DNA from: a virus | Lineage: Duplodnaviria > Caudoviricetes | DNA length: 57,791 nt | Strand: one strand, 5' to 3' | Virus record (IMG/VR): IMGVR_UViG_3300032116_019333 | Span: 1-57,791 of that record | Shown here: positions 1 through 57,791 of the stretch, one piece after another | Numbering within the stretch: the stretch's first letter is position 1 | Layout of the letters: each line of letters starts with the position of its first letter | The notes under the pieces: generated by a model | Told to the model about the DNA's origin: nothing | Seen by the model: only the letters and a program-made list of their open reading frames with translations | Database searches by the model: none | Program-made: the position numbers and the translations under genes

Positions 1-126
1 ACCGGAGACGGGATCCGTGTCCAGGCGCAGTCAGCCGATCCGGAGTGGAACCGATTGGCCGAAACATACTTCGCCATGTGGTCATCCCGCTGTGAAGTGA
101 CACGGCGTTTCTCCTTCGAGGAATGC
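1..126 (+). repeat. Terminal overlap, copy 1 (circularity signature)
   Basis: Identical to 57665-57790; only the last base of the window differs (a versus c). Confidence 0.95.
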
Positions 127-1215
127 CAGGCGCTAGTCTGCCGGGGCATGGACATCGACGGCGAATACTTCGTCCACAAGACACGCGACCGAGCAGGCGA
201 ACCACGTATCCAGCTAATCGAATCTCATCGCATAGGCGACCAGTTCGGATCAAAGGAAACCCTTGACGGAGTGGGCCTCGATGCTTGGGGCGCACCCGTA
301 TTCTATCGTGTGATTGAGGATAGCGGGAAAAGCCGCGACATGCCCGCCGAGTCCATGCTCCACCTTCACGAACCAGAGTGGGCAGGATCATTGCGCTGCC
401 ACCCGACCATCCAGCACTCAATCAATAACGTGCTCGATGAAATGGAACTCCTCGCATTGGAAAAACACGCGGTGAAAGACAATGCCGATGTGTCACGGGT
501 TCTCAAGACCGCGCGCGGTGAGATCGACGATAATGGGGATTTTGTTGTCGGTGGCGCAGGTATTTCAGGAGATGCAAGCGATCCGGTGACGCTACAAAAA
601 ATTGTCGGCGGTAAGCTCGTGGCCCTCAAACCCGATGAATCGTTAGATAGCTTCCAGTCGAACCGACCGTCGCCTACTTTCACCGGCTTTTTGGAACACC
701 TACGCCGTGATTCCGCGCTTGGGATGATCCCCTTTGAGTTTGCTGCGGATTCGAGCAAGATTGGTGGAGCAGGTGTGCGCTTGATTGTAGCGAAAGCCGA
801 CCGTCGTTTTTCATTCCGCCAGATGATCCTTGAGCGTCGCTTGATTCGCCCTGTCTGGTCATACGTCATCGGCGATGCGATTGATCGCGGCATTCTTCCT
901 CCTGTCAATGAATGGTGGAAAATCTGCACTGTTCCCCCGAGGCGTGTGACTGTAGATGCTGGACGCGAAGCCCAACAAAATCGTGCAGATGTGGAGATGG
1001 GACTAAAGACGCTTTCCGATCACTTCAATGAACAAGGAGCGGACTTTGGTGAGGAGATCGAGCGCCGCGCCAGCGATGCGCAGCGCATCCTCCAAATAGC
1101 CGAAAAATATGGAGTCCCGGTTGAGATGCTGTGGAAGCCCTCTGGTGGCGCGTTGACACCGCCATCCGGGCGTGAGTCCGGTAATTCAAAATCGCGAGTG
1201 GCTGATTCAGCCTGA
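1..1215 (+). CDS. Lambda-family portal protein, C-terminal part (about 486 aa in total)
   Basis: DGEYF, IQLIESHRI, GVGLDAWGAPVFY, VDAGREAQ motifs; lies between terminase/gpW-like gene and S49 protease. Confidence 0.88.
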   Translation, partial: TGDGIRVQAQSADPEWNRLAETYFAMWSSRCEVTRRFSFEECQALVCRGMDIDGEYFVHKTRDRAGEPRIQLIESHRIGDQFGSKETLDGVGLDAWGAPVFYRVIEDSGKSRDMPAESMLHLHEPEWAGSLRCHPTIQHSINNVLDEMELLALEKHAVKDNADVSRVLKTARGEIDDNGDFVVGGAGISGDASDPVTLQKIVGGKLVALKPDESLDSFQSNRPSPTFTGFLEHLRRDSALGMIPFEFAADSSKIGGAGVRLIVAKADRRFSFRQMILERRLIRPVWSYVIGDAIDRGILPPVNEWWKICTVPPRRVTVDAGREAQQNRADVEMGLKTLSDHFNEQGADFGEEIERRASDAQRILQIAEKYGVPVEMLWKPSGGALTPPSGRESGNSKSRVADSA

Positions 1216-2455
1216 AGCTCTGCAATCCATGGCAGCCTCTCTACGGGGGCTAGTGGATCGCGGTGGGATGCTTCCCAAGCAGACGGTTGAGAATCCGCTG
1301 CTTTCTGTCGAGGACGGCATTGGCATAGTTGCCATCGAAGGGCCAATCCTCCGCAAACCAGACCTCTTCGCACGGATCTTCTTTGGTGCCACGAGTGCCG
1401 AAGAAATCGGCGAGGCTATTCGCGAGGCATCTGGCCGCGAGGACGTCAAGGCGGTGTTACTCAATATCGATTCACCCGGCGGGACTGTGACGGGAACTCC
1501 TGAGTTGGCCGCCGCCGTAGCCAACCTTAACAAGCGAAAGCCTGTCTATGCGTTTTCCTCTGGCCTCATGTGTTCCGCTGCCTACTGGGTGGCTAGTCAG
1601 GCCCGTGCGATCTATGCCACACCATCAGCCCAAGTCGGCTCCATTGGCGTGGTGCAAGCTGTAATCGACAACAGCGCGGCACTCGATAAGGCGGGCATCA
1701 AGGTCGAAGTTTTTTCGGTCGGAAAATACAAAGCGATTGGCGCACCCGGCACCCCGCTGACAGACGACCAGCGAGAACTGATTTCATCGAACCTTGCCGA
1801 GATTGCCCGCGACTTCCATGCGGCGGTTCTTGCCAAAGGGCGTGCGATTCCTGCCGAAGCCATGGAAGGCCAGACCTTCAGTGGCAAGCAAGCACAGCGT
1901 CACAACCTTGCGGGAGTAGTTGCGGATCGGGCTGAGGCGATGAGCCGCCTTCGGGTCTATCACGCGTCGGTTGACACCGGATCACGGGCAATGGACACCA
2001 CTGTCGAAACCGAACTCGCCCAGGCACGCGCCGAACTGACCCAGCTTCAGCGCGATCACCAAGCTCAAGCTGATCTTCTAAGTGATGAATCGGCTACCGT
2101 TACTTCGCTGCGCGGCGAAGTGGAAACGCTTTCCGCCCAACTCGAAACGCTGACCGGCGAACGCGATTCGGCCACGGAGCAGGTTTCCACGCTGCAAGCC
2201 CGCATCACGGAACTCAATGCGTCGCAGTCTGATTTCGACAAGCGACTGCAAACCGAAGTCGCCCGAGTCGTCGCCTCCACCGGCACCACGATGCCAGCCC
2301 GCGTCACTCCCGCCGGGGACAGCAAGGCCGCCGTCACTCAAGCCACTTCGCTTCAAGACCTCGTCGCCGAATACACGCGCCTCGTGAACGCCAACCAGCC
2401 CGACGAGGCCGCCGCCTTCTACCAACAACACCTCGCCTCCCACTTCAACCGCTAA
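1172..2455 (+). CDS. S49 (SppA/lambda gpC-like) prohead protease with C-terminal coiled-coil scaffold
   Basis: LNIDSPGG, MCSAAYWVAS, VGSIGV, GKYK motifs; heptad-rich C-terminus. Confidence 0.92.
   Translation: MSPVIQNREWLIQPEALQSMAASLRGLVDRGGMLPKQTVENPLLSVEDGIGIVAIEGPILRKPDLFARIFFGATSAEEIGEAIREASGREDVKAVLLNIDSPGGTVTGTPELAAAVANLNKRKPVYAFSSGLMCSAAYWVASQARAIYATPSAQVGSIGVVQAVIDNSAALDKAGIKVEVFSVGKYKAIGAPGTPLTDDQRELISSNLAEIARDFHAAVLAKGRAIPAEAMEGQTFSGKQAQRHNLAGVVADRAEAMSRLRVYHASVDTGSRAMDTTVETELAQARAELTQLQRDHQAQADLLSDESATVTSLRGEVETLSAQLETLTGERDSATEQVSTLQARITELNASQSDFDKRLQTEVARVVASTGTTMPARVTPAGDSKAAVTQATSLQDLVAEYTRLVNANQPDEAAAFYQQHLASHFNR
1991..2455 (+). CDS. Nested in-frame scaffolding protein (Nu3-like, 154 aa)
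   Basis: Internal ATG in frame (codon 274) at the protease/coiled-coil boundary, preceded by GTTGACA 20 nt upstream like other gene starts. Confidence 0.7.
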   Translation: MDTTVETELAQARAELTQLQRDHQAQADLLSDESATVTSLRGEVETLSAQLETLTGERDSATEQVSTLQARITELNASQSDFDKRLQTEVARVVASTGTTMPARVTPAGDSKAAVTQATSLQDLVAEYTRLVNANQPDEAAAFYQQHLASHFNR

Positions 2456-2461
2456 GCCGCC

Positions 2462-3361
2462 ATGTCCAACAGCAACGCCACCGTCAATTCCCCGCTGATC
2501 GCCCAAACGGCGCTCAACACCCTGCTCGCGAAGTTTCCGATCCTGAGCCGCATCGCCACGGACTTCTCATCCTCCAGCGTGAAGTTCAACCAGGACATCG
2601 TCACCCACATCGTCACGCCAACCGTGGCGCATGACTTCGACCCTGCCACCGGTTACGTCCCCGACGACCAAGCGCAAGTCGATGTCACTGTGAAAATCGA
2701 CAAGCACGCATACGCGGGTTACTCGATCACCGATGTCGAGCGTTCCACCAGTGAAATCGATCTCAACCAACGCTATGCCGACAAGGTGGCCTACGCGCTC
2801 GGTCGCAAGGTGTGTGATGATCTGATGGCACTCATTATCGCCGCGAACTTCACCAACGAAACCGAGGTAGCTCAAGCCACCTTCGGACGCGACTCGGTGG
2901 TGGACATCGGCACCAAGCTCAACAAGCGCTTCATCCCAGACATGGGCCGCTTCATGTTCGTGAACTCGGACTACTACAACGCGCTCCAGAAGGACGAGGC
3001 ACTTTACAAGGCATACATCACCCCGGCCGCCAGTAACGTGGTCGTCAGCGGCATGCTGCCGGACGTGAACGGTTTCGCCGTCATCGAATACTCGGCACTC
3101 CCAGAAAACGCCGAGAACCTAGTCGGCTTTGCCGGTATCCGCGAGGGCCTCATCATGGCCGCTCGTGTGCCGGACGTGCCTACCAACACCGGCGACACCG
3201 CGATTCGTGTGGTCACCGACCCGCGCACTGGACTCTCCGTGCAAGTTCGCGACCGCTACGACGGCCGCCTTGGCAAGCAGGAGGTGAGCTTCACGCTCAT
3301 GTATGGTTTCGCCAAGGGCAGTACCCCAGTCATCGAGCGCATCGTCAAGCCCACCCCCTAA
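2462..3361 (+). CDS. Major capsid protein (HK97 fold, P22-coat-like)
   Basis: 299 aa after the protease; VTVKIDKH, GRFMFVNSDYY, VNGFAVIE, FTLMYGF patterns; strong terminator follows. Confidence 0.82.
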   Translation: MSNSNATVNSPLIAQTALNTLLAKFPILSRIATDFSSSSVKFNQDIVTHIVTPTVAHDFDPATGYVPDDQAQVDVTVKIDKHAYAGYSITDVERSTSEIDLNQRYADKVAYALGRKVCDDLMALIIAANFTNETEVAQATFGRDSVVDIGTKLNKRFIPDMGRFMFVNSDYYNALQKDEALYKAYITPAASNVVVSGMLPDVNGFAVIEYSALPENAENLVGFAGIREGLIMAARVPDVPTNTGDTAIRVVTDPRTGLSVQVRDRYDGRLGKQEVSFTLMYGFAKGSTPVIERIVKPTP

Positions 3362-3384
3362 CCCATCCTTGGTTGTGGTTCATC

Positions 3385-3424
3385 AAATGCCCTCTCCGGG
3401 AAACTGGAGGGGGCATTTCGTTTT
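3385..3424 (+). terminator. Intrinsic terminator after capsid gene
   Basis: 15-bp stem AAATGCCCTCTCCGG / CTGGAGGGGGCATTT with GAAA loop, followed by CGTTTT. Confidence 0.8.
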
Positions 3425-3441
3425 GACAGCCGACCCGTGGC

Positions 3442-3753
3442 ATGAGCCTCGATTCTGAAATCCTCAGGGACTTCCACCAATTACTGGCCGAGCATGGAAC
3501 CAGCGCCACCTGGAAAGACATCCCATTGCACGTGCTTGTTAGCCGTGTTCGCAGCGACCAGCAGATTGAGATCGGCGGCTTTGTGGAATCGCCTGAACTG
3601 AACCTGCGAGTGTTGAAATTATCTTTCTTGGGCGAGCTTCCCAAGTTCGGCGAGCGCATCGAGTTGGATGGCAGGGACTACCGGATTGCCAAGGTCGGAT
3701 TCCATCCCCGCTCGCCAATCATCACCCTCAGCCTGACCAGTACCGATGAGTAA
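3442..3753 (+). CDS. Head-tail joining/closure protein (FII-like)
   Basis: Position, size and PKFGERIELDGRDYRI beta-barrel pattern. Confidence 0.6.
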   Translation: MSLDSEILRDFHQLLAEHGTSATWKDIPLHVLVSRVRSDQQIEIGGFVESPELNLRVLKLSFLGELPKFGERIELDGRDYRIAKVGFHPRSPIITLSLTSTDE

Positions 3754-4534
3754 TGAAGTCCGCTTCGCCGCCAAGATGCAGGGTGCCAGTGAAGTTATCC
3801 GCTTACTCAAAAAGCATCCGGAGAAAATCGGCCGCACCCTAGAGTCACTGGTGAAGCAGGAGGCACGCGGGCTGGCGGTCGAGTTGGCACGCAGCACCCG
3901 TCCGCACGGGTTTTCAGAAAAGGCACACAAACACGGCCAGAGAGCCGTGGCCAAGGACATCAGTAGCGTGTTCGCCCTGCCATCCGATGCCTTTGAGGAA
4001 ATCCGCAAGTCGGATCCTAATGCCGCAGACCGATTCTGGGCCAACATCCAAAACCGCAGATTCTCAAGAGCACAAACCGCGCTACGGTCCTCAAGTTCGG
4101 CATGGAGTGATCTCATCGTGGGTCGTCTCGATCCGAATCTTCACGGATGGGGCAAATTTGGCGGTAGAATGCCCAAGCAGATCGTCAATAGCCCCAAGAC
4201 CCGGGAAACCTACATCCAGCGTATCCAGAAGCGGGTCGGCTTCGCCAAGGGCACCTGGATCAATGCGGCCAAGTCGATTGGCGGACGGGTCCGAGGCGCA
4301 GCTCAATGGGCTAGTCGTCACCGCAAGGCACCCGGCAGCGCAAAAGTCCGCGTCGGAACAAAGCCGTCCGTCACCCTCGTCAGTCACCTTGACTACATGG
4401 ACGATGTCCTGAGCTACACCGGCATCAAAATCGCGCTAAATGTGGCCTCCGGAAAACTCCGCAAGGCCCTGGTGACATCGGTCAGGAAGATCAATGAGCG
4501 GGCGAATCGGTCACTCAGAAGGCGAGCGGGTTGA
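3746..4534 (+). CDS. Basic neck/tail-completion protein
   Basis: Very K/R-rich; synteny between head closure and tail terminator genes. Confidence 0.5.
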   Translation: MSNEVRFAAKMQGASEVIRLLKKHPEKIGRTLESLVKQEARGLAVELARSTRPHGFSEKAHKHGQRAVAKDISSVFALPSDAFEEIRKSDPNAADRFWANIQNRRFSRAQTALRSSSSAWSDLIVGRLDPNLHGWGKFGGRMPKQIVNSPKTRETYIQRIQKRVGFAKGTWINAAKSIGGRVRGAAQWASRHRKAPGSAKVRVGTKPSVTLVSHLDYMDDVLSYTGIKIALNVASGKLRKALVTSVRKINERANRSLRRRAG

Positions 4535-4551
4535 CTTGATTTAACGATCAG

Positions 4552-4977
4552 ATGTCCACCCTGATCGAATACGCACTCACATCCAGACTCGCCGCATGGC
4601 TCAACGACAATCGGCCTGAAGCGATTCCTGAATCCGTCCCCATCCACGTCGCCAACAAAGACGAACTTCGCTCCCGCCCGTGCATCGTGCTGGCAACTTC
4701 GGAAACCAAACCAATCCCGGCCATGCGCCACACGGCACGACTCAAACTCGACGTCCATCTGTTCACTCAGGTCGATGACACGCCGATTTCCGATCACGCC
4801 AACTGGGCCGTCGCACTGGTGGATGCTCTCGCCGGAATTCAAACACTCAAGGTAGCCCTCGATTCGGAAACCTTCTGCCTGCATGACTTGTTGCTTCGCG
4901 ATTCTTCGACGGTGCCCGACGAAACCCGTGGCCGCGAAACCGTCATCAGTTACGAGCCTGTGGTTTCAGCGGTGTGA
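4552..4977 (+). CDS. Putative tail terminator protein
   Basis: Size, RPCIVL pattern, position just before the tail tube gene. Confidence 0.5.
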   Translation: MSTLIEYALTSRLAAWLNDNRPEAIPESVPIHVANKDELRSRPCIVLATSETKPIPAMRHTARLKLDVHLFTQVDDTPISDHANWAVALVDALAGIQTLKVALDSETFCLHDLLLRDSSTVPDETRGRETVISYEPVVSAV

Positions 4978-5007
4978 CCTCTCGGTTGACATCCCAACCG
5001 GGAGCAA

Positions 5008-5379
5008 ATGGCCGCATCGCTCCTTGGCAAAACCGGAAACTGGGGAATCCCCCAGGATGAATCCGGCATCTTGATCACCGACTTGTCTTTCGACTTCTCG
5101 AACCAGGAGAAGACCGTTCTCGACAAGGGCGGCGAAATCATCGGCCTGTCGCTCTACCAGGAAATGGCCGAGATCAAACTCTCTGGCCTCGTTGCCAAGG
5201 ACTCTGCCTTCAACGGCAAAATCGGCGTCGCGCTCACCTTGTCCAACAGCGTGCCTGCGCACCTCAACCAGAGCGGCGGCATAACGATCATCACGCAAAT
5301 CAGCCGCAGCCTCAACAATGAGGACTTCGAGAAGATTGACGTCACCGCCAAGCACTACCCGCACGTCACGGGTTCCTGA
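5008..5379 (+). CDS. Putative major tail tube protein
   Basis: 123-aa beta-rich protein upstream of the chaperone and tape measure genes. Confidence 0.55.
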   Translation: MAASLLGKTGNWGIPQDESGILITDLSFDFSNQEKTVLDKGGEIIGLSLYQEMAEIKLSGLVAKDSAFNGKIGVALTLSNSVPAHLNQSGGITIITQISRSLNNEDFEKIDVTAKHYPHVTGS

Positions 5380-5405
5380 TCCCCCTTCCAACCTGAGATC
5401 CATCC

Positions 5406-5807
5406 ATGAACGCCGTATCCCATCTTTCCTCAACCGCGACCAGCAACACTTGTCTGGCTGCGGCACTCACCGCCATCGGCATCGAGCTTGCCGAAAAACC
5501 ATTCGTCCGCGTCGTCGGCGATGGCATTCGTGGCGAACGCTTTGTCTGGTTCTTCGAGCCACAGAGTCCGGATGGTAAATTCCAGACCAAGGACATGATC
5601 GCTGCATGGAACGACGATGCATGGCACGTATCCAATCCTGAGCACCCGTTCGCTTACATCAAGTGTGCCCTGCTTAACCGCGAGCGGCTGGTCGATAAAG
5701 TGAAACAGGACGTGCCGCTCGCCTGCGTGAAGCGCCGGGGCAAGATCGCCCTGTTGTCCCTCAATGCTTCGCCCCGCACCGAAGATTTCTTCCTCCGCCA
5801 CCTCTGA
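5406..5807 (+). CDS. Hypothetical protein (DUF5659-like N-terminus)
   Basis: TSNTCLAAAL pattern; clean ORF in the tail operon. Confidence 0.4.
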   Translation: MNAVSHLSSTATSNTCLAAALTAIGIELAEKPFVRVVGDGIRGERFVWFFEPQSPDGKFQTKDMIAAWNDDAWHVSNPEHPFAYIKCALLNRERLVDKVKQDVPLACVKRRGKIALLSLNASPRTEDFFLRHL

Positions 5808-5811
5808 AGCC

Positions 5812-6231
5812 ATGGACGATCCAAAGCGACAACAACTCCAGTCTGCCGCATTCTCCGATGTGGAAACGATGATCGGCAACAGCCTGATGCGCCCGCTTTC
5901 ACTCGCGAGCTATGACGTGCTCCTGCGAACCGGCAACCCGCTGGTGAGAGGTGAAATGCCCGAGGAAGGAACGCCGGAATTCACATCGGCACTCATGGGC
6001 TTCGTATTCGTTCACTGCGCTTCGTGGCCGGATGTCGTGCGTGCATCCTTCGACGACCACCGATTCCGCGAAGAAGCATTGATCTTCTGCGGTGATTTCA
6101 CGCCGTCTGATTTCCACACTGCGTTCAAACGGCTTGAGGAACAATCAAAGCAACTGGAGGCGGCGCAGGTCGAACCCGCATCGGAGCTGGGCGGAAAAAA
6201 GTCATCCCGTGCGATGAGCCGGGGTTCCTAG
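5812..6231 (+). CDS. Tail assembly chaperone (gpG-like)
   Basis: Ends near GGKK with an in-phase A AAA AAG slippery site; upstream of tape measure. Confidence 0.75.
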   Translation: MDDPKRQQLQSAAFSDVETMIGNSLMRPLSLASYDVLLRTGNPLVRGEMPEEGTPEFTSALMGFVFVHCASWPDVVRASFDDHRFREEALIFCGDFTPSDFHTAFKRLEEQSKQLEAAQVEPASELGGKKSSRAMSRGS

Positions 6232-6455
6232 CCGCCCAAGTGTTCGCCATCGCCGCCGAGACCGGATGGTCAGAGGATCGAATCCTTTTCATGCCACTTG
6301 GACGGCTCGCCCAATACCAACACTGCCTGTTTCGTCGCAATGGCATCCGCACCCGCTGGTCCAACGCCACCCCGGATGGAACCAGCGTGAAATCCCAACT
6401 CCAGGCTCTCAGGGAACAATGGGAGCAGGCGGACACCAGTCCATCACCGGGTTGA
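6195..6455 (+). CDS. Tail assembly chaperone -1 frameshift extension (gpGT-like)
   Basis: A AAA AAG at 6195-6201; the -1 frame is open (VIPCDEPGFLAAQVFAIAAETGWSEDRIL...) to the stop at 6455. Confidence 0.75.
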   Translation, partial: KKVIPCDEPGFLAAQVFAIAAETGWSEDRILFMPLGRLAQYQHCLFRRNGIRTRWSNATPDGTSVKSQLQALREQWEQADTSPSPG

Positions 6456-6471
6456 CTGCACCTATCTCTTG

Positions 6472-8217
6472 ATGAGCACCCTCACCGTCACACTTGGAGC
6501 CGACATTTCCGCACTGAAGCGGGCGATGGCGACTGCCGGGGATGTGGTGACGGCATCCGCTCGTCGCATGAGTAAAATCACAGGTGCCGGACTGGCAGGT
6601 CTTGGCAAAGGTGGTGCGCTTGCATTGCAGAAGGGCTTTTCTCTGAGCGGTGTCGCGCTCAAGGCAGGCATCGGTGGAGCCCTTGCAGGTGGAGTTGCTG
6701 CCATTGGCGTTGGCGTAAAGGCGATCAATTCCGCCGCCGACTTTGAGCAAACCAAGGTGGCCTTCACCACCCTCATCGGTGATGCGGCCAAAGCCGAGGA
6801 AACACTGGCCAAGCTGCGGGAGCTAGGTGCGCAAACACCGTTTGAATTTCCAGAGCTGGCAGACGCGGGACGCAAGCTGATCGCATTCGGCGAATCGGCG
6901 GACACCGTACCCGAAACGTTGCGCCGGATCGGCGACATCTCCGCCGGTATTCAGGCTCCAGTCAATGAAATCGCGGAACTCTACGGCAAAGCGCGTGTCC
7001 AGGGGAGACTCTTTGCCGAGGACATCAATCAGCTAACAGGACGAGGCATCCCGATCATCCAGGAACTCGCCAAGCAGTTTGGCGTATCTGATTCAGAGGT
7101 GAAGAAACTCGTGGAATCCGGTAAGGTCGGATTCCCAGCCATCGAGCAGGCATTCATTTCGCTCACATCGGAGGGCGGCAAGTTTTCAGGAATGATGGAA
7201 GCTCAGAGCAAGACGACTTCTGGCCTATTCTCCACACTCAAGGACACAATCAACGAGGTGCTTCTCACTCTCGGAACGCCCATCAATGACGCGATTCGCC
7301 CGCTGGTGGCCGAAGCGATCACCCTGTCGCAAAAACTCGCCCCATTGGCCAAACGTGTCGGCGAGGCTGTGCGCGATTCAATCCAGTTCGTTATTGCCGC
7401 ATTTAAGAGCGGTCAACTGATCAGCCTGATTATCACCACGCTCAAACTCGGTTTTCTAACGGGAGTCAACAGCCTGATCGACGGATTTCGCACGGCGGTC
7501 GGATTCCTCTGGAACGCGATCACCGACGGCACCATGTGGGTCAATCTCGGCAAGCTCTATCTGGGAGTGGCGGTGAAGTTCTACAATCAAATCCTCCGTG
7601 GCTTTGAGGCTGCCATCAACTTCCTTGCGGCAGGAATGGAGTGGATCGGAGGTATTCTAGTAAAGCAGATCCTCAAGATTCCAGGCATGGAGAAACTGCT
7701 TGGATTTGGCGCGCAGGACGTGAACACCAACTTCGGTGACCTGTATAACAGCAGGAAAGACGGCAAGCTCTTCGGTCTCGATCTCGATGGCATGGAGGAT
7801 TTCGGCGATAAGCTCACGTCCGAGGGATCAACAGGAATCTCAGACCGACTTGCTGCAGCCGCAGCGAAAGCCATTCAGGACACCGCAGCCAAGGGTGAGT
7901 TCATCGATACAAGTTCCCTGCAGCAGCAGATGACCGGAATTATGCAGAAGATCCGCGATGCGATGCCGAAGCCGGAAGCGATCAAACAGGCTGCAGCCAG
8001 TTCCGCAAAGACGGCTTCGCCACTACCTACCCCCACCGCACAATCCAAGGGGTTTGAGCCGATTGTCACGTCGCTTGGAAAAATCGGAGGTGGTGGGTAT
8101 TCATCCGGTGTTCTGGACGCCCAGCGCGAAAACAACCGACTGACTGCTGAATCCAACCGCCTGCTTGTGAAAATCGCGGGTGCAAAGACAGCCTCCACTG
8201 TGGCCGCCTTCGGTTGA
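6472..8217 (+). CDS. Tape measure protein
   Basis: Ala/Gly-rich; TPFEFPELADAGRKLIAFG and EDINQLTGRGIPI tape-measure domain; hydrophobic middle segments. Confidence 0.92.
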   Translation: MSTLTVTLGADISALKRAMATAGDVVTASARRMSKITGAGLAGLGKGGALALQKGFSLSGVALKAGIGGALAGGVAAIGVGVKAINSAADFEQTKVAFTTLIGDAAKAEETLAKLRELGAQTPFEFPELADAGRKLIAFGESADTVPETLRRIGDISAGIQAPVNEIAELYGKARVQGRLFAEDINQLTGRGIPIIQELAKQFGVSDSEVKKLVESGKVGFPAIEQAFISLTSEGGKFSGMMEAQSKTTSGLFSTLKDTINEVLLTLGTPINDAIRPLVAEAITLSQKLAPLAKRVGEAVRDSIQFVIAAFKSGQLISLIITTLKLGFLTGVNSLIDGFRTAVGFLWNAITDGTMWVNLGKLYLGVAVKFYNQILRGFEAAINFLAAGMEWIGGILVKQILKIPGMEKLLGFGAQDVNTNFGDLYNSRKDGKLFGLDLDGMEDFGDKLTSEGSTGISDRLAAAAAKAIQDTAAKGEFIDTSSLQQQMTGIMQKIRDAMPKPEAIKQAAASSAKTASPLPTPTAQSKGFEPIVTSLGKIGGGGYSSGVLDAQRENNRLTAESNRLLVKIAGAKTASTVAAFG

Positions 8218-8233
8218 CGCGCCCCACTGTGGC

Positions 8234-8983
8234 GTGAAGAGCAAACACATCGGGATTCCAGTGGGGCTGGTGCTCCAACCAGGGGCTACGATCAGCGTAG
8301 ATGCCGAAGGCAAGTGGAGCAGCACACTCACCTATCTCGCCAAGCGCGAGGGGCTCGCCCGATACATCCCCGCGATTGGCACACCACACCCGGACTTCAG
8401 TTTCATGGTGCTGAGCGGGGTATCCGTCACCATCATGGAGGGCGATGTCGCCGAGGTAGTTTGCAATTTCGCAGGGACTGATGAGACCAATCGCGACAAG
8501 AACAAGGGGACGACCGTCTATTCCTTGGGCGTTGCGACTTCGGAAGAGCCGCTGTTGTCCCACAATCGCTACCAACACCTTCCCGATGCCGAGCGCGAGG
8601 CATTGCGCAACATCGGCTCCGGCAAGGAGCAAGACTCTCAGGGCAATTCATACCGATCCCAGGTGAGTTCTGAAATCGGATTGGAAATCCTCAAACGCTT
8701 TGACCGTGGGCAGACCTCTTACCTCGCCCCGAAGATCACGTGGCGTCAGTCGTGGGTGCAGGACAGCAAACTCGACAACTCGGATCTCAACGACATCGGC
8801 AATGTTTCCACACCCGACGGCGACCCGCCCACGCTTGGCCAAGGCCGCAACTGGCTATGCACGGGAATCACGCAAACCCAGGAATCAAAGAAGGCATTCC
8901 GGATTGAGATAGAGTGGATGGCAAGCGACCGGGGCGGATGGGACGAGAAAGTGTATTCCGACGAAGTGATGCCACCGCCATGA
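8234..8983 (+). CDS. Distal tail/baseplate-region protein
   Basis: GTG 8234 with GTTGAC 20 nt upstream; follows tape measure. Confidence 0.5.
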   Translation: MKSKHIGIPVGLVLQPGATISVDAEGKWSSTLTYLAKREGLARYIPAIGTPHPDFSFMVLSGVSVTIMEGDVAEVVCNFAGTDETNRDKNKGTTVYSLGVATSEEPLLSHNRYQHLPDAEREALRNIGSGKEQDSQGNSYRSQVSSEIGLEILKRFDRGQTSYLAPKITWRQSWVQDSKLDNSDLNDIGNVSTPDGDPPTLGQGRNWLCTGITQTQESKKAFRIEIEWMASDRGGWDEKVYSDEVMPPP

Positions 8984-9621
8984 TCGAAGGACTACCCAAG
9001 AAACGAAACCCGAAGGAACCCGTCCTTGCCAAGGACTGGAACATGATGATTGATGCCATTGAGGCACGCACACCACAACGCTGCGAGGGCATGGAGCTTT
9101 ATCGTGACCGGAGGGGCTTCTTCTACCGCGCCAAGAATGCTTCTGTGGCTGGAGGGAAACCCGTGCCTCTCACCATCGTTGGTTCTCGTCCGCGCTACAT
9201 ACCGGCAGCGGCTCCGCCATCATCCGCTAACAACAGGCGTTTCTACATCGAGTGGGGCACGCTCAATGACCAGTTGGCCTCCAACTGGGATGCCTACTTT
9301 GACATCAGCGACACGACTTACTTCTTCGCCAAGGCAAAACTGCGGACAGGCAGCACACTCGCCGTCGAGAACTGGCAGATCGTGACCGGCACGGACTATG
9401 ACAGCCACAAGACCGCCGATTGGCCGGTTGGCGCGCCACGTCCGGGCGAAGCGGTTTGTATGCTCGGAAGCGTCCAGTTCAACGAGGGAGCGGCATACAT
9501 AACCAACAACGGCGGCGGATCGCTTCTCGTCAGCGAGCACCTCACCGACATCCGACCCGGAACTGGAAGCGGGGAGGTTATTTACGGCAGGGCGCTCTAT
9601 TTCTACCGGCAAACCTACTGA
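8980..9621 (+). CDS. Tail tip-region protein
   Basis: ATGA overlap with the previous gene; position. Confidence 0.45.
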   Translation: MIEGLPKKRNPKEPVLAKDWNMMIDAIEARTPQRCEGMELYRDRRGFFYRAKNASVAGGKPVPLTIVGSRPRYIPAAAPPSSANNRRFYIEWGTLNDQLASNWDAYFDISDTTYFFAKAKLRTGSTLAVENWQIVTGTDYDSHKTADWPVGAPRPGEAVCMLGSVQFNEGAAYITNNGGGSLLVSEHLTDIRPGTGSGEVIYGRALYFYRQTY

Positions 9622-9625
9622 TCCC

Positions 9626-11638
9626 ATGCTCTACAACCACCAGACATTGCTGCCATGGCAGTTGATGAAGGCCCACGACTGGAAGTCCATCGAAACGCGT
9701 GCTCCGCTGACCCCATTCTTCTTTCCTGAAGGTAATGGTTCTATCGACAGGGTGACCAGGGGATTCGGCGCGGGGGGCTTCTTCGAGCAAAACCATCGAA
9801 CACGGCTGACCTCCGGCCCGGAACTGGAAGCAATCTGCGGACATCAGATGTTCCGAAAGTGGACTGGATCCTATTCGATCACGGGCAGCAAGTGGACGTA
9901 TCCGGACGGGCCTGCAGTCTGCACTCCATACTCAGGTACCAAAACAGTCACAAGGACGCGCACGATGACGTTCAACGAAACACTCAACACCGTGAGTGTC
10001 GTGTGGAATGAGACTCAGGAATCGTCCGGTGAATCATTCTCCGCATCCTTCCCCTCAGCGAGCATCCAGATGACCGCCACAACCACCACGATGCACGCCG
10101 AGTGGGACGCGGAGAACGACTGCGAACATTGGAACAAGGAGGGGATCGAGACATTATCGGAGTCCGTCACATCCGGTGTCATTGACGGGTGGCTCAGTGA
10201 GTGGACGGGCAAGTCGTTCGCCTTCCGCAACGCAACCAAAGCAGGGGTCGTGGATGCTCAGGCCGGTTTCAATCATTGCGCCACTCGCGCGGAAAGCTCG
10301 GGGGCGCGATACTACAAGGTTTCCGGCGGGCAGGCGAAGACACAAGGGCCATGGTTTCGCGACGGTTGGGCCAGAGGAACTGTCGGGTCCCTGGCCGAAT
10401 TTTGGAACGGCAAATTCACCGTGCTGCTGTGCCTCCGGCGTCGGAAGAACCGCCCGACCATCTATCGGGAGCCGACGAAGGTTTCCAACGGCTACGGTGG
10501 CTTCACGGTGAACTCCGGGCTGAACTTCATGAACTACGGGATCTACACCAAGGTGAACTACCCGAACGGTGTCGTGGAGGAAGCACTTGAGGAGGACACC
10601 TCAAACCACTGGGCAATCTACGGAGGCGGCGAATTTGAATGGGATCCTGATACTTCGCCTGATCCGGTTTTGGCAAATACCCCACTGAAACCGGTCGCAT
10701 ACGCCTATGGGTTTCTCTCGGTCGTTTATCCCGGATACGTTTACCTTGGCCAACTCAATCTGATTTCTCGCACCGGTCGCCGATACCGGATCACTATCCA
10801 ACTGGGAGAGTGGCAGTATGACGAGGAAACATGGGAGAGTAGCATGAACTGGCACACGGAGCACGTTCTTGAAACCGATCCAGAAACGCTCCGAGTCCAA
10901 TTCCGGCTTGAAGTCGATACCGAGGAGTCCTTCCCGGAAGCACGAATTTCCCGCTTGGAACGATGGACGGGCAATGAGGAGGAACCGTGGCATGTCATCG
11001 CGGAGGCTGAGCATGAAACACTTCCCGACCCGGCCACGATGATCAGCGACAAAGTGACGGCCCCTGGCATTCACCTGTTTGCCGCCGTGCAGGAACGCCA
11101 AGGCTATTCGTTCGGTTTCTTCTCCTTCGATTGGGATTCAAATGCTCGATACCGCAAGCGCACGTTCCGCAGCCACCGGACTACGCCGGATGCGGGTGAT
11201 CCAGGCATTTCAGGCTGTGGAGGTGCCTATCCTCAGGGAAGCGCCATCTACGAGTATTCCGAAGAATACGTGGATGGAGAACTCAGGCCACCACAGATCA
11301 TCGCGCACAGCCTCCAAGTCGGCGGGGTGGACTGGACCAATCCTGACCACGTTCCCTACGAACACAGATCGTTTCCTGGGGCATGGCCAATAGAAACGAT
11401 TTCACCAGCCCTGCGCCGTGCAACACGGTCGGGAGAGTCGGAAGACTACGGCCACTCCGACCCCAAGCTCGACACGCCTGACCCGGATGGACTCGTCCTC
11501 GAAACGAGGTATGTCGCGTTGCCGGTTTCCGCAGTGGGCAACCAGAACGTCACCGACTGGGCGGACCTACTCCCCCCGGAAGCCGGAAGCACCGTCTTCG
11601 CCGAAGGCCAGAGACTCATCCACAGCCCGCAGGCGTGA
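9626..11638 (+). CDS. Large tail tip/receptor-binding candidate (670 aa)
   Basis: Thr/Ser/aromatic-rich, beta-type composition; tail operon position. Confidence 0.45.
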   Translation: MLYNHQTLLPWQLMKAHDWKSIETRAPLTPFFFPEGNGSIDRVTRGFGAGGFFEQNHRTRLTSGPELEAICGHQMFRKWTGSYSITGSKWTYPDGPAVCTPYSGTKTVTRTRTMTFNETLNTVSVVWNETQESSGESFSASFPSASIQMTATTTTMHAEWDAENDCEHWNKEGIETLSESVTSGVIDGWLSEWTGKSFAFRNATKAGVVDAQAGFNHCATRAESSGARYYKVSGGQAKTQGPWFRDGWARGTVGSLAEFWNGKFTVLLCLRRRKNRPTIYREPTKVSNGYGGFTVNSGLNFMNYGIYTKVNYPNGVVEEALEEDTSNHWAIYGGGEFEWDPDTSPDPVLANTPLKPVAYAYGFLSVVYPGYVYLGQLNLISRTGRRYRITIQLGEWQYDEETWESSMNWHTEHVLETDPETLRVQFRLEVDTEESFPEARISRLERWTGNEEEPWHVIAEAEHETLPDPATMISDKVTAPGIHLFAAVQERQGYSFGFFSFDWDSNARYRKRTFRSHRTTPDAGDPGISGCGGAYPQGSAIYEYSEEYVDGELRPPQIIAHSLQVGGVDWTNPDHVPYEHRSFPGAWPIETISPALRRATRSGESEDYGHSDPKLDTPDPDGLVLETRYVALPVSAVGNQNVTDWADLLPPEAGSTVFAEGQRLIHSPQA

Positions 11639-11662
11639 CTCGGTTGACAGCGCGAGCAGTGC

Positions 11663-12307
11663 GTGAAGCTCTACGTCGATCTTGAATCGCTCCAACTCAT
11701 CGAAGGTCCGGGTTTCCGTAATCCGGTCACTTCGTTGCGATTCAAGCGGGGTGATGCTGCTCGGTTGGAAGTCGCATTCCTGCGGAATGGATCGACCAGC
11801 GTGACGATTGGCGATCCCGTCAGCCTGGAAATCAAATTCGGGGTGAAACCACGCGGGCGATACGATGTCGGCTATCTCGTCCACACCGACGAATGGACTA
11901 TGCCTGATACAGGTGCGGAAAGTCCGGTTTACCAATGCTCACCAAGCTTCAACACGCTGGAGCTTGATTCAGCGCTGGGTGTTGGGTCATCCACCGGATC
12001 GGAACTTTCGGAAATAACCCTGATGGGAGAGGTGACATGGCGCGATGGCGCGAGTGATTCGACCAGCACGCGCACCTTCCTCGTGATCGTCGAGAACGAT
12101 GTGAACCGGGGAGACGAGGGAACGCCACAGAGCGCGAACCCGCCATACCCACCTCCCGGCAACCTCGTTCTCAAATCCGACGAGGGATACGACGTCACGC
12201 TGCGCAACGAACTCAAGTCGTTCGACGCAAACTCCGCATCCATTGACGACACCATGGACGTGCTCGCCACTCTTATTTTTACCCTGAAATCGAAGAACGT
12301 CATCTGA
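11663..12307 (+). CDS. Baseplate upper/fibre adaptor-like protein
   Basis: MKLYVDL...FKRGD...VENDVNRGDEGTP (BppU-like N-terminal pattern). Confidence 0.5.
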   Translation: MKLYVDLESLQLIEGPGFRNPVTSLRFKRGDAARLEVAFLRNGSTSVTIGDPVSLEIKFGVKPRGRYDVGYLVHTDEWTMPDTGAESPVYQCSPSFNTLELDSALGVGSSTGSELSEITLMGEVTWRDGASDSTSTRTFLVIVENDVNRGDEGTPQSANPPYPPPGNLVLKSDEGYDVTLRNELKSFDANSASIDDTMDVLATLIFTLKSKNVI

Positions 12308-13179
12308 TGAAGCCATCCCTCACAATCCTGTCCTTGGTTGCCATAGCGGCCGTTGCGACCGTGTTTGCGTTTCCACCTGCGGAAACCGGAACGCGCTTGG
12401 GCGATTTGAGCAGCGACTCGAAGGTGTTGACGCCGCAGGATGACATCGATCAACCGAGCGTCACCACGAAGAACGGTTTCCCCATTTTTCAAATCCGTGT
12501 CCCCGAGGGCTACGTCGAAGTGCAGGTTCGCGCCAGTCTCACGAACTTCGAGCCGGGTTTCCTCCTCAAAAAGAACGACCTGTTCACTCATAACTACATT
12601 CCGACCGGAGTGGAGGTAAATGGGCGGAAGCAATACCGTGCTCTTGGCACCGATTTTCTGGCAGAATGGAACGGCTCGGAATGGACATTCGGTCAGGACG
12701 GACTGACATCCTTTGAGAACGTGGCCGACCCTTGGGATTGCTCAGTATTCAGTTCAAACACCGAGATAGCATACAGCGTGAAGAAGGAATACTTCGTGTA
12801 TCGGTTCTGCACCACTGGTATCCCGGCTGATGCCGAATGGGGACTTGGATCCGGCGACCCCGACGCTTGGGTTTACTTCGCCAACCAGTCGGCCAACCCC
12901 GGCGACAACACCGAGTTTAAGCGCGTGAAGTGGGACGAGAACTCGTCACTCACCGCCCAACTGCAACCAGGTGGCACGCCCGGATACACCGTCCTGTTCC
13001 AACCAAGCCGCGACAACCTCGGAGCCATCGAGTGGATGCAGCAGAATCACGACAAGCTCGTCTGGATCTATCAGGTCGAATCACCCGCCGGAAAACCGAA
13101 GCACCCGAACAACTCGGATGTCTGGAACTCAATGCACCCCGTCGAGTGGCGCAAGAACCGGATCACAATCACCCCATAA
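12307..13179 (+). CDS. Signal-peptide-bearing hypothetical protein
   Basis: MKPSLTILSLVAIAAVATVFA N-terminus. Confidence 0.55.
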   Translation: MKPSLTILSLVAIAAVATVFAFPPAETGTRLGDLSSDSKVLTPQDDIDQPSVTTKNGFPIFQIRVPEGYVEVQVRASLTNFEPGFLLKKNDLFTHNYIPTGVEVNGRKQYRALGTDFLAEWNGSEWTFGQDGLTSFENVADPWDCSVFSSNTEIAYSVKKEYFVYRFCTTGIPADAEWGLGSGDPDAWVYFANQSANPGDNTEFKRVKWDENSSLTAQLQPGGTPGYTVLFQPSRDNLGAIEWMQQNHDKLVWIYQVESPAGKPKHPNNSDVWNSMHPVEWRKNRITITP

Positions 13180-13197
13180 CCAACAACCACCATCACA

Positions 13198-14247
13198 ATG
13201 AAAACACCGATCATTATCGCAATCACCATCATCGGCGCACTACACGCTGTTGCCGCTCAACCAACCCTCCTTGATCGAGCGAAAGCCCGGGATGCCAAGG
13301 TTACTGCTGCGCAATCCGCACTCGCCGAAGCCGAAGCGACGGCGGCCAAAACCAATCCTCCTGGCACCGTTGATCCCGAACTCATCACTACAGTTACCAA
13401 AACCCAGAAAGAAGCCGTTGATTACGTCGCCGCACTCATCGGACCCGACTGGCGCAAGGCTTGGGAAGCTAGTAATCTACCCGACCCCGACGACATTCTC
13501 GCCGACCGCTACATGCAGACCCCATTTGATCTGCGGCCAGTCTGGAAGTTCGAAGCGAGCGACCTCATGCAGTCCATCACCCCGCTGAAGCGCGCCGAGT
13601 TGCTCGACCACATCGCGGCCAAGCCCAAGCTAGTGCCTCAGGACATCGAGGTGATCCGGTATGCTGGATTGCATCGTCCTAACATCGCCGCCCGAATGGA
13701 CGACATCGCTACCTTGCTACCTACGGGCGCGATTCGCGGAGAAGGCTACTACGAGTTCCGCAACGTCTATATACTGCGCCGTCCAGGTTTTTGGCGTTCT
13801 TCCATGAAAGTGTCCGAGTGGATCGACTTGGCCACTCAACCCGCGCACTTTTCTACCGAATCCTTCACCGCAGGTCGGAACAAGATCATGCTCAAGCTCG
13901 CCCAGCTTCTCGTCGAAAAACGGCAAGCTCAAGGACTGCCGACCGAGGGTGAGCAATTTGATGCCGCATTTGCTCCGATACTTGCCGCATTGAAGAAACC
14001 GAAATTCACTGGACTCCGCGAATCTGTCGCCGCCCTCGAACTTCCTATTGATCTTCCAAACGAACTCGACTGGTCCGCCCAGGAAGCCGTTGCCGCAACG
14101 GTTCAAGAAGCGGCGGAACGCAACGGCACCTTCCTCACCTCATGGGGCGAGTCGGTGTCTTACGCTCAGGGACTCGGCAGTGTGATGCTGATCAAAGGCG
14201 AAGTTGCTTACGAGCAGTGGAGGCGAGCAACGATTGCGAACGACTGA
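13198..14247 (+). CDS. Signal-peptide-bearing helical hypothetical protein
   Basis: MKTPIIIAITIIGALHAVAA-QP N-terminus. Confidence 0.55.
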   Translation: MKTPIIIAITIIGALHAVAAQPTLLDRAKARDAKVTAAQSALAEAEATAAKTNPPGTVDPELITTVTKTQKEAVDYVAALIGPDWRKAWEASNLPDPDDILADRYMQTPFDLRPVWKFEASDLMQSITPLKRAELLDHIAAKPKLVPQDIEVIRYAGLHRPNIAARMDDIATLLPTGAIRGEGYYEFRNVYILRRPGFWRSSMKVSEWIDLATQPAHFSTESFTAGRNKIMLKLAQLLVEKRQAQGLPTEGEQFDAAFAPILAALKKPKFTGLRESVAALELPIDLPNELDWSAQEAVAATVQEAAERNGTFLTSWGESVSYAQGLGSVMLIKGEVAYEQWRRATIAND

Positions 14248-14270
14248 CCGCTGAAACAGCAAACCCGATA

Positions 14271-14840
14271 ATGAAAGCCAATCTGTTCATACTCTATGCG
14301 TCCCTTGTTTCCTTGGCGCACGCCCAGCCATTTCCGGGCACACCGGGTTTGGATGAGCTGGTCGCAACTGCAATCCGAGAGCGTAAAGCCAATGCCCCGT
14401 ATTTCGCGGAAGGCCCATCAATCACGGTCATTCCGGACACCACACACCGTCTTACGGCTGTTCCGAGCTTGGGGCAGGCTGAAGTGGCCACCATGAGGCA
14501 GTTGCCCGCGCATCCAGTCCCGTATTCAACCAAAGCCGCACCGTCCCGCGCACTCGCCAGCATTGACCTCGATGCCCCGGATTTGGGAGCGCTTCCCCCA
14601 TCGAAGGCTCTACCCTTGATCACACCGACGAGTTTCGATCCGTTCAGGCTTAAGGTGGAGTTCATTTGGGACAAGCCGCACGGCCAATGGATGAACCAGA
14701 TGCTCAAAGACATCGAGGCCGCGAAAAAAACTGGCGACATGGAAACCTATACCACTCTGACCGCCCGCTACACCGCATGGGCAGAAAAATATCTACGCAA
14801 TGACAGCCCGCCCCAACTCGACGGGAAGCCCGGTTATTGA
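14271..14840 (+). CDS. Signal-peptide-bearing hypothetical protein
   Basis: MKANLFILYASLVSLAHA-QP N-terminus. Confidence 0.55.
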   Translation: MKANLFILYASLVSLAHAQPFPGTPGLDELVATAIRERKANAPYFAEGPSITVIPDTTHRLTAVPSLGQAEVATMRQLPAHPVPYSTKAAPSRALASIDLDAPDLGALPPSKALPLITPTSFDPFRLKVEFIWDKPHGQWMNQMLKDIEAAKKTGDMETYTTLTARYTAWAEKYLRNDSPPQLDGKPGY

Positions 14841-14858
14841 AACACCCTGACACCCACA

Positions 14859-15047
14859 ATGCGCCACCCCATCGACATCGATTACGCATTCAAGGCCATC
14901 GTCGGCATCGCTTCGCCGGTGCTGGGGGTCATCACCTCCCTCCAACAGCAGGTCGAGTGGACGCTCCGGGTGGCTTCTTTGCTCGTCGGGCTGATCGTGG
15001 GAATCATGTCCCTGGTGAGCATGGCGCGGAAGATGCGAGGAAAGTGA
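14859..15047 (+). CDS. Small two-TM membrane protein (holin-like)
   Basis: 62 aa, two hydrophobic segments, basic C-terminus RKMRGK. Confidence 0.5.
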   Translation: MRHPIDIDYAFKAIVGIASPVLGVITSLQQQVEWTLRVASLLVGLIVGIMSLVSMARKMRGK

Positions 15048-15060
15048 TGCGTTTGCTGGG

Positions 15061-15088
15061 GTGACATCTGCCCAGCATTCGGTATAGT
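15061..15088 (+). promoter_or_regulatory. Sigma70-type promoter of the ShosTA-like moron (short or absent leader)
   Basis: GTGACA-N16-TATAGT, ending 9 nt before ATG 15098. Confidence 0.55.
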
Positions 15089-15097
15089 AGATTCATC

Positions 15098-16231
15098 ATG
15101 CGCAAGATCGTTGTCATCTCATCAACAGGGATCAGGAACTCTGTGACCGGGGAAATCTACGCCCCAGTTGTTGAAGCTCTCCGCTCGATCAAGGATCAGG
15201 GAAATGAGATCCTCCTTGTTTCGAACAGGACAAGACCGGACTGGCTCGACGACACTTTCGATTTTTTGCACTTCATTGAGTGCCCGAACAGGCAAAGCGG
15301 CAACGTAATACCCGAACTGATCAGCCAAAACCCAAGTCTCAATCTTTTGCACAAGGAATTCATCATTCTCGGCTCGTCTGATTATGACCTGCGAATGGCC
15401 ACAAACTCTAAGTCTCTTCTCATCCGTTGTGAATGGGCGGAACTCGGCGAGAGAATGGCCATGTATGGAGTGCCTTGGGAGGATCCAGATAGCTTACCTG
15501 CACTGATAAGCTATCTGGACGATGCGTTCCCATGGTATTTTGTGAGTTCAGGAGATTTTTTGGATGTCTATGCTCTCACTAATGCGGGAACCCACTCGGA
15601 AACCGATTTGCGAATTACCGTTCTGATCAACAGACTTAAAAAATATCTCAAGGATAGGGTTCCTGGATTTAAGTCAGGAATCACCTTGCATTTGCTTTCT
15701 AGCATTTATGCAACACCTGTGTTCGAAGAGGTCGAGTTGTGGTCTTACTATCCTTCGTCGGCATCTGACAACACGGGAGATGAAGTCATGGCGGAACTCT
15801 GCCGCCGCGCCCGAGAAATGTATAAGAAAAAGTTTAGTGATCCTGTGTTCTTGCGCCACACTTCGTCTCCTCAACGTCACATTGTTGGAGGTGATCGAAA
15901 TGATCCGACATCACAACTAGTCTCGGTGCACCTCAATCCTGCATATCGAGATAAGATCAGGGGTAAAGTAGTTGCTGTCCTCGATGATTATTTAAATAGA
16001 GGCGTATCATTCGGAGTTTCTTCTTCACTACTAATGGCCGCGGGAGCAAAGAAGGTGATCGCGGTTGCAGTCGGTAAATTCGGAGATTGTTCAAATCGTT
16101 ACGAGATTGATTTGAGGGGGAGAGACTTGTTTAGCCCCCTTGTTGCGCCGTTCGATTACCGAAGAACTTCCATGTCCGGCACGGTAGAGCAAGGGGCGCG
16201 CCTAGCTTTCAAAAAGAAATTTGCGAGCTGA
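15098..16231 (+). CDS. HAD-like plus phosphoribosyltransferase protein (ShosT-like toxin)
   Basis: HAD-like N-terminus (LLVSN, ILGSSDYDL); PRT motif VAVLDDYLNRGVSF...AGAKKV; adjacent DprA; AT-richer than core genes. Confidence 0.8.
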   Translation: MRKIVVISSTGIRNSVTGEIYAPVVEALRSIKDQGNEILLVSNRTRPDWLDDTFDFLHFIECPNRQSGNVIPELISQNPSLNLLHKEFIILGSSDYDLRMATNSKSLLIRCEWAELGERMAMYGVPWEDPDSLPALISYLDDAFPWYFVSSGDFLDVYALTNAGTHSETDLRITVLINRLKKYLKDRVPGFKSGITLHLLSSIYATPVFEEVELWSYYPSSASDNTGDEVMAELCRRAREMYKKKFSDPVFLRHTSSPQRHIVGGDRNDPTSQLVSVHLNPAYRDKIRGKVVAVLDDYLNRGVSFGVSSSLLMAAGAKKVIAVAVGKFGDCSNRYEIDLRGRDLFSPLVAPFDYRRTSMSGTVEQGARLAFKKKFAS

Positions 16232-16234
16232 ATT

Positions 16235-17164
16235 ATGGATTCAGGATTTATAACTAGAAACGAATTTCCTCCTCGGCTTCTTGAGTGGCATGGTGGACCT
16301 GAATGCTTGTGGTTTCAGGGAAATCGATCGCTATTAGATGGCACGCTCTTGGTTTCAGTTATTGGCACCCGAAGCCCGAGCAACGAAGGTATTCACCGAA
16401 CGCGGAAACTTGTCCAAACTCTTGTTAGAAATGGTGTTACCGTAGTGAGCGGAATGGCAAAAGGCGTAGATTATGTTGCTCATAGCACGACGCTTGAACT
16501 AGGGGGGCTCACAATCGCAGTGATGGGGACACCTATTGAAGGATGCTACCCTAAAGAGCATCGCGAGCTTAAGGGCTTAATCGCGGCTTCTGGTTTGGTG
16601 GTTTCCCAATTTGAACCCGGCAGTTCATCACAGCGCTACAACTTCCCAAAAAGGAATGAGACAATGGCAGCTATGTCGGTAATGACCATCGTGACTGAGG
16701 CGTCCGCCACTAGTGGAACCAGACACCAAGTCGCTGCATCGATCAAATTAGGACGGCGGGTAGGTTTTTTGGCATCCCTTGTAGCTCTGCAAATTCCTTG
16801 GATTAAAGATGCGCTACGGTCGGAATTTTGTTTCATTGTGGAATCTACTTCGCAAGTCGCGGATGTGATCGAAGGATACCTAGTTAAGCCTCCAGTAGAA
16901 GTTGCAGACTCTTCAGATTCGACGCATGCGCCAGAATCTGAGTCACATCCGATTTTCGTGGAACAACCACTCTTATTTGATCAACCGACGGATGAACTGC
17001 CCACAGTCGTAGAAAATGTCACAGACCCAAGCCACACAGACAAGCCCGACGTGAAGATTGAAGAAAGCAATCCGTCGGCAGGCATCATATCATGGATAAA
17101 GGGAATGTTCGATTGGGCGCTTGGCAATACCGGCGGCAATAGACGTAGGAATAAGCGGCGATAA
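16235..17164 (+). CDS. dprA: DprA/Smf-like protein (ShosA-like antitoxin)
   Basis: VSVIGTR, VVSGMAKGVD, TIAVMGT, FPKRN, EASATSGT. Confidence 0.88.
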   Translation: MDSGFITRNEFPPRLLEWHGGPECLWFQGNRSLLDGTLLVSVIGTRSPSNEGIHRTRKLVQTLVRNGVTVVSGMAKGVDYVAHSTTLELGGLTIAVMGTPIEGCYPKEHRELKGLIAASGLVVSQFEPGSSSQRYNFPKRNETMAAMSVMTIVTEASATSGTRHQVAASIKLGRRVGFLASLVALQIPWIKDALRSEFCFIVESTSQVADVIEGYLVKPPVEVADSSDSTHAPESESHPIFVEQPLLFDQPTDELPTVVENVTDPSHTDKPDVKIEESNPSAGIISWIKGMFDWALGNTGGNRRRNKRR

Positions 17165-17214
17165 CGGGTTTTTCAACGCGCTTTAATTCGCACTCCAATA
17201 TCCCTGGGAGGTCT

Positions 17215-17418
17215 TTAGCTCAGTGCATCAACCTGATAGAGCTTCCGTAGTGCGGCCAGAACTGCCTCGAAGTCGTAGAGATAGAACCGAGGGCTGATCT
17301 GGAGGTGGGGGATTTTCCTCGTTCGCACCCATTCATCGATGGTGCGGGGGCTGACGGACAGCCTCTTGGCGAGTTCCTTCTTCTTGATGAGGGTGGGCGT
17401 ATCGGTTGACGTGTTCAT
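17215..17418 (-). CDS. xis: Excisionase-like HTH protein
   Basis: KKELAKRLSVSPRTIDEWVRTRKIP; overlaps the integrase stop. Confidence 0.75.
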   Translation of the reverse strand: MNTSTDTPTLIKKKELAKRLSVSPRTIDEWVRTRKIPHLQISPRFYLYDFEAVLAALRKLYQVDALS

Positions 17419-18743
17419 TGTGACGCATCGTTGGCGTTGTCAACGCACCGTTTGTCATGGCGACATGACAAGTGCTTCAGCCGCTCCCGAATCGACCAAC
17501 TCAGCCCGACTGGTTCCCAGCCCTCGGGCGGCATGATCGACCACCATGCCTCCGTCGCTTCCGCGTCCACTACCTCCCGGTAGCTGCGGAATACCTGCTT
17601 TGGAGAGTTGCCAGCCTCCAGAGAGGTTCGGGCGACATCCCCTGTCTCCGCTACCCGGTAGCTGATGAACGAGTGTCTGAGGGCATTCTGACGCCACCCA
17701 CCAGGGATCTGAGCTTTGACGGCGGTATCGCTCAAGGCACCCGATGCATCGGTGATCGTGATGATCGGCCCGGTTTCCTCACGCCACGGGGCGAGCCATG
17801 CCTTGAGGTTGTCGGAGAGCGGAACCAATCGGCGAGCGGCAGTCTTTGCCTTGCGGCCTGCGATCTCGATGTGACCGCGATCCCACTTGATGTCCTGCCA
17901 AGTCAATCGCCCGACCTCCGCAGATCGGATGCCGGCGAACCCTCCGATGGCGATGAGCGGGAGAATCCGGGCATGGGCGGCGAGAAGGAGCCGCTCCATT
18001 TCCTCGGGGGTGAAGATCGAGATTTCCTTGTCGGGCACCTTGAACGAATCGCTCTGTTCCGCCGCCGTTTTCCGGTCGGGGTGGAGGTATCCCTGCTTCT
18101 TGGCGAAACCGAACATGGTGACGACGTTTCGCCGGATGCCATTCTTGCTGACTGGCCCGAGCTTGGTGAGTCCGTCGAGGAACCGGTTGATGTCTGCGGT
18201 CGTCACGTCCGCGATATTGCCTGCGACCACATCGGTGAACCGCTTGAGGTTGTTGGTGGCGTTTCGGACATAGACAATGCTCACGCCCTTCCGCTTCAGC
18301 GACTCGACGAACTCTGCGGCCACTTGGACGTTGCTGCGGACGGCGATCAGGTCGGCACGGTTCGCTGCGTAGAATCGGACGGCATCGGAAAGCGGAACTT
18401 CACCGGCGGTGCGTCTGGCGCTGACCCATTCCTCGATAGCGGCGGCGAGCGTCACGCCAAACTCACCGGCCGCGCGTTCGCAATGCCGGAGGATGTCGAT
18501 GTCGCGGCGGGTCGCCTCGCACACTCCGGTTTCGCCATTGATGAGCCGGACTGTGATCTGCTGGGCGACCATCTTCGCCTCGTCCATAGAGGAGAAGCAG
18601 CGGGTGCGTCGTCGCCCGCCTTCCTGCCATGCGAGAGTGAACTGATCGTAACCATCCTTGCGGTTGATGGTGTAGATCCGGACTTTGGTCGGACCGGTTC
18701 CAACTTCCACGACGGCACTGCGGCGTTTGCGTTTCCGAGGCAT
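17415..18743 (-). CDS. int: Tyrosine integrase (frame is open upstream to ATG 19100)
   Basis: AGIRSAEV (R), KAK (K), LRHSFISY, final Y in VFRSYRE; ATG 18743 has GTTGACT 21 nt upstream. Confidence 0.92.
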   Translation of the reverse strand: MPRKRKRRSAVVEVGTGPTKVRIYTINRKDGYDQFTLAWQEGGRRRTRCFSSMDEAKMVAQQITVRLINGETGVCEATRRDIDILRHCERAAGEFGVTLAAAIEEWVSARRTAGEVPLSDAVRFYAANRADLIAVRSNVQVAAEFVESLKRKGVSIVYVRNATNNLKRFTDVVAGNIADVTTADINRFLDGLTKLGPVSKNGIRRNVVTMFGFAKKQGYLHPDRKTAAEQSDSFKVPDKEISIFTPEEMERLLLAAHARILPLIAIGGFAGIRSAEVGRLTWQDIKWDRGHIEIAGRKAKTAARRLVPLSDNLKAWLAPWREETGPIITITDASGALSDTAVKAQIPGGWRQNALRHSFISYRVAETGDVARTSLEAGNSPKQVFRSYREVVDAEATEAWWSIMPPEGWEPVGLSWSIRERLKHLSCRHDKRCVDNANDASQ

Positions 18744-18766
18744 AGGCCCCGGTTTCCGAGTCAACT

Positions 18767-18997
18767 TGTGTGGAATCTTGTGTGGAAAGCCTGTCGCGGC
18801 TTTCCTTGAATTGCCGCTTTCCTTACTGGTGCAAGGGGTGGCGGGGATCGTCCTAGACGATGGCGGATCGGCAAGGAAACCTGCCGACGGTGCGGTTTTC
18901 TTCGTAATCATGGGTATCTGTGCGTTGGTGGGTTGACCGGGGTGACGCAGGGTGTGCGGTCCTGAACGGTCGTTTTGTGTGGAATCCGTGTGGAATC
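18767..18997. other. Putative attP: two pairs of arm-type repeats flanking a candidate core
   Basis: GTGTGGAA at 18768, 18780, 18977 and 18988; central inverted repeat TCGGCA-N8-TGCCGA at 18868-18887; immediately 5' of int. Confidence 0.6.
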
Positions 18998-19311
18998 CAT
19001 GGATTCTGTCGCGGATTTCGGTAGGATTCGCGCACCGAACAGGTGCCGCCGCTCTCCCGGGAATCCGGTAGCTGGCGTGGCTGATCAGGTTCTCATCCAT
19101 TCGTCACACGTCTGCCAGATCGGTGCCTCCGATCAAGGGCTTTCGGCCTAGGATTCTACTCAAAATAGGATCAAAGCAGATATGCTTGGTAAGCCCTGAG
19201 GTTTGATATTTGCTCATTCCCTCTTGACTTTAGGAATTTCTTTGCATTTCGGCTCGTCTGCCGCGAATAGAGTGTCTAGTATCGGCCTCGTCACGATGAC
19301 GCATTTTACTC

Positions 19312-22300
19312 ATGAGATCCATTCGCAACGCTTGTAGCCTCCAGCCTAACGCCCTCGAAATTACTGTCGGGGATCAGATTGAACAGCTCGACGAAATCAT
19401 TCGTGATACCGAAACCACCCAGTATTTTGACAAAACTTTCATCACTGGAGGCATGCGCGACCTCCTTGAAAAAGGGATCGCCCGCTTAGCCGGAAAATCG
19501 AACAATTCAATTTTCCATCTCAAACAAGCAATGGGTGGGGGCAAGACCCACCTCATGGTCGGCTTCGGCTTGTTGGCTAAAAATGCCGTGGACCGTGCCA
19601 AGTTAATCGGCGACATCCCCCATCAAAACGGGTTTAATAATGCCAAAATTGCCGCCTTTAATGGTCGCAATCGGCCACCCCATTACCTATGGGGTGAAAT
19701 CGCCTCCCAGCTCGGCAAGGAGTCATTGTTCCGCCAGTTCTGGGAATCCGGCACCAAGGCCCCCGATGAAAAAGCGTGGCTAGACCTCTTCGACAGCGAC
19801 GAACCGATCCTCATCCTGCTCGATGAGATGCCACCCTATTTCCAATATTACGCTACCCAATCGCTCGGTCAGGGCACCATCGCCGACGTCGTGACCAGTG
19901 CCTTCGCCTGCATGCTGACCGCCGCACAGAAGAAGAAAAACGTCTGCGTGGTCGTCTCTGACCTCTCCGCCGCCTACGACACCGGAGGAAAGCTCATCCA
20001 GCGCGCCCTCGATGACGCGAAGCAGGAGATCGGCCGAGCCGAGGTCTCCATCACCCCCGTCAATCTGGAGTCCGACGAGATATATCAAATTCTGCGCAAG
20101 CGACTCTTCGCCAAACTGCCCGATAAAAACGAAATTGCCGACATCGCCAGCGTTTACGCAGCCCGTCTTTCCGAAGCGGCTCGCGCCCGCAGCATTGAAC
20201 GCGGTGCCGATGCGCTCGCCAACGACATTGAATCCACATACCCCTTTCATCCAAGTTTCAAAAGCATCGTCGCGCTCTTCAAGGACAACGAAAAGTTCAA
20301 GCAAACCCGCGGCCTCATGGAGCTGGTTTCACGCCTTCTCAAATCCGTATGGAATACGCCCGAGGATGTCTACCTCATCGGTGCCCAGCATTTCGACCTC
20401 GGGCTGCCGGAAGTGAGGGAAAAACTCACGGAAATCTCCGCCATGCGCGATGTCATCGCCCGCGACTTGTGGGACTCCGGCCTGAGTGCTCATGCCCAGG
20501 TGATCGATCTCGCGGCCGGCACATCCTACACCCGGCAGGTGGGTGTACTCCTGCTCACTAGCAGCCTTTCCACCGCCGTCGATGCCGTCAAAGGCCTCAC
20601 CGAACCGGAACTCCTCGAATGTCTCATTGACCCCAACCGCAAGGCCAGTGACTTCCGCCCTGCCTTTGAAGCTCTCCAAAAAGCCGCTTGGTATCTCCAC
20701 AAAACTAAGGAGGGCCGCCACTACTTCAGCCACGCAGAAAACCTCACCAAAAAACTCGAAACCTACGCCGATAAAGCCCCTCAGCCTAAGGTGGACGAGC
20801 TAATCCGCACTCGCCTCAACGAGATGTATCGCCCCGTCACCCGCGAGGCCTACGAGAAAGTACTGCCTCTCCCCGAGATCGACGAGGCCGAGGCCAGCAT
20901 TAAAAACTCCCGTTCTCTGCTCATCATCAGCCCGGATGGCAAAACCCCGCCCGAAGCAGTCGCCCGCTTCTTCGATAGCCAAGTCAACAAAAACAACGTC
21001 CTCGTCCTCACCGGCGACCGCTCATCCATGGCAGATTTAGATAAGGCCGCTCGCCATGTTTACGCCGTTGCCAAGGCCGACGCCGAAATCAAAGCCGACC
21101 ACCCGCAACGAGCAGAACTGGACGACAAAAAGACCCAGTATGATCAGGATTTCCAATCCACCGTGCTCAACGTTTTCGATAAACTCCTGTTTCCCGGTAG
21201 ACAGGGAACTAGCGACCTCCTGCGGTCTAAGGTACTCGACGCTACATATCCCTCGAACGAATCCTACAACGGCGAAAAGCAGGTTATCAAGACCCTCACC
21301 AGCGACCCTATCAAACTCTACACCGATGTCGCCGCGAATTTCGACGCCCTACGCGCCCGCGCCGAACAGCTCCTTTTTGGAAATCAGGACGATGTCCGCA
21401 AGACCGACCTCATCGACAAATCCCGCCAATCCACCCAGATGCCGTGGCTCCCCGCTAAGAGCTTCGATCAATTCATAACAATGGCCTTCGGTCGCGGCTG
21501 GGAAGACCTAGGCAACGGCTACATCACCAAAAAGCCGCGCCCGAAAACCACCAAAGTCATCGTCCAGAGCGAGTCCACCGCCGACGACACTGGCACCTGC
21601 CGCCTGCGCCTCGAAAGCCAGCACGCCGGCCCTGCCCCGCGCATCCATTACGCCGAAGACGGCCCGGTGAGCGAAAAAAGCCCGGTATTGCACGACAACT
21701 GCCTCACAACCAAAGCCCTGCGCGTCCAATTCATCGCCGTCGATCCATCCGGGAGCAGCCAAACTGGCCCACCCACCACCTGGACGAACGATCTCACCTT
21801 GCGTAACCGCCTCGACGAAGAGGCCCGCACGGTAGAACTCTTCATCGCCCCGCGCGGTGCCATTCGGTACACTACCGATGGCACCGAGCCTCGCGAGGGC
21901 ACGCCCTACACTGGCCCAATCCCAATCGGTAAGGAGAAGGTGGACATGCTCGTCTTCGCCGAATGCGAGGGCCTAGAAGCCAAACGTACATTCAAGTTCC
22001 CCGCCGCTGGCTCCGATGATCTTTGTATCGTTAAGGATGCGCCCGCCATCGCTCGCTCCTCCACCCACCGCAAGCTCGACTCGTCCGCCAAAGCTCACGA
22101 AGGCATCCGGCTCGCCAAGGAAAAAGGCATCACCTTCCAGAATGTCACCATCATCCTTGGCTCCGCACCCAAGGTCATCCAGCTTGCACTTACCGAGATT
22201 CCAGTGGACGCCGAGTTCATCGAACAAACTCTTGCCCAACTCCAGCCGCTCCTCGATCCCGATGCTCCTTTGGTTTTGGGCTTCAAGCAGCTCAACACAC

Positions 22301-22377
22301 CGTCCGGCCACGATCTCGAACAATTCGCGAAAGCCCTTGGCATCGAACTTACCAACGAGGAGATTTATCAGGAATGA
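19312..22377 (+). CDS. DUF499 ATPase (restriction-like defence system, Gao_RL type)
   Basis: LKQAMGGGKTH Walker A, ILLDE, YPFHP; C-terminal Fn3-like repeats. Confidence 0.88.
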   Translation: MRSIRNACSLQPNALEITVGDQIEQLDEIIRDTETTQYFDKTFITGGMRDLLEKGIARLAGKSNNSIFHLKQAMGGGKTHLMVGFGLLAKNAVDRAKLIGDIPHQNGFNNAKIAAFNGRNRPPHYLWGEIASQLGKESLFRQFWESGTKAPDEKAWLDLFDSDEPILILLDEMPPYFQYYATQSLGQGTIADVVTSAFACMLTAAQKKKNVCVVVSDLSAAYDTGGKLIQRALDDAKQEIGRAEVSITPVNLESDEIYQILRKRLFAKLPDKNEIADIASVYAARLSEAARARSIERGADALANDIESTYPFHPSFKSIVALFKDNEKFKQTRGLMELVSRLLKSVWNTPEDVYLIGAQHFDLGLPEVREKLTEISAMRDVIARDLWDSGLSAHAQVIDLAAGTSYTRQVGVLLLTSSLSTAVDAVKGLTEPELLECLIDPNRKASDFRPAFEALQKAAWYLHKTKEGRHYFSHAENLTKKLETYADKAPQPKVDELIRTRLNEMYRPVTREAYEKVLPLPEIDEAEASIKNSRSLLIISPDGKTPPEAVARFFDSQVNKNNVLVLTGDRSSMADLDKAARHVYAVAKADAEIKADHPQRAELDDKKTQYDQDFQSTVLNVFDKLLFPGRQGTSDLLRSKVLDATYPSNESYNGEKQVIKTLTSDPIKLYTDVAANFDALRARAEQLLFGNQDDVRKTDLIDKSRQSTQMPWLPAKSFDQFITMAFGRGWEDLGNGYITKKPRPKTTKVIVQSESTADDTGTCRLRLESQHAGPAPRIHYAEDGPVSEKSPVLHDNCLTTKALRVQFIAVDPSGSSQTGPPTTWTNDLTLRNRLDEEARTVELFIAPRGAIRYTTDGTEPREGTPYTGPIPIGKEKVDMLVFAECEGLEAKRTFKFPAAGSDDLCIVKDAPAIARSSTHRKLDSSAKAHEGIRLAKEKGITFQNVTIILGSAPKVIQLALTEIPVDAEFIEQTLAQLQPLLDPDAPLVLGFKQLNTPSGHDLEQFAKALGIELTNEEIYQE

Positions 22378-22970
22378 GCATGTTGATTGATTTTGGTGCC
22401 CCTGTCAAATTCGGCACTCACCACTTCTTTGTCGAAATCCCGCCCGGCCCGCACGATGCCGTCTCGATCTTCGAGGACTTCGGCTTCGAGGGCGATGTGA
22501 ACCAACGCGAAAAAACCGAACATCGCGCTCTCGTTGCCCGCGAACTCTGGACCGCCATCCGCGACGAAGCCCGGCGCGATTTCAACCTCCGCCTCAAGGA
22601 GAAAAAACACAAACCCGGCACCTGGAACGCGGGCAAAACCAAGCTCGACCGCTTCCTAGGCAAGGAACTCTGCGTCCTCGCCTGGGCCGCAGAGCACGCC
22701 AGCCCGGAGGAATGCCCCATCCTTTGCCAAAAATGGCTCGCACTCCGCCCCGAGGAACGCTGGTGGCTCTACGCCAAAACCGCCGCCGAAGCTTCTAAGG
22801 CCGATCAAGGCCAGCGCGGCTGGCGCAAGGCTCTTTATTGCGCCCTCTCCGACGCCACCGGCATCACCCTTCGTACCAAGGCCAAGCCCAAGATTCGTGA
22901 AAAAGACAAACCCACCGCCGCACCCGAAGGGAATAGCCTCTTCGACTTCATCGAAAAAGGCGAAATCTAA
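22374..22970 (+). CDS. DUF3780 protein
   Basis: LDRFLGKELCVLAWA, WLALRPEERWWLY, GWRKAL. Confidence 0.88.
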   Translation: MSMLIDFGAPVKFGTHHFFVEIPPGPHDAVSIFEDFGFEGDVNQREKTEHRALVARELWTAIRDEARRDFNLRLKEKKHKPGTWNAGKTKLDRFLGKELCVLAWAAEHASPEECPILCQKWLALRPEERWWLYAKTAAEASKADQGQRGWRKALYCALSDATGITLRTKAKPKIREKDKPTAAPEGNSLFDFIEKGEI

Positions 22971-22994
22971 ATCCATCCTTCCTTCATCCTTCCA

Positions 22995-25900
22995 ATGACT
23001 CCCTTCTCCTGGCGTGACCGTTCCGCTCTCATCGAATCCCTTTTTCCCGTTCAGAAACTCTCCGTCGAGAGCTTCAAGGAGCAAATGGCGGGCTCGGGGA
23101 AGACGTTGACCGCGCTTGGCAGTTATTGGAAGGGACGCAAGCCGCTGGTGCTCAACAAAGCCTGCATTCTCGGTTGCCTTATGCCGACTTCAGACGATCC
23201 GCTGCGCGATTTGGAGGTGTTTGAATTGCTCATGGGCATGGACGACCGCTCGCTGGCTGTGCGCCTTGGCCGCATTAAACCTGATGAGGTGGCCCGCCGC
23301 GTGGGTGGATTATCGACCAGCGAATGGTTCGTGCCGAATGTCGAGGTCGAGCTGCCGGAGTCCACACCCTTTGAGGTTGATACCATTGCCTTCACCAATC
23401 CCAAATCCGGTAAGGCCAAATCGGTGCGCTTGTCCTGGAGGGATGGAGTGAGCGAAGCTGATCGCCTCGCCCTTGAAGTTCACGCCCTGCCGTTCCCCGA
23501 TTTTAAATCCAACGTAAGCTCGGCCAAACGTTGCGAGGAATTGGGTGATGCGCCCCACGCCCACATCTGGGACGAGGTGAATACCCACCTAGGCACACGT
23601 GCCCATAGTTTTGCCGAGTTGGTCGAGCAAATGGGCATCGCCCGCTTCGGCCACCGTCCCAAGGTAGCCGATGTATTTAGTGGTAGCGGTCAAATCCCCT
23701 TCGAGGCGGCCCGTCTCGGTTGTGATGTCTATGCCTCCGACCTCAACCCCATCGCATGCATGTTGACCTGGGGGGCTTTCAACATCATCGGGGCCACCCC
23801 GAAAAAGCGCGCGGAACTGTCGCGCAAGCAAAAGGAACTGGCCACCAAGGTGCAGGCAGAAATCGATGCGCTTGGCGTGGAAGAAGATGGCAAGGGCTGG
23901 CGGGCGAAAGCCTTTCTCTACTGCATCGAGGTCATCTGCCCGGAGTCGGGCTGGAAGGTGCCACTGATTCCTTCATTATACATATCAAAACATTATCGGG
24001 TTATTGCTAAATTACGTCCAGATTTTGATAAAAAACGATATGGTATTGAAATTCTAGATAACCCATCTGACGATGAATTTCTTTCAGCTGCGGTAGGCAC
24101 GGTGCAGGCTGGGGATCTAGTTCATTCACCAGATGGAGTAAACATTTACCGAACCAGCATCAAGTCAATCCGTGGCGATTACAAGCAGGGTAAAGAAAAT
24201 CGCAACAGGCTCCGCATGTGGGAAAAAGAGGATTTTTTTCCTCGGCCGACTGACATTATGCAGGAGCGGCTGTATGCCATCCAATGGATGCGTCGGAAAT
24301 TAGAAGGAACGCAGTGGGATTGCGAATTTCGAGCGGTCACTGACGAAGACCTCGAACGCGAACAAACTGTCATCGACTATGTGGGTGAACATCTGACCGA
24401 ATGGCAGGAAAAAGGCTTTGTGCCCGATATGCGAATCGAGCCAGGATACAATACGGATCAACCTATCCGGGAGCGCGGCTGGACGCACTGGCATCACCTT
24501 TTCAACCCGCGGCAGCTATTAGTAAATTGCTTCATTAACCGAGTTGCTTCTAGCATCCCTGAATTTGCTGTGATGCTCCCCGGTATCTTGAATCTTCAAT
24601 CAAAACTATGTGCATGGCATAATGACGGGAGAAAAGGAGGGTGTCAAAATGCATTCTCAAACCAAGCACTAAACACCCTACTGAATTACGGCGCGCGGGG
24701 ATCACAGGATTTGGTTCATTATCTTTTCAAGGTCTCCAAGTTTCTTGAACTGCCGGTCTCAACTGGAATAAGTTGCCTGCCCGCAGAGCTTGTGTCTCAA
24801 GGAAACGACCTCTTCATCACCGATCCGCCCTATGGCGACGCCGTGAAATATGAAGAGATCACGGAATTTTTCATTGCCTGGCTGCGAAAGAATCCGCCGA
24901 AGGAATTTGCGGATTGGACCTGGGACAGCCGCCGAGCGCTGGCAATCAAGGGCGAGGACGACGATTTCCGGCGGGGCATGATCCGCGCCTACCGGCGCAC
25001 GCGCGAGTTGATGCCGGATAACGGCATGCAGGTGGTCATGTTCACCCACCAGAGCGGTAGCATCTGGGCGGACATGGCCAACATCATCTGGGCCAGCGGC
25101 CTGCAAGTGACGGCTGCCTGGTATGTAGTCACCGAGACGGATTCAGCCCTGCGGCAGGGGGCAAATGTGACTGGTACCATCATGCTCGTCCTACGAAAGC
25201 GTATCGGCCAAGCTGCCAGTTTTCGCGATGATCTTGGCTGGGAGATTGAAGCGGCAGTGAAACAACAGATTGAGGCATTGACGGGTCTCGACCAGAAAGT
25301 GCGCGACAAAGGATCAGAAGGCCTCTACACCGATGCGGATCTGCAAATGGCCGGCTACGCCGCTGCACTCAAGGTACTCACCGCCTATTCTCACATTGAT
25401 GGCAAGGACATGGTTGTTGAGGCAGAGGTCCCTAAGCTCGCTGGTCGCAAATCGTTTGTCGAAGAGCTAATCGACTTTGCCGTGCAGACTGCCGTGCAAT
25501 TCCTCGTGCCCATTGGATTCGATAAGAGCGAGTGGCAGAAACTCAGCGCCATCGAGCGCTTTTACCTCAAAATGGCCGAGATGGAGGCAATGGGAGAGAA
25601 GTCTCTCGACAACTACCAGAACTTCTCAAAAGCCTTCAAAGTGAAGAACTTCAACGCCGTAATGAGCGACAGCAGCAAGGCAAACCACGCCCGGCTCAAG
25701 CTATCTACCGAGTTGAAAACCGCCCATATTAGTGGTGAGGGCGAACTCCCCGGGACACCGCTGCGCGCCCTGCTCTACGCCCTCTTCGAATTGTCGAAAG
25801 GCATTGAGGTGGACGACGTGCTCAACCACCTGGGCCAGACTCACCCACATTACCTGCGCGATAAAAAACTCATCGCAAAAATTGCTGACTACCTGGCCAA

Positions 25901-26000
25901 CAAGCGTGCCGCGCTAAAAGCTACCAAAACCTTTGACCCCCAACCCGAAGCCCAAAACGCACGCATTCTAGCAGAGGCGATTCGCAATCAGAAGCTGTAA
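22995..26000 (+). CDS. DUF1156 amino-DNA methyltransferase
   Basis: GKTLTALGSYWKGRKPL, ADVFSGSGQIP (motif I), TDPPYGD (motif IV). Confidence 0.9.
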   Translation: MTPFSWRDRSALIESLFPVQKLSVESFKEQMAGSGKTLTALGSYWKGRKPLVLNKACILGCLMPTSDDPLRDLEVFELLMGMDDRSLAVRLGRIKPDEVARRVGGLSTSEWFVPNVEVELPESTPFEVDTIAFTNPKSGKAKSVRLSWRDGVSEADRLALEVHALPFPDFKSNVSSAKRCEELGDAPHAHIWDEVNTHLGTRAHSFAELVEQMGIARFGHRPKVADVFSGSGQIPFEAARLGCDVYASDLNPIACMLTWGAFNIIGATPKKRAELSRKQKELATKVQAEIDALGVEEDGKGWRAKAFLYCIEVICPESGWKVPLIPSLYISKHYRVIAKLRPDFDKKRYGIEILDNPSDDEFLSAAVGTVQAGDLVHSPDGVNIYRTSIKSIRGDYKQGKENRNRLRMWEKEDFFPRPTDIMQERLYAIQWMRRKLEGTQWDCEFRAVTDEDLEREQTVIDYVGEHLTEWQEKGFVPDMRIEPGYNTDQPIRERGWTHWHHLFNPRQLLVNCFINRVASSIPEFAVMLPGILNLQSKLCAWHNDGRKGGCQNAFSNQALNTLLNYGARGSQDLVHYLFKVSKFLELPVSTGISCLPAELVSQGNDLFITDPPYGDAVKYEEITEFFIAWLRKNPPKEFADWTWDSRRALAIKGEDDDFRRGMIRAYRRTRELMPDNGMQVVMFTHQSGSIWADMANIIWASGLQVTAAWYVVTETDSALRQGANVTGTIMLVLRKRIGQAASFRDDLGWEIEAAVKQQIEALTGLDQKVRDKGSEGLYTDADLQMAGYAAALKVLTAYSHIDGKDMVVEAEVPKLAGRKSFVEELIDFAVQTAVQFLVPIGFDKSEWQKLSAIERFYLKMAEMEAMGEKSLDNYQNFSKAFKVKNFNAVMSDSSKANHARLKLSTELKTAHISGEGELPGTPLRALLYALFELSKGIEVDDVLNHLGQTHPHYLRDKKLIAKIADYLANKRAALKATKTFDPQPEAQNARILAEAIRNQKL

Positions 26001-26008
26001 TTACGAGA

Positions 26009-28738
26009 ATGGCCATCCGCAGACATTCCTCCCGAAGTGCGAAGCTCGACACCGAGTTTCTGGCAAAGACTTTGCAGGGTGCCAGCAAATATCTACGTAT
26101 CGCGGGCTATTTCCGCAGCTCGATCTTTGAGCTGGTCGGCGAGGAAATCGCACGGATTCCGGAGGTGAAAATCATCTGCAATTCGGAACTCGATTTGAAG
26201 GACTTCCAGGTCGCCAGCGGACGTGAAATTGCCCTCAAGGAGCGCTGGAATCAGGTGGATGTTGGCGCGGAAGCGGTGCTCCATCAGGAGCGGTATACTC
26301 GACTCGACGCCCTCTTGAAAGCGGGCAATGTCGAGATCCGCGTGGTTCCACGAGAGCGGCTGTTTCTCCACGGTAAGGCCGGCTCTGTCCACTATCCAGA
26401 CGGCCGCCGATGCGCCTTCGTTGGATCGGTGAACGAAACCCGGCGCGCCTTCGCCCATAACTATGAATTGATCTGGGAAGACGACGATGAGGCTGCCGCC
26501 GCATGGGTGGAAGCCGAGTTCGACGCCCTGTGGAAAGATGGGGTGCCACTTCCCGATGCGATTCTCAAGGAAATCGAACGTGTGGCAAACCGGCAGGAGG
26601 TGACAGTGGAAGCGCTTTCCCCAAAAGCGGTGGCAGCGGCGGCACTGGCGGAGGCCCCGATCTACCGGGGCGGCGAACAACTCCAGCCATGGCAGCGCTC
26701 ATTTGTGACCCTGTTCCTCGATCACCGCGAAACCTACGGCAGCGCCCGGCTTCTATTGGCAGATGAGGTAGGCGTCGGCAAGACGCTGTCGATGGCAGCA
26801 AGTGCCTTGGTGAGCACGCTGCTGGGTGACGGCCCTGCGCTGATACTCGCGCCTTCGACTCTGACTGCCCAATGGCAAATCGAACTGATGGATAAACTCG
26901 GCATCCCGAGCGCGGTGTGGTCGTCCCAAGCCAAGGTCTGGCTTGGCCCGGAAGGACAGCAGCTATCGCCCAAGGGGAATCCGGCAACGATCAAAAATTG
27001 TCCCTACCAGATCGCCATTGTTTCCACCGGCCTTATAACTCATCAACGGGACGGCGGGAATTTTATTAAGGAGGCAGCCGCCTTGCTGCAACGTCGCTTC
27101 GGTTGCGTGATCCTTGACGAGGCGCACAAGGCAAGAGTCAGCGGTGGCATCGGCAACGAAGTGCGTGAGCCAAACAATTTGCTCGCCTTCATGACGGCAA
27201 TCGCCCGCCAAACCCGCCATCTCATTCTCGGCACAGCGACACCGATCCAAACCGAAGTCGGCGAGTTGTGGGAACTGATGAAAATCCTCGGCAGTGGCGC
27301 GGATTTCGTAATCGGCGATTCCTTTTCGCCATGGCGTGATATGGATGAGGCTATCCCCCTCATCACCGGCAATCAAAAGCCCCGCACTGCTGCCGAGGCC
27401 TGGAACTGGCTACGCAACCCCTTGCCCCCGGCGGGCGAAGATCTGCTTTTCCAAAACTTACGGGATGGCTTGGGCATCCGACCGGATCACAATGGGAGTC
27501 CCCACCGTTTTGAGGATTTGGACTACCTGTTGCAGGAAGTTCATCTGCCGGAGGCGCTGGCCGATGGATTTTTCCAGCGACATAATCCGCTGCTCCGCCA
27601 TGTGGTATTGCGCAAGCGCAGCGAACTTGAAGCAGCTGGGTTACTGGAGAAAGTGGGCGTCAAGACCCATCCGTTACGCGAACAACGTGACCTGTATCAG
27701 AATCGATTCGTCACACTCGGCATTCACACAAACCGGCCGTTTGAGGTGGCCTACGAGCAGGCCGAAGAGTTTTCGCGACTGCTCCAAAAGCGCACTAAGT
27801 CCGGTGGATTCATGAAATCTCTGATGCTCCAGCGGATTTGCTCCAGCTTCGCATCCGGGCGCGGGACGGCCGAGAAAATGCTTAAACGCTCGCTGCCTGA
27901 CGACAGTCGCGATCAGGAACGCTTGCAAGAGGAGAAGGAACACCTCCTGAGCGGAATGAGCGCCGCTGAGATTGCGTGTTTGAAGGAAATCGTAACCCAG
28001 CTCTCACGGCCTGAGGCGGTGGATTCCAAACTCGAAACTGTGCGCTGGTTTCTCACCGAATTTCGCTCCGAGGGAAAATCTTGGCTTGAGCATGGATGCA
28101 TCATTTTCAGCCAGTATTTTGACACCACCCAGTGGTTTGCAAAGGAGTTGTCGGCTTCGTTGCCAGATGAAGTCGTTGCGGTTTATGCAGGAGCAGGGAA
28201 GAGCGGGCTTTTTCGCAACGGGCAATTCAGCACCGTCGGACGCGAAACGATCAAGGCCGCCGTTAAGGAACGGGAACTACGATTGCTCGTCGCCACCGAT
28301 GCCGCATGCGAAGGACTAAACCTCCAGACCCTCGGCACCCTGATCAATGTGGATCTTCCCTGGAACCCATCCCGCCTCGAACAACGGCTTGGCCGCATCA
28401 AGCGCTTCGGCCAAGCCCGCAAGTTCGTGGACATGCTCAACTTGGTCTATGCCGGAACACAAGATGAAAAGGTTTATAATGTTCTCTCAGAACGTCTCAA
28501 GGACACCTACGACATCTTCGGTAGCATCCCAGAAACAATCCAGGATGAGTGGATCGAAGACGAACAGTTGCTTCGCCTGAAAATGGACGAATACATACAC
28601 GAGCGCAACAAAGCGCAAAATGCGTTTTCCGTAAGATACAGATCTAGCGTTGATCCCGAAGCGCACAAGTGGGAATACTGCTCCCAGGTTTTATCAAGAA
28701 GAGATGTGGGATCACGACTAAGTGCGCCTTGGAAATAG
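26009..28738 (+). CDS. PLD-nuclease plus SNF2 helicase
   Basis: LHGKAG...GSVN, LADEVGVGKT, DEAH, EGLNLQ, PWNPSRLEQRLGRIKR. Confidence 0.9.
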   Translation: MAIRRHSSRSAKLDTEFLAKTLQGASKYLRIAGYFRSSIFELVGEEIARIPEVKIICNSELDLKDFQVASGREIALKERWNQVDVGAEAVLHQERYTRLDALLKAGNVEIRVVPRERLFLHGKAGSVHYPDGRRCAFVGSVNETRRAFAHNYELIWEDDDEAAAAWVEAEFDALWKDGVPLPDAILKEIERVANRQEVTVEALSPKAVAAAALAEAPIYRGGEQLQPWQRSFVTLFLDHRETYGSARLLLADEVGVGKTLSMAASALVSTLLGDGPALILAPSTLTAQWQIELMDKLGIPSAVWSSQAKVWLGPEGQQLSPKGNPATIKNCPYQIAIVSTGLITHQRDGGNFIKEAAALLQRRFGCVILDEAHKARVSGGIGNEVREPNNLLAFMTAIARQTRHLILGTATPIQTEVGELWELMKILGSGADFVIGDSFSPWRDMDEAIPLITGNQKPRTAAEAWNWLRNPLPPAGEDLLFQNLRDGLGIRPDHNGSPHRFEDLDYLLQEVHLPEALADGFFQRHNPLLRHVVLRKRSELEAAGLLEKVGVKTHPLREQRDLYQNRFVTLGIHTNRPFEVAYEQAEEFSRLLQKRTKSGGFMKSLMLQRICSSFASGRGTAEKMLKRSLPDDSRDQERLQEEKEHLLSGMSAAEIACLKEIVTQLSRPEAVDSKLETVRWFLTEFRSEGKSWLEHGCIIFSQYFDTTQWFAKELSASLPDEVVAVYAGAGKSGLFRNGQFSTVGRETIKAAVKERELRLLVATDAACEGLNLQTLGTLINVDLPWNPSRLEQRLGRIKRFGQARKFVDMLNLVYAGTQDEKVYNVLSERLKDTYDIFGSIPETIQDEWIEDEQLLRLKMDEYIHERNKAQNAFSVRYRSSVDPEAHKWEYCSQVLSRRDVGSRLSAPWK

Positions 28739-28756
28739 TGTTTACTGGGCTTTGTT

Positions 28757-29791
28757 TCAATCTAATCGCGGCTTGGGAAGCGGATCGCGTACTAACTCAT
28801 ATCGAAGTGCTGAACCTTTACCATGACTCTTCACATCTTCCGACACAAGCAGATCTTCAATTTCTTCCCCGACAAGCCTACCAGTAATGCCTAAACTTTT
28901 AGCTAATAGGGTTCTCAGCTGATTGTTCTTCTCGCGGAGCTCTCTCAAGATTTTCAACTGTAATGGGCTGAAAGTCTGAGAAGCATCCTCATCGGGCGTC
29001 ATGCCTGCGACTCTGATCTGGATCTTCGGACCAAGTGAATATCCAGTATCATCCGTAACAACGATGTCATTGCCAACCGCATGGATGCTATGGTGTTTGA
29101 GTAACGCTTCACAGGATTTATCTCGAATTTGCCGCACGGCATCACCAGCCGCTTTCTCCCCATTTTCGAAATGACATTCGTTCGCAAGTTGAACGCCGCC
29201 TAGTGTGATCTTACCGCCCGCCTCCTTCTTGGCTCGGAGGCGTTCCAATACAGACCGCATTTGCGATTTTCGCCCTGTGAGTTTTCGCCCATTTATTTCA
29301 ACTCGGTCTTCGAAAAACTCTATGACAGCACCGGAAAATGGATGCACTGTCGGTTCACTTGCTTGCCCTCTTGATTCGTTATCCTTTGGAGGCCGCTTGA
29401 CCAGAGCCTCCTTGATCTTCCTTTCAAGTGGGTGATCTTCGCCAAACGGCTTTCCAACAAAGTCATCAGCTCCCTCTTTCATCAATTCCACTCCAACATG
29501 GTAGGATTCAAGATCGTTTGCAGTCATGATGATAACAGTCGTTACAGGGTGACCGAGCGGACCTCGGATCTTGTGAAGCAGGTTGCGACCATACTGTTTA
29601 TCCGCCTGCCCACCAAACCTTAACGGAATTGCCAAATCTAAAAGAATGTAATCGTAAGATTGCCGACGAAGAAACTCCTCAGCCTCTTCCTGTGAAGAAG
29701 CTGAATCAAACGTGTGATCAAGCGACTCAAGCTTCTCTCCAACAATTTGAAGGATCTGTTCATGGTCATCAATGACAAGTGCGTGTGGCAT
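28757..29791 (-). CDS. Response regulator with receiver and wHTH output domains
   Basis: LVIDD, ILLDLAIP (phospho-Asp), IMTA, FVGKPF; OmpR-like wing (IVVTDDTGYSL) plus a second C-terminal HTH. Confidence 0.85.
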   Translation of the reverse strand: MPHALVIDDHEQILQIVGEKLESLDHTFDSASSQEEAEEFLRRQSYDYILLDLAIPLRFGGQADKQYGRNLLHKIRGPLGHPVTTVIIMTANDLESYHVGVELMKEGADDFVGKPFGEDHPLERKIKEALVKRPPKDNESRGQASEPTVHPFSGAVIEFFEDRVEINGRKLTGRKSQMRSVLERLRAKKEAGGKITLGGVQLANECHFENGEKAAGDAVRQIRDKSCEALLKHHSIHAVGNDIVVTDDTGYSLGPKIQIRVAGMTPDEDASQTFSPLQLKILRELREKNNQLRTLLAKSLGITGRLVGEEIEDLLVSEDVKSHGKGSALRYELVRDPLPKPRLD

Positions 29792-29796
29792 AGTGG

Positions 29797-30903
29797 CTAT
29801 ATTGGGATTTGGATTCTCGCGGTAAGACCCGTGCTACCGTTGGGTTCTATTCTAAGGGTGCCTCCGTTTTTTTCGATATGACGACGTGCGATCGGTAAGC
29901 CGAAGCCACTTCCTGAGGGTTTTGAGCTACCTCCGGGAATGAATTCCTGAAGCTTCTTAATTTCGGATTCCTCCAAAGGTCCGCCCATATCGCAGATCAA
30001 CATCTCGAAGACACCTTCGGTAACATGCGCGGAAATAAATATCGTAGCATCTACAAAACCCGACTTCTTCTCGTGTACTTCAATAGCATTCTTTATTAGG
30101 TTTGTGATTGCCATGACAAATAGTGGACGGGAAACCGGAAATAGCAGATCGGCGTCTATTTCAATCTCGGACTTCACCAATTCGCAAAGGCCACCGCGAG
30201 CCTCGATATTCTCCCTGGCGGTTCTTTCAGCGTCAAAGACCATGGATGCAACGTTCTCTTCGCTTTTTTTAGCCTCTACGTCTCTGGCAAAATTACTAAT
30301 ATCTATTGTTAGAGACTCCATGTCCTCGATGCTTGAATTGATCCGCTTGATCTCTTCTTCGGAAGGAATCCCCCCTGCGGCAGTACTTTCGCCCATTCTG
30401 CGAACGACTTCTTTCAATGGGGTCAGGATTGTTTTGAAGTCGTGTACTACAGAGCGGAGATACTCATCGCTCTGGCGGTTCGCTAGATCGATTGCCATCC
30501 TTGTCGCATCCACCCCAAATCGAATCCGGATACCTTCAAGAATCTTCTGGAGTCCCCTGTGGCGTGATCTGGCACCGCCTCTGGAGTCTGGCATTCGGCG
30601 TGCCAGGGCGATAGCGGCCATTCGAGAAACAAACGAGTTCTGATCGGCCGCTAACCTCGGGGCAAGCCTACGAAAGAGCTTTTCTGGAAAATTCGGCAGG
30701 CTTTCAGCAAACACCATTCTAACTTCCCACTTGGGATCGCTAGATAGAATACTGACTAGGGCAAATGAATCATCTGTGGGCCTTGCCGTCATCATATCAC
30801 GGCATGCAATTTCCGCCAACATCCGGCGATCAGTCCACGGTTCGACGTCAGCCTGCCTCTCCAGGACATCACGAGTCAGTTTTTTGATTTCATCGGGTTC
30901 CAT
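29797..30903 (-). CDS. Cytoplasmic histidine kinase with HEAT-like N-terminus
   Basis: H-box VVHDFKTILTPL, N-box NLIKNAIE, G1 DMGG, G2 GSGFGLPIA; DPKWEVR/DQNSFVS HEAT-like repeats; no TM segment. Confidence 0.85.
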   Translation of the reverse strand: MEPDEIKKLTRDVLERQADVEPWTDRRMLAEIACRDMMTARPTDDSFALVSILSSDPKWEVRMVFAESLPNFPEKLFRRLAPRLAADQNSFVSRMAAIALARRMPDSRGGARSRHRGLQKILEGIRIRFGVDATRMAIDLANRQSDEYLRSVVHDFKTILTPLKEVVRRMGESTAAGGIPSEEEIKRINSSIEDMESLTIDISNFARDVEAKKSEENVASMVFDAERTARENIEARGGLCELVKSEIEIDADLLFPVSRPLFVMAITNLIKNAIEVHEKKSGFVDATIFISAHVTEGVFEMLICDMGGPLEESEIKKLQEFIPGGSSKPSGSGFGLPIARRHIEKNGGTLRIEPNGSTGLTARIQIPI

Positions 30904-30916
30904 CGAATGTGTGCTG

Positions 30917-32809
30917 TCAGTATTTGTATCTTTCCTTCCTTAGCTTGAAGGCCTCTTCCCCCCCTTCAAGAAGAGTCACAATATCATCTTTGCATGTATC
31001 CACGTCACCAATGCGAACTACCGCACCCTTCGTCCGACTCGAATCCATTACGAATACCCTGGCGGCCTCCCCGAGAACAGGAATGTTTGGGTTGTGCGTG
31101 GCGAAAATCATCTGTCGGCCTTTTGTCGCCCTTCTAATGGAACGTACGACTGTTCGATAGACATAACTATTGTCCAGATTGTCTTCTGGCTGATCGACGA
31201 CTAGCGGGTTGATACTATCGAAAAGAATGATCGGAAGAATGGCAGTGCATTTCTGCCCCGTGGACAGAGATCCTGACTCACGATATTCTCCACGTTCTTT
31301 CAGTGCTACGTATGGAGCGTCTTCAAGCGCGACAGTTTGAAGGGCGAAGAGGACATCGATCCGTGCCAGCGCGGGAAATATCTCTTCCGATTGATTTTCG
31401 TTGAGGCCGCAAGCCTTACTGAGTTTCTCGCGGTCTCCACTCTGGATAAGCTCAACCAATCTCTGCGGGGGCACAGAATCAGACACCTTTTTAGCCACCT
31501 GGATGCGCCGGGTTGACGTGTTTTTCAACAACTCTTCCAAATGTGCACGGTAAGAGCTTCTGTCGCCAAATTGTTCAATAGTTACTCTGATTTCGGGGCC
31601 GAGTGCACTGTTCAGCTCTTCTGCTATGCCGAGTCGAATATTGAACCGCGTATCAAATAATTCAGATAACTCAGCTAATTGAGAGTCACGCTTGGTTCTC
31701 ATTTCGTCCACGGTTTTTTTAAGGTCTAAGAGCTCTCTCTTTTTGAAAAGCAGTTCATTACGGCGCTTTTCGAATCCACTCCTCTCATTGGATCGGATCT
31801 GGACCTCTTTATGTTTTTCCATCAACTGCCTATACAAGGCTTCTTGCTCAGCGTGTAAATTCTCAAGAACCCCTTTGTCTGTCGTGATCCTCTCCCATCC
31901 CTTGCCAAGATTATCGAGTATTGAACGGATCTGCTCTTCAAGTGTAGCTGAAATCTGATTCAAGTATTGAATCATAGGCTCGATACACTGTTGGTTTGGG
32001 CCATGAAGAAGTTCATCATTAAACAGCATGTTTAATTCACTCTGCATCCGACCGGATAGTGACTTGGCCGTTTTTCCAGTGTCTTGAATAATGACTTTAA
32101 TCGCATCGACTGCCCGCATTTCGCGATCCCGAAGCGAGCGATGCGTTATTGCTATGTTGATTGCATCAGCGTTAGGTCCTTGGGCAACTCTCATCCCTTT
32201 GAGCTTTTCCTCAAGAACGGGCAATTCTTTGATTTCCTCCTCAAGATTTTGAATCTTCGACATTAGAGGAAGAATTGCTGTAGACGCATCATTTATGGAT
32301 TCTTGAAGAATTGAAATATCCCACTCGATTGCGCCAATCTCTCCGTTACTGAACTTGTCTAGCAGGTCCAGCTTGTAGTGGGCCGTTTCGGCAATGCTTT
32401 CCATCTGATTTTGGCTAAGTATGTCGGACCGGAAGAGATAGCCGCCCAGCACTTTGACCCCATTGATCAACTTCCCTTGGGCATCTTGAGCGACTGGTTG
32501 TTCCCCAGCACTTCTTGAGATTACATAGGTTGCCCCGTCTTTAGTTTCGACGGTCACTTCGACTCTGCCACCGCCTAAATTCGCTTCGATGATGTTCTCG
32601 ACTCTCTTTCGTAAAGGGTCTCCTTGTCGCCCAGGCATGGCGTCAATAGCGAAGCGGGTCAACTCAATGACTGTTGTCTTGCCGGCTCCGCGTGGCCCGA
32701 TGATGCAATTAAGCCCATCAAGAAATTCGATGTCTAACCCGTCGAGAAAGCCTCCGGTGATTCGAAGTCTCTTGATAAGGTGATGCGGTCGATTGGTGTT
32801 GTCGTTCAT
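30917..32809 (-). CDS. SMC/Rad50-like coiled-coil ABC ATPase (TrlF/Ppl-like ATPase without PHP domain)
   Basis: GPRGAGKT, long coiled coil, LSTGQ signature, VVDQPEDNLD, ATHNPNIPV. Confidence 0.85.
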   Translation of the reverse strand: MNDNTNRPHHLIKRLRITGGFLDGLDIEFLDGLNCIIGPRGAGKTTVIELTRFAIDAMPGRQGDPLRKRVENIIEANLGGGRVEVTVETKDGATYVISRSAGEQPVAQDAQGKLINGVKVLGGYLFRSDILSQNQMESIAETAHYKLDLLDKFSNGEIGAIEWDISILQESINDASTAILPLMSKIQNLEEEIKELPVLEEKLKGMRVAQGPNADAINIAITHRSLRDREMRAVDAIKVIIQDTGKTAKSLSGRMQSELNMLFNDELLHGPNQQCIEPMIQYLNQISATLEEQIRSILDNLGKGWERITTDKGVLENLHAEQEALYRQLMEKHKEVQIRSNERSGFEKRRNELLFKKRELLDLKKTVDEMRTKRDSQLAELSELFDTRFNIRLGIAEELNSALGPEIRVTIEQFGDRSSYRAHLEELLKNTSTRRIQVAKKVSDSVPPQRLVELIQSGDREKLSKACGLNENQSEEIFPALARIDVLFALQTVALEDAPYVALKERGEYRESGSLSTGQKCTAILPIILFDSINPLVVDQPEDNLDNSYVYRTVVRSIRRATKGRQMIFATHNPNIPVLGEAARVFVMDSSRTKGAVVRIGDVDTCKDDIVTLLEGGEEAFKLRKERYKY

Positions 32810-32862
32810 CGCGGTGCAACTCTATGCGCAAGTCTGCGTAAATGCAGCATTTAGATGCGATT

Positions 32863-33010
32863 TTCCCGTATGGATTGTTTTTTCCCATACGGGAATCGGA
32901 TGGCGTCCAATGCCTCCGCGTGGCCTCCCATACGGACAGGCCGCATGGGAATCTGGACCCCATGAGGCCTTTATTTTTCGAAATATTTGGGCGGTTGGGC
33001 TCCCATACGA
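32863..33010. promoter_or_regulatory. Cluster of CCATACG(G)-type operator-like repeats in a divergent intergenic region
   Basis: Perfect 11-bp inverted repeat 32863-73/32885-95; 10-bp inverted repeat with one mismatch 32926-35/32941-50; fifth copy 33001-10. Confidence 0.7.
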
Positions 33011-33138
33011 ACCCTCCTAAACCGCCCGTCTGCTGGTGTTGTGAAACGAATTTTCACCCCACGCTTTTCGGGTCGCTCGGATGTTCCGGGCTTCCGGCTC
33101 CCGAACCGATTTCGGTCAATCGAAAATAAATTACCATC

Positions 33139-33492
33139 ATGATTAACGAAAAAATGCATTTGGAGCCGCAAAGCTGCGGCAATTATCGCGGCCTTCCCGC
33201 CGCGTGCAAGCAACTCCTGCGCATTATGCAGGAAAACCCGTTTAGCCGAATCGAGAATCTGTCCGTAATCAACGGCCAACCTCAGTTCGAGCAGACGACC
33301 AAAGTCATCGCCGAGCACAAGTTCGGGGCGAATGACGGCCCGCGCCGCGAGGCCGAACTCACTGACTTCGTTTTGAAGAAGGAGCACATTGAGCTTTTCA
33401 AGCAGCTCGAAGTCGTTGGGAGCGGAGTGATTCTCGCGCTCGAAGTCCGTGGTGGCCTGCCGTTCCGCATGCAAAGCGAAGTGGCCGCATAA
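33139..33492 (+). CDS. Hypothetical protein, first gene of the rightward early operon
   Basis: 117-aa ORF divergent from the ATPase operon, upstream of the sigma-like gene. Confidence 0.6.
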   Translation: MINEKMHLEPQSCGNYRGLPAACKQLLRIMQENPFSRIENLSVINGQPQFEQTTKVIAEHKFGANDGPRREAELTDFVLKKEHIELFKQLEVVGSGVILALEVRGGLPFRMQSEVAA

Positions 33493-33535
33493 GCCGTCTC
33501 ATCATTATCTAACAACCAGACAACTGGCCGGGCCT

Positions 33536-33593
33536 AAGGGGCAGGTCGTTGTGGGTGTCGCATCAGCGATCTCACGACGGCTTGCCCCTTTTT
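33536..33593 (+). terminator. Long hairpin plus U-tract (attenuator or terminator) before the sigma-like gene
   Basis: 20-bp stem whose only non-Watson-Crick pairs are G-U, capped by TCGC-ATCA-GCGA, followed by TTTTT. Confidence 0.6.
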
Positions 33594-33671
33594 CATTCCC
33601 GGCAACATCCGCCCTGACGCCAACCGCGCCACCCCAACCGACGCCCTTTGACACCCGGCTGCCAAGGCCGG

Positions 33672-34244
33672 ATGAAAACTAACAGCTACGCGGGTATCCA
33701 CCCGCACATCGTCGCCGTCATCGCACGGAAAGCACAAAAACTCATCGGACGCTATGGCCTCACGGCCTCCGACGTCCATGACATCGAGCAGGATCTACAC
33801 TTGAAGGTGTGGGCCTCGCTGCCGGGGTTGAACACGACCGTCTTCGAGGCGTCCGTCAACCAGATCGTAAATCACGAGATCATCGACTTGATCCGCAAAC
33901 GCGAGCGCGAATGCCGCGACTGGCGTCTCATCGCATTTTCAACAGATGACCACGTTGCGGGGTGCGACTGTGAAGACGAGCAGGAGAGCTACTCGGACAT
34001 CCTCGACGAGGATCTTCTTGTGGGTCTCGGATACTCGCCGTCTTGGCAGGCTCGCCGATGGGAGCAGGCTGACTTCGACGATGGCATGGCTCGCCTTCCT
34101 GAGGATCTTCGTGACTTGGCCGAAACCCTCGACGCATGCGATGGCAACCTCTCGGCGGCCGCCCGCATGCTCGGTGTGTCGCGCAAGAAAGCTCGCATCA
34201 TGCTCGCTCGTCTGCAGCAGGCGATGGCATGGCTGCGTGAATAG
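33672..34244 (+). CDS. ECF/sigma70-like factor
   Basis: Region-2-like DVHDIEQDLHLKVW...IIDLIRK; region-4 RLPEDLR...LSAAARMLGVSRKK. Confidence 0.7.
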   Translation: MKTNSYAGIHPHIVAVIARKAQKLIGRYGLTASDVHDIEQDLHLKVWASLPGLNTTVFEASVNQIVNHEIIDLIRKRERECRDWRLIAFSTDDHVAGCDCEDEQESYSDILDEDLLVGLGYSPSWQARRWEQADFDDGMARLPEDLRDLAETLDACDGNLSAAARMLGVSRKKARIMLARLQQAMAWLRE

Positions 34245-34260
34245 CTATACCAGCAACACG

Positions 34261-34302
34261 TCACCCGCTCCGGTTCGCCGGGGCGGGTGATTTTGTTTCT
34301 TT
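34261..34302 (+). terminator. Intrinsic terminator after the sigma-like gene
   Basis: TCACCCGCTCCGG-TTCG-CCGGGGCGGGTGA followed by TTTTGTTTCTTT. Confidence 0.8.
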
Positions 34303-34341
34303 CAGGGGCCAATCAACGAATGCGCCATCGCAGTAGGAGAT

Positions 34342-35676
34342 ATGGACCTCCTACCATTCCAACGAGAACACGCCCGCCGGGTGATTGATGCTCTTCGCCG
34401 CCACCGCACGGCACTCGATGCCAGCGACCCCGGTGTCGGAAAAACCTACGTTGCGTCCCAAGTCGCCAAGACGACCGGGTTATCGCTGCTCGTGATTGCC
34501 CCGAAACCGGTGCTTCCGGCGTGGCGCAAAGTCGCCGCCGCATTTGATGCGCCGGTCACTCTGATTACGAACTTTGAGCAGATCCGTTTGGGCAAGACCC
34601 CATACGGCAGATTCGTGGACAAGCGATTCGTTTGGTCGGTGCCAACCGGAACGCTTCTCGTCTTTGATGAGGCTCAGAAATGCAAGGCGCGCGAGAGCTT
34701 GAATGCGGAGATGCTGATCGCTGCGAAACGGCAAGGCATCCCCACGTTGTTGTGCTCAGCGACGGCTGCCTCAAACCCGTTGGAGATGCGGGCCATCGGT
34801 TACGCGCTCGGCCTACACCGGCTCCACGATTATTGGCCGTGGGCGATCAACCACGGCGTTCAAAAAGGCCGCTTCGGGATGGAGTTCAATGGCGACCATG
34901 ATGCGCTCTGGAGGCTCCATAGTCAGATATTCTCTCCCGGTGGCCCCGGATCTCGCTTGAGAATCGCCGACATTCCCGAGTTCCCCGAAAGCCAGATCAT
35001 CGCCGAGCCGGTCGCGACCGGGGAGGAGCGGAAGATCCAGCGGATCTACGATCAGATGACGCGTGACCTCAACCAGGCACTAGCTGTCGAAGATCATGAC
35101 GAGTTGTGCGACCTAGCCGTCCGGATGGACGCTACCAAAGCGAACCATCTGACCATCCTGCTGCGGGCGCGGCAGCAGATCGAAGCGCTCAAGGCCAAGA
35201 CCATCGCGGCCATGGCGAAGGACGCTACTGACGAAGGCATGTCCGTCGCGGTGTTCGTGAACTTCGACGAATCCATCGACGAGGTTGCCAAGTTGTTGAA
35301 AACCTCCTGCGTCATCCGTGGTGGCCAGCGTGATGCCGACCGCGAGCAGGCGATCCGCCGTTTCCAGGCGAATCAGGAGAATTTCATTGTCTGCAACATT
35401 CGCGCCGGTGGTGTTGGTGTCAGCCTCCACGACCCGACCGGAGGCAAGCCGCGGCTCGCGCTGATTTCGCCGACGTATTCCGCGCAAGATCTTCGCCAGG
35501 CACTTGGCCGCGTCCATCGGGCGGGCGGTGCCCACTCGATCCAGCGGATCATCTTTGCTGCCGATACTGTCGAGGAACGGGCGTGTGAGGCGGTGTCCGC
35601 AAAGCTCGCCCACATCGACCTTCTCAACGACGGAGATATGCAGGGCCAATTTCTAATCCCCGCATCGCAGGAGTGA
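34342..35676 (+). CDS. SF2 (SNF2-like) helicase
   Basis: DPGVGKT, FDEAQ, SAT, GGVGVSL, QALGRVHR; AGGAG Shine-Dalgarno. Confidence 0.88.
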   Translation: MDLLPFQREHARRVIDALRRHRTALDASDPGVGKTYVASQVAKTTGLSLLVIAPKPVLPAWRKVAAAFDAPVTLITNFEQIRLGKTPYGRFVDKRFVWSVPTGTLLVFDEAQKCKARESLNAEMLIAAKRQGIPTLLCSATAASNPLEMRAIGYALGLHRLHDYWPWAINHGVQKGRFGMEFNGDHDALWRLHSQIFSPGGPGSRLRIADIPEFPESQIIAEPVATGEERKIQRIYDQMTRDLNQALAVEDHDELCDLAVRMDATKANHLTILLRARQQIEALKAKTIAAMAKDATDEGMSVAVFVNFDESIDEVAKLLKTSCVIRGGQRDADREQAIRRFQANQENFIVCNIRAGGVGVSLHDPTGGKPRLALISPTYSAQDLRQALGRVHRAGGAHSIQRIIFAADTVEERACEAVSAKLAHIDLLNDGDMQGQFLIPASQE

Positions 35677-35678
35677 AT

Positions 35679-36785
35679 ATGGACACAATCATTCCCACTC
35701 CCGCCGAGGATCGGCCACACGCCGAACACTCACCCAGCTCGCTCTCACTCAAGGAAGTCTGCCCGGGATTCCGCCCGGACTCCAAGGCATCCGTCGCCAG
35801 CGAGGAAGGATCACGTTGCCACCACGCACTTGAAACCAGCAAGGACGATGGGCTGGACGACGAACAACTTCAGGTGGTCGGAATGTGCCGCGACTATGTG
35901 GCCGGCGTCGAAGCCGATGCCCGCGCTCATGGCGATGTCACGATCTTGCGTGAGGAAAAACTCACCATCGCCGGTGGCCTGACCTTCGGCACCGCCGACC
36001 TGGTGATCGTTTCGGCCAAGGCAACCGCCGCCGACCTCATTGATTTCAAGTTCGGGCGTAACCCGGTAGCCGATGCCGAAGATAACGTGCAGATGCAGTG
36101 CTACGCGCTCGGGGTGTTTGAGAAGTTCCCCGGCGTCCAGACGGTCAACGTCCACATCCTGCTTCCCCGTCGCGACGAGGTTTCGACGGCCGCCTACCAT
36201 AGGGCGGATGTCCCGCGTCTGCGGCTGAGGATCGAGACGATCATCGCTCGCGCATCGCAACCCGACCCGGAACTCCACCCAACGGATGGATGCCTGTGGT
36301 GTGCCCGTAAGGCGACCTGCAAGGCTCTTCACAACCACGCATTGACGCTGGCCTCCGGTTACTCCGACGAGCTTGTCATTCCCGACCAAGTTCACCCGTC
36401 TAACATCACCGACCCCTCAATCATGGCGCGGGCACTTCAAGTGGCCCGCGTGATGGACAAGTGGTGTGAGAGCGTCCGCCATCACGCCCTCAAAATGCGC
36501 CTCTCGGGTGTCGAAATCCCCGGCCACGAGCTTCGGAGTCGCTCGGGAAACCGGAAGATCACTGACGCCCTCGCCGCGTGGGGCGCGGTTCGCGACCGCA
36601 TCGATCCCGACCGCTTCATCGCGTGCTGCGAAGTCAGCCTGGCCAAACTCGAAGACGAGGTGGCTGCCAAAGCCCAGAGGGGCGGCAAGGCCAAGGCTAA
36701 ACACGAACTCTGCGAATCCCTCGCCGCTGTCGGTGCCTACGAGGCCGGCGGCGAGATGACCTATCTCACCCGGACGCGCAAGTGA
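35679..36785 (+). CDS. PD-(D/E)XK exonuclease (DUF2800/Cas4-like)
   Basis: GTADLV, IDFKFG, QMQCYALG, CLWC...C cluster. Confidence 0.85.
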   Translation: MDTIIPTPAEDRPHAEHSPSSLSLKEVCPGFRPDSKASVASEEGSRCHHALETSKDDGLDDEQLQVVGMCRDYVAGVEADARAHGDVTILREEKLTIAGGLTFGTADLVIVSAKATAADLIDFKFGRNPVADAEDNVQMQCYALGVFEKFPGVQTVNVHILLPRRDEVSTAAYHRADVPRLRLRIETIIARASQPDPELHPTDGCLWCARKATCKALHNHALTLASGYSDELVIPDQVHPSNITDPSIMARALQVARVMDKWCESVRHHALKMRLSGVEIPGHELRSRSGNRKITDALAAWGAVRDRIDPDRFIACCEVSLAKLEDEVAAKAQRGGKAKAKHELCESLAAVGAYEAGGEMTYLTRTRK

Positions 36786-36829
36786 ACGGGCAACCAACAA
36801 AACAACAAAACAACATACGAACCAAAGCC

Positions 36830-37567
36830 ATGCTTACATCGTTCAAACGCCAAGAAGGGGCCGCCCCAGCGGCCGTAGCCGAACCCGTTCAGCCGGTCAT
36901 CCCGGTTGCGGATGACATCCAAGACCACGAGGAAACCTCGCTTTCCTCGCTACCGTCCCGCCCACTCGAAGGGGAGTTCCTGCCGCAGGATTTTGTTCTG
37001 CCGCGCCTTAACCTCGTCCAGTCGGTCGGTCCGCTGTCGGAGACGTTTCAGCCAGGAGCCTACGTCTATAACAAGGAGGTGACGCTCTCGGACGGCACCC
37101 AGCCGGTGTCGCTCACCGTGCTGCGCATCCGCAAGCAATACCAAGAATACGTTGCCTATGGTGGCGAGGAAATGCCCCGCGTGTTCGACACGCTGGAGGA
37201 AGTCCGCGCTGCTGGTGGCTGGATCGACTGGCGCGACAACCAACGCCCGCCGTTCTCGCCAATCCTCAACGCGTTGGTGCTGGTGAAGTCCCCGTTCCCG
37301 GAACACCCGATGTTTCCGCATCACTTCGGTGAGGATGACTACGGGCTTGCCCTCTGGACGCTGCGCTCCACCGCATTCACCCGTGCTGGCAAGACGATCA
37401 TCACCGCTTCGCAGTTCGCTCTCCGCGACGGCCTGCACCTTGGTGAATGGTCGCTGACCTCCCGCCGCGAAAAACTCGGCATGAACTTCGTCCACGTTCC
37501 GGTGCTGCGTCACGCCACCCGCCACAACGACGAGTTCGCCGCCTTCGCCCTGTCTCTCGTCGGATAA
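36830..37567 (+). CDS. Putative single-stranded DNA-binding/annealing protein
   Basis: DFVLPRLNLVQ pattern; lies between exonuclease and PolA. Confidence 0.55.
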   Translation: MLTSFKRQEGAAPAAVAEPVQPVIPVADDIQDHEETSLSSLPSRPLEGEFLPQDFVLPRLNLVQSVGPLSETFQPGAYVYNKEVTLSDGTQPVSLTVLRIRKQYQEYVAYGGEEMPRVFDTLEEVRAAGGWIDWRDNQRPPFSPILNALVLVKSPFPEHPMFPHHFGEDDYGLALWTLRSTAFTRAGKTIITASQFALRDGLHLGEWSLTSRREKLGMNFVHVPVLRHATRHNDEFAAFALSLVG

Positions 37568-37635
37568 TTCGGGCGACTCCAACAAAGCGCGACCGGGTGG
37601 GGCCAATCCCATCCGGTCGTGTCGCAGTTGGAAGT

Positions 37636-38013
37636 ATGGCCCAACCAAAACCAAATGAAACAAGTCCGGCCTCCGCATCCGCAATCCATCGCGAGCTTCT
37701 CGCGTGTCTGATTCGAGCGGGGGAATTGAGTGTTGAATGGAAGCTCGTGCTGTGCGCGACGCATTCCGAACCCCGCCTGCCGAAATTTGCTCGGCTGGCA
37801 ATCGCGCTGGTCGCCTCACGCGCCCAGTCCAAGTGCGTCGCTGTCGCGGATAACGTGATCGACGGAATGCTGTCGCTGGTTCGCGGCGAACGTCAACGAG
37901 TGACGCGAAAGCTCCGCTCGTGCCAAGCCGACCTGGCATTTCTCGGGGCTGCCGACCGGACGGTGGCAGCCATCATCCGCAAATCCACCACCCGCGCTCG
38001 TCATGGCAACTGA
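37636..38013 (+). CDS. Hypothetical protein
   Basis: ORF fills the gap and overlaps the PolA start. Confidence 0.4.
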   Translation: MAQPKPNETSPASASAIHRELLACLIRAGELSVEWKLVLCATHSEPRLPKFARLAIALVASRAQSKCVAVADNVIDGMLSLVRGERQRVTRKLRSCQADLAFLGAADRTVAAIIRKSTTRARHGN

Positions 38014-39769
38014 TACGCTGGAAAACGCGCCAGCCGTCGCCGTGGACTTCGAGACGTTCTACGGCAAGGACTGCGACATCAAGTCACTTGGCCAGTGGCA
38101 CTACCTGAACGATCCAAGGTGTGAAATCTATCTGATGGGTATCGCCGGGGACGGCATCTCATGGGCCGGTAATCCGAAGGACTTCGACTGGAGCTTGCTC
38201 GATGGCAAGTTCATCGTCGCCCACAACCTTTCGTTTGACGGCCTCGTGATGGCGAAGCTCGCCCGCGACGGCGTGATCCCGAGCCATGTCCAGTTCGCCG
38301 GAGGCGGCTGCACGGCCAACCTGTCGGTGTATCTCGGGGCACCGAGAAACCTGGCCGGTGCTGCCCGCGAGTTGCTTGGCGTCGATGTCACCAAAGACCT
38401 GAGGACGTGGATGAAGGGCAAGACGTGGCAGGACGCAGTCGATGCCGGTCGCGCCTACGAGATGCGTGAATATGTCCTGCGGGACGCCCGGACATGCTTC
38501 GACCTATGGCAGAAGCACTCACACGAATGGCCGGCTCACGAGCGCGAACTCGCCCACCTTACGATGACCGCTGGGTGGAACGGATTTCGCATCGACCAGA
38601 CGATGACGGAGCAGGCTGCGGCATCGCTCGACCTCGTGATGTGGCAGGCCCGCAATGACATCCCGTGGGCCGATGGCGATACCGCCGTGCTTTCGATCAA
38701 GGCACTTGGCGAACACTGTCGCGCCAACTCCATCCCGCCACCACCCTCAACGTCCGAGGATGACCCGGCGTGCGCGGCATGGGAGGACAAATACGGCGAG
38801 CAGTTCCCTTGGGTGGCCGCAATGCGGAATTACCGGAAGGCGAACATGCTTCGCGAGAAGCTCCGCGTGATGACCGACCGGATCCGCCCGACCGATGGGT
38901 GCATGGGCTACGGCATGAAGTATTTCGGTGCGCACACTGGCCGCTGGAGCGGCGATGCCCGGTTCAATGTCCAAAATCTTCCACGCGGGGAATCCTATGG
39001 CGCAGACCTCCGTGGCTGCATCGTCCCTCGTCCCGGGAAGGAGTTCGTCATCTGTGACCTGTCGCAGATCGAGCCGCGTGTACTCGCCTGGCTGTGCGGT
39101 GACACGATGTTGTTAGAGCAACTCACCAATGGCGTTCCTCTCTACGAGGCGCACGCGCGCGCCACGATGGGATGGACGGGAGGCAACCTGAAAAAGGAAA
39201 ACCCCGAAATCTACGCACTGGCGAAAGCCCGTGTCCTCGGCCTCGGCTACGGGTGCGGACCCGCGAAGTTCATCGAGGTCGCCCGCACGATGGCTGGCAT
39301 TACGATCACTCCGCAGGTGGCGACACGCACGGTCGAAGCATTCCGCGGGTCGAACCGGAAGATCACCGCGCTGTGGAACCGGTTGCAGAATGACTTCCGC
39401 CGGTCGTCCGGCGGCGACTTCGTCGTCGAGCTGCCATCCGGACGCCGGTTGACTTATCGCGATGTGTCGTCGGCGAGTGGCTGGACGGCACGGGTCGAAC
39501 GCGGCGGTCGCCGCATACCATTCTACGGCGGAAAACTCTGCGAAAACCTCGTCCAGGCGGTAGCACGCGACGTGTTCGCCGAGTCCCTGTTGCGGCTGCG
39601 TAGGCTGGGAGTGGATGTCGTCTTTCACGTCCATGACGAGGCGGTGTGCGAGGTCGCTCCCGGCACCGACCCCCACGAGATCGAGCGGATCATGTCCATC
39701 ACCCCTGACTGGCTCACCGGCTGCCCGCTCGCCGCTGAAGCCGTCGTCACCACGCGCTACTGCAAATGA
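38003..39769 (+). CDS. polA: Family A DNA polymerase with 3'-5' exonuclease (Leu762 type)
   Basis: VDFET, AHNLSFD, HTGRWSG, DLSQIEPR (A), KARVLGLGYG (B), HVHDE (C). Confidence 0.93.
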   Translation: MATDTLENAPAVAVDFETFYGKDCDIKSLGQWHYLNDPRCEIYLMGIAGDGISWAGNPKDFDWSLLDGKFIVAHNLSFDGLVMAKLARDGVIPSHVQFAGGGCTANLSVYLGAPRNLAGAARELLGVDVTKDLRTWMKGKTWQDAVDAGRAYEMREYVLRDARTCFDLWQKHSHEWPAHERELAHLTMTAGWNGFRIDQTMTEQAAASLDLVMWQARNDIPWADGDTAVLSIKALGEHCRANSIPPPPSTSEDDPACAAWEDKYGEQFPWVAAMRNYRKANMLREKLRVMTDRIRPTDGCMGYGMKYFGAHTGRWSGDARFNVQNLPRGESYGADLRGCIVPRPGKEFVICDLSQIEPRVLAWLCGDTMLLEQLTNGVPLYEAHARATMGWTGGNLKKENPEIYALAKARVLGLGYGCGPAKFIEVARTMAGITITPQVATRTVEAFRGSNRKITALWNRLQNDFRRSSGGDFVVELPSGRRLTYRDVSSASGWTARVERGGRRIPFYGGKLCENLVQAVARDVFAESLLRLRRLGVDVVFHVHDEAVCEVAPGTDPHEIERIMSITPDWLTGCPLAAEAVVTTRYCK

Positions 39770-41940
39770 ACGCCCCTACCACAACATTCCCCAAACTTTT
39801 CTGCCTCGAAAACCTGTCCGGCCAGCGCGTGATGCTGGAGGAGCCATGGTCTCCCCATCTCAACGGTGCCCGTGCGGTGCCCTCCGGTCTCGACAAGGAG
39901 GGATTCCGCCGATGGTGCTCCGACCCGTCCACTAGCAGCTTGTTCTTCTCCGGATACGAGGCCGCGAATGCCGCGCTTCGCCTCGGAGACCAGAACCCTC
40001 CCCAGTTCATGCACGCGCTGGTGGTGGACTACGACGCGAAGGTGGCCTCAGGCGAAATCGACGCATTCCTCAAACGTGCGAACCCGGAATACCCGCCGAA
40101 CATGGTGGCCGCCTCGTTCTCTGGCAATGCCCGCGCCGTCTGGTTGTTCTCTTCTCCGCTGCCGGTGTTCGACCGGAAGTCGCAGAAGGCGATCCTCACC
40201 CGGTTCAAGAAGGAACTGAAGCTCAAGAAGCTGCTTCCCGGACTGGACGAGGAGGCGCTGGAACGACCGTCGCAATACTACCACTGCGGCGACGGGTGGC
40301 GCGTCGTCCACGATTCGTTGATGCCCGTGGACTTGCTCCAAGCATGGGCCATCCAGGCATCGAAGGCCACGGACTGGCGCACCCTCGGTGAGGTCATCCC
40401 GATTGAGCGGGTGGCCGACGAGGTTGAGAAGCGATTCCCCGGACGCTGGCCCGGGCCATTCGAGGAAGGTGCCCGTGGCCCGCGGTTCTGGGATGAAAGC
40501 GCCGACTGCCCGGGAGCAGCCATCATCCGGCCAAGCGGCATGCAATGCTTCACAGGTCCGAAACCATTCGTCACCTGGGTCGAGATCTTCGGCAAGAAGT
40601 TCACCGACGCGTTCCGCGCCTCCACCATCGGTGCCGCGATCAACGGGACGTGGTTCGACGGACGCGACTACTGGATCCAGATCGGCGGTATCTGGAGGCT
40701 ATTCAAAAAGCCCGACATCTCACTCCATCTGCGGGTTGCTCATGCAATATCCGACGAGCGCCCCGGTGGAGCCACGGCATCGCCACTCGACATCGCGCTC
40801 GAACAAATCCACCAGCAACGGTGCCTCGATGGTGCCGCGCCGTTTGTGTTTCGCCGCGACCACCTGATCCCATTCGGCGGCAAGCGGTATCTCAACATCA
40901 GCCGGTCACGTATCATCGAGCCGATGGCCGGCACGGGCGAATGGGGCGATGGCTTCCCGTGGATCGCCGACTTCCTCGCCGGGTTGTTCGATCCGGATGA
41001 GCAACTCGACTTCTTCCTGTCGTGGTTGGCCTACGCCTACCGCCACGCGCTCGCAGGCAGGCCGAAGAACGGTCAGGCGATCTTCCTCGCCGGTGACGTG
41101 AACCAGGGGAAGACGCTCGTCTCCAACGTCCTCATCGGCGGCCTGTTCGGCGGCCACATGGATGCCTCCGATTTCCTGTTAGGCGAATCCCGCTTCAACA
41201 AGGAACTCTTCGAGGTGGGCGTGTGGGCGGTGGACGACACGGTGCCGTCGTCGGACCCGAAGAAGCAGCAGCTCTACTCGGCGATGCTCAAGAAGATCCC
41301 GGCGAACTATGCGTTCCAATACCATCCGAAGTTCCGCGACCAGATCATGCTGCCGTGGGCCGGTCGCGTTGTGATCACGTGCAATGCCGACCCGGAATCG
41401 ATCCGCATCCTGCCAGACGTCGAGATGAGCATCCTCGACAAGATCTGCTTGTTCCGCATCCGCACCGCCGAACGCAACTTCACCGATGCCGCCGACCATA
41501 TCCGTGCCGAACTTCCGGCCTTCGCCCGGTGGCTCCGCGATTACGAACTTCCCGAGCATTGCCAAGGGGATGTCCGCTTCGGTGTCCGCTGCTACCACCA
41601 CGCCGCGTTGATCGAGACTGCGCGCCAGTCGGGCAACACGGCGGGCTTCATCGAGCTTCTGGAGCGGTTCCTGCGCTCGTGGTTCTCCGACCCCGGCCAG
41701 ACCGACTGGACGGGCACAGCGACCGACCTGCTCGCGGAAATGATGGCTGACGAGTCCACCAAGCACGTCGCGGCCAAATACACGCCCGACCAGATCGGAC
41801 GCCGGCTCGGGCAACTCAAGAGCCAGGGATACCCCATCGACTATGGGCGCAACAGCGAGCGCCAGCGCACGCGGACGTGGAGCATCCAACGCAATCGAAA
41901 CCAAGAAACCCTCACAGAAGATGAATCCGATCCTTTCTAA
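39766..41940 (+). CDS. Primase-helicase (AEP-like N-terminus plus SF3/DUF5906-like NTPase)
   Basis: LVVDYD, SFSGNARAVW, GDVNQGKT, WAVDD, VITCN. Confidence 0.8.
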   Translation: MNAPTTTFPKLFCLENLSGQRVMLEEPWSPHLNGARAVPSGLDKEGFRRWCSDPSTSSLFFSGYEAANAALRLGDQNPPQFMHALVVDYDAKVASGEIDAFLKRANPEYPPNMVAASFSGNARAVWLFSSPLPVFDRKSQKAILTRFKKELKLKKLLPGLDEEALERPSQYYHCGDGWRVVHDSLMPVDLLQAWAIQASKATDWRTLGEVIPIERVADEVEKRFPGRWPGPFEEGARGPRFWDESADCPGAAIIRPSGMQCFTGPKPFVTWVEIFGKKFTDAFRASTIGAAINGTWFDGRDYWIQIGGIWRLFKKPDISLHLRVAHAISDERPGGATASPLDIALEQIHQQRCLDGAAPFVFRRDHLIPFGGKRYLNISRSRIIEPMAGTGEWGDGFPWIADFLAGLFDPDEQLDFFLSWLAYAYRHALAGRPKNGQAIFLAGDVNQGKTLVSNVLIGGLFGGHMDASDFLLGESRFNKELFEVGVWAVDDTVPSSDPKKQQLYSAMLKKIPANYAFQYHPKFRDQIMLPWAGRVVITCNADPESIRILPDVEMSILDKICLFRIRTAERNFTDAADHIRAELPAFARWLRDYELPEHCQGDVRFGVRCYHHAALIETARQSGNTAGFIELLERFLRSWFSDPGQTDWTGTATDLLAEMMADESTKHVAAKYTPDQIGRRLGQLKSQGYPIDYGRNSERQRTRTWSIQRNRNQETLTEDESDPF

Positions 41941-41950
41941 CTGCTCGCGC

Positions 41951-42223
41951 GGACACGTCAACGTGTCCAAAACCGCTAGTGTCCGTGCAACGTGTCCGAA
42001 CCGTAGTCCGTTGATCCTGTTGGGTTTGCGGATTCGTCGGACACGTGGACACGTTGTGGAGCGAAAAACCATTTCATGTGTGCGTGCGTGCGCACACGCA
42101 CATGCGCGCACACGCATACATAAACACACATACTTAGTGTCCTTAGTGTCCACGTGTCCGAAACCCTTATTTTTCAAGGGGTGCAGCGTCGGACACGTTG
42201 CGGACACTATGGGCCTAGTGTCC
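41951..42223. repeat. Iteron-like array and probable replication origin
   Basis: 12 GGACAC/GTGTCC copies in nested inverted repeats around a 48-nt alternating purine-pyrimidine tract, right after the primase-helicase. Confidence 0.75.
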
Positions 42224-42249
42224 GAACATGCGAAGGAGGTCGCCCTGCC

Positions 42250-42786
42250 ATGAAGGACGATTACTCCAAACGGCAATCCGCCAAGGATGCCGATTACGAA
42301 CGCCAATACCAGACGTGGGTCGATTCCATGTCTCTCGACGAACGTCGTGAAGCGGAGAAGCTCGGTCTGCTCAAGCCCTGCGTCCAACGCTACGGCAACG
42401 GCGCTCCCGACCGCGACATGGCCGACTCGCCACTGGCCAGCCACGAGCCTGACATCGCCGCGCTGGTGGACCATGAGGCCGATCTCAAAACCCCTCAGAC
42501 CCGTGAAGTCGCAGATGTGCTTCGCCACTTCGTTGCCGACCTACTCTCCGAAGGCAACACGAGGCTGACAGTGGAGTGCCTGGCCGTGGCTCTTGGCCTC
42601 AGCGCCTACGACGGCGAGACCATGACCGACATCGCCAAACGCCACGGCATCACCCGTGCGGCAGTGTCGAAGAGGTGCGTTGACATCACCGAAAGGCTGA
42701 ATCTTCCACCTTCAAGGGCCATGCGAAGCACCCGAGCACGCAGGATATACCAGAAGGCACAACTCAAACGAAAACGCCAACCCTGA
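42250..42786 (+). CDS. Sigma region-4-like HTH protein (candidate late activator)
   Basis: ETMTDIAKRHGITRAAVSKR; AAGGAGGT Shine-Dalgarno. Confidence 0.6.
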   Translation: MKDDYSKRQSAKDADYERQYQTWVDSMSLDERREAEKLGLLKPCVQRYGNGAPDRDMADSPLASHEPDIAALVDHEADLKTPQTREVADVLRHFVADLLSEGNTRLTVECLAVALGLSAYDGETMTDIAKRHGITRAAVSKRCVDITERLNLPPSRAMRSTRARRIYQKAQLKRKRQP

Positions 42787-42788
42787 CC

Positions 42789-43394
42789 ATGAACACGCTC
42801 GCCATCAATGACCCGAAATTCACGATTACCCCCACCGGTATCGACTTCCATCACGACCTCACCTTCGAGGAGTGGGACGAACTCGGAACCAAGCTCACAC
42901 CGGTCGGCAAGTCCATCGGGTTCATCATCGGCGACTGGATCAACTACGGCCAAAAAAACTACGGCGAGAAATACGACGAGGCGGTCGCCCGCACTGGCAT
43001 GGACTACGGCTATCTCCGCAACATCGCCTACGTCGCCCGCAAAGTGGACTTGTCATGTCGCCATGACAACCTCGGCTTCGAGCACCACGCTGTCGTCGCG
43101 AAGCTCAAGACCGAGGAGGAGAAAAAGCACTGGCTCGACTTGGCCGAAGAGCACGACCTCAGCGTTCGTCGCCTGCGCAAGTCGATTAACTTCGGTCGTC
43201 TCGCCACCGATGACGAAGTCCAGGGCGATCCCGCCGACCGCGGCCATGTGACCTATCTCGCACTACTCAATCGCATTCGCCGCTGGTGGGCGCGTGAGAC
43301 TCAAAAGGCACCCGTCGATGAATGGGACGAGGACCGCCGCCAGGGACTCAAGAAAGACTTCAAGCTGATCCTCGACATTTACGAGGCGCTTTGA
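42789..43394 (+). CDS. LmbU-like DNA-binding protein
   Basis: LTFEEW...IGDWINYG...LGFEHHAVVA pattern. Confidence 0.5.
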   Translation: MNTLAINDPKFTITPTGIDFHHDLTFEEWDELGTKLTPVGKSIGFIIGDWINYGQKNYGEKYDEAVARTGMDYGYLRNIAYVARKVDLSCRHDNLGFEHHAVVAKLKTEEEKKHWLDLAEEHDLSVRRLRKSINFGRLATDDEVQGDPADRGHVTYLALLNRIRRWWARETQKAPVDEWDEDRRQGLKKDFKLILDIYEAL

Positions 43395-43426
43395 ACCCAA
43401 ACCACAACCACAAACCACCTGAGATC

Positions 43427-43618
43427 ATGTCTGACTTCTTCTCCTACCTATTCTTCACCATCGGCTTCTGCGCCACCATCTTCGGCACCGTTGCTGCCAT
43501 ATTCTGGGCGATAGATCGCTCCGACAAGGCAAAGCGGGAGCGCGATGAACGCCACCGTGAACTGGTTCGCAAACTTGGCGACATCGAGTTCCATCTGAAA
43601 CTCAAGAAGGACGCCTAA
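43427..43618 (+). CDS. Small single-TM membrane protein
   Basis: Hydrophobic N-terminus followed by a charged helix. Confidence 0.55.
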   Translation: MSDFFSYLFFTIGFCATIFGTVAAIFWAIDRSDKAKRERDERHRELVRKLGDIEFHLKLKKDA

Positions 43619-43624
43619 CTAAAA

Positions 43625-43697
43625 CGCAGGGAGGGACGGTCCCAGGCGAGACTCATACCCTTGCCATCTGCGGGTTCAATTCCCGCCCCTGCAACCA
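43625..43697 (+). tRNA. Atypical tRNA-fMet-like gene (anticodon CAT)
   Basis: CGCAGGG/CCCTGCA acceptor with C1:A72 mismatch, encoded ACCA end, T-arm GCGGG-TTCAATT-CCCGC, loop CTCATAC; D-arm reduced to GGGA-CGG-TCCC. Confidence 0.75.
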
Positions 43698-43709
43698 CAC
43701 CTTACTATC

Positions 43710-43934
43710 GTGTCTGCCACCGCCACTCCCGCCCAAAGGTTACACCGTGTCCTCGGTGAGGGGGCGCGTCTGATGGCCTTGTGCCCCGGTCAGACCAGCA
43801 TCGACATGACGCCCGACATCATGGCACTCCTCGACGGGGTGCAAATCGAGGCGCGAGGGTTTGAACCGATCAAGGAATCTATTGAACCCAAGGTAGCTGG
43901 CAGGGATGTCCCCACCCGTGTCCAATTCCCGTGA
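43710..43934 (+). CDS. Hypothetical protein
   Basis: 74-aa ORF in operon direction. Confidence 0.35.
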   Translation: MSATATPAQRLHRVLGEGARLMALCPGQTSIDMTPDIMALLDGVQIEARGFEPIKESIEPKVAGRDVPTRVQFP

Positions 43935-43997
43935 AATGTGCCATTCGCGTTTCCCACATAACCGAGGCTCAGGACGTTGACTCCGGGCGCGGGGGAA

Positions 43998-44342
43998 ATG
44001 GCTACATCCCGCTTGGAATCGAAGTTTCTGCTGCTCTGGAGAGTGGCGCAAGGCCCGCCCTTGGAGCGGGAAGTGAAGTTCCATGCTTCCCGTCGCTGGC
44101 GTGCCGATTTCGCCCACCTAGCAAGCCGCACGCTGATCGAGATCGAGGGCGGTATTTTCCTCCCCGGCGGTGGCCGGCACAGTCGCGGGGTGGGTTACGC
44201 CAAGGACGCCGAAAAATATCTCGAAGCAGTATTGGCGGGCTGGCGGGTGATCCGGCTGACTGAAAAGCAGTTGGAGATCGGGACGATTGAGAGGGTAGCC
44301 TCCTTCATTCGGCACGAAGCCGCTCCCACAACAAGCGAATGA
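43998..44342 (+). CDS. Vsr/DUF559-like endonuclease (possible resolvase)
   Basis: EREVKFHASRRWRADFA...IEIEGG...GWRVIR; GTTGACT 21 nt upstream. Confidence 0.75.
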   Translation: MATSRLESKFLLLWRVAQGPPLEREVKFHASRRWRADFAHLASRTLIEIEGGIFLPGGGRHSRGVGYAKDAEKYLEAVLAGWRVIRLTEKQLEIGTIERVASFIRHEAAPTTSE

Positions 44343-44604
44343 TTTCCGCCGAGACATCATCCTCATGAGTTGTTCCGAACCTATCTTTCCCATCCTGCAT
44401 GATTCGGGATTCGCCGTCCCAAAGGCTGAGATGATTGCGGACATACATCCCAAGCCCGAAGTGCGTGTTGATGAGATCCTGTTCGGCAAGCGCCTTGAGT
44501 TGGTCGAGAGATTCCGCAGGCAGTGTGTCTGCCAGATAGGCGACGGCTTCGTCCACCGTGCTTGGCATTTCGTCCTGTGGAGGAAAATTGATATTCTTGG
44601 CCAT
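44305..44604 (-). CDS. DUF6794-like protein
   Basis: PSTVDEAV...HFGLGMYVRN...HEDDVSAEII. Confidence 0.6.
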   Translation of the reverse strand: MAKNINFPPQDEMPSTVDEAVAYLADTLPAESLDQLKALAEQDLINTHFGLGMYVRNHLSLWDGESRIMQDGKDRFGTTHEDDVSAEIIRLLWERLRAE

Positions 44605-44616
44605 GGCAGCTATGAT
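44588..44616 (+). promoter_or_regulatory. Sigma70 promoter for a leaderless transcript
   Basis: TTGATA-N17-TATGAT, ending 7 nt before ATG 44624. Confidence 0.65.
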
Positions 44617-44623
44617 TCACTCC

Positions 44624-45223
44624 ATGCCGATGCTTCGCAATCTGATTGTCCTGATCCTCTGTGCCATTCTCCCAGCCTGCGGGGAACCCGCTTCCAACCA
44701 CGCGCGGATGATCAAGTCGTTGATCGAGCCAGCGAAACTGGCCACCCTGGGGGATCGCGGAGCCAACCCACGAACTCAGAAGATCACGGCAATTCTCTGG
44801 AAAGCCAAGCAGGCCGGGGAGGATCCGGCGAAGGTAGCCGCGCAAGCGGTCGATCTCATCGGGTGGGGCGGAACAACGAAGGGCAGCCTGACTGCGGAAG
44901 CCATTGTGCGAAACCTCACGATTGCCGAACGCCTTGGTTCCGTTACTCCTGAGGACATCGAGGCAATGTCCCGAGGTCGAGCGGCCACAGTGCGGAAAGG
45001 CCCATACGCGGGGGAGATTCTGTCCGTCGATCACATCATCCCGAGAGCGGTCGCGCCGGAACTCGATAATGTAATCGCGAATCTCGAACTCATGCCGCTG
45101 AGCGTGAATCAGCGCAAGGGGAACAAGGTGACCTCGCGCCAGGCAGACCTCGCCCGCAAGCTCAACGCGGCGAGACTGTTCTCGGAAGAAGGACTCAAGC
45201 GTGTCCTTGCCGTCCAGCAGTGA
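44624..45223 (+). CDS. Lipoprotein with HNH-like motif
   Basis: Lipobox ILPA-C; LSVDHIIP...NLELMPLSVNQRKGN. Confidence 0.65.
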   Translation: MPMLRNLIVLILCAILPACGEPASNHARMIKSLIEPAKLATLGDRGANPRTQKITAILWKAKQAGEDPAKVAAQAVDLIGWGGTTKGSLTAEAIVRNLTIAERLGSVTPEDIEAMSRGRAATVRKGPYAGEILSVDHIIPRAVAPELDNVIANLELMPLSVNQRKGNKVTSRQADLARKLNAARLFSEEGLKRVLAVQQ

Positions 45224-45230
45224 GACTGCC

Positions 45231-45509
45231 TCAGTATTCTTCCGGAAGTAGGATGCAGGTTGAAGATCGATCCGCCTCAGTGATGATGTAGATGCGGCGC
45301 CCGCTCCCGAGCTTGTAGTGGCTTAGGATGCGCAATCCATGTTCGAGAGCTTCCTCGTTCGCCAGCTTGTCGCATTCGTCGAGGTCGCCCCAGTCGCCGC
45401 AGTGGTGGCGATGCATGTAGGGCACCAGGTCGATACCGAGTGCCAGAACAGCGGGAGTGGCTACGGTCTGACCGACCGGAAAGCGGGGTTGCATGATTCG
45501 ATAGGCCAT
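45231..45509 (-). CDS. Conserved mobile-element small protein
   Basis: RHHCGDWGDL...N..AL..G.RILSHY...IITEADRSSTCILLPEEY family pattern. Confidence 0.7.
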   Translation of the reverse strand: MAYRIMQPRFPVGQTVATPAVLALGIDLVPYMHRHHCGDWGDLDECDKLANEEALEHGLRILSHYKLGSGRRIYIITEADRSSTCILLPEEY

Positions 45510-45515
45510 GGCGGT

Positions 45516-45797
45516 TCAGTCGTTGGAGGTTCCCCATTCTGGGTGGCGCTTGCCAGTGGCGATCAGGCCGGAGGCGAGCATGTCTTCGACGAGTGCCTTG
45601 GGCGGCCACTCACGATGTGGTTTGCCGGTCTGCATCTTGGACGCGCGGGCAGTCGCCCGACAGTAGGATGGCAAGTCAGCTTCCGGGTTGAAGCTATCGC
45701 CCCGGAGTTGTGTCATCAGGTCGGTGGCATCCACGGCGGAGAATGTCGCGCCGTCGATGGTGTGGTATTCGGTGTTCATGGTGGGTATTGTCTTCAT
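45516..45797 (-). CDS. Hypothetical protein
   Basis: Co-oriented with the amidoligase gene. Confidence 0.5.
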   Translation of the reverse strand: MKTIPTMNTEYHTIDGATFSAVDATDLMTQLRGDSFNPEADLPSYCRATARASKMQTGKPHREWPPKALVEDMLASGLIATGKRHPEWGTSND

Positions 45798-45806
45798 GGT
45801 TGGAGA

Positions 45807-46613
45807 TCATGCAGCCAGTTTTTTGGCACGGGCGGTGTAGAATTTAGTGAGGCCGCGGGCGTCAATGGCTTGGAAGAACCACTTCATGCGACCCATCCCG
45901 ATGCCGGTGTCTTCCGGACGGTTGCGGACGGCGGCGGCGGATTCCGCTGCGTCGAAGAGGCGAGCCATCAGGCGTACCCAGTTGGTGATCTTCTCGGGGC
46001 AGGTCGTTCCAGAGTGGTGACGGACTTCCAACGTCTGGTGGCGGAAGTAGGAATGGATGTTGAGCTTGCGATAGCGGCAGGGGTAGAGCGCCTTCATTTC
46101 CTCGATGCTGCGGCAGGCGTCGATTTTTCGAAAAAGGCGGGAGCATAGCCCTTTGTGGTCGCCTGCCCCGATGGGTTCGTATGGCAGGTTGGTTTGGCAG
46201 TAGCGGTTGGCATTGCCCCTGCGGGATGCGGGCTGGAAGGTATCGAGAACATCCTCGAATTTCAGCCACATCTTGAATAGGTTCTTTACTGCTTTCAGAG
46301 ACATCGTGCGGGCGTCGAAGTGGACGTGAAGTCCGCAGCGCTTGTCCACCTTTGCTCCTGCGGATTCGAGTGCGGCGGCGGCTATCCGGACTTCCTCAAG
46401 ACCGGCTTCACCTTCGAGGACTGGTGAGACGAGTTCCAGACCGCATGACCCGTCGCTTACGATCTTCCAGTGCGGTGTCGTGTCGTGTGTGTAGTAGGAG
46501 GATTCGACCCGGATGCCGGCGGCTCTCAGGCTCATCGCTACTTGGTCTGCGGAAATGGTGGAGAGGAATTCGATCTCAACTCCGAAGCGGCGGGACATTA
46601 CTGGTGTTGTCAT
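45807..46613 (-). CDS. Amidoligase_2 (COOH-NH2 ligase) family protein
   Basis: FGVEIE, WKIVSDGS, ELVSPVL, CGLHVH, RYRKLN, TLEVR. Confidence 0.88.
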   Translation of the reverse strand: MTTPVMSRRFGVEIEFLSTISADQVAMSLRAAGIRVESSYYTHDTTPHWKIVSDGSCGLELVSPVLEGEAGLEEVRIAAAALESAGAKVDKRCGLHVHFDARTMSLKAVKNLFKMWLKFEDVLDTFQPASRRGNANRYCQTNLPYEPIGAGDHKGLCSRLFRKIDACRSIEEMKALYPCRYRKLNIHSYFRHQTLEVRHHSGTTCPEKITNWVRLMARLFDAAESAAAVRNRPEDTGIGMGRMKWFFQAIDARGLTKFYTARAKKLAA

Positions 46614-46881
46614 AGTTATCATCTGCCAGATCAACACCACCTGTCCATGGCTTTTTGTTCATACTAACAAAAAGACGAAAAACACCAAATTGGCATGCGT
46701 CTTGAGTCTCATAATCCATGCTAATTTGCTATTTTTGTAGCACTCGGAAAGACCCGTGATTGGCACGCTTTATGAGTCTCAAAATGTGTGCCAATTCGAT
46801 GTCTTTTTCCTTTTTGTTAGGCGGGAAAGAAAGACGAAAAAAGACATGGACTCAAGTTGTCAGACTGGCAGATGAGAGACG
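46614..46881. promoter_or_regulatory. Quasi-palindromic divergent control region: two outward ATGGAC-N15-GGCAGATGA promoters and two palindromic operators
   Basis: Promoter copies 46619-48 (-) and 46846-75 (+); operators TTGGCA-N7-TGAGTCTCA-N7-TGCYAA at about 46690 and 46760. Confidence 0.75.
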
Positions 46882-47052
46882 ATGAAAGCAACAACACCAG
46901 CCATCGAAGCATACGGAGTGAAAGGCATGAAATCCACCGCCTGGCGCAAGACTTTCAAGAGCACCGAAGCACTAAATGCATGGGTCGAAAAGCTCGGCGC
47001 GGAAGTCCACGGAATCCGCGAAATCCAACCCGATGAAGTGACCTTCCGCTGA
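46882..47052 (+). CDS. Small early protein (56 aa, absent from the ORF track)
   Basis: MKATTPAIEAYGVKG...; ATG 6 nt after the promoter motif. Confidence 0.6.
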   Translation: MKATTPAIEAYGVKGMKSTAWRKTFKSTEALNAWVEKLGAEVHGIREIQPDEVTFR

Positions 47053-47085
47053 AAATCCAACCAACCCTAACAATAGCATAAAACC

Positions 47086-47253
47086 ATGTACACCGCCGCA
47101 GAAATTGATGCCATGACCATCGAGGAAATCGAACAAGTCGCTGAACTGCTCACCGACGAGGCCCATGAAGAATGGGCCGCTGCCGGATACTCCGGTGAGG
47201 CCTACTCCAAGCTCGGAATGAGCGATGCCGAGAAAGCCGTCAATTCCCACTAA
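47086..47253 (+). CDS. Small acidic protein (55 aa, absent from the ORF track)
   Basis: MYTAAEIDAMTIEEIEQVAELLTDEAHEEW...; 13 D/E versus 2 K. Confidence 0.6.
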   Translation: MYTAAEIDAMTIEEIEQVAELLTDEAHEEWAAAGYSGEAYSKLGMSDAEKAVNSH

Positions 47254-47276
47254 ATTCAACCAATAGAACAAAAACC

Positions 47277-47495
47277 ATGAGCACCATCAACTTCGCTAAC
47301 TGGACAGACGCCCAACTCAACATGACCCCGGACTTCATGTTCGGGAACCAGCTGCCCCTCGCAAAAGCCGAGATCCAACGCCGCAAAGACGAAGGCATCT
47401 GGCTCACCGACGGCAGCACAGAGCGGGTCGCGCAAATGATCCGCGACAACACGCCAGCCAGCCGCCGCAAGTTCTCCCGCCGCGCCCGCCGCTAA
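47277..47495 (+). CDS. Small hypothetical protein
   Basis: A/C-rich leader; core-like codon usage. Confidence 0.6.
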   Translation: MSTINFANWTDAQLNMTPDFMFGNQLPLAKAEIQRRKDEGIWLTDGSTERVAQMIRDNTPASRRKFSRRARR

Positions 47496-47519
47496 CCCCC
47501 AACCCTACCACACACCACC

Positions 47520-47810
47520 ATGGACATCGAATACATCAAACAGCACCGCAGCCTCACTCTCGAATTCGGGCGCGGCGAAACCTACTGCTCCAACAAGCCG
47601 ACGCTCTACGGTCACTCAACCTATGGTCGCAGCTCGGTTCTAGCCGGTCGTCCGCGCCGGGTCTTCATCGAAAGCTGGGACGATCTGGACACCGCACGCG
47701 CCGAACTCAAGGGCGCGAAGATCCGCTATGCCGACCTCTGCGACACGCACGGATCCACCCACATCCCGGTGGATGTCATCACCGCAGGCCTCCCAGACGA
47801 AGACATCTAA
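47520..47810 (+). CDS. Small hypothetical protein
   Basis: A/C-rich leader; operon position. Confidence 0.6.
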   Translation: MDIEYIKQHRSLTLEFGRGETYCSNKPTLYGHSTYGRSSVLAGRPRRVFIESWDDLDTARAELKGAKIRYADLCDTHGSTHIPVDVITAGLPDEDI

Positions 47811-47830
47811 CACCCAACCCCTGAGATCCC

Positions 47831-48532
47831 ATGAAATCCGAATCCGACATACTCGATAAAATCCGCAAGCTTCTGCGACTGGCCGACCGATCCCGCGGTT
47901 CCACCGAGAACGAAGCGAAGGTGGCTCTCGCCAAGGCACAGGAATTGATGACCCGCCACAACATCGACTCGGCACTGCTCCGCATGGAACGCGGTGAATC
48001 GAGCGGCGCGGGCTTCACCGTCAACAAGGGCAAGGTCGATTTGCCGAAGACCCTCAACCCTGCTGACCTGATGATCCTCTCGATTCTGCAGGCTCACTTC
48101 AACGTGAAAACGATCCTGATGCCCAACGGCCGAGGAACGCCGGTGGACATCATCGGTGCCGCCGCCGACATCGACTTCGCCATCTACGCCTTCAATTACC
48201 TGCGGCAGACCTTCTTCCGCTGTTGGAACGAGTTCAAGCGGAGCCACGCCAATCCGGACAAGGCATCTTACTACCGGGGCTTGCGCGACGGCCTGAACGC
48301 CGAACTCAAGGCGGCAAAGCAACGTGCCGAACAATCCTACGCCGCAGACCAGCGCCAGACATACGGATTGGTGCTCGTGGATCAGGAGGCGGCCATCACC
48401 CGCTATGTCGAGGAGGCATACGGCAAACTTCGCACCCGTTCGCAACGCCGCCGCCACCTCCATTCCGGAAGCTACGTCGCCGGGGAAACCAAGGGCCGAA
48501 CTATCCAAATCAACCGCCCACTTCCGTCATGA
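47831..48532 (+). CDS. DUF2786-domain protein
   Basis: KIRKLLRLA...ENEAKVALAKAQELMTRHNI. Confidence 0.8.
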   Translation: MKSESDILDKIRKLLRLADRSRGSTENEAKVALAKAQELMTRHNIDSALLRMERGESSGAGFTVNKGKVDLPKTLNPADLMILSILQAHFNVKTILMPNGRGTPVDIIGAAADIDFAIYAFNYLRQTFFRCWNEFKRSHANPDKASYYRGLRDGLNAELKAAKQRAEQSYAADQRQTYGLVLVDQEAAITRYVEEAYGKLRTRSQRRRHLHSGSYVAGETKGRTIQINRPLPS

Positions 48533-48544
48533 AAACTATCCAAC

Positions 48545-48592
48545 AAAAAGACGAAAAAAGACATGGACGTGCCCAATCAGACGGGCAGATGA
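48545..48592 (+). promoter_or_regulatory. Third copy of the A-tract/ATGGAC-N15-GGCAGATGA promoter
   Basis: AAAAAGACGAAAAAAGACATGGAC-N15-GGCAGATGA, 8 nt before ATG 48601. Confidence 0.75.
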
Positions 48593-48600
48593 GGGATGCT

Positions 48601-48831
48601 ATGACAACAGCATCATTCCCTAACAACTATCTGGCCAAGGCGATGCAGCAAAGCATTCGCGAACTTGAGAAGAACGGCTTCACCGCCCGGCGAATCATGC
48701 CGGTCGATCCGATGGCCGGCATTCATGCCCGCGAATTTCGAGCCGACTTCGCCAAGCAAACCAAAACCGGACTGCTGGTGTTCAGCGTCCGGATCGACAC
48801 CGACGGCAACGTCACCAACAGCAAACCATAA
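48601..48831 (+). CDS. Small hypothetical protein
   Basis: ATG directly after the promoter copy. Confidence 0.55.
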   Translation: MTTASFPNNYLAKAMQQSIRELEKNGFTARRIMPVDPMAGIHAREFRADFAKQTKTGLLVFSVRIDTDGNVTNSKP

Positions 48832-48843
48832 CCAAACACCACC

Positions 48844-49374
48844 ATGAACAAACTGTATTACATCGTCTGCGACGACAAGGAAACCAACGTATTTGAAGGC
48901 CGCTACCAGGGTCGCACCCGAGGCGAGGCACTGAAGTTCCTCAAGCAAACCATCGGGCGCAAGACGCTCAACGGACTGGTCTTCACCATCACCGAAATCC
49001 CCGTGCCACTGATCCGCGAGATCGTCGCGGAAATCCTCGCCGGGGGCGATGGCAATGTCACGCCAGCTGCGAACGTCGTTCCACTCACCCGTCCAGAGCC
49101 GGTAGCCAGCCCGGGACGCTACGACGCGTTTGCCGACGCGGCTGAGCCCGACCCAACGCCAGCGGAGAACACGCCACCCAAGGCCAAGGCATTCAAGACA
49201 AAAGCATCCAAGCCCGCAAAGAAAGTCGGCAATCCCGGCCACGGTGACGACCACTGGTCGAAGGTGAAAGCTCACTGGCTAAAATGCCGCAGCGTGAAAC
49301 AGACCGCTGAGAAGTTCGGACTGTCCCCCAACTCGATCAAAACCCGCATCCGCAGGGAGGGCTGGAACAAATGA
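48844..49374 (+). CDS. Protein with C-terminal HTH
   Basis: SVKQTAEKFGLSPNSIKTRIRREGW. Confidence 0.6.
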   Translation: MNKLYYIVCDDKETNVFEGRYQGRTRGEALKFLKQTIGRKTLNGLVFTITEIPVPLIREIVAEILAGGDGNVTPAANVVPLTRPEPVASPGRYDAFADAAEPDPTPAENTPPKAKAFKTKASKPAKKVGNPGHGDDHWSKVKAHWLKCRSVKQTAEKFGLSPNSIKTRIRREGWNK

Positions 49375-49706
49375 GTGCTCCCCAATGGACACCGGCCATC
49401 GGCGGTGGTGCGACCGTCTGCCACTACAGTGACCGGTCGGCTTGCACGGTCGTCAGGATCAGCGCAAGCGGGCGCACCATCTGGATGCAGGAAGACAACG
49501 CCGTTCTCGACGGGTGGAAACCCGAGGTCGTCGCCGGGGGATTTGCCGGACATTGCGTGAACAACGCCGAGCAGACCTACAAATATTCGCTCAACCCCAA
49601 TGGGGTGACCCACCGTGCCAGCCGACGCAAAGACGGATGGTTCCGCACTACTAACGGCGAGCCGGTCGTCCCCGGCCGCCGCCACTTCCACGACTACAAT
49701 TTCTGA
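49371..49706 (+). CDS. Conserved phage hypothetical protein
   Basis: GATVCHYSDR...GRRHFHDYNF; ATGA overlap. Confidence 0.6.
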   Translation: MSAPQWTPAIGGGATVCHYSDRSACTVVRISASGRTIWMQEDNAVLDGWKPEVVAGGFAGHCVNNAEQTYKYSLNPNGVTHRASRRKDGWFRTTNGEPVVPGRRHFHDYNF

Positions 49707-49945
49707 TGAAAGTCGAAGTCCGAAAATACCTCAAAGCCGATGGCTTTCCCACTCGCTACTGGTCGGTAGTGTTGGATGGCGACTTGCTCGCCGTCACGCT
49801 CTACCGCAAGGGTGCGGAGGCGGTTGCCAGGGCCATCACCAACACCAACCAATATCCCCATGTCACGACCCTTGAAGATTCTCCTAACCCCGCCGACACG
49901 CCCTACAAGCCCACCGCTGGCTTGGCGTCCTACCGGACCCGATGA
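49706..49945 (+). CDS. Small hypothetical protein
   Basis: TRYWSVVLDGDLLAVTLYRKGAEAV; TGATG coupling. Confidence 0.5.
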   Translation: MKVEVRKYLKADGFPTRYWSVVLDGDLLAVTLYRKGAEAVARAITNTNQYPHVTTLEDSPNPADTPYKPTAGLASYRTR

Positions 49946-50525
49946 CCTCTGTGGCCCTGCCGCCACGGTCGCAGCTCGTCTCGTCTCCAAGGCACATAAG
50001 CTCCACGATGATCCCAGCGTTCCGGTAAAGATACTACTCTACGGCCCGCCCGGTGTCGGGAAAACCAGCATCGCCGACATGGTGGCCGAGGCGCTTTCCG
50101 GCACTCGTTTCTCCATCGAGGAGTTCAACGGCAAGCTCGTCACCGTCGAAACCGTGAAGCAGTGGATGAGCACACTCGGTGTGTGTTCGCTGTTCGGAGT
50201 CTATTCCGTAAAGATCATCAACGAAATGGATCGCTGCACGCGGGACGCACAGGATCTTCTCCTGAGTTATCTCGACCGCATGCCACCTGGCCGCGCCGTG
50301 ATAGGCACGAGCAACCTGCAACTCGACTTGCTCACCGAGCGGTTCCAGACGCGATTCCAATCGATCAAACTCGCTGCCCCGACGACCGAGGAAATCGCCG
50401 CCATGCTACGCCGCCACTGGCCAGTCGATCAAGCCACCGCGCTACGAATCGCAGTTGGCTCTGGTGGATGTGTTCGGGCCGCTCTCGCCGATCTGGAATC
50501 CTGGCTGGATGCCAGCGATTGTTGA
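49860..50525 (+). CDS. AAA+ ATPase (clamp-loader/MgsA-like)
   Basis: WRPTGPDDLCG, GPPGVGKT, IINEMD, FQTRF, GCVRAAL. Confidence 0.8.
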   Translation: MSRPLKILLTPPTRPTSPPLAWRPTGPDDLCGPAATVAARLVSKAHKLHDDPSVPVKILLYGPPGVGKTSIADMVAEALSGTRFSIEEFNGKLVTVETVKQWMSTLGVCSLFGVYSVKIINEMDRCTRDAQDLLLSYLDRMPPGRAVIGTSNLQLDLLTERFQTRFQSIKLAAPTTEEIAAMLRRHWPVDQATALRIAVGSGGCVRAALADLESWLDASDC

Positions 50526-50542
50526 CAGCGGGCTCCACGGCG

Positions 50543-51199
50543 ATGACGGAAGATTCTCCCAAAGCCCGCACCCTAGCCAACGGCATCGAAGTCTGGTGTT
50601 CTTTCGACAAGCTCGTGCCGGTCGGTGAACTGAAACCGAACCCGCGCAACCCGAACACCCACCCGCAGCGGCAGATTGAGCTGCTCGCCAAAAACATCCG
50701 CTATTTCGGATGGCGACAGACGATCACAGTTTCCAATCTCACCGGCCTGATCGTATCGGGTCACGGTCGCCTGATGGCAGCCAAGCACCTCGGAGCAGAG
50801 GTCGTGCCAGTGGACTATCAGGACTTCGCCAGCGAGAACGATGAACTTGCGGTGTTGGTTGCGGACAACCGGTTGGCCGAACTTTCCTCGGTTGATCTCA
50901 ACGAACTCGAAAAGATTGCCAGCGAGTGGAAGGCCGCTGATTTCGACACGATCCTCGCCGGTTTCGAGCCTGCCGATCTCGAAGGATTGTTGAATCCCGG
51001 CGGCGATGACGATGAAGAGGATGACGATGACCGCCACGACAAGGAACTCGACAAGAGTGATGTCACTGTCGCGGTCGGCCTCTATCGGTTCCGCATCACC
51101 CAGGAAGAGTTCATCGCGTGGTGCGACCGCGTGAAACAAGACGCCGGTTTCGACAAGGAAAGCGTGCTCAACGAAATCCGCAGCCGCCTCGTAATATGA
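50543..51199 (+). CDS. ParB/Srx-like N-terminal domain protein
   Basis: LKPNPRNPNTH, IVSGHGRL, ADNRLAE. Confidence 0.88.
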   Translation: MTEDSPKARTLANGIEVWCSFDKLVPVGELKPNPRNPNTHPQRQIELLAKNIRYFGWRQTITVSNLTGLIVSGHGRLMAAKHLGAEVVPVDYQDFASENDELAVLVADNRLAELSSVDLNELEKIASEWKAADFDTILAGFEPADLEGLLNPGGDDDEEDDDDRHDKELDKSDVTVAVGLYRFRITQEEFIAWCDRVKQDAGFDKESVLNEIRSRLVI

Positions 51200-52710
51200 A
51201 TATCACACTCGAACCTATCGACGCTGTTCGACCATCAACTTACAACCCCCGGTCGGCGGTGCCGGAGCGTCTAGACTTGATTGAGCTATCTCTTCGCAAG
51301 CTCGGCTTCATTGCTCCGATCTTCGCGGACTCGGACGGTGAAATCCTTTCTGGCCACCAGCGCCACCTTGTTGCATCGCGTATGGGTGCCACGCACGTCC
51401 CGGTATCCCGAACCAAGGCGCTCGACCTCGATCAACGCAAGGCGCTCAACATCGTGTTCAACCGGGCGACCAACGATTTCGATTTCAATAGCACACCCGG
51501 ACGCGTCACTAGCGAGTTGCAATCACTAGACATTGAAGCACTCGCCGCCCGCATCCCCGACAAGGAGGTCGGCAGCGATGGTTTTCTGCGATGCCTCAAG
51601 CCCGCGGAAGTCGCGGTCAAGGATCTCTGCCGTGTAAACTCGGGCCACTGGATCCAGTATGCCCGCAACCTCGCCCGCACGCTGCATCGCCACGGTATTC
51701 TCATGCCCATCGTCTGCCGCGAGGATCTAACAGTCATCAACGGCATCGGTCGTCTGGAAATGCTGGCGGAAAAAGGTGCTGTATTCGCTCCGGTCGTATT
51801 CGTCACCGACGAGGAAGCGGAGTTTGCCCGGGCGATGATGAACCTGCTGTCGATGGACTTCGACATCCACACGCGCTACGCCGACATGCTGCGCTTCAAT
51901 TCGTTTCGGCGAGCACGCCGCGTCAGGCGCGAGCTTGGCAACGGCTTCATCTTTGCCACGCACGGCGCAAAGCCATGCAAGGATTTCGACATCGGCAAAC
52001 CCGCCGACAAGGCACGGTGGGTGAAGGAACACGGCACGACCATTCTTGACTTCGGTGCCGGTCACCTGACGGAAACATTCCTGCTGCGCCAGACCGGGAT
52101 CGATTGCACTCCGTTCGAGCCGTATCGACTCGGACCAGGGGGCATCAACAAAGCGGAGAGTTTGGAACTCACCCGTGCATTCCTCGCCGAAGTTGCGGAG
52201 GGCAAGGAGTGGACGAGCATCTTCATTGCAAGTGTGCTGAACTCCGTGCCGTTCCGTGAAGACCGGGAGCACATCGCCTGTCTTTGCGCCGCCCTGTGTA
52301 AGCCGTTCACCAAGGTCTATGCCTGCGCGTCCTCGGCGGGCGAATCCGGCTGGCGGCAGGTCAACGGGAAGGCGTTCATGAACGAATCCAACGCGGGAAA
52401 TATTGCCTTCCGCCTCGATTACGAACCGGGAATCCGCATTGGCGACTTTCAGGACAAACCCAAGGTTCAGAAGTACCACACCGTTGCCGAGTTCAAGGAT
52501 CTCTTCGGCACGTTCTTCCGCTCGGTGCAGGTCGATGAGTTCTCCAACAACATCAACGCGGCGTGCGCGGCAGCTCGCCCGGTCGATCCTGCCCGATTGC
52601 GAAAAGCTATCGAATTTGAATTCGATCTGCCGTATCCGGACGGCACCCGTATGGATTTCGTGAAATGCGCCATGGACTCTTTCAGCAAACGTCTTCAGAT
52701 TACCCTATGA
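51196..52710 (+). CDS. Tandem ParB domains fused to a Rossmann methyltransferase
   Basis: YNPR...ILSGHQR; second PIV...VINGIGRL; ILDFGAG (motif I); IFIASVLNSVP; QKYH. Confidence 0.8.
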   Translation: MNITLEPIDAVRPSTYNPRSAVPERLDLIELSLRKLGFIAPIFADSDGEILSGHQRHLVASRMGATHVPVSRTKALDLDQRKALNIVFNRATNDFDFNSTPGRVTSELQSLDIEALAARIPDKEVGSDGFLRCLKPAEVAVKDLCRVNSGHWIQYARNLARTLHRHGILMPIVCREDLTVINGIGRLEMLAEKGAVFAPVVFVTDEEAEFARAMMNLLSMDFDIHTRYADMLRFNSFRRARRVRRELGNGFIFATHGAKPCKDFDIGKPADKARWVKEHGTTILDFGAGHLTETFLLRQTGIDCTPFEPYRLGPGGINKAESLELTRAFLAEVAEGKEWTSIFIASVLNSVPFREDREHIACLCAALCKPFTKVYACASSAGESGWRQVNGKAFMNESNAGNIAFRLDYEPGIRIGDFQDKPKVQKYHTVAEFKDLFGTFFRSVQVDEFSNNINAACAAARPVDPARLRKAIEFEFDLPYPDGTRMDFVKCAMDSFSKRLQITL

Positions 52711-53159
52711 TCATCCTGCTAGATCTAAACTACACTCTGGTGGCAAACAACCCGGCTCGTGGAACCACGCCCGACCGCATGGAGAAACGCCTCGCAAATG
52801 AACAATACCGGCAATGGCTGGTGGAACTTGTTAGACCCAACATCGTAATAATCATGACCGCGCGTCCCATCACCTGGATGGGGAAAACTCTCGACCGTAT
52901 CGAGGAGCAAACCGGGTGGCGACCGCAGGAAGCGTGCTTCGCACCGAAAGGCTGGTGGAACCCACCGGCAATCAAAGAGCATTTGCTCAAGCAGCACGTT
53001 TTCCCGTTCCACGGGGAGCACGCCCGCTACATCGCTATCGAGAGCAACCCACGAACGCGCGAGATGTATGCGAAGTTCTCCATCCCAAGCTTCTGGGTTA
53101 CGGAAGAAGGCACCTGCCTCACCGAAGGAACGCGGATCGTAAAACGCCTACCGCGTTGA
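52707..53159 (+). CDS. HAD-family (PNK 3'-phosphatase-like) protein with variant motifs
   Basis: ILLDLNYTL, IMTARP, IKEHLLK, IAIESNP. Confidence 0.7.
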   Translation: MIILLDLNYTLVANNPARGTTPDRMEKRLANEQYRQWLVELVRPNIVIIMTARPITWMGKTLDRIEEQTGWRPQEACFAPKGWWNPPAIKEHLLKQHVFPFHGEHARYIAIESNPRTREMYAKFSIPSFWVTEEGTCLTEGTRIVKRLPR

Positions 53160-53175
53160 CATCGGTTACGCGGGC

Positions 53176-53898
53176 ATGAGTGAAGCCCAACGTGACGAAG
53201 TGATTCCACGCGGAGTCTGGCAGTTCGATCAGGAAGTGACCTCCGTGTTCGACGACATGCTCCAACGGAGCATCCCGCAATACAACGCGATGCGTGTCGT
53301 AACCTTCGAGGTCGGACGCCGCTTCGTGCAACCGGGCACGACGATCATCGACATGGGTTGCTCCCGCGGCCAGGCACTGCTCCCATTCGTATCTAACTTC
53401 GGGGACTCCAACGACTACATCGGTCTGGAAATCAGCGAGCCGATGATTCAGGCCGCACAAGAGAACTTCTCCTACCACCCTCACGGCAATCGTGTCACCG
53501 TCCAGTCTGCCGACCTGCGCCACGAGTTCCCTGCCGTGACATCCAGCCTCGTGCTCTCGGTGCTCACCCTGCAATTCACCCCTATCGAATACCGCCAGCA
53601 GATCGTGCGGCGAGTATTCGAGTCACTGGCTCCCGGCGGTGCCTTCATCCTCGTGGAGAAGGTGCTCGGGGCCACTGCCAAGCTCGATCAGGCATTCGTG
53701 GAACTCTTCCTCCAAATCAAGCGGGAGAATGGGTATTCTGAGGATCAGATCGACCGCAAGCGGATGTCTCTTGAAGGAGTGCTGGTGCCTGTCACCGCCC
53801 GCTGGAACGAGGAGCTACTTCATCAGGAAGGCTTCACTTCGGTGGACTGCTTCTGGCGGCACCTGAATTTTGCCGGATGGGTAGCGATCAAACCATGA
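53176..53898 (+). CDS. cmoA: Carboxy-S-adenosylmethionine synthase-like protein
   Basis: WQFDQEVTSVFDDMLQRSIPQY, DMGCSRG, LTLQF, KRMSLEGV, FWRHLNF match CmoA hallmarks. Confidence 0.85.
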   Translation: MSEAQRDEVIPRGVWQFDQEVTSVFDDMLQRSIPQYNAMRVVTFEVGRRFVQPGTTIIDMGCSRGQALLPFVSNFGDSNDYIGLEISEPMIQAAQENFSYHPHGNRVTVQSADLRHEFPAVTSSLVLSVLTLQFTPIEYRQQIVRRVFESLAPGGAFILVEKVLGATAKLDQAFVELFLQIKRENGYSEDQIDRKRMSLEGVLVPVTARWNEELLHQEGFTSVDCFWRHLNFAGWVAIKP

Positions 53899-54515
53899 GC
53901 AAAGCACGTCCACATGAAGAAGGGCGGCCATCGCTTGATCCGGAAGTCGCTGGGAAGATCCTCGATGCCGACTTCCAGAACATCGTGAAAAAGGTCGCGG
54001 CGGGAAAGCCGCTAACGGTTGCCGAACGTGCTCGCATCGAATCCCGAGCGGCCGGTAGTGTGGAAACTCTCGCTTATGCAAAGACCCTCGTGGAACTGGC
54101 TGCGGTGCTTGGAGTTTCCCGCAGGACACTCTCCACATGGCAGAAGATGGAAGGTGCCCCCAAGGCACTCTCCAACGGACTTTGGCCGGTCGCTGATTGG
54201 CGAGAGTTCGTCAGGATGCGGGGCTTGAATGCCGGTCGTGTTCCGGTAGGCAACGAGGAGGCACTCAAAGCCCGCAAGCTATTGGCTGAGGTCGAGGAGA
54301 GGGAGCTACGCATTGCGATCAAGAAGGGCGAATATGTCGCACTCACCAAAGTGCGTGAGGAATGGATCGGGCTGGTAGCCCAGGCGACCGCCATCCTCCG
54401 CGCCAAGTTTGAAAATGAATTGCCACCCGTGCTCTCAGGTCTTGATGCAACTGGCATCCAGCGTGAGTGCCGCCGCGCCATCGACGAAGTCTTGCTCTGT
54501 CTCCACGAACCATGA
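53895..54515 (+). CDS. Terminase small subunit (Nu1-like)
   Basis: HTH LVELAAVLGVSRRTLSTWQK plus coiled coil; overlaps the TerL start. Confidence 0.8.
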   Translation: MSKARPHEEGRPSLDPEVAGKILDADFQNIVKKVAAGKPLTVAERARIESRAAGSVETLAYAKTLVELAAVLGVSRRTLSTWQKMEGAPKALSNGLWPVADWREFVRMRGLNAGRVPVGNEEALKARKLLAEVEERELRIAIKKGEYVALTKVREEWIGLVAQATAILRAKFENELPPVLSGLDATGIQRECRRAIDEVLLCLHEP

Positions 54516-56332
54516 ACGCGCTCAGAAAAATCTGGCGTGAGGCTTGGCAACCACCTGACCGACGCCCCGCTTGGCAATGGTGTGAGGATCACATCGAAGC
54601 CATCCCGTATTCGCCCAACCCGGGACGCTTCCGTTCGGAGAACTCCCCGTGGATTCGCGAGGTCATGGAGGCGCTTGTCGATCCACGCGTCCGACTCGTT
54701 TCAATCATCGCATCCGTTCAGTCCTCCAAGACCACCGCGCCAGAACTCACGCTCTGCTACATCATCTCCAACCTGCCAGGGCCTGCGCTATGGCTCGACC
54801 AGACAGACGAGGACGCACGCGACTATTCCGAGTCACGCCTGCAAAAGCTTTTCGATCAATGCGAACCGGTCGCACGGTTGATGCCCACCGGTATCCATCG
54901 CCACAAACGCAAAAACAACGCGATCCAGTTTACCAATGGGATGACGCTTTGGATTCTCGGAGCGCACAACAAGACCAACCTGCAACGCCGTTCGATCCGC
55001 TGGTTAATCGGAGACGAAACGTGGCGCTGGCCGCAGGGGCACATGGCGGAGGCCGAGGCTCGCGTCACCGCATTCGGCTGGCTCGGTAAATGCATCTTCA
55101 TGAGTCAAGGCGGCGAGGAGGATGACGATACCCACCGCAAGTTCGAGGCGACCGACCAACGCGAATGGACTTTCGCGTGCTCTCAGTGCGGCCACCGCCA
55201 GCCATTCAAGTGGGAATGCGTCGAGTGGAGCAAATCGGCCCGGGACGAAACCGGAGAGTGGGATTTTGACGAGGTTCGGCGCACCACTGCTTTACGATGC
55301 GAGTCGTGTAACCATTATTTCAACGACAGCGACCGCATGAGGCGCGAACTCAACGCCACCGGGCAGTTCATCAAGAAGAACCCCAAGGCATCGGCGGAAA
55401 ATGTCGGATTCCACTGGAACGCCCTGTGCGCGATGAGCTGGGGACAACTCGCCGAACTCTACCTGCGGGCAAAGGCGGCGGCGAGGAAGGGGGATGTCTC
55501 GCTGCTCCAACAGTTCTATCAGAAGCGGCTCGGTCTGCCGTGGCGCGAATACGTCGAAGATTACAAACTGGAGATTGTAAAATCCGGCTACAAGCGCGGC
55601 GAGACATGGGAGGAAGAGGGCGCGATTGATCCAAAGTCCGGCAAAATCCTCGCCGCTCCGTTGCCCGAGCGCACCGGACTGATCCCGCTTCGCTTCATCA
55701 CCGTGGACTGCCAGATGGATCACCTCTTCGTGGTGGTCCGGTCGTGGTCGGCGGAAGGATCAAGCCGACTGGTATGGAACGAGCGCATTCTCACTTTCAC
55801 CGACATTGACGTGATTCAGGAACGCTTCGGCGTGCATTCAAGTCTCGTGTTTCTCGACGCCGGCTATGCGACCTATGACGTTTATCGCGAGTGCGCCAAG
55901 CGTGGCTGGGTGGCGCTGATCGGCGACCGTCGCCCAGTCTATGCCCACAAGGGGCGTGACGGCAAAACCATCCAGCGGTTCTACTCGCCGAGGCGCAAGG
56001 TCGTGCTCTCGCATCGCCAGCACTGCCACGTCCACTACTGGAGCAACCTCAACATCAAGGACACACTCGCCCGCCTTCGCCGCAATCAAGACCCGTCTCA
56101 GGGGCCGACGTGGGAAGTGCCGGACGACATCGACGACGACTATCTCGCCCAGATGGAAAGCGAGCATCGCATCAAGGAAAAGGGACAGTGGATGTGGAAG
56201 CAGATCGGCTCTCGACCGAACCACTACCTCGACTGCGAGGCGGAACAAGCCGCTGCCGCGACCATGCTCAAGATCGTTGGGCGGGAGTCCATTTCTGCCG
56301 CCCCGGTTGACACTCCGGACGGAGAGCAATGA
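54512..56332 (+). CDS. Terminase large subunit (lambda gpA family)
   Basis: PWIREVM, ASVQSSKT, LIGDE, CxxC zinc pairs, TVDCQ, FLDAGY, NHYLDC. Confidence 0.92.
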   Translation: MNALRKIWREAWQPPDRRPAWQWCEDHIEAIPYSPNPGRFRSENSPWIREVMEALVDPRVRLVSIIASVQSSKTTAPELTLCYIISNLPGPALWLDQTDEDARDYSESRLQKLFDQCEPVARLMPTGIHRHKRKNNAIQFTNGMTLWILGAHNKTNLQRRSIRWLIGDETWRWPQGHMAEAEARVTAFGWLGKCIFMSQGGEEDDDTHRKFEATDQREWTFACSQCGHRQPFKWECVEWSKSARDETGEWDFDEVRRTTALRCESCNHYFNDSDRMRRELNATGQFIKKNPKASAENVGFHWNALCAMSWGQLAELYLRAKAAARKGDVSLLQQFYQKRLGLPWREYVEDYKLEIVKSGYKRGETWEEEGAIDPKSGKILAAPLPERTGLIPLRFITVDCQMDHLFVVVRSWSAEGSSRLVWNERILTFTDIDVIQERFGVHSSLVFLDAGYATYDVYRECAKRGWVALIGDRRPVYAHKGRDGKTIQRFYSPRRKVVLSHRQHCHVHYWSNLNIKDTLARLRRNQDPSQGPTWEVPDDIDDDYLAQMESEHRIKEKGQWMWKQIGSRPNHYLDCEAEQAAAATMLKIVGRESISAAPVDTPDGEQ

Positions 56333-56706
56333 AAACCGTCACTATCCTTCGCTTCCTCACCTTTCTTGGATCAGGTCTCACCGCATTGGCTGCTGCAGAC
56401 CTCAGTGGCATCGCCAACCTCCTGGATCAGGAAAAGGCTCAATATCTACTCATCGCTGGGCCGGCCGCGCTTGCCCTAAAGGAACTGGTCGTCGTGCTCG
56501 GCGATCTCTTCGACGACGGCAAGCCGAACAAATCCTTCAAGATCGGCTTGTTCTGCTTCGCTATGGCGATTCTCACGCTGCCGTTTCTCTCGTCTTGCTC
56601 CACTTCGCCCGCTGTTACTGGTGAGTTCAACAGCAAGGACGGCAAAATCACAGTCCACCCCGACGGACGCGTTGAGATCGTTGTAGAACCCATCACCTCT
56701 AAGTAA
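56329..56706 (+). CDS. Holin-like membrane protein with internal lipobox
   Basis: Three hydrophobic segments; FLSS-C followed by STSPAVTG; upstream of endolysin. Confidence 0.5.
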   Translation: MKTVTILRFLTFLGSGLTALAAADLSGIANLLDQEKAQYLLIAGPAALALKELVVVLGDLFDDGKPNKSFKIGLFCFAMAILTLPFLSSCSTSPAVTGEFNSKDGKITVHPDGRVEIVVEPITSK

Positions 56707-56709
56707 GTC

Positions 56710-57150
56710 ATGGCCACCGAATCGTTCATCGAGTGGTTCGCCACACAGAAGTTCCGCCACTTTAGCGCGGTAGAGTTCACCGACTATTTTACCAGCGAGC
56801 GCAAGGGCGTTAAAAACAGCCCACCTCCAAAGCGGCTGTGGAGAAATATCATTTCGACGCTACGCATCGCTGACGAACTCCGCGCCTCGTTTGGCAAACC
56901 ATGCCGTATTTTGAGTTCCTACCGTTCGCCCGCATACAACCGCGTGGTTGGTGGGGGAGTGATGAGTCAGCACCTTGATTTCACTGCTCTCGACATCGCC
57001 GTCGATGGTATTCCGGCGCGTCGCGTTTACGAGCGCCTGCTTCAGTGGCGCAAAGAAGGCAAATTCACGGGCGGCCTAGGTTACTACCCATCTTCCGGCT
57101 TCGTCCACATCGATACTCGTCCCCGCAACGCAACCTGGTGGGGTTCCTAA
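56710..57150 (+). CDS. Peptidase M15 endolysin
   Basis: SSYRSPAYN, SQHL..TALDI, GLGYY, FVHIDTR. Confidence 0.85.
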   Translation: MATESFIEWFATQKFRHFSAVEFTDYFTSERKGVKNSPPPKRLWRNIISTLRIADELRASFGKPCRILSSYRSPAYNRVVGGGVMSQHLDFTALDIAVDGIPARRVYERLLQWRKEGKFTGGLGYYPSSGFVHIDTRPRNATWWGS

Positions 57151-57161
57151 TCGCTAACGAC

Positions 57162-57422
57162 ATGGCACGCGGACTCTTCATCACCGGCTTCACAATTTCC
57201 GAGGTTCTGGCCATCCAAAGCAGAGCAAAGGAACTGCTATTGGAAGGCAAGACGATCATGAACTGGAACGATGCGGAAACATCCACCGCCAAGCAGTTCA
57301 CCATGCCAATCGATCAGGTCCTTGATGAATGCGGCCATGCACTGCGGGTGCTTGATCCCGTCACGTATGGACGCCCGCGCATCGTCGCCACTTCCCGTGT
57401 TTCCGGATACCTACCGAAATGA
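57162..57422 (+). CDS. gpW-like head completion protein
   Basis: 86-aa ORF immediately before the lambda-type portal. Confidence 0.5.
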   Translation: MARGLFITGFTISEVLAIQSRAKELLLEGKTIMNWNDAETSTAKQFTMPIDQVLDECGHALRVLDPVTYGRPRIVATSRVSGYLPK

Positions 57423-57791
57423 ACCGCCTGAGATCCATCGCCTGCCTTCTACTTCCCCCCGTGCTTGTTCCGAAAGCATGGGGTTCGCCGTTTGAGGCGG
57501 CCAACTGGTCGCCGCGTCGTGGATCGGTGCCGGGAGCCGCTCCGACTGATGCCCGGCAGGAACTCACGCCTTCGGTGCGCACCGAACTCGTCCGTAAATC
57601 ACGCTACCTTCATAAGAACTCTGGTTTCGTGAGGGAATTGGTCGCCAATATGGCGATCTACTCGACCGGAGACGGGATCCGTGTCCAGGCGCAGTCAGCC
57701 GATCCGGAGTGGAACCGATTGGCCGAAACATACTTCGCCATGTGGTCATCCCGCTGTGAAGTGACACGGCGTTTCTCCTTCGAGGAATGCA
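57419..57791 (+). CDS. Lambda-family portal protein, N-terminal part (continues into 1..1215)
   Basis: ATG 57419 overlaps the upstream stop; MNRLRSIACL...VRKSRYLHKNSGFVRELVANMAIYSTGDG; 82 codons bring it in frame to base 1. Confidence 0.85.
   Translation, partial: MNRLRSIACLLLPPVLVPKAWGSPFEAANWSPRRGSVPGAAPTDARQELTPSVRTELVRKSRYLHKNSGFVRELVANMAIYSTGDGIRVQAQSADPEWNRLAETYFAMWSSRCEVTRRFSFEEC
57665..57790 (+). repeat. Terminal overlap, copy 2
   Basis: Identical to 1-126. Confidence 0.95.

What the first reader, a model, noticed from the sequence alone, without database searches (positions are those of the whole stretch)
28757..33492. ABC-ATPase / HEAT-histidine kinase / response regulator operon where the lysis-lysogeny switch should be
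Seen: a leftward three-gene operon (Rad50/SMC-like ATPase, a soluble kinase whose only input region is HEAT-like repeats, and a wHTH regulator) is divergent from the early sigma/replication operon. I found no CI/Cro-like repressor or S24 peptidase in the genome. Established: HEAT repeats mediate protein-protein contacts, and coiled-coil ABC ATPases often sense DNA ends or phage products. Inference: the ATPase senses DNA damage or an invader and signals through the kinase, so a phosphorelay would control prophage induction without RecA/CI cleavage. The alternative is a new ATPase-triggered two-component defence module, since the operon is AT-richer and converges on the Gao_RL-type operon.
Basis: partly seen in the sequence, partly recalled or inferred. 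Interest (0 to 1): 0.85.

Follow-up and report, generated by a model that had tools for sequence, protein, structure and literature searches.

The report
ATPase-driven two-component cassette in phage switch slot
A temperate phage carries, where its relatives keep a repressor/protease lysogeny switch, a widespread and apparently undescribed three-gene signalling cassette in which a DNA-clamp-like ATPase seems to feed a sensor-less histidine kinase and a DNA-binding regulator.

Summary
On the minus strand, 13 and 5 nt apart, lie a 630-aa ABC ATPase (Ppl/TrlF-related but below both cut-offs), a soluble 368-aa histidine kinase with a HEAT-like N-terminus, and a 344-aa REC + OmpR-type winged helix + extra wHTH regulator.

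The trio is a self-contained mobile cassette. 575 of 600 pattern hits in species genomes encode ATPase relatives. The kinase follows in 75 of the 80 loci kept, and a REC gene is third in 82 of 84. Flanks vary.

A complex model puts the ATPase on the kinase's HEAT domain (score 0.71, best control 0.00).

Five CCGTATGGG-type boxes fill the 329-bp gap to the early operon, and related loci carry different boxes that track regulator similarity.

In sister phages the same slot holds an XRE repressor plus ImmA-like protease or other modules. HMMs find no conventional repressor here.

I favour a lysogeny/induction control module (0.45) over an accessory defence sensor (0.30).

The scan noted this cassette before on other genomes. 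Eight literature searches found no description.

The parts
30917..32809 (-). ABC ATPase with a long helical insert (630 aa, P0001). Walker A is GPRGAGKT at residues 38-45, the signature LSTGQK at 515-520, and Walker B/D-loop DQPEDNLD at 539-546. It is the first gene of the cassette and the predicted input module.
   Evidence: Pfam AAA_23 and AAA_21 above cut-off. NCBIfam TrlF_fam_ATP 253 bits (cut-off 350), aligned to profile positions 290-944 of 944; Ppl 96.8 bits (cut-off 1000). 241 relatives, all about 630 aa. Invariant motifs in a 22-sequence alignment.
29797..30903 (-). Soluble histidine kinase (368 aa, P0002). It has an N-terminal HEAT-like repeat domain (about 1-135), a DHp helix with H154, and an HATPase_c domain at 263-367.
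   Evidence: H154, N272, D305, G333 and G335 invariant in 69 sequences. Predicted to dock on ATPase residues 379-450, 466 and 498 through its residues 22-24, 57-67 and 88-95.
28757..29791 (-). Response regulator (344 aa, P0003): REC (D52 region), an OmpR/PhoB-type winged helix, and an extra C-terminal wHTH.
   Evidence: REC 54.4 bits. (D9, D52 and K114 nearly invariant). (pLDDT 91.4). (VanR, RpaA, CosR, DrrD, KdpE and PhoP as top full-length matches). In the family, 82 of 84 third genes carry REC and many carry wHTH families.
32810..33138 (.). Divergent control region, 329 bp. Five CCGTATGGG/TCCCATACGG-type boxes lie at 32866-32874, 32884-32892, 32927-32935, 32941-32949 and 33002-33010. Two pairs form inverted repeats. 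The roughly 75 bp nearest to 33139 are conserved in a sister phage.
   Evidence: At one mismatch or fewer the window has 8 matches, 4 of them within 128 bp here; shuffles give a mean of 2.97. The sister phage L089 has different boxes but a conserved proximal segment.
33139..33492 (+). First early-operon gene (117 aa, P0004), a small family of unknown function.
   Evidence: No Pfam, NCBIfam, PHROG or PADLOC match. 86% identical in L089. Profile search finds it in 9 of 134 ATPase-anchored loci. Alignment.
33648..34244 (+). ECF-like sigma factor gene of the early operon (context).
   Evidence: Sigma70_r2 and HTH_8; TIGR02937 below cut-off; phrog_1740.
19312..28738 (+). Gao_RL-type restriction-like defence operon: DUF499 ATPase, DUF3780, DUF1156 methyltransferase-like and PLD-SNF2 helicase. 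It converges on the regulator gene (context, separate unit).
   Evidence: NCBIfam NF042962, NF042963 and NF042964 score 1417.9, 1292.3 and 1194.1 bits, all above cut-off. Co-occurs with the trio in only 1-3 of 84 other loci.
17415..19100 (-). Tyrosine integrase (context: marks the phage as temperate).
   Evidence: Phage_integrase; XerA/XerC/XerD-type matches below cut-off.

Best explanation
The three genes are one self-contained, horizontally mobile signalling cassette. A Rad50/SMC-like ABC ATPase, related to the ATPase part of Ppl and TrlF but without their N-terminal extension, docks through a conserved region after its helical insert onto the HEAT-like N-terminal domain of a soluble histidine kinase that has no other sensor. 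The ATPase thereby serves as the kinase's input. The kinase (H154) phosphorylates an OmpR-type response regulator (D52) that carries a second wHTH. The regulator binds the five CCGTATGGG-type boxes in the 329-bp region between the cassette and the phage early operon.

In this phage the cassette sits in the slot that sister phages fill with an XRE repressor plus ImmA-type protease, and no conventional repressor is detectable. It is therefore most likely the phage's lysogeny/induction control module: a DNA-state signal read by the ATPase is turned into control of its own promoter and of the early (33139 gene, sigma, replication) promoter.

Control could be negative (the regulator acts as repressor) or positive (regulator~P switches early genes on, so no repressor is needed). 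I lean slightly to positive control.

Shown: gene anatomy, cassette conservation, the box array and its variation between loci, and slot equivalence.
Modelled: ATPase-kinase contact.
Inferred: phosphotransfer, box binding by the regulator, the nature of the signal, and the effect on early genes.
For: 1. Unit: spacers of 13 and 5 nt. The kinase lies directly downstream of the ATPase in 75 of 80 genome loci and 31 of 54 viral loci; most of the rest end at the contig edge or are distant or partial ATPases. The third gene has REC in 82 of 84.

2. Catalytic residues are conserved: ATPase motifs; kinase H154, N272, D305, G333 and G335 invariant; REC D9, D52 and K114 nearly invariant.

3. Contact: complex model score 0.71, 0.71 and 0.70 against a best of 3 controls of 0.00. 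The tool's mark was reached by 58 of 80 solved complexes and 2 of 110 mismatched pairs. Runs agree in at least 76% of contacts and partner pLDDT is at least 76. The interface residues (ATPase 379-450; kinase 57-67 and 88-95) include or adjoin invariant positions D386, F389, Q413 and P448, and W59, R62, D87 and V92.

4. Output is DNA binding: OmpR-type fold plus extra wHTH. Among the 84 third genes, the most frequent wHTH families are HVO_A0261_N in 18, HTH_DeoR in 14 and HTH_11 in 12.

5. Operators: five boxes in 150 bp. Elsewhere in the window there are only four scattered one-mismatch hits. Arrays of 4-7 boxes at -27 to -200 of the ATPase start recur in related loci with different motifs. 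Regulators with the same motif type share 35-42% C-terminal identity against 17-26% to the others. In L089 the 33139 gene is 86% identical and the proximal roughly 75 bp are conserved, but the boxes and the trio differ (ATPase 41% identical), so the boxes travel with the cassette.

6. Slot: of 23 sister loci with at least 2.3 kb visible upstream of the AAA_24 early gene, 4 have XRE + M78, 3 the trio, 5 a DUF6932 module, 7 a 383-aa gene and 4 other content. No locus shows both trio and XRE/M78 in the visible stretch.

7. No S24, M78 or HTH_31 match in the complete record; HTH_3 is sub-threshold only.

8. In phage-linked loci from several phyla the trio lies between recombinase genes and replication genes. 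It is either divergent from the early operon or co-directional and upstream of sigma, AAA_24 and helicase.
Against: 1. The cassette is far wider than this phage type. With single-sequence markers, about two thirds of the 60 genome loci showed no phage or mobile-element marker within 10 kb. That search has low sensitivity, so this is unknown rather than absent.

2. Nearest-flank Pfam families are heterogeneous: 102 families among 136 ORFs, including TPR and sigma-54 activators.

3. The nearest upstream ORF is co-directional in 32 of 57 genome loci by crude ORF calling. A divergent partner is therefore not obligatory.

4. Box arrays exceeding all 20 shuffles were seen in only 16 of 113 upstream regions. 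These are mostly the Verrucomicrobial-phage clade, and two are 12-bp tandem repeats.

5. The closest named relatives of the ATPase are anti-phage or plasmid proteins (Ppl, TrlF; PADLOC Ppl 6.6e-20, mad3 8.6e-16).

6. A sister cassette on plasmids has a REC-TCAD9/APH kinase-like output and sits among VapBC, AbiEii and integrase genes, which looks like a conflict system.

7. GC is 0.48 against 0.58-0.62 for the neighbours, and the cassette abuts Gao_RL, as imported cargo would.

8. A close relative (G001, early genes 75-87% identical) has no ATPase.

9. No sigma-70-like promoter was predicted in the intergenic region, so box-to-promoter geometry is unknown.

10. HMM searches cannot exclude an unconventional repressor among the phage's many unannotated small genes.
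Confidence: 0.45

Rival explanations
1. Accessory invader-sensing (defence or superinfection-exclusion) cassette carried as prophage cargo. The ATPase detects foreign DNA or a phage protein. The phosphorelay changes transcription of its own operon only, or of genes of the incoming element. The boxes are merely autoregulatory sites. The phage's true lysogeny control lies elsewhere.
For: The ATPase is nearest to Ppl and TrlF, with PADLOC defence ATPase hits. The cassette lies between the integrase and the early genes next to Gao_RL, and the close relative G001 has a type I R-M operon in the same interval. Its low GC suggests import. Flanks elsewhere include serine recombinases, WYL regulators, HsdM, C5 methylases, restriction endonuclease domains and AAA_21. 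The plasmid sister cassette has a TCAD9 kinase-like output between toxin-antitoxin and Abi genes. The trio is present in only 4 of 80 relatives anchored on the 42154 gene. There is a published precedent for a two-component pair inside a defence system: Ambrosia (bioRxiv 10.1101/2025.09.30.679545, passages read).
Against: No effector gene is conserved with the trio; the largest flank cluster is in 19 of 84 loci. Within this subfamily the output is always a DNA-binding regulator where it can be classified. The cassette occupies exactly the slot of the XRE/ImmA module in sister phages and is never seen beside it. No other repressor candidate was found. In one set of phage loci it lies upstream of and co-directional with the early operon, an odd place for cargo.
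Confidence: 0.3
2. Dedicated regulator of the neighbouring Gao_RL restriction-like operon. The two-component pair would switch the restriction system on when the ATPase senses infection, as proposed for Ambrosia.
For: The two units are adjacent with an 18-nt gap. A few other loci have DUF499, DUF1156 or PLD-helicase genes or methylases nearby. For Ambrosia, two-component control of R-M-like genes is the authors' proposed working model (passages).
Against: The two units are convergent. No box lies upstream of 19312; the only hit in that operon is a single one-mismatch match inside the DUF499 gene at 20345. Gao_RL-type genes accompany the trio in at most 3 of 84 other loci. The sister phage L089 has the trio at the same place without tblastn matches to the Gao_RL genes in the 20.6 kb held.
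Confidence: 0.05
3. A generic mobile-element housekeeping sensor unrelated to the lysis-lysogeny choice. It might couple replication, partition or DNA-repair state to expression of a few element genes, or regulate host genes (lysogenic conversion).
For: The cassette has a wide phyletic spread and heterogeneous flanks. It occurs on plasmids in a sister form. The ATPase is SMC/Rad50-like.
Against: The boxes are confined to the cassette's own control region in this phage. There is positional equivalence with the repressor module.
Confidence: 0.15

Closest known systems
Ppl (Gao_Ppl) single-gene anti-phage protein, and the NCBIfam TrlF (NF045780) and Spaf_1101 (NF045781) AAA-like ATPases
   Same: Same ABC-ATPase core with a helical insert. 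The TrlF profile matches residues 7-629 (8.7e-75). The Ppl and Spaf_1101 profiles match best at the C-terminal lobe. Listeria plasmid TrlF proteins align at 27% identity over 98% of the query.
   Different: Scores are below every curated cut-off (253 vs 350; 148.7 vs 475; 96.8 vs 1000). The match starts at TrlF profile position 290, so the roughly 270-290-residue N-terminal part is absent. That part is a PHP domain in Ppl according to a passage in 10.1101/2025.09.30.679545. In the Listeria TrlF it had no Pfam match at E 0.001 or better. Those proteins stand alone, whereas this one is always followed by a kinase and a regulator.
Classical two-component systems of the OmpR/PhoB class
   Same: HisKA-type H-box, N, G1 and G2 boxes. 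REC with a conserved Asp and Lys. REC plus winged-helix fold.
   Different: The kinase is soluble and has no PAS, HAMP, GAF or membrane sensor. Its only extra domain is HEAT-like and is predicted to hold an ABC ATPase. The regulator has an additional wHTH. The unit is mobile and phage-borne.
ImmR/ImmA-type (XRE repressor + M78 protease) and CI/LexA-type (S24) prophage switches
   Same: Same genomic slot next to the early operon in sister phages. A multi-site operator array in the divergent region.
   Different: No XRE, M78 or S24 domain. Signal transfer would be by phosphorylation rather than proteolysis, which is inference.
Ambrosia (R-M genes plus histidine kinase and REC-wHTH) and Detocs (TPR kinase, REC buffer, REC-PNP effector) defence systems
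   Same: A two-component pair used inside a phage-conflict context. Ambrosia's regulator also has a wHTH (10.1101/2025.09.30.679545, passages).
   Different: No methylase, HNH or PNP effector is conserved with the trio. No Detocs model appears among the PADLOC matches listed (for the ATPase only the best 25 of 32 were shown). The input here is a separate ABC ATPase, not a TPR or kinase-borne sensor.
Plasmid sister cassette: ATPase + ~300-aa HATPase_c protein + REC-TCAD9/APH
   Same: Same three-gene order with overlapping or abutting genes. The ATPase is 26-29% identical over 98-100% of its length.
   Different: The kinase is shorter, and no HEAT-like region was seen in the two scanned. The output domain is kinase-like TCAD9/APH instead of DNA-binding. 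The setting is plasmids of Proteobacteria.

Membership tests
Ppl (NF042955 / PADLOC Ppl) | Full-length match above the curated cut-off (1000 bits) | tested here: not met
   96.8 bits, with the best stretch only at residues 506-627. PADLOC Ppl 68.8 bits, at residues 508-627.
Ppl (NF042955 / PADLOC Ppl) | N-terminal PHP nuclease-type domain fused to the ATPase | tested here: not met
   The protein is 630 aa with Walker A at residues 38-45. No PHP family appears among the Pfam matches. All 120 listed relatives (of 241) are 587-695 aa. The 'longer' length class was not searched.
TrlF family ATPase (NF045780) | Score at or above 350 bits over the 944-position profile | tested here: not met
   253.1 bits, aligned to profile positions 290-944 only.
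SMC/Rad50 proper | SMC_N above cut-off; hinge or zinc hook | tested here: not met
   SMC_N 28.8 bits against a cut-off of 40. Rad50 and SMC equivalogs score 22-28 bits against cut-offs of 567-1000. The only PDB sequence match is an Smc head, at E 2.5e-4 over residues 10-64. Hinge and hook were not examined.
Two-component system (histidine kinase + response regulator) | Phospho-accepting His in the DHp helix and N/G1/G2 boxes in the kinase | tested here: met
   H154, N272, D305, G333 and G335 are invariant in 69 sequences. HATPase_c is above cut-off.
Two-component system (histidine kinase + response regulator) | Receiver domain with conserved acidic pocket and Lys | tested here: met
   REC 54.4 bits. 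D9, D52 and K114 are conserved in at least 90% of 84 sequences.
Two-component system (histidine kinase + response regulator) | Phosphotransfer from kinase to regulator | not testable with these tools
   Needs an in vitro assay.
OmpR/PhoB-class regulator | REC followed by a winged-helix effector domain | tested here: inconclusive
   The best Foldseek matches are full-length OmpR/PhoB regulators over about 260 columns, but TM scores are low because domain orientation differs. Pfam Trans_reg_C was not detected. NCBIfam PhoB-type matches reach residue 178, far below cut-off.
CI/LexA-type or ImmR/ImmA-type prophage switch | XRE/CI HTH repressor with S24 autoprotease, or with a partner M78 protease | tested here: not met
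   No S24, M78 or HTH_31 match in the record. HTH_3 reaches only 15 and 14.5 bits (cut-off 23).
Detocs | TPR kinase, REC buffer protein and REC-PNP effector | tested here: not met
   No Detocs model appears among the PADLOC matches listed for the three proteins (for the ATPase only the best 25 of 32 were shown). The third gene ends in wHTH domains. The definition of Detocs is recalled, not read.
Ambrosia | XRE regulator, N6 methylase, kinase, REC-wHTH and HNH nuclease in one cluster | tested here: not met
   Only the kinase and REC-wHTH have counterparts. No methylase or HNH gene is conserved with the trio. Definition taken from passages.
Gao_RL (neighbouring operon, not the trio) | DUF499, DUF3780, DUF1156 and PLD-helicase genes above the NCBIfam anti-phage cut-offs | tested here: met
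   1417.9 vs 1200, 1292.3 vs 1000 and 1194.1 vs 1100 bits. DUF3780 238 bits.

The most novel reading that the evidence does not exclude
Temperate phages of several bacterial phyla use a repressor-free, positively controlled switch. A Rad50-like ATPase reads the state of DNA (ends, breaks or replication intermediates, on the incoming genome or in the damaged lysogen). Through a docked sensor-less histidine kinase and an OmpR-type regulator, it turns the early sigma/replication operon on. This would be a RecA- and protease-independent route to the lysis-lysogeny decision and to induction. The same ATPase-kinase chassis would be re-used with other outputs, such as TCAD9 kinase-like domains, in plasmid conflict systems.
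Probability: 0.3. Interest if true: 0.85.

Novelty: new variant of a known kind. Interest (0 to 1): 0.72.

Why it matters
If the reading is right, it adds a new input class to two-component signalling: an SMC/Rad50-like ABC ATPase acting as sensor for a soluble kinase.

It would also add a new logic for prophage control, a phosphorelay in place of CI/LexA cleavage or ImmA proteolysis.

The cassette is not confined to one lineage. At least 575 species-genome hits were found in phyla that are poorly studied for phage biology (Planctomycetota, Verrucomicrobiota, Myxococcota, Acidobacteriota).

Even under the defence reading it would be an undescribed sensing module related to Ppl. The module has swappable outputs, DNA-binding here and kinase-like TCAD9 on plasmids.

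Because it is compact (about 4 kb including its control region) and self-contained, it is directly testable in a heterologous host.

Tried and rejected
Neighbourhoods were obtained instead with the search for related loci, the genome search and the fetch from genomes.
- Literature. The 'TrlF' searches gave only unrelated hits. Searches combining prophage, kinase, regulator, ABC ATPase and defence terms, Ppl/PHP, phage-encoded kinase and lysogeny, TCAD9, SMC-like kinase anti-phage and Detocs found no description of this cassette. The ABC-ATPase classification paper (PMC7544218, cited in PMC12839542) is not held, so it may describe the family. Supplements were not opened.
- The helicase at 34342 as an anchor for sister phages found only the two loci already known. 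I then used the gene at 42154.
- The metagenome scan with the single protein returned 8 loci at 28-82% identity, none of them the 84-96% relatives seen. It was not analysed further.
- Conserved fourth gene: rejected. The largest flank cluster is in 19 of 84 loci.
- The 33139 family as an obligatory partner: rejected. It is present in 9 of 134 loci.
- I first took L220:250-591 of the relative G001 for the 33139 homologue and took its two unknown genes as divergent. The alignment (11% identity) and the ORF strands show otherwise. It is an HTH_17 gene, and it and the 424- and 397-aa genes lie on the same strand as the early operon, upstream of the true homologue.
- The sigma-70 promoter scan found nothing in 32810-33138. 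This is uninformative for this host group.
- No RNA holder was listed for the stretch. The four DNA runs laid hold the same phage in short contigs and show no variant lacking the trio. Nothing follows about expression or cassette swaps.
- The PDB sequence search with the ATPase profile gave one weak Smc head match.
- The flank tally uses single-sequence phmmer and misses distant relatives. It found the serine recombinase in 3 loci, where clustering found 19.
- ORF calling in scripts takes the longest ORF first and is crude. Rows dropped: the Pfam flank tally used 136 of the 167 nearest flanking ORFs. I left out the four longest and all ORFs from loci after L065 to fit the residue limit. The third-gene set leaves out loci whose third ORF ran off the contig, and the 104-aa ORF picked in L083.

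Full report
**What is there**

The window is a complete virus record of 57,791 bases. On the minus strand three ORFs follow each other with 13-nt and 5-nt spacers: 30917-32809 (630 aa), 29797-30903 (368 aa) and 28757-29791 (344 aa).

The first is an ABC ATPase with a long helical insert. AAA_23 and AAA_21 are above their Pfam cut-offs and SMC_N is below.
- Its best named relatives are the NCBIfam TrlF family (253 bits against a cut-off of 350, aligned to profile positions 290-944 of 944), Spaf_1101 and the anti-phage protein Ppl (96.8 bits against 1000).
- PADLOC gives Ppl and mad3 as best hits, and otherwise P-loop-only matches.
- It is therefore related to these proteins, lacks their N-terminal part, and is a member of none.

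The second is a soluble histidine kinase. HATPase_c is above cut-off, while HisKA and HEAT_2 are below.
- Across 69 homologues H154, N272, D305, G333 and G335 are invariant, and two HEAT-like repeats are conserved.

The third is a response regulator.
- Its model (mean pLDDT 91.4) shows REC, an OmpR-type winged helix and a further wHTH.
- Full-length OmpR/PhoB regulators are the best structural matches.

**Surroundings**

Upstream and divergent lie a 117-aa gene of unknown family (33139-33492), an ECF-like sigma gene, a helicase, a DUF2800 nuclease, PolA and a primase. Downstream and convergent lies a complete Gao_RL-type operon, then a tyrosine integrase. The trio is AT-richer than its neighbours (GC 0.48-0.49 against 0.57-0.62).

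**The trio is a conserved, self-contained cassette**

- A protein search gave 241 relatives of the ATPase, all about 630 aa, mostly from Planctomycetota and Verrucomicrobiota.
The best 80 loci also include Myxococcota, Acidobacteriota, Alphaproteobacteria, Gemmatimonadota and others. A scan of viral contigs gave 54 loci.
- By tblastn the kinase lies directly after the ATPase in 75 of 80 genome loci and 31 of 54 viral loci. The remainder mostly end at the contig edge, or are partial or 27-33% identical ATPases.
- The next ORF carries a receiver domain in 82 of 84 cases. Where classifiable, it also carries wHTH families.
- No fourth gene is conserved. Among 931 flanking ORFs of 84 loci, the largest cluster (large serine recombinases) is in 19 loci. 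It is followed by ECF-like sigma factors (16), ResIII helicases (13), DUF2924 (10), WYL regulators (10), AAA_24 (8), C5 methylases (6) and HsdM (6).
- The nearest flanking ORFs of the genome loci hit 102 different Pfam families (136 of 167 ORFs scanned).
- The family of the 33139 gene occurs in only 9 of 134 loci.

**ATPase and kinase**

A complex model of the ATPase with kinase residues 1-140, both given as alignments, scored 0.71, 0.71 and 0.70. The best of three controls scored 0.00. The tool's mark was reached by 58 of 80 solved complexes and 2 of 110 mismatched pairs. The runs agree in at least 76% of contacts, and partner pLDDT is at least 76.

The interface joins ATPase residues 379-450, 466 and 498 (the conserved region after the helical insert) to kinase residues 22-24, 57-67 and 88-95 (the two HEAT-like motifs). 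Both sides include or adjoin invariant residues: D386, F389, Q413 and P448 on the ATPase, and W59, R62, D87 and V92 on the kinase.

This is a model, not a measurement. It fits the strict gene linkage and the absence of any other sensor in the kinase.

**Control region**

The 329-bp gap holds five CCGTATGGG-type boxes within 150 bp. Two pairs form inverted repeats.
- At one mismatch or fewer the whole window has 8 matches, 4 of them here. Shuffles give a mean of 2.97.
- The other four are scattered singles, so the putative regulon is this region alone. In particular there is no box upstream of Gao_RL.
- Arrays of 4-7 boxes at -27 to -200 of the ATPase start recur in related loci, with other motifs: CCGCATGGG, CCGTATGGT, CCGGTATCA, CCCTATGT, CCCACATAG and TCCAAGCTTGGA.
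- Regulators of the CCGTATGG group share 35-42% identity in the DNA-binding part, against 17-26% to the others.
- In sister phage L089 the early genes are 72-95% identical, the 33139 gene is 86% identical and the adjacent roughly 75 bp are conserved. The ATPase is only 41% identical, the kinase 31%, the regulator is unrecognisable by tblastn, and the boxes differ.
- The boxes therefore travel with the cassette and most likely bind its regulator.
- Outside this clade the crude statistic found arrays rarely: 16 of 113 upstream regions exceed all 20 shuffles, and two of these are tandem repeats.

**Is it the switch?**

I anchored sister phages on an independent gene (42154) and obtained 80 viral loci. 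Only 4 of them carry the trio.

Among the 23 loci in which at least 2.3 kb upstream of the AAA_24 early gene is visible, the slot holds:
- an XRE repressor plus an M78 ImmA-like protease in 4,
- the trio in 3,
- a module with DUF6932 in 5,
- a 383-aa gene, with small unclassified ORFs, in 7,
- something else in 4.

The trio and XRE/M78 were never seen together.

The window has no S24, M78 or HTH_31 match, and only sub-threshold HTH_3 matches.

In phage-linked loci from several phyla the trio lies between recombinase and replication genes. It is either divergent from the early operon, as here, or upstream of and co-directional with sigma, AAA_24 and helicase. The second layout suggests activation rather than repression.

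All this favours a lysogeny/induction control module.

**Against it**

- A close relative (G001, early genes 75-87% identical) has no ATPase. Between its early operon and integrase lie an HTH_17 gene, two unknown genes and a type I R-M operon.
- Many genome loci show no recognisable phage marker, although the search was insensitive.
- The nearest upstream ORF is co-directional in 32 of 57 genome loci.
- The ATPase's named relatives are anti-phage.
- On plasmids a sister cassette (ATPase, ~300-aa HATPase_c protein, REC-TCAD9/APH) sits among VapBC, AbiEii and integrase genes in 4 of 6 regions inspected.
- A published defence system, Ambrosia, also embeds a kinase and a REC-wHTH regulator (passages).

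**Verdict**

- I put 0.45 on a phage lysogeny/induction control module driven by an ATPase-gated phosphorelay.
- I put 0.30 on an accessory invader-sensing cassette with autoregulation only, 0.05 on a regulator of Gao_RL, and 0.15 on other element housekeeping.
- The signal sensed is unknown.
- Earlier notes of this scan describe the same cassette on at least six other genomes, with the same two readings. They are not independent evidence.
- Eight searches of the held literature found no description. One likely relevant paper on ABC ATPases is not held.

Noticed in passing
window 19312-28738: A complete four-gene Gao_RL-type restriction-like operon (DUF499, DUF3780, DUF1156, PLD-SNF2 helicase) carried by a phage. 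All three NCBIfam anti-phage models score above cut-off.
   Followed up: partly
window 16235-17164 and 17305-17385: A DprA (DNA_processg_A, 172 bits) gene sits in the phage just before the integrase. A 74-aa open frame with a weak HTH_3 match lies downstream of the integrase and may be an excisionase.
   Followed up: no
L220 (G001) 580-650: In the close relative that lacks the trio, two direct copies of GGACAAACCGTGTC lie in the short gap upstream of its HTH_17 gene.
   Followed up: no
L024 11866-15564: In one Phycisphaerae locus the kinase matches in two pieces about 2.6 kb apart (11881-12669 and 15322-15564). This suggests an insertion inside the kinase gene.
   Followed up: no
L060 and L078, 300 nt upstream of the ATPase: Ten copies of a 12-nt-period repeat (GCAAGCCAG-type and CTTGGGATC-type) lie directly upstream of the cassette in two genome loci.
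   Followed up: no
L145, L151, L170, L171, L190 (slot next to AAA_24): A recurrent three-gene leftward module occupies the same slot in five sister phages: a 206-278-aa unknown, DUF6932 of about 155 aa, and a 355-aa unknown. Its function is unknown.
   Followed up: partly
L221, L222, L224, L225 (plasmids): A sister cassette with a REC-TCAD9/APH kinase-like third gene occurs on Leclercia, Phaeobacter, Vibrio and Caballeronia plasmids. It sits beside VapBC pairs, AbiEii or integrases.
   Followed up: partly
window 17001-37000: Short contigs of four public metagenome runs from four coded studies (two recorded as freshwater, one as lake water, one as fungus metagenome) cover this stretch, mostly at 99% or more. 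They include pieces bridging the Gao_RL/regulator junction (28107-28997).
   Followed up: no
window 45807-46640 and 47831-48532: An Amidoligase_2 gene on the minus strand and a DUF2786/DUF7168 gene. DUF2786 also lies near the TrlF gene on a Listeria plasmid.
   Followed up: no
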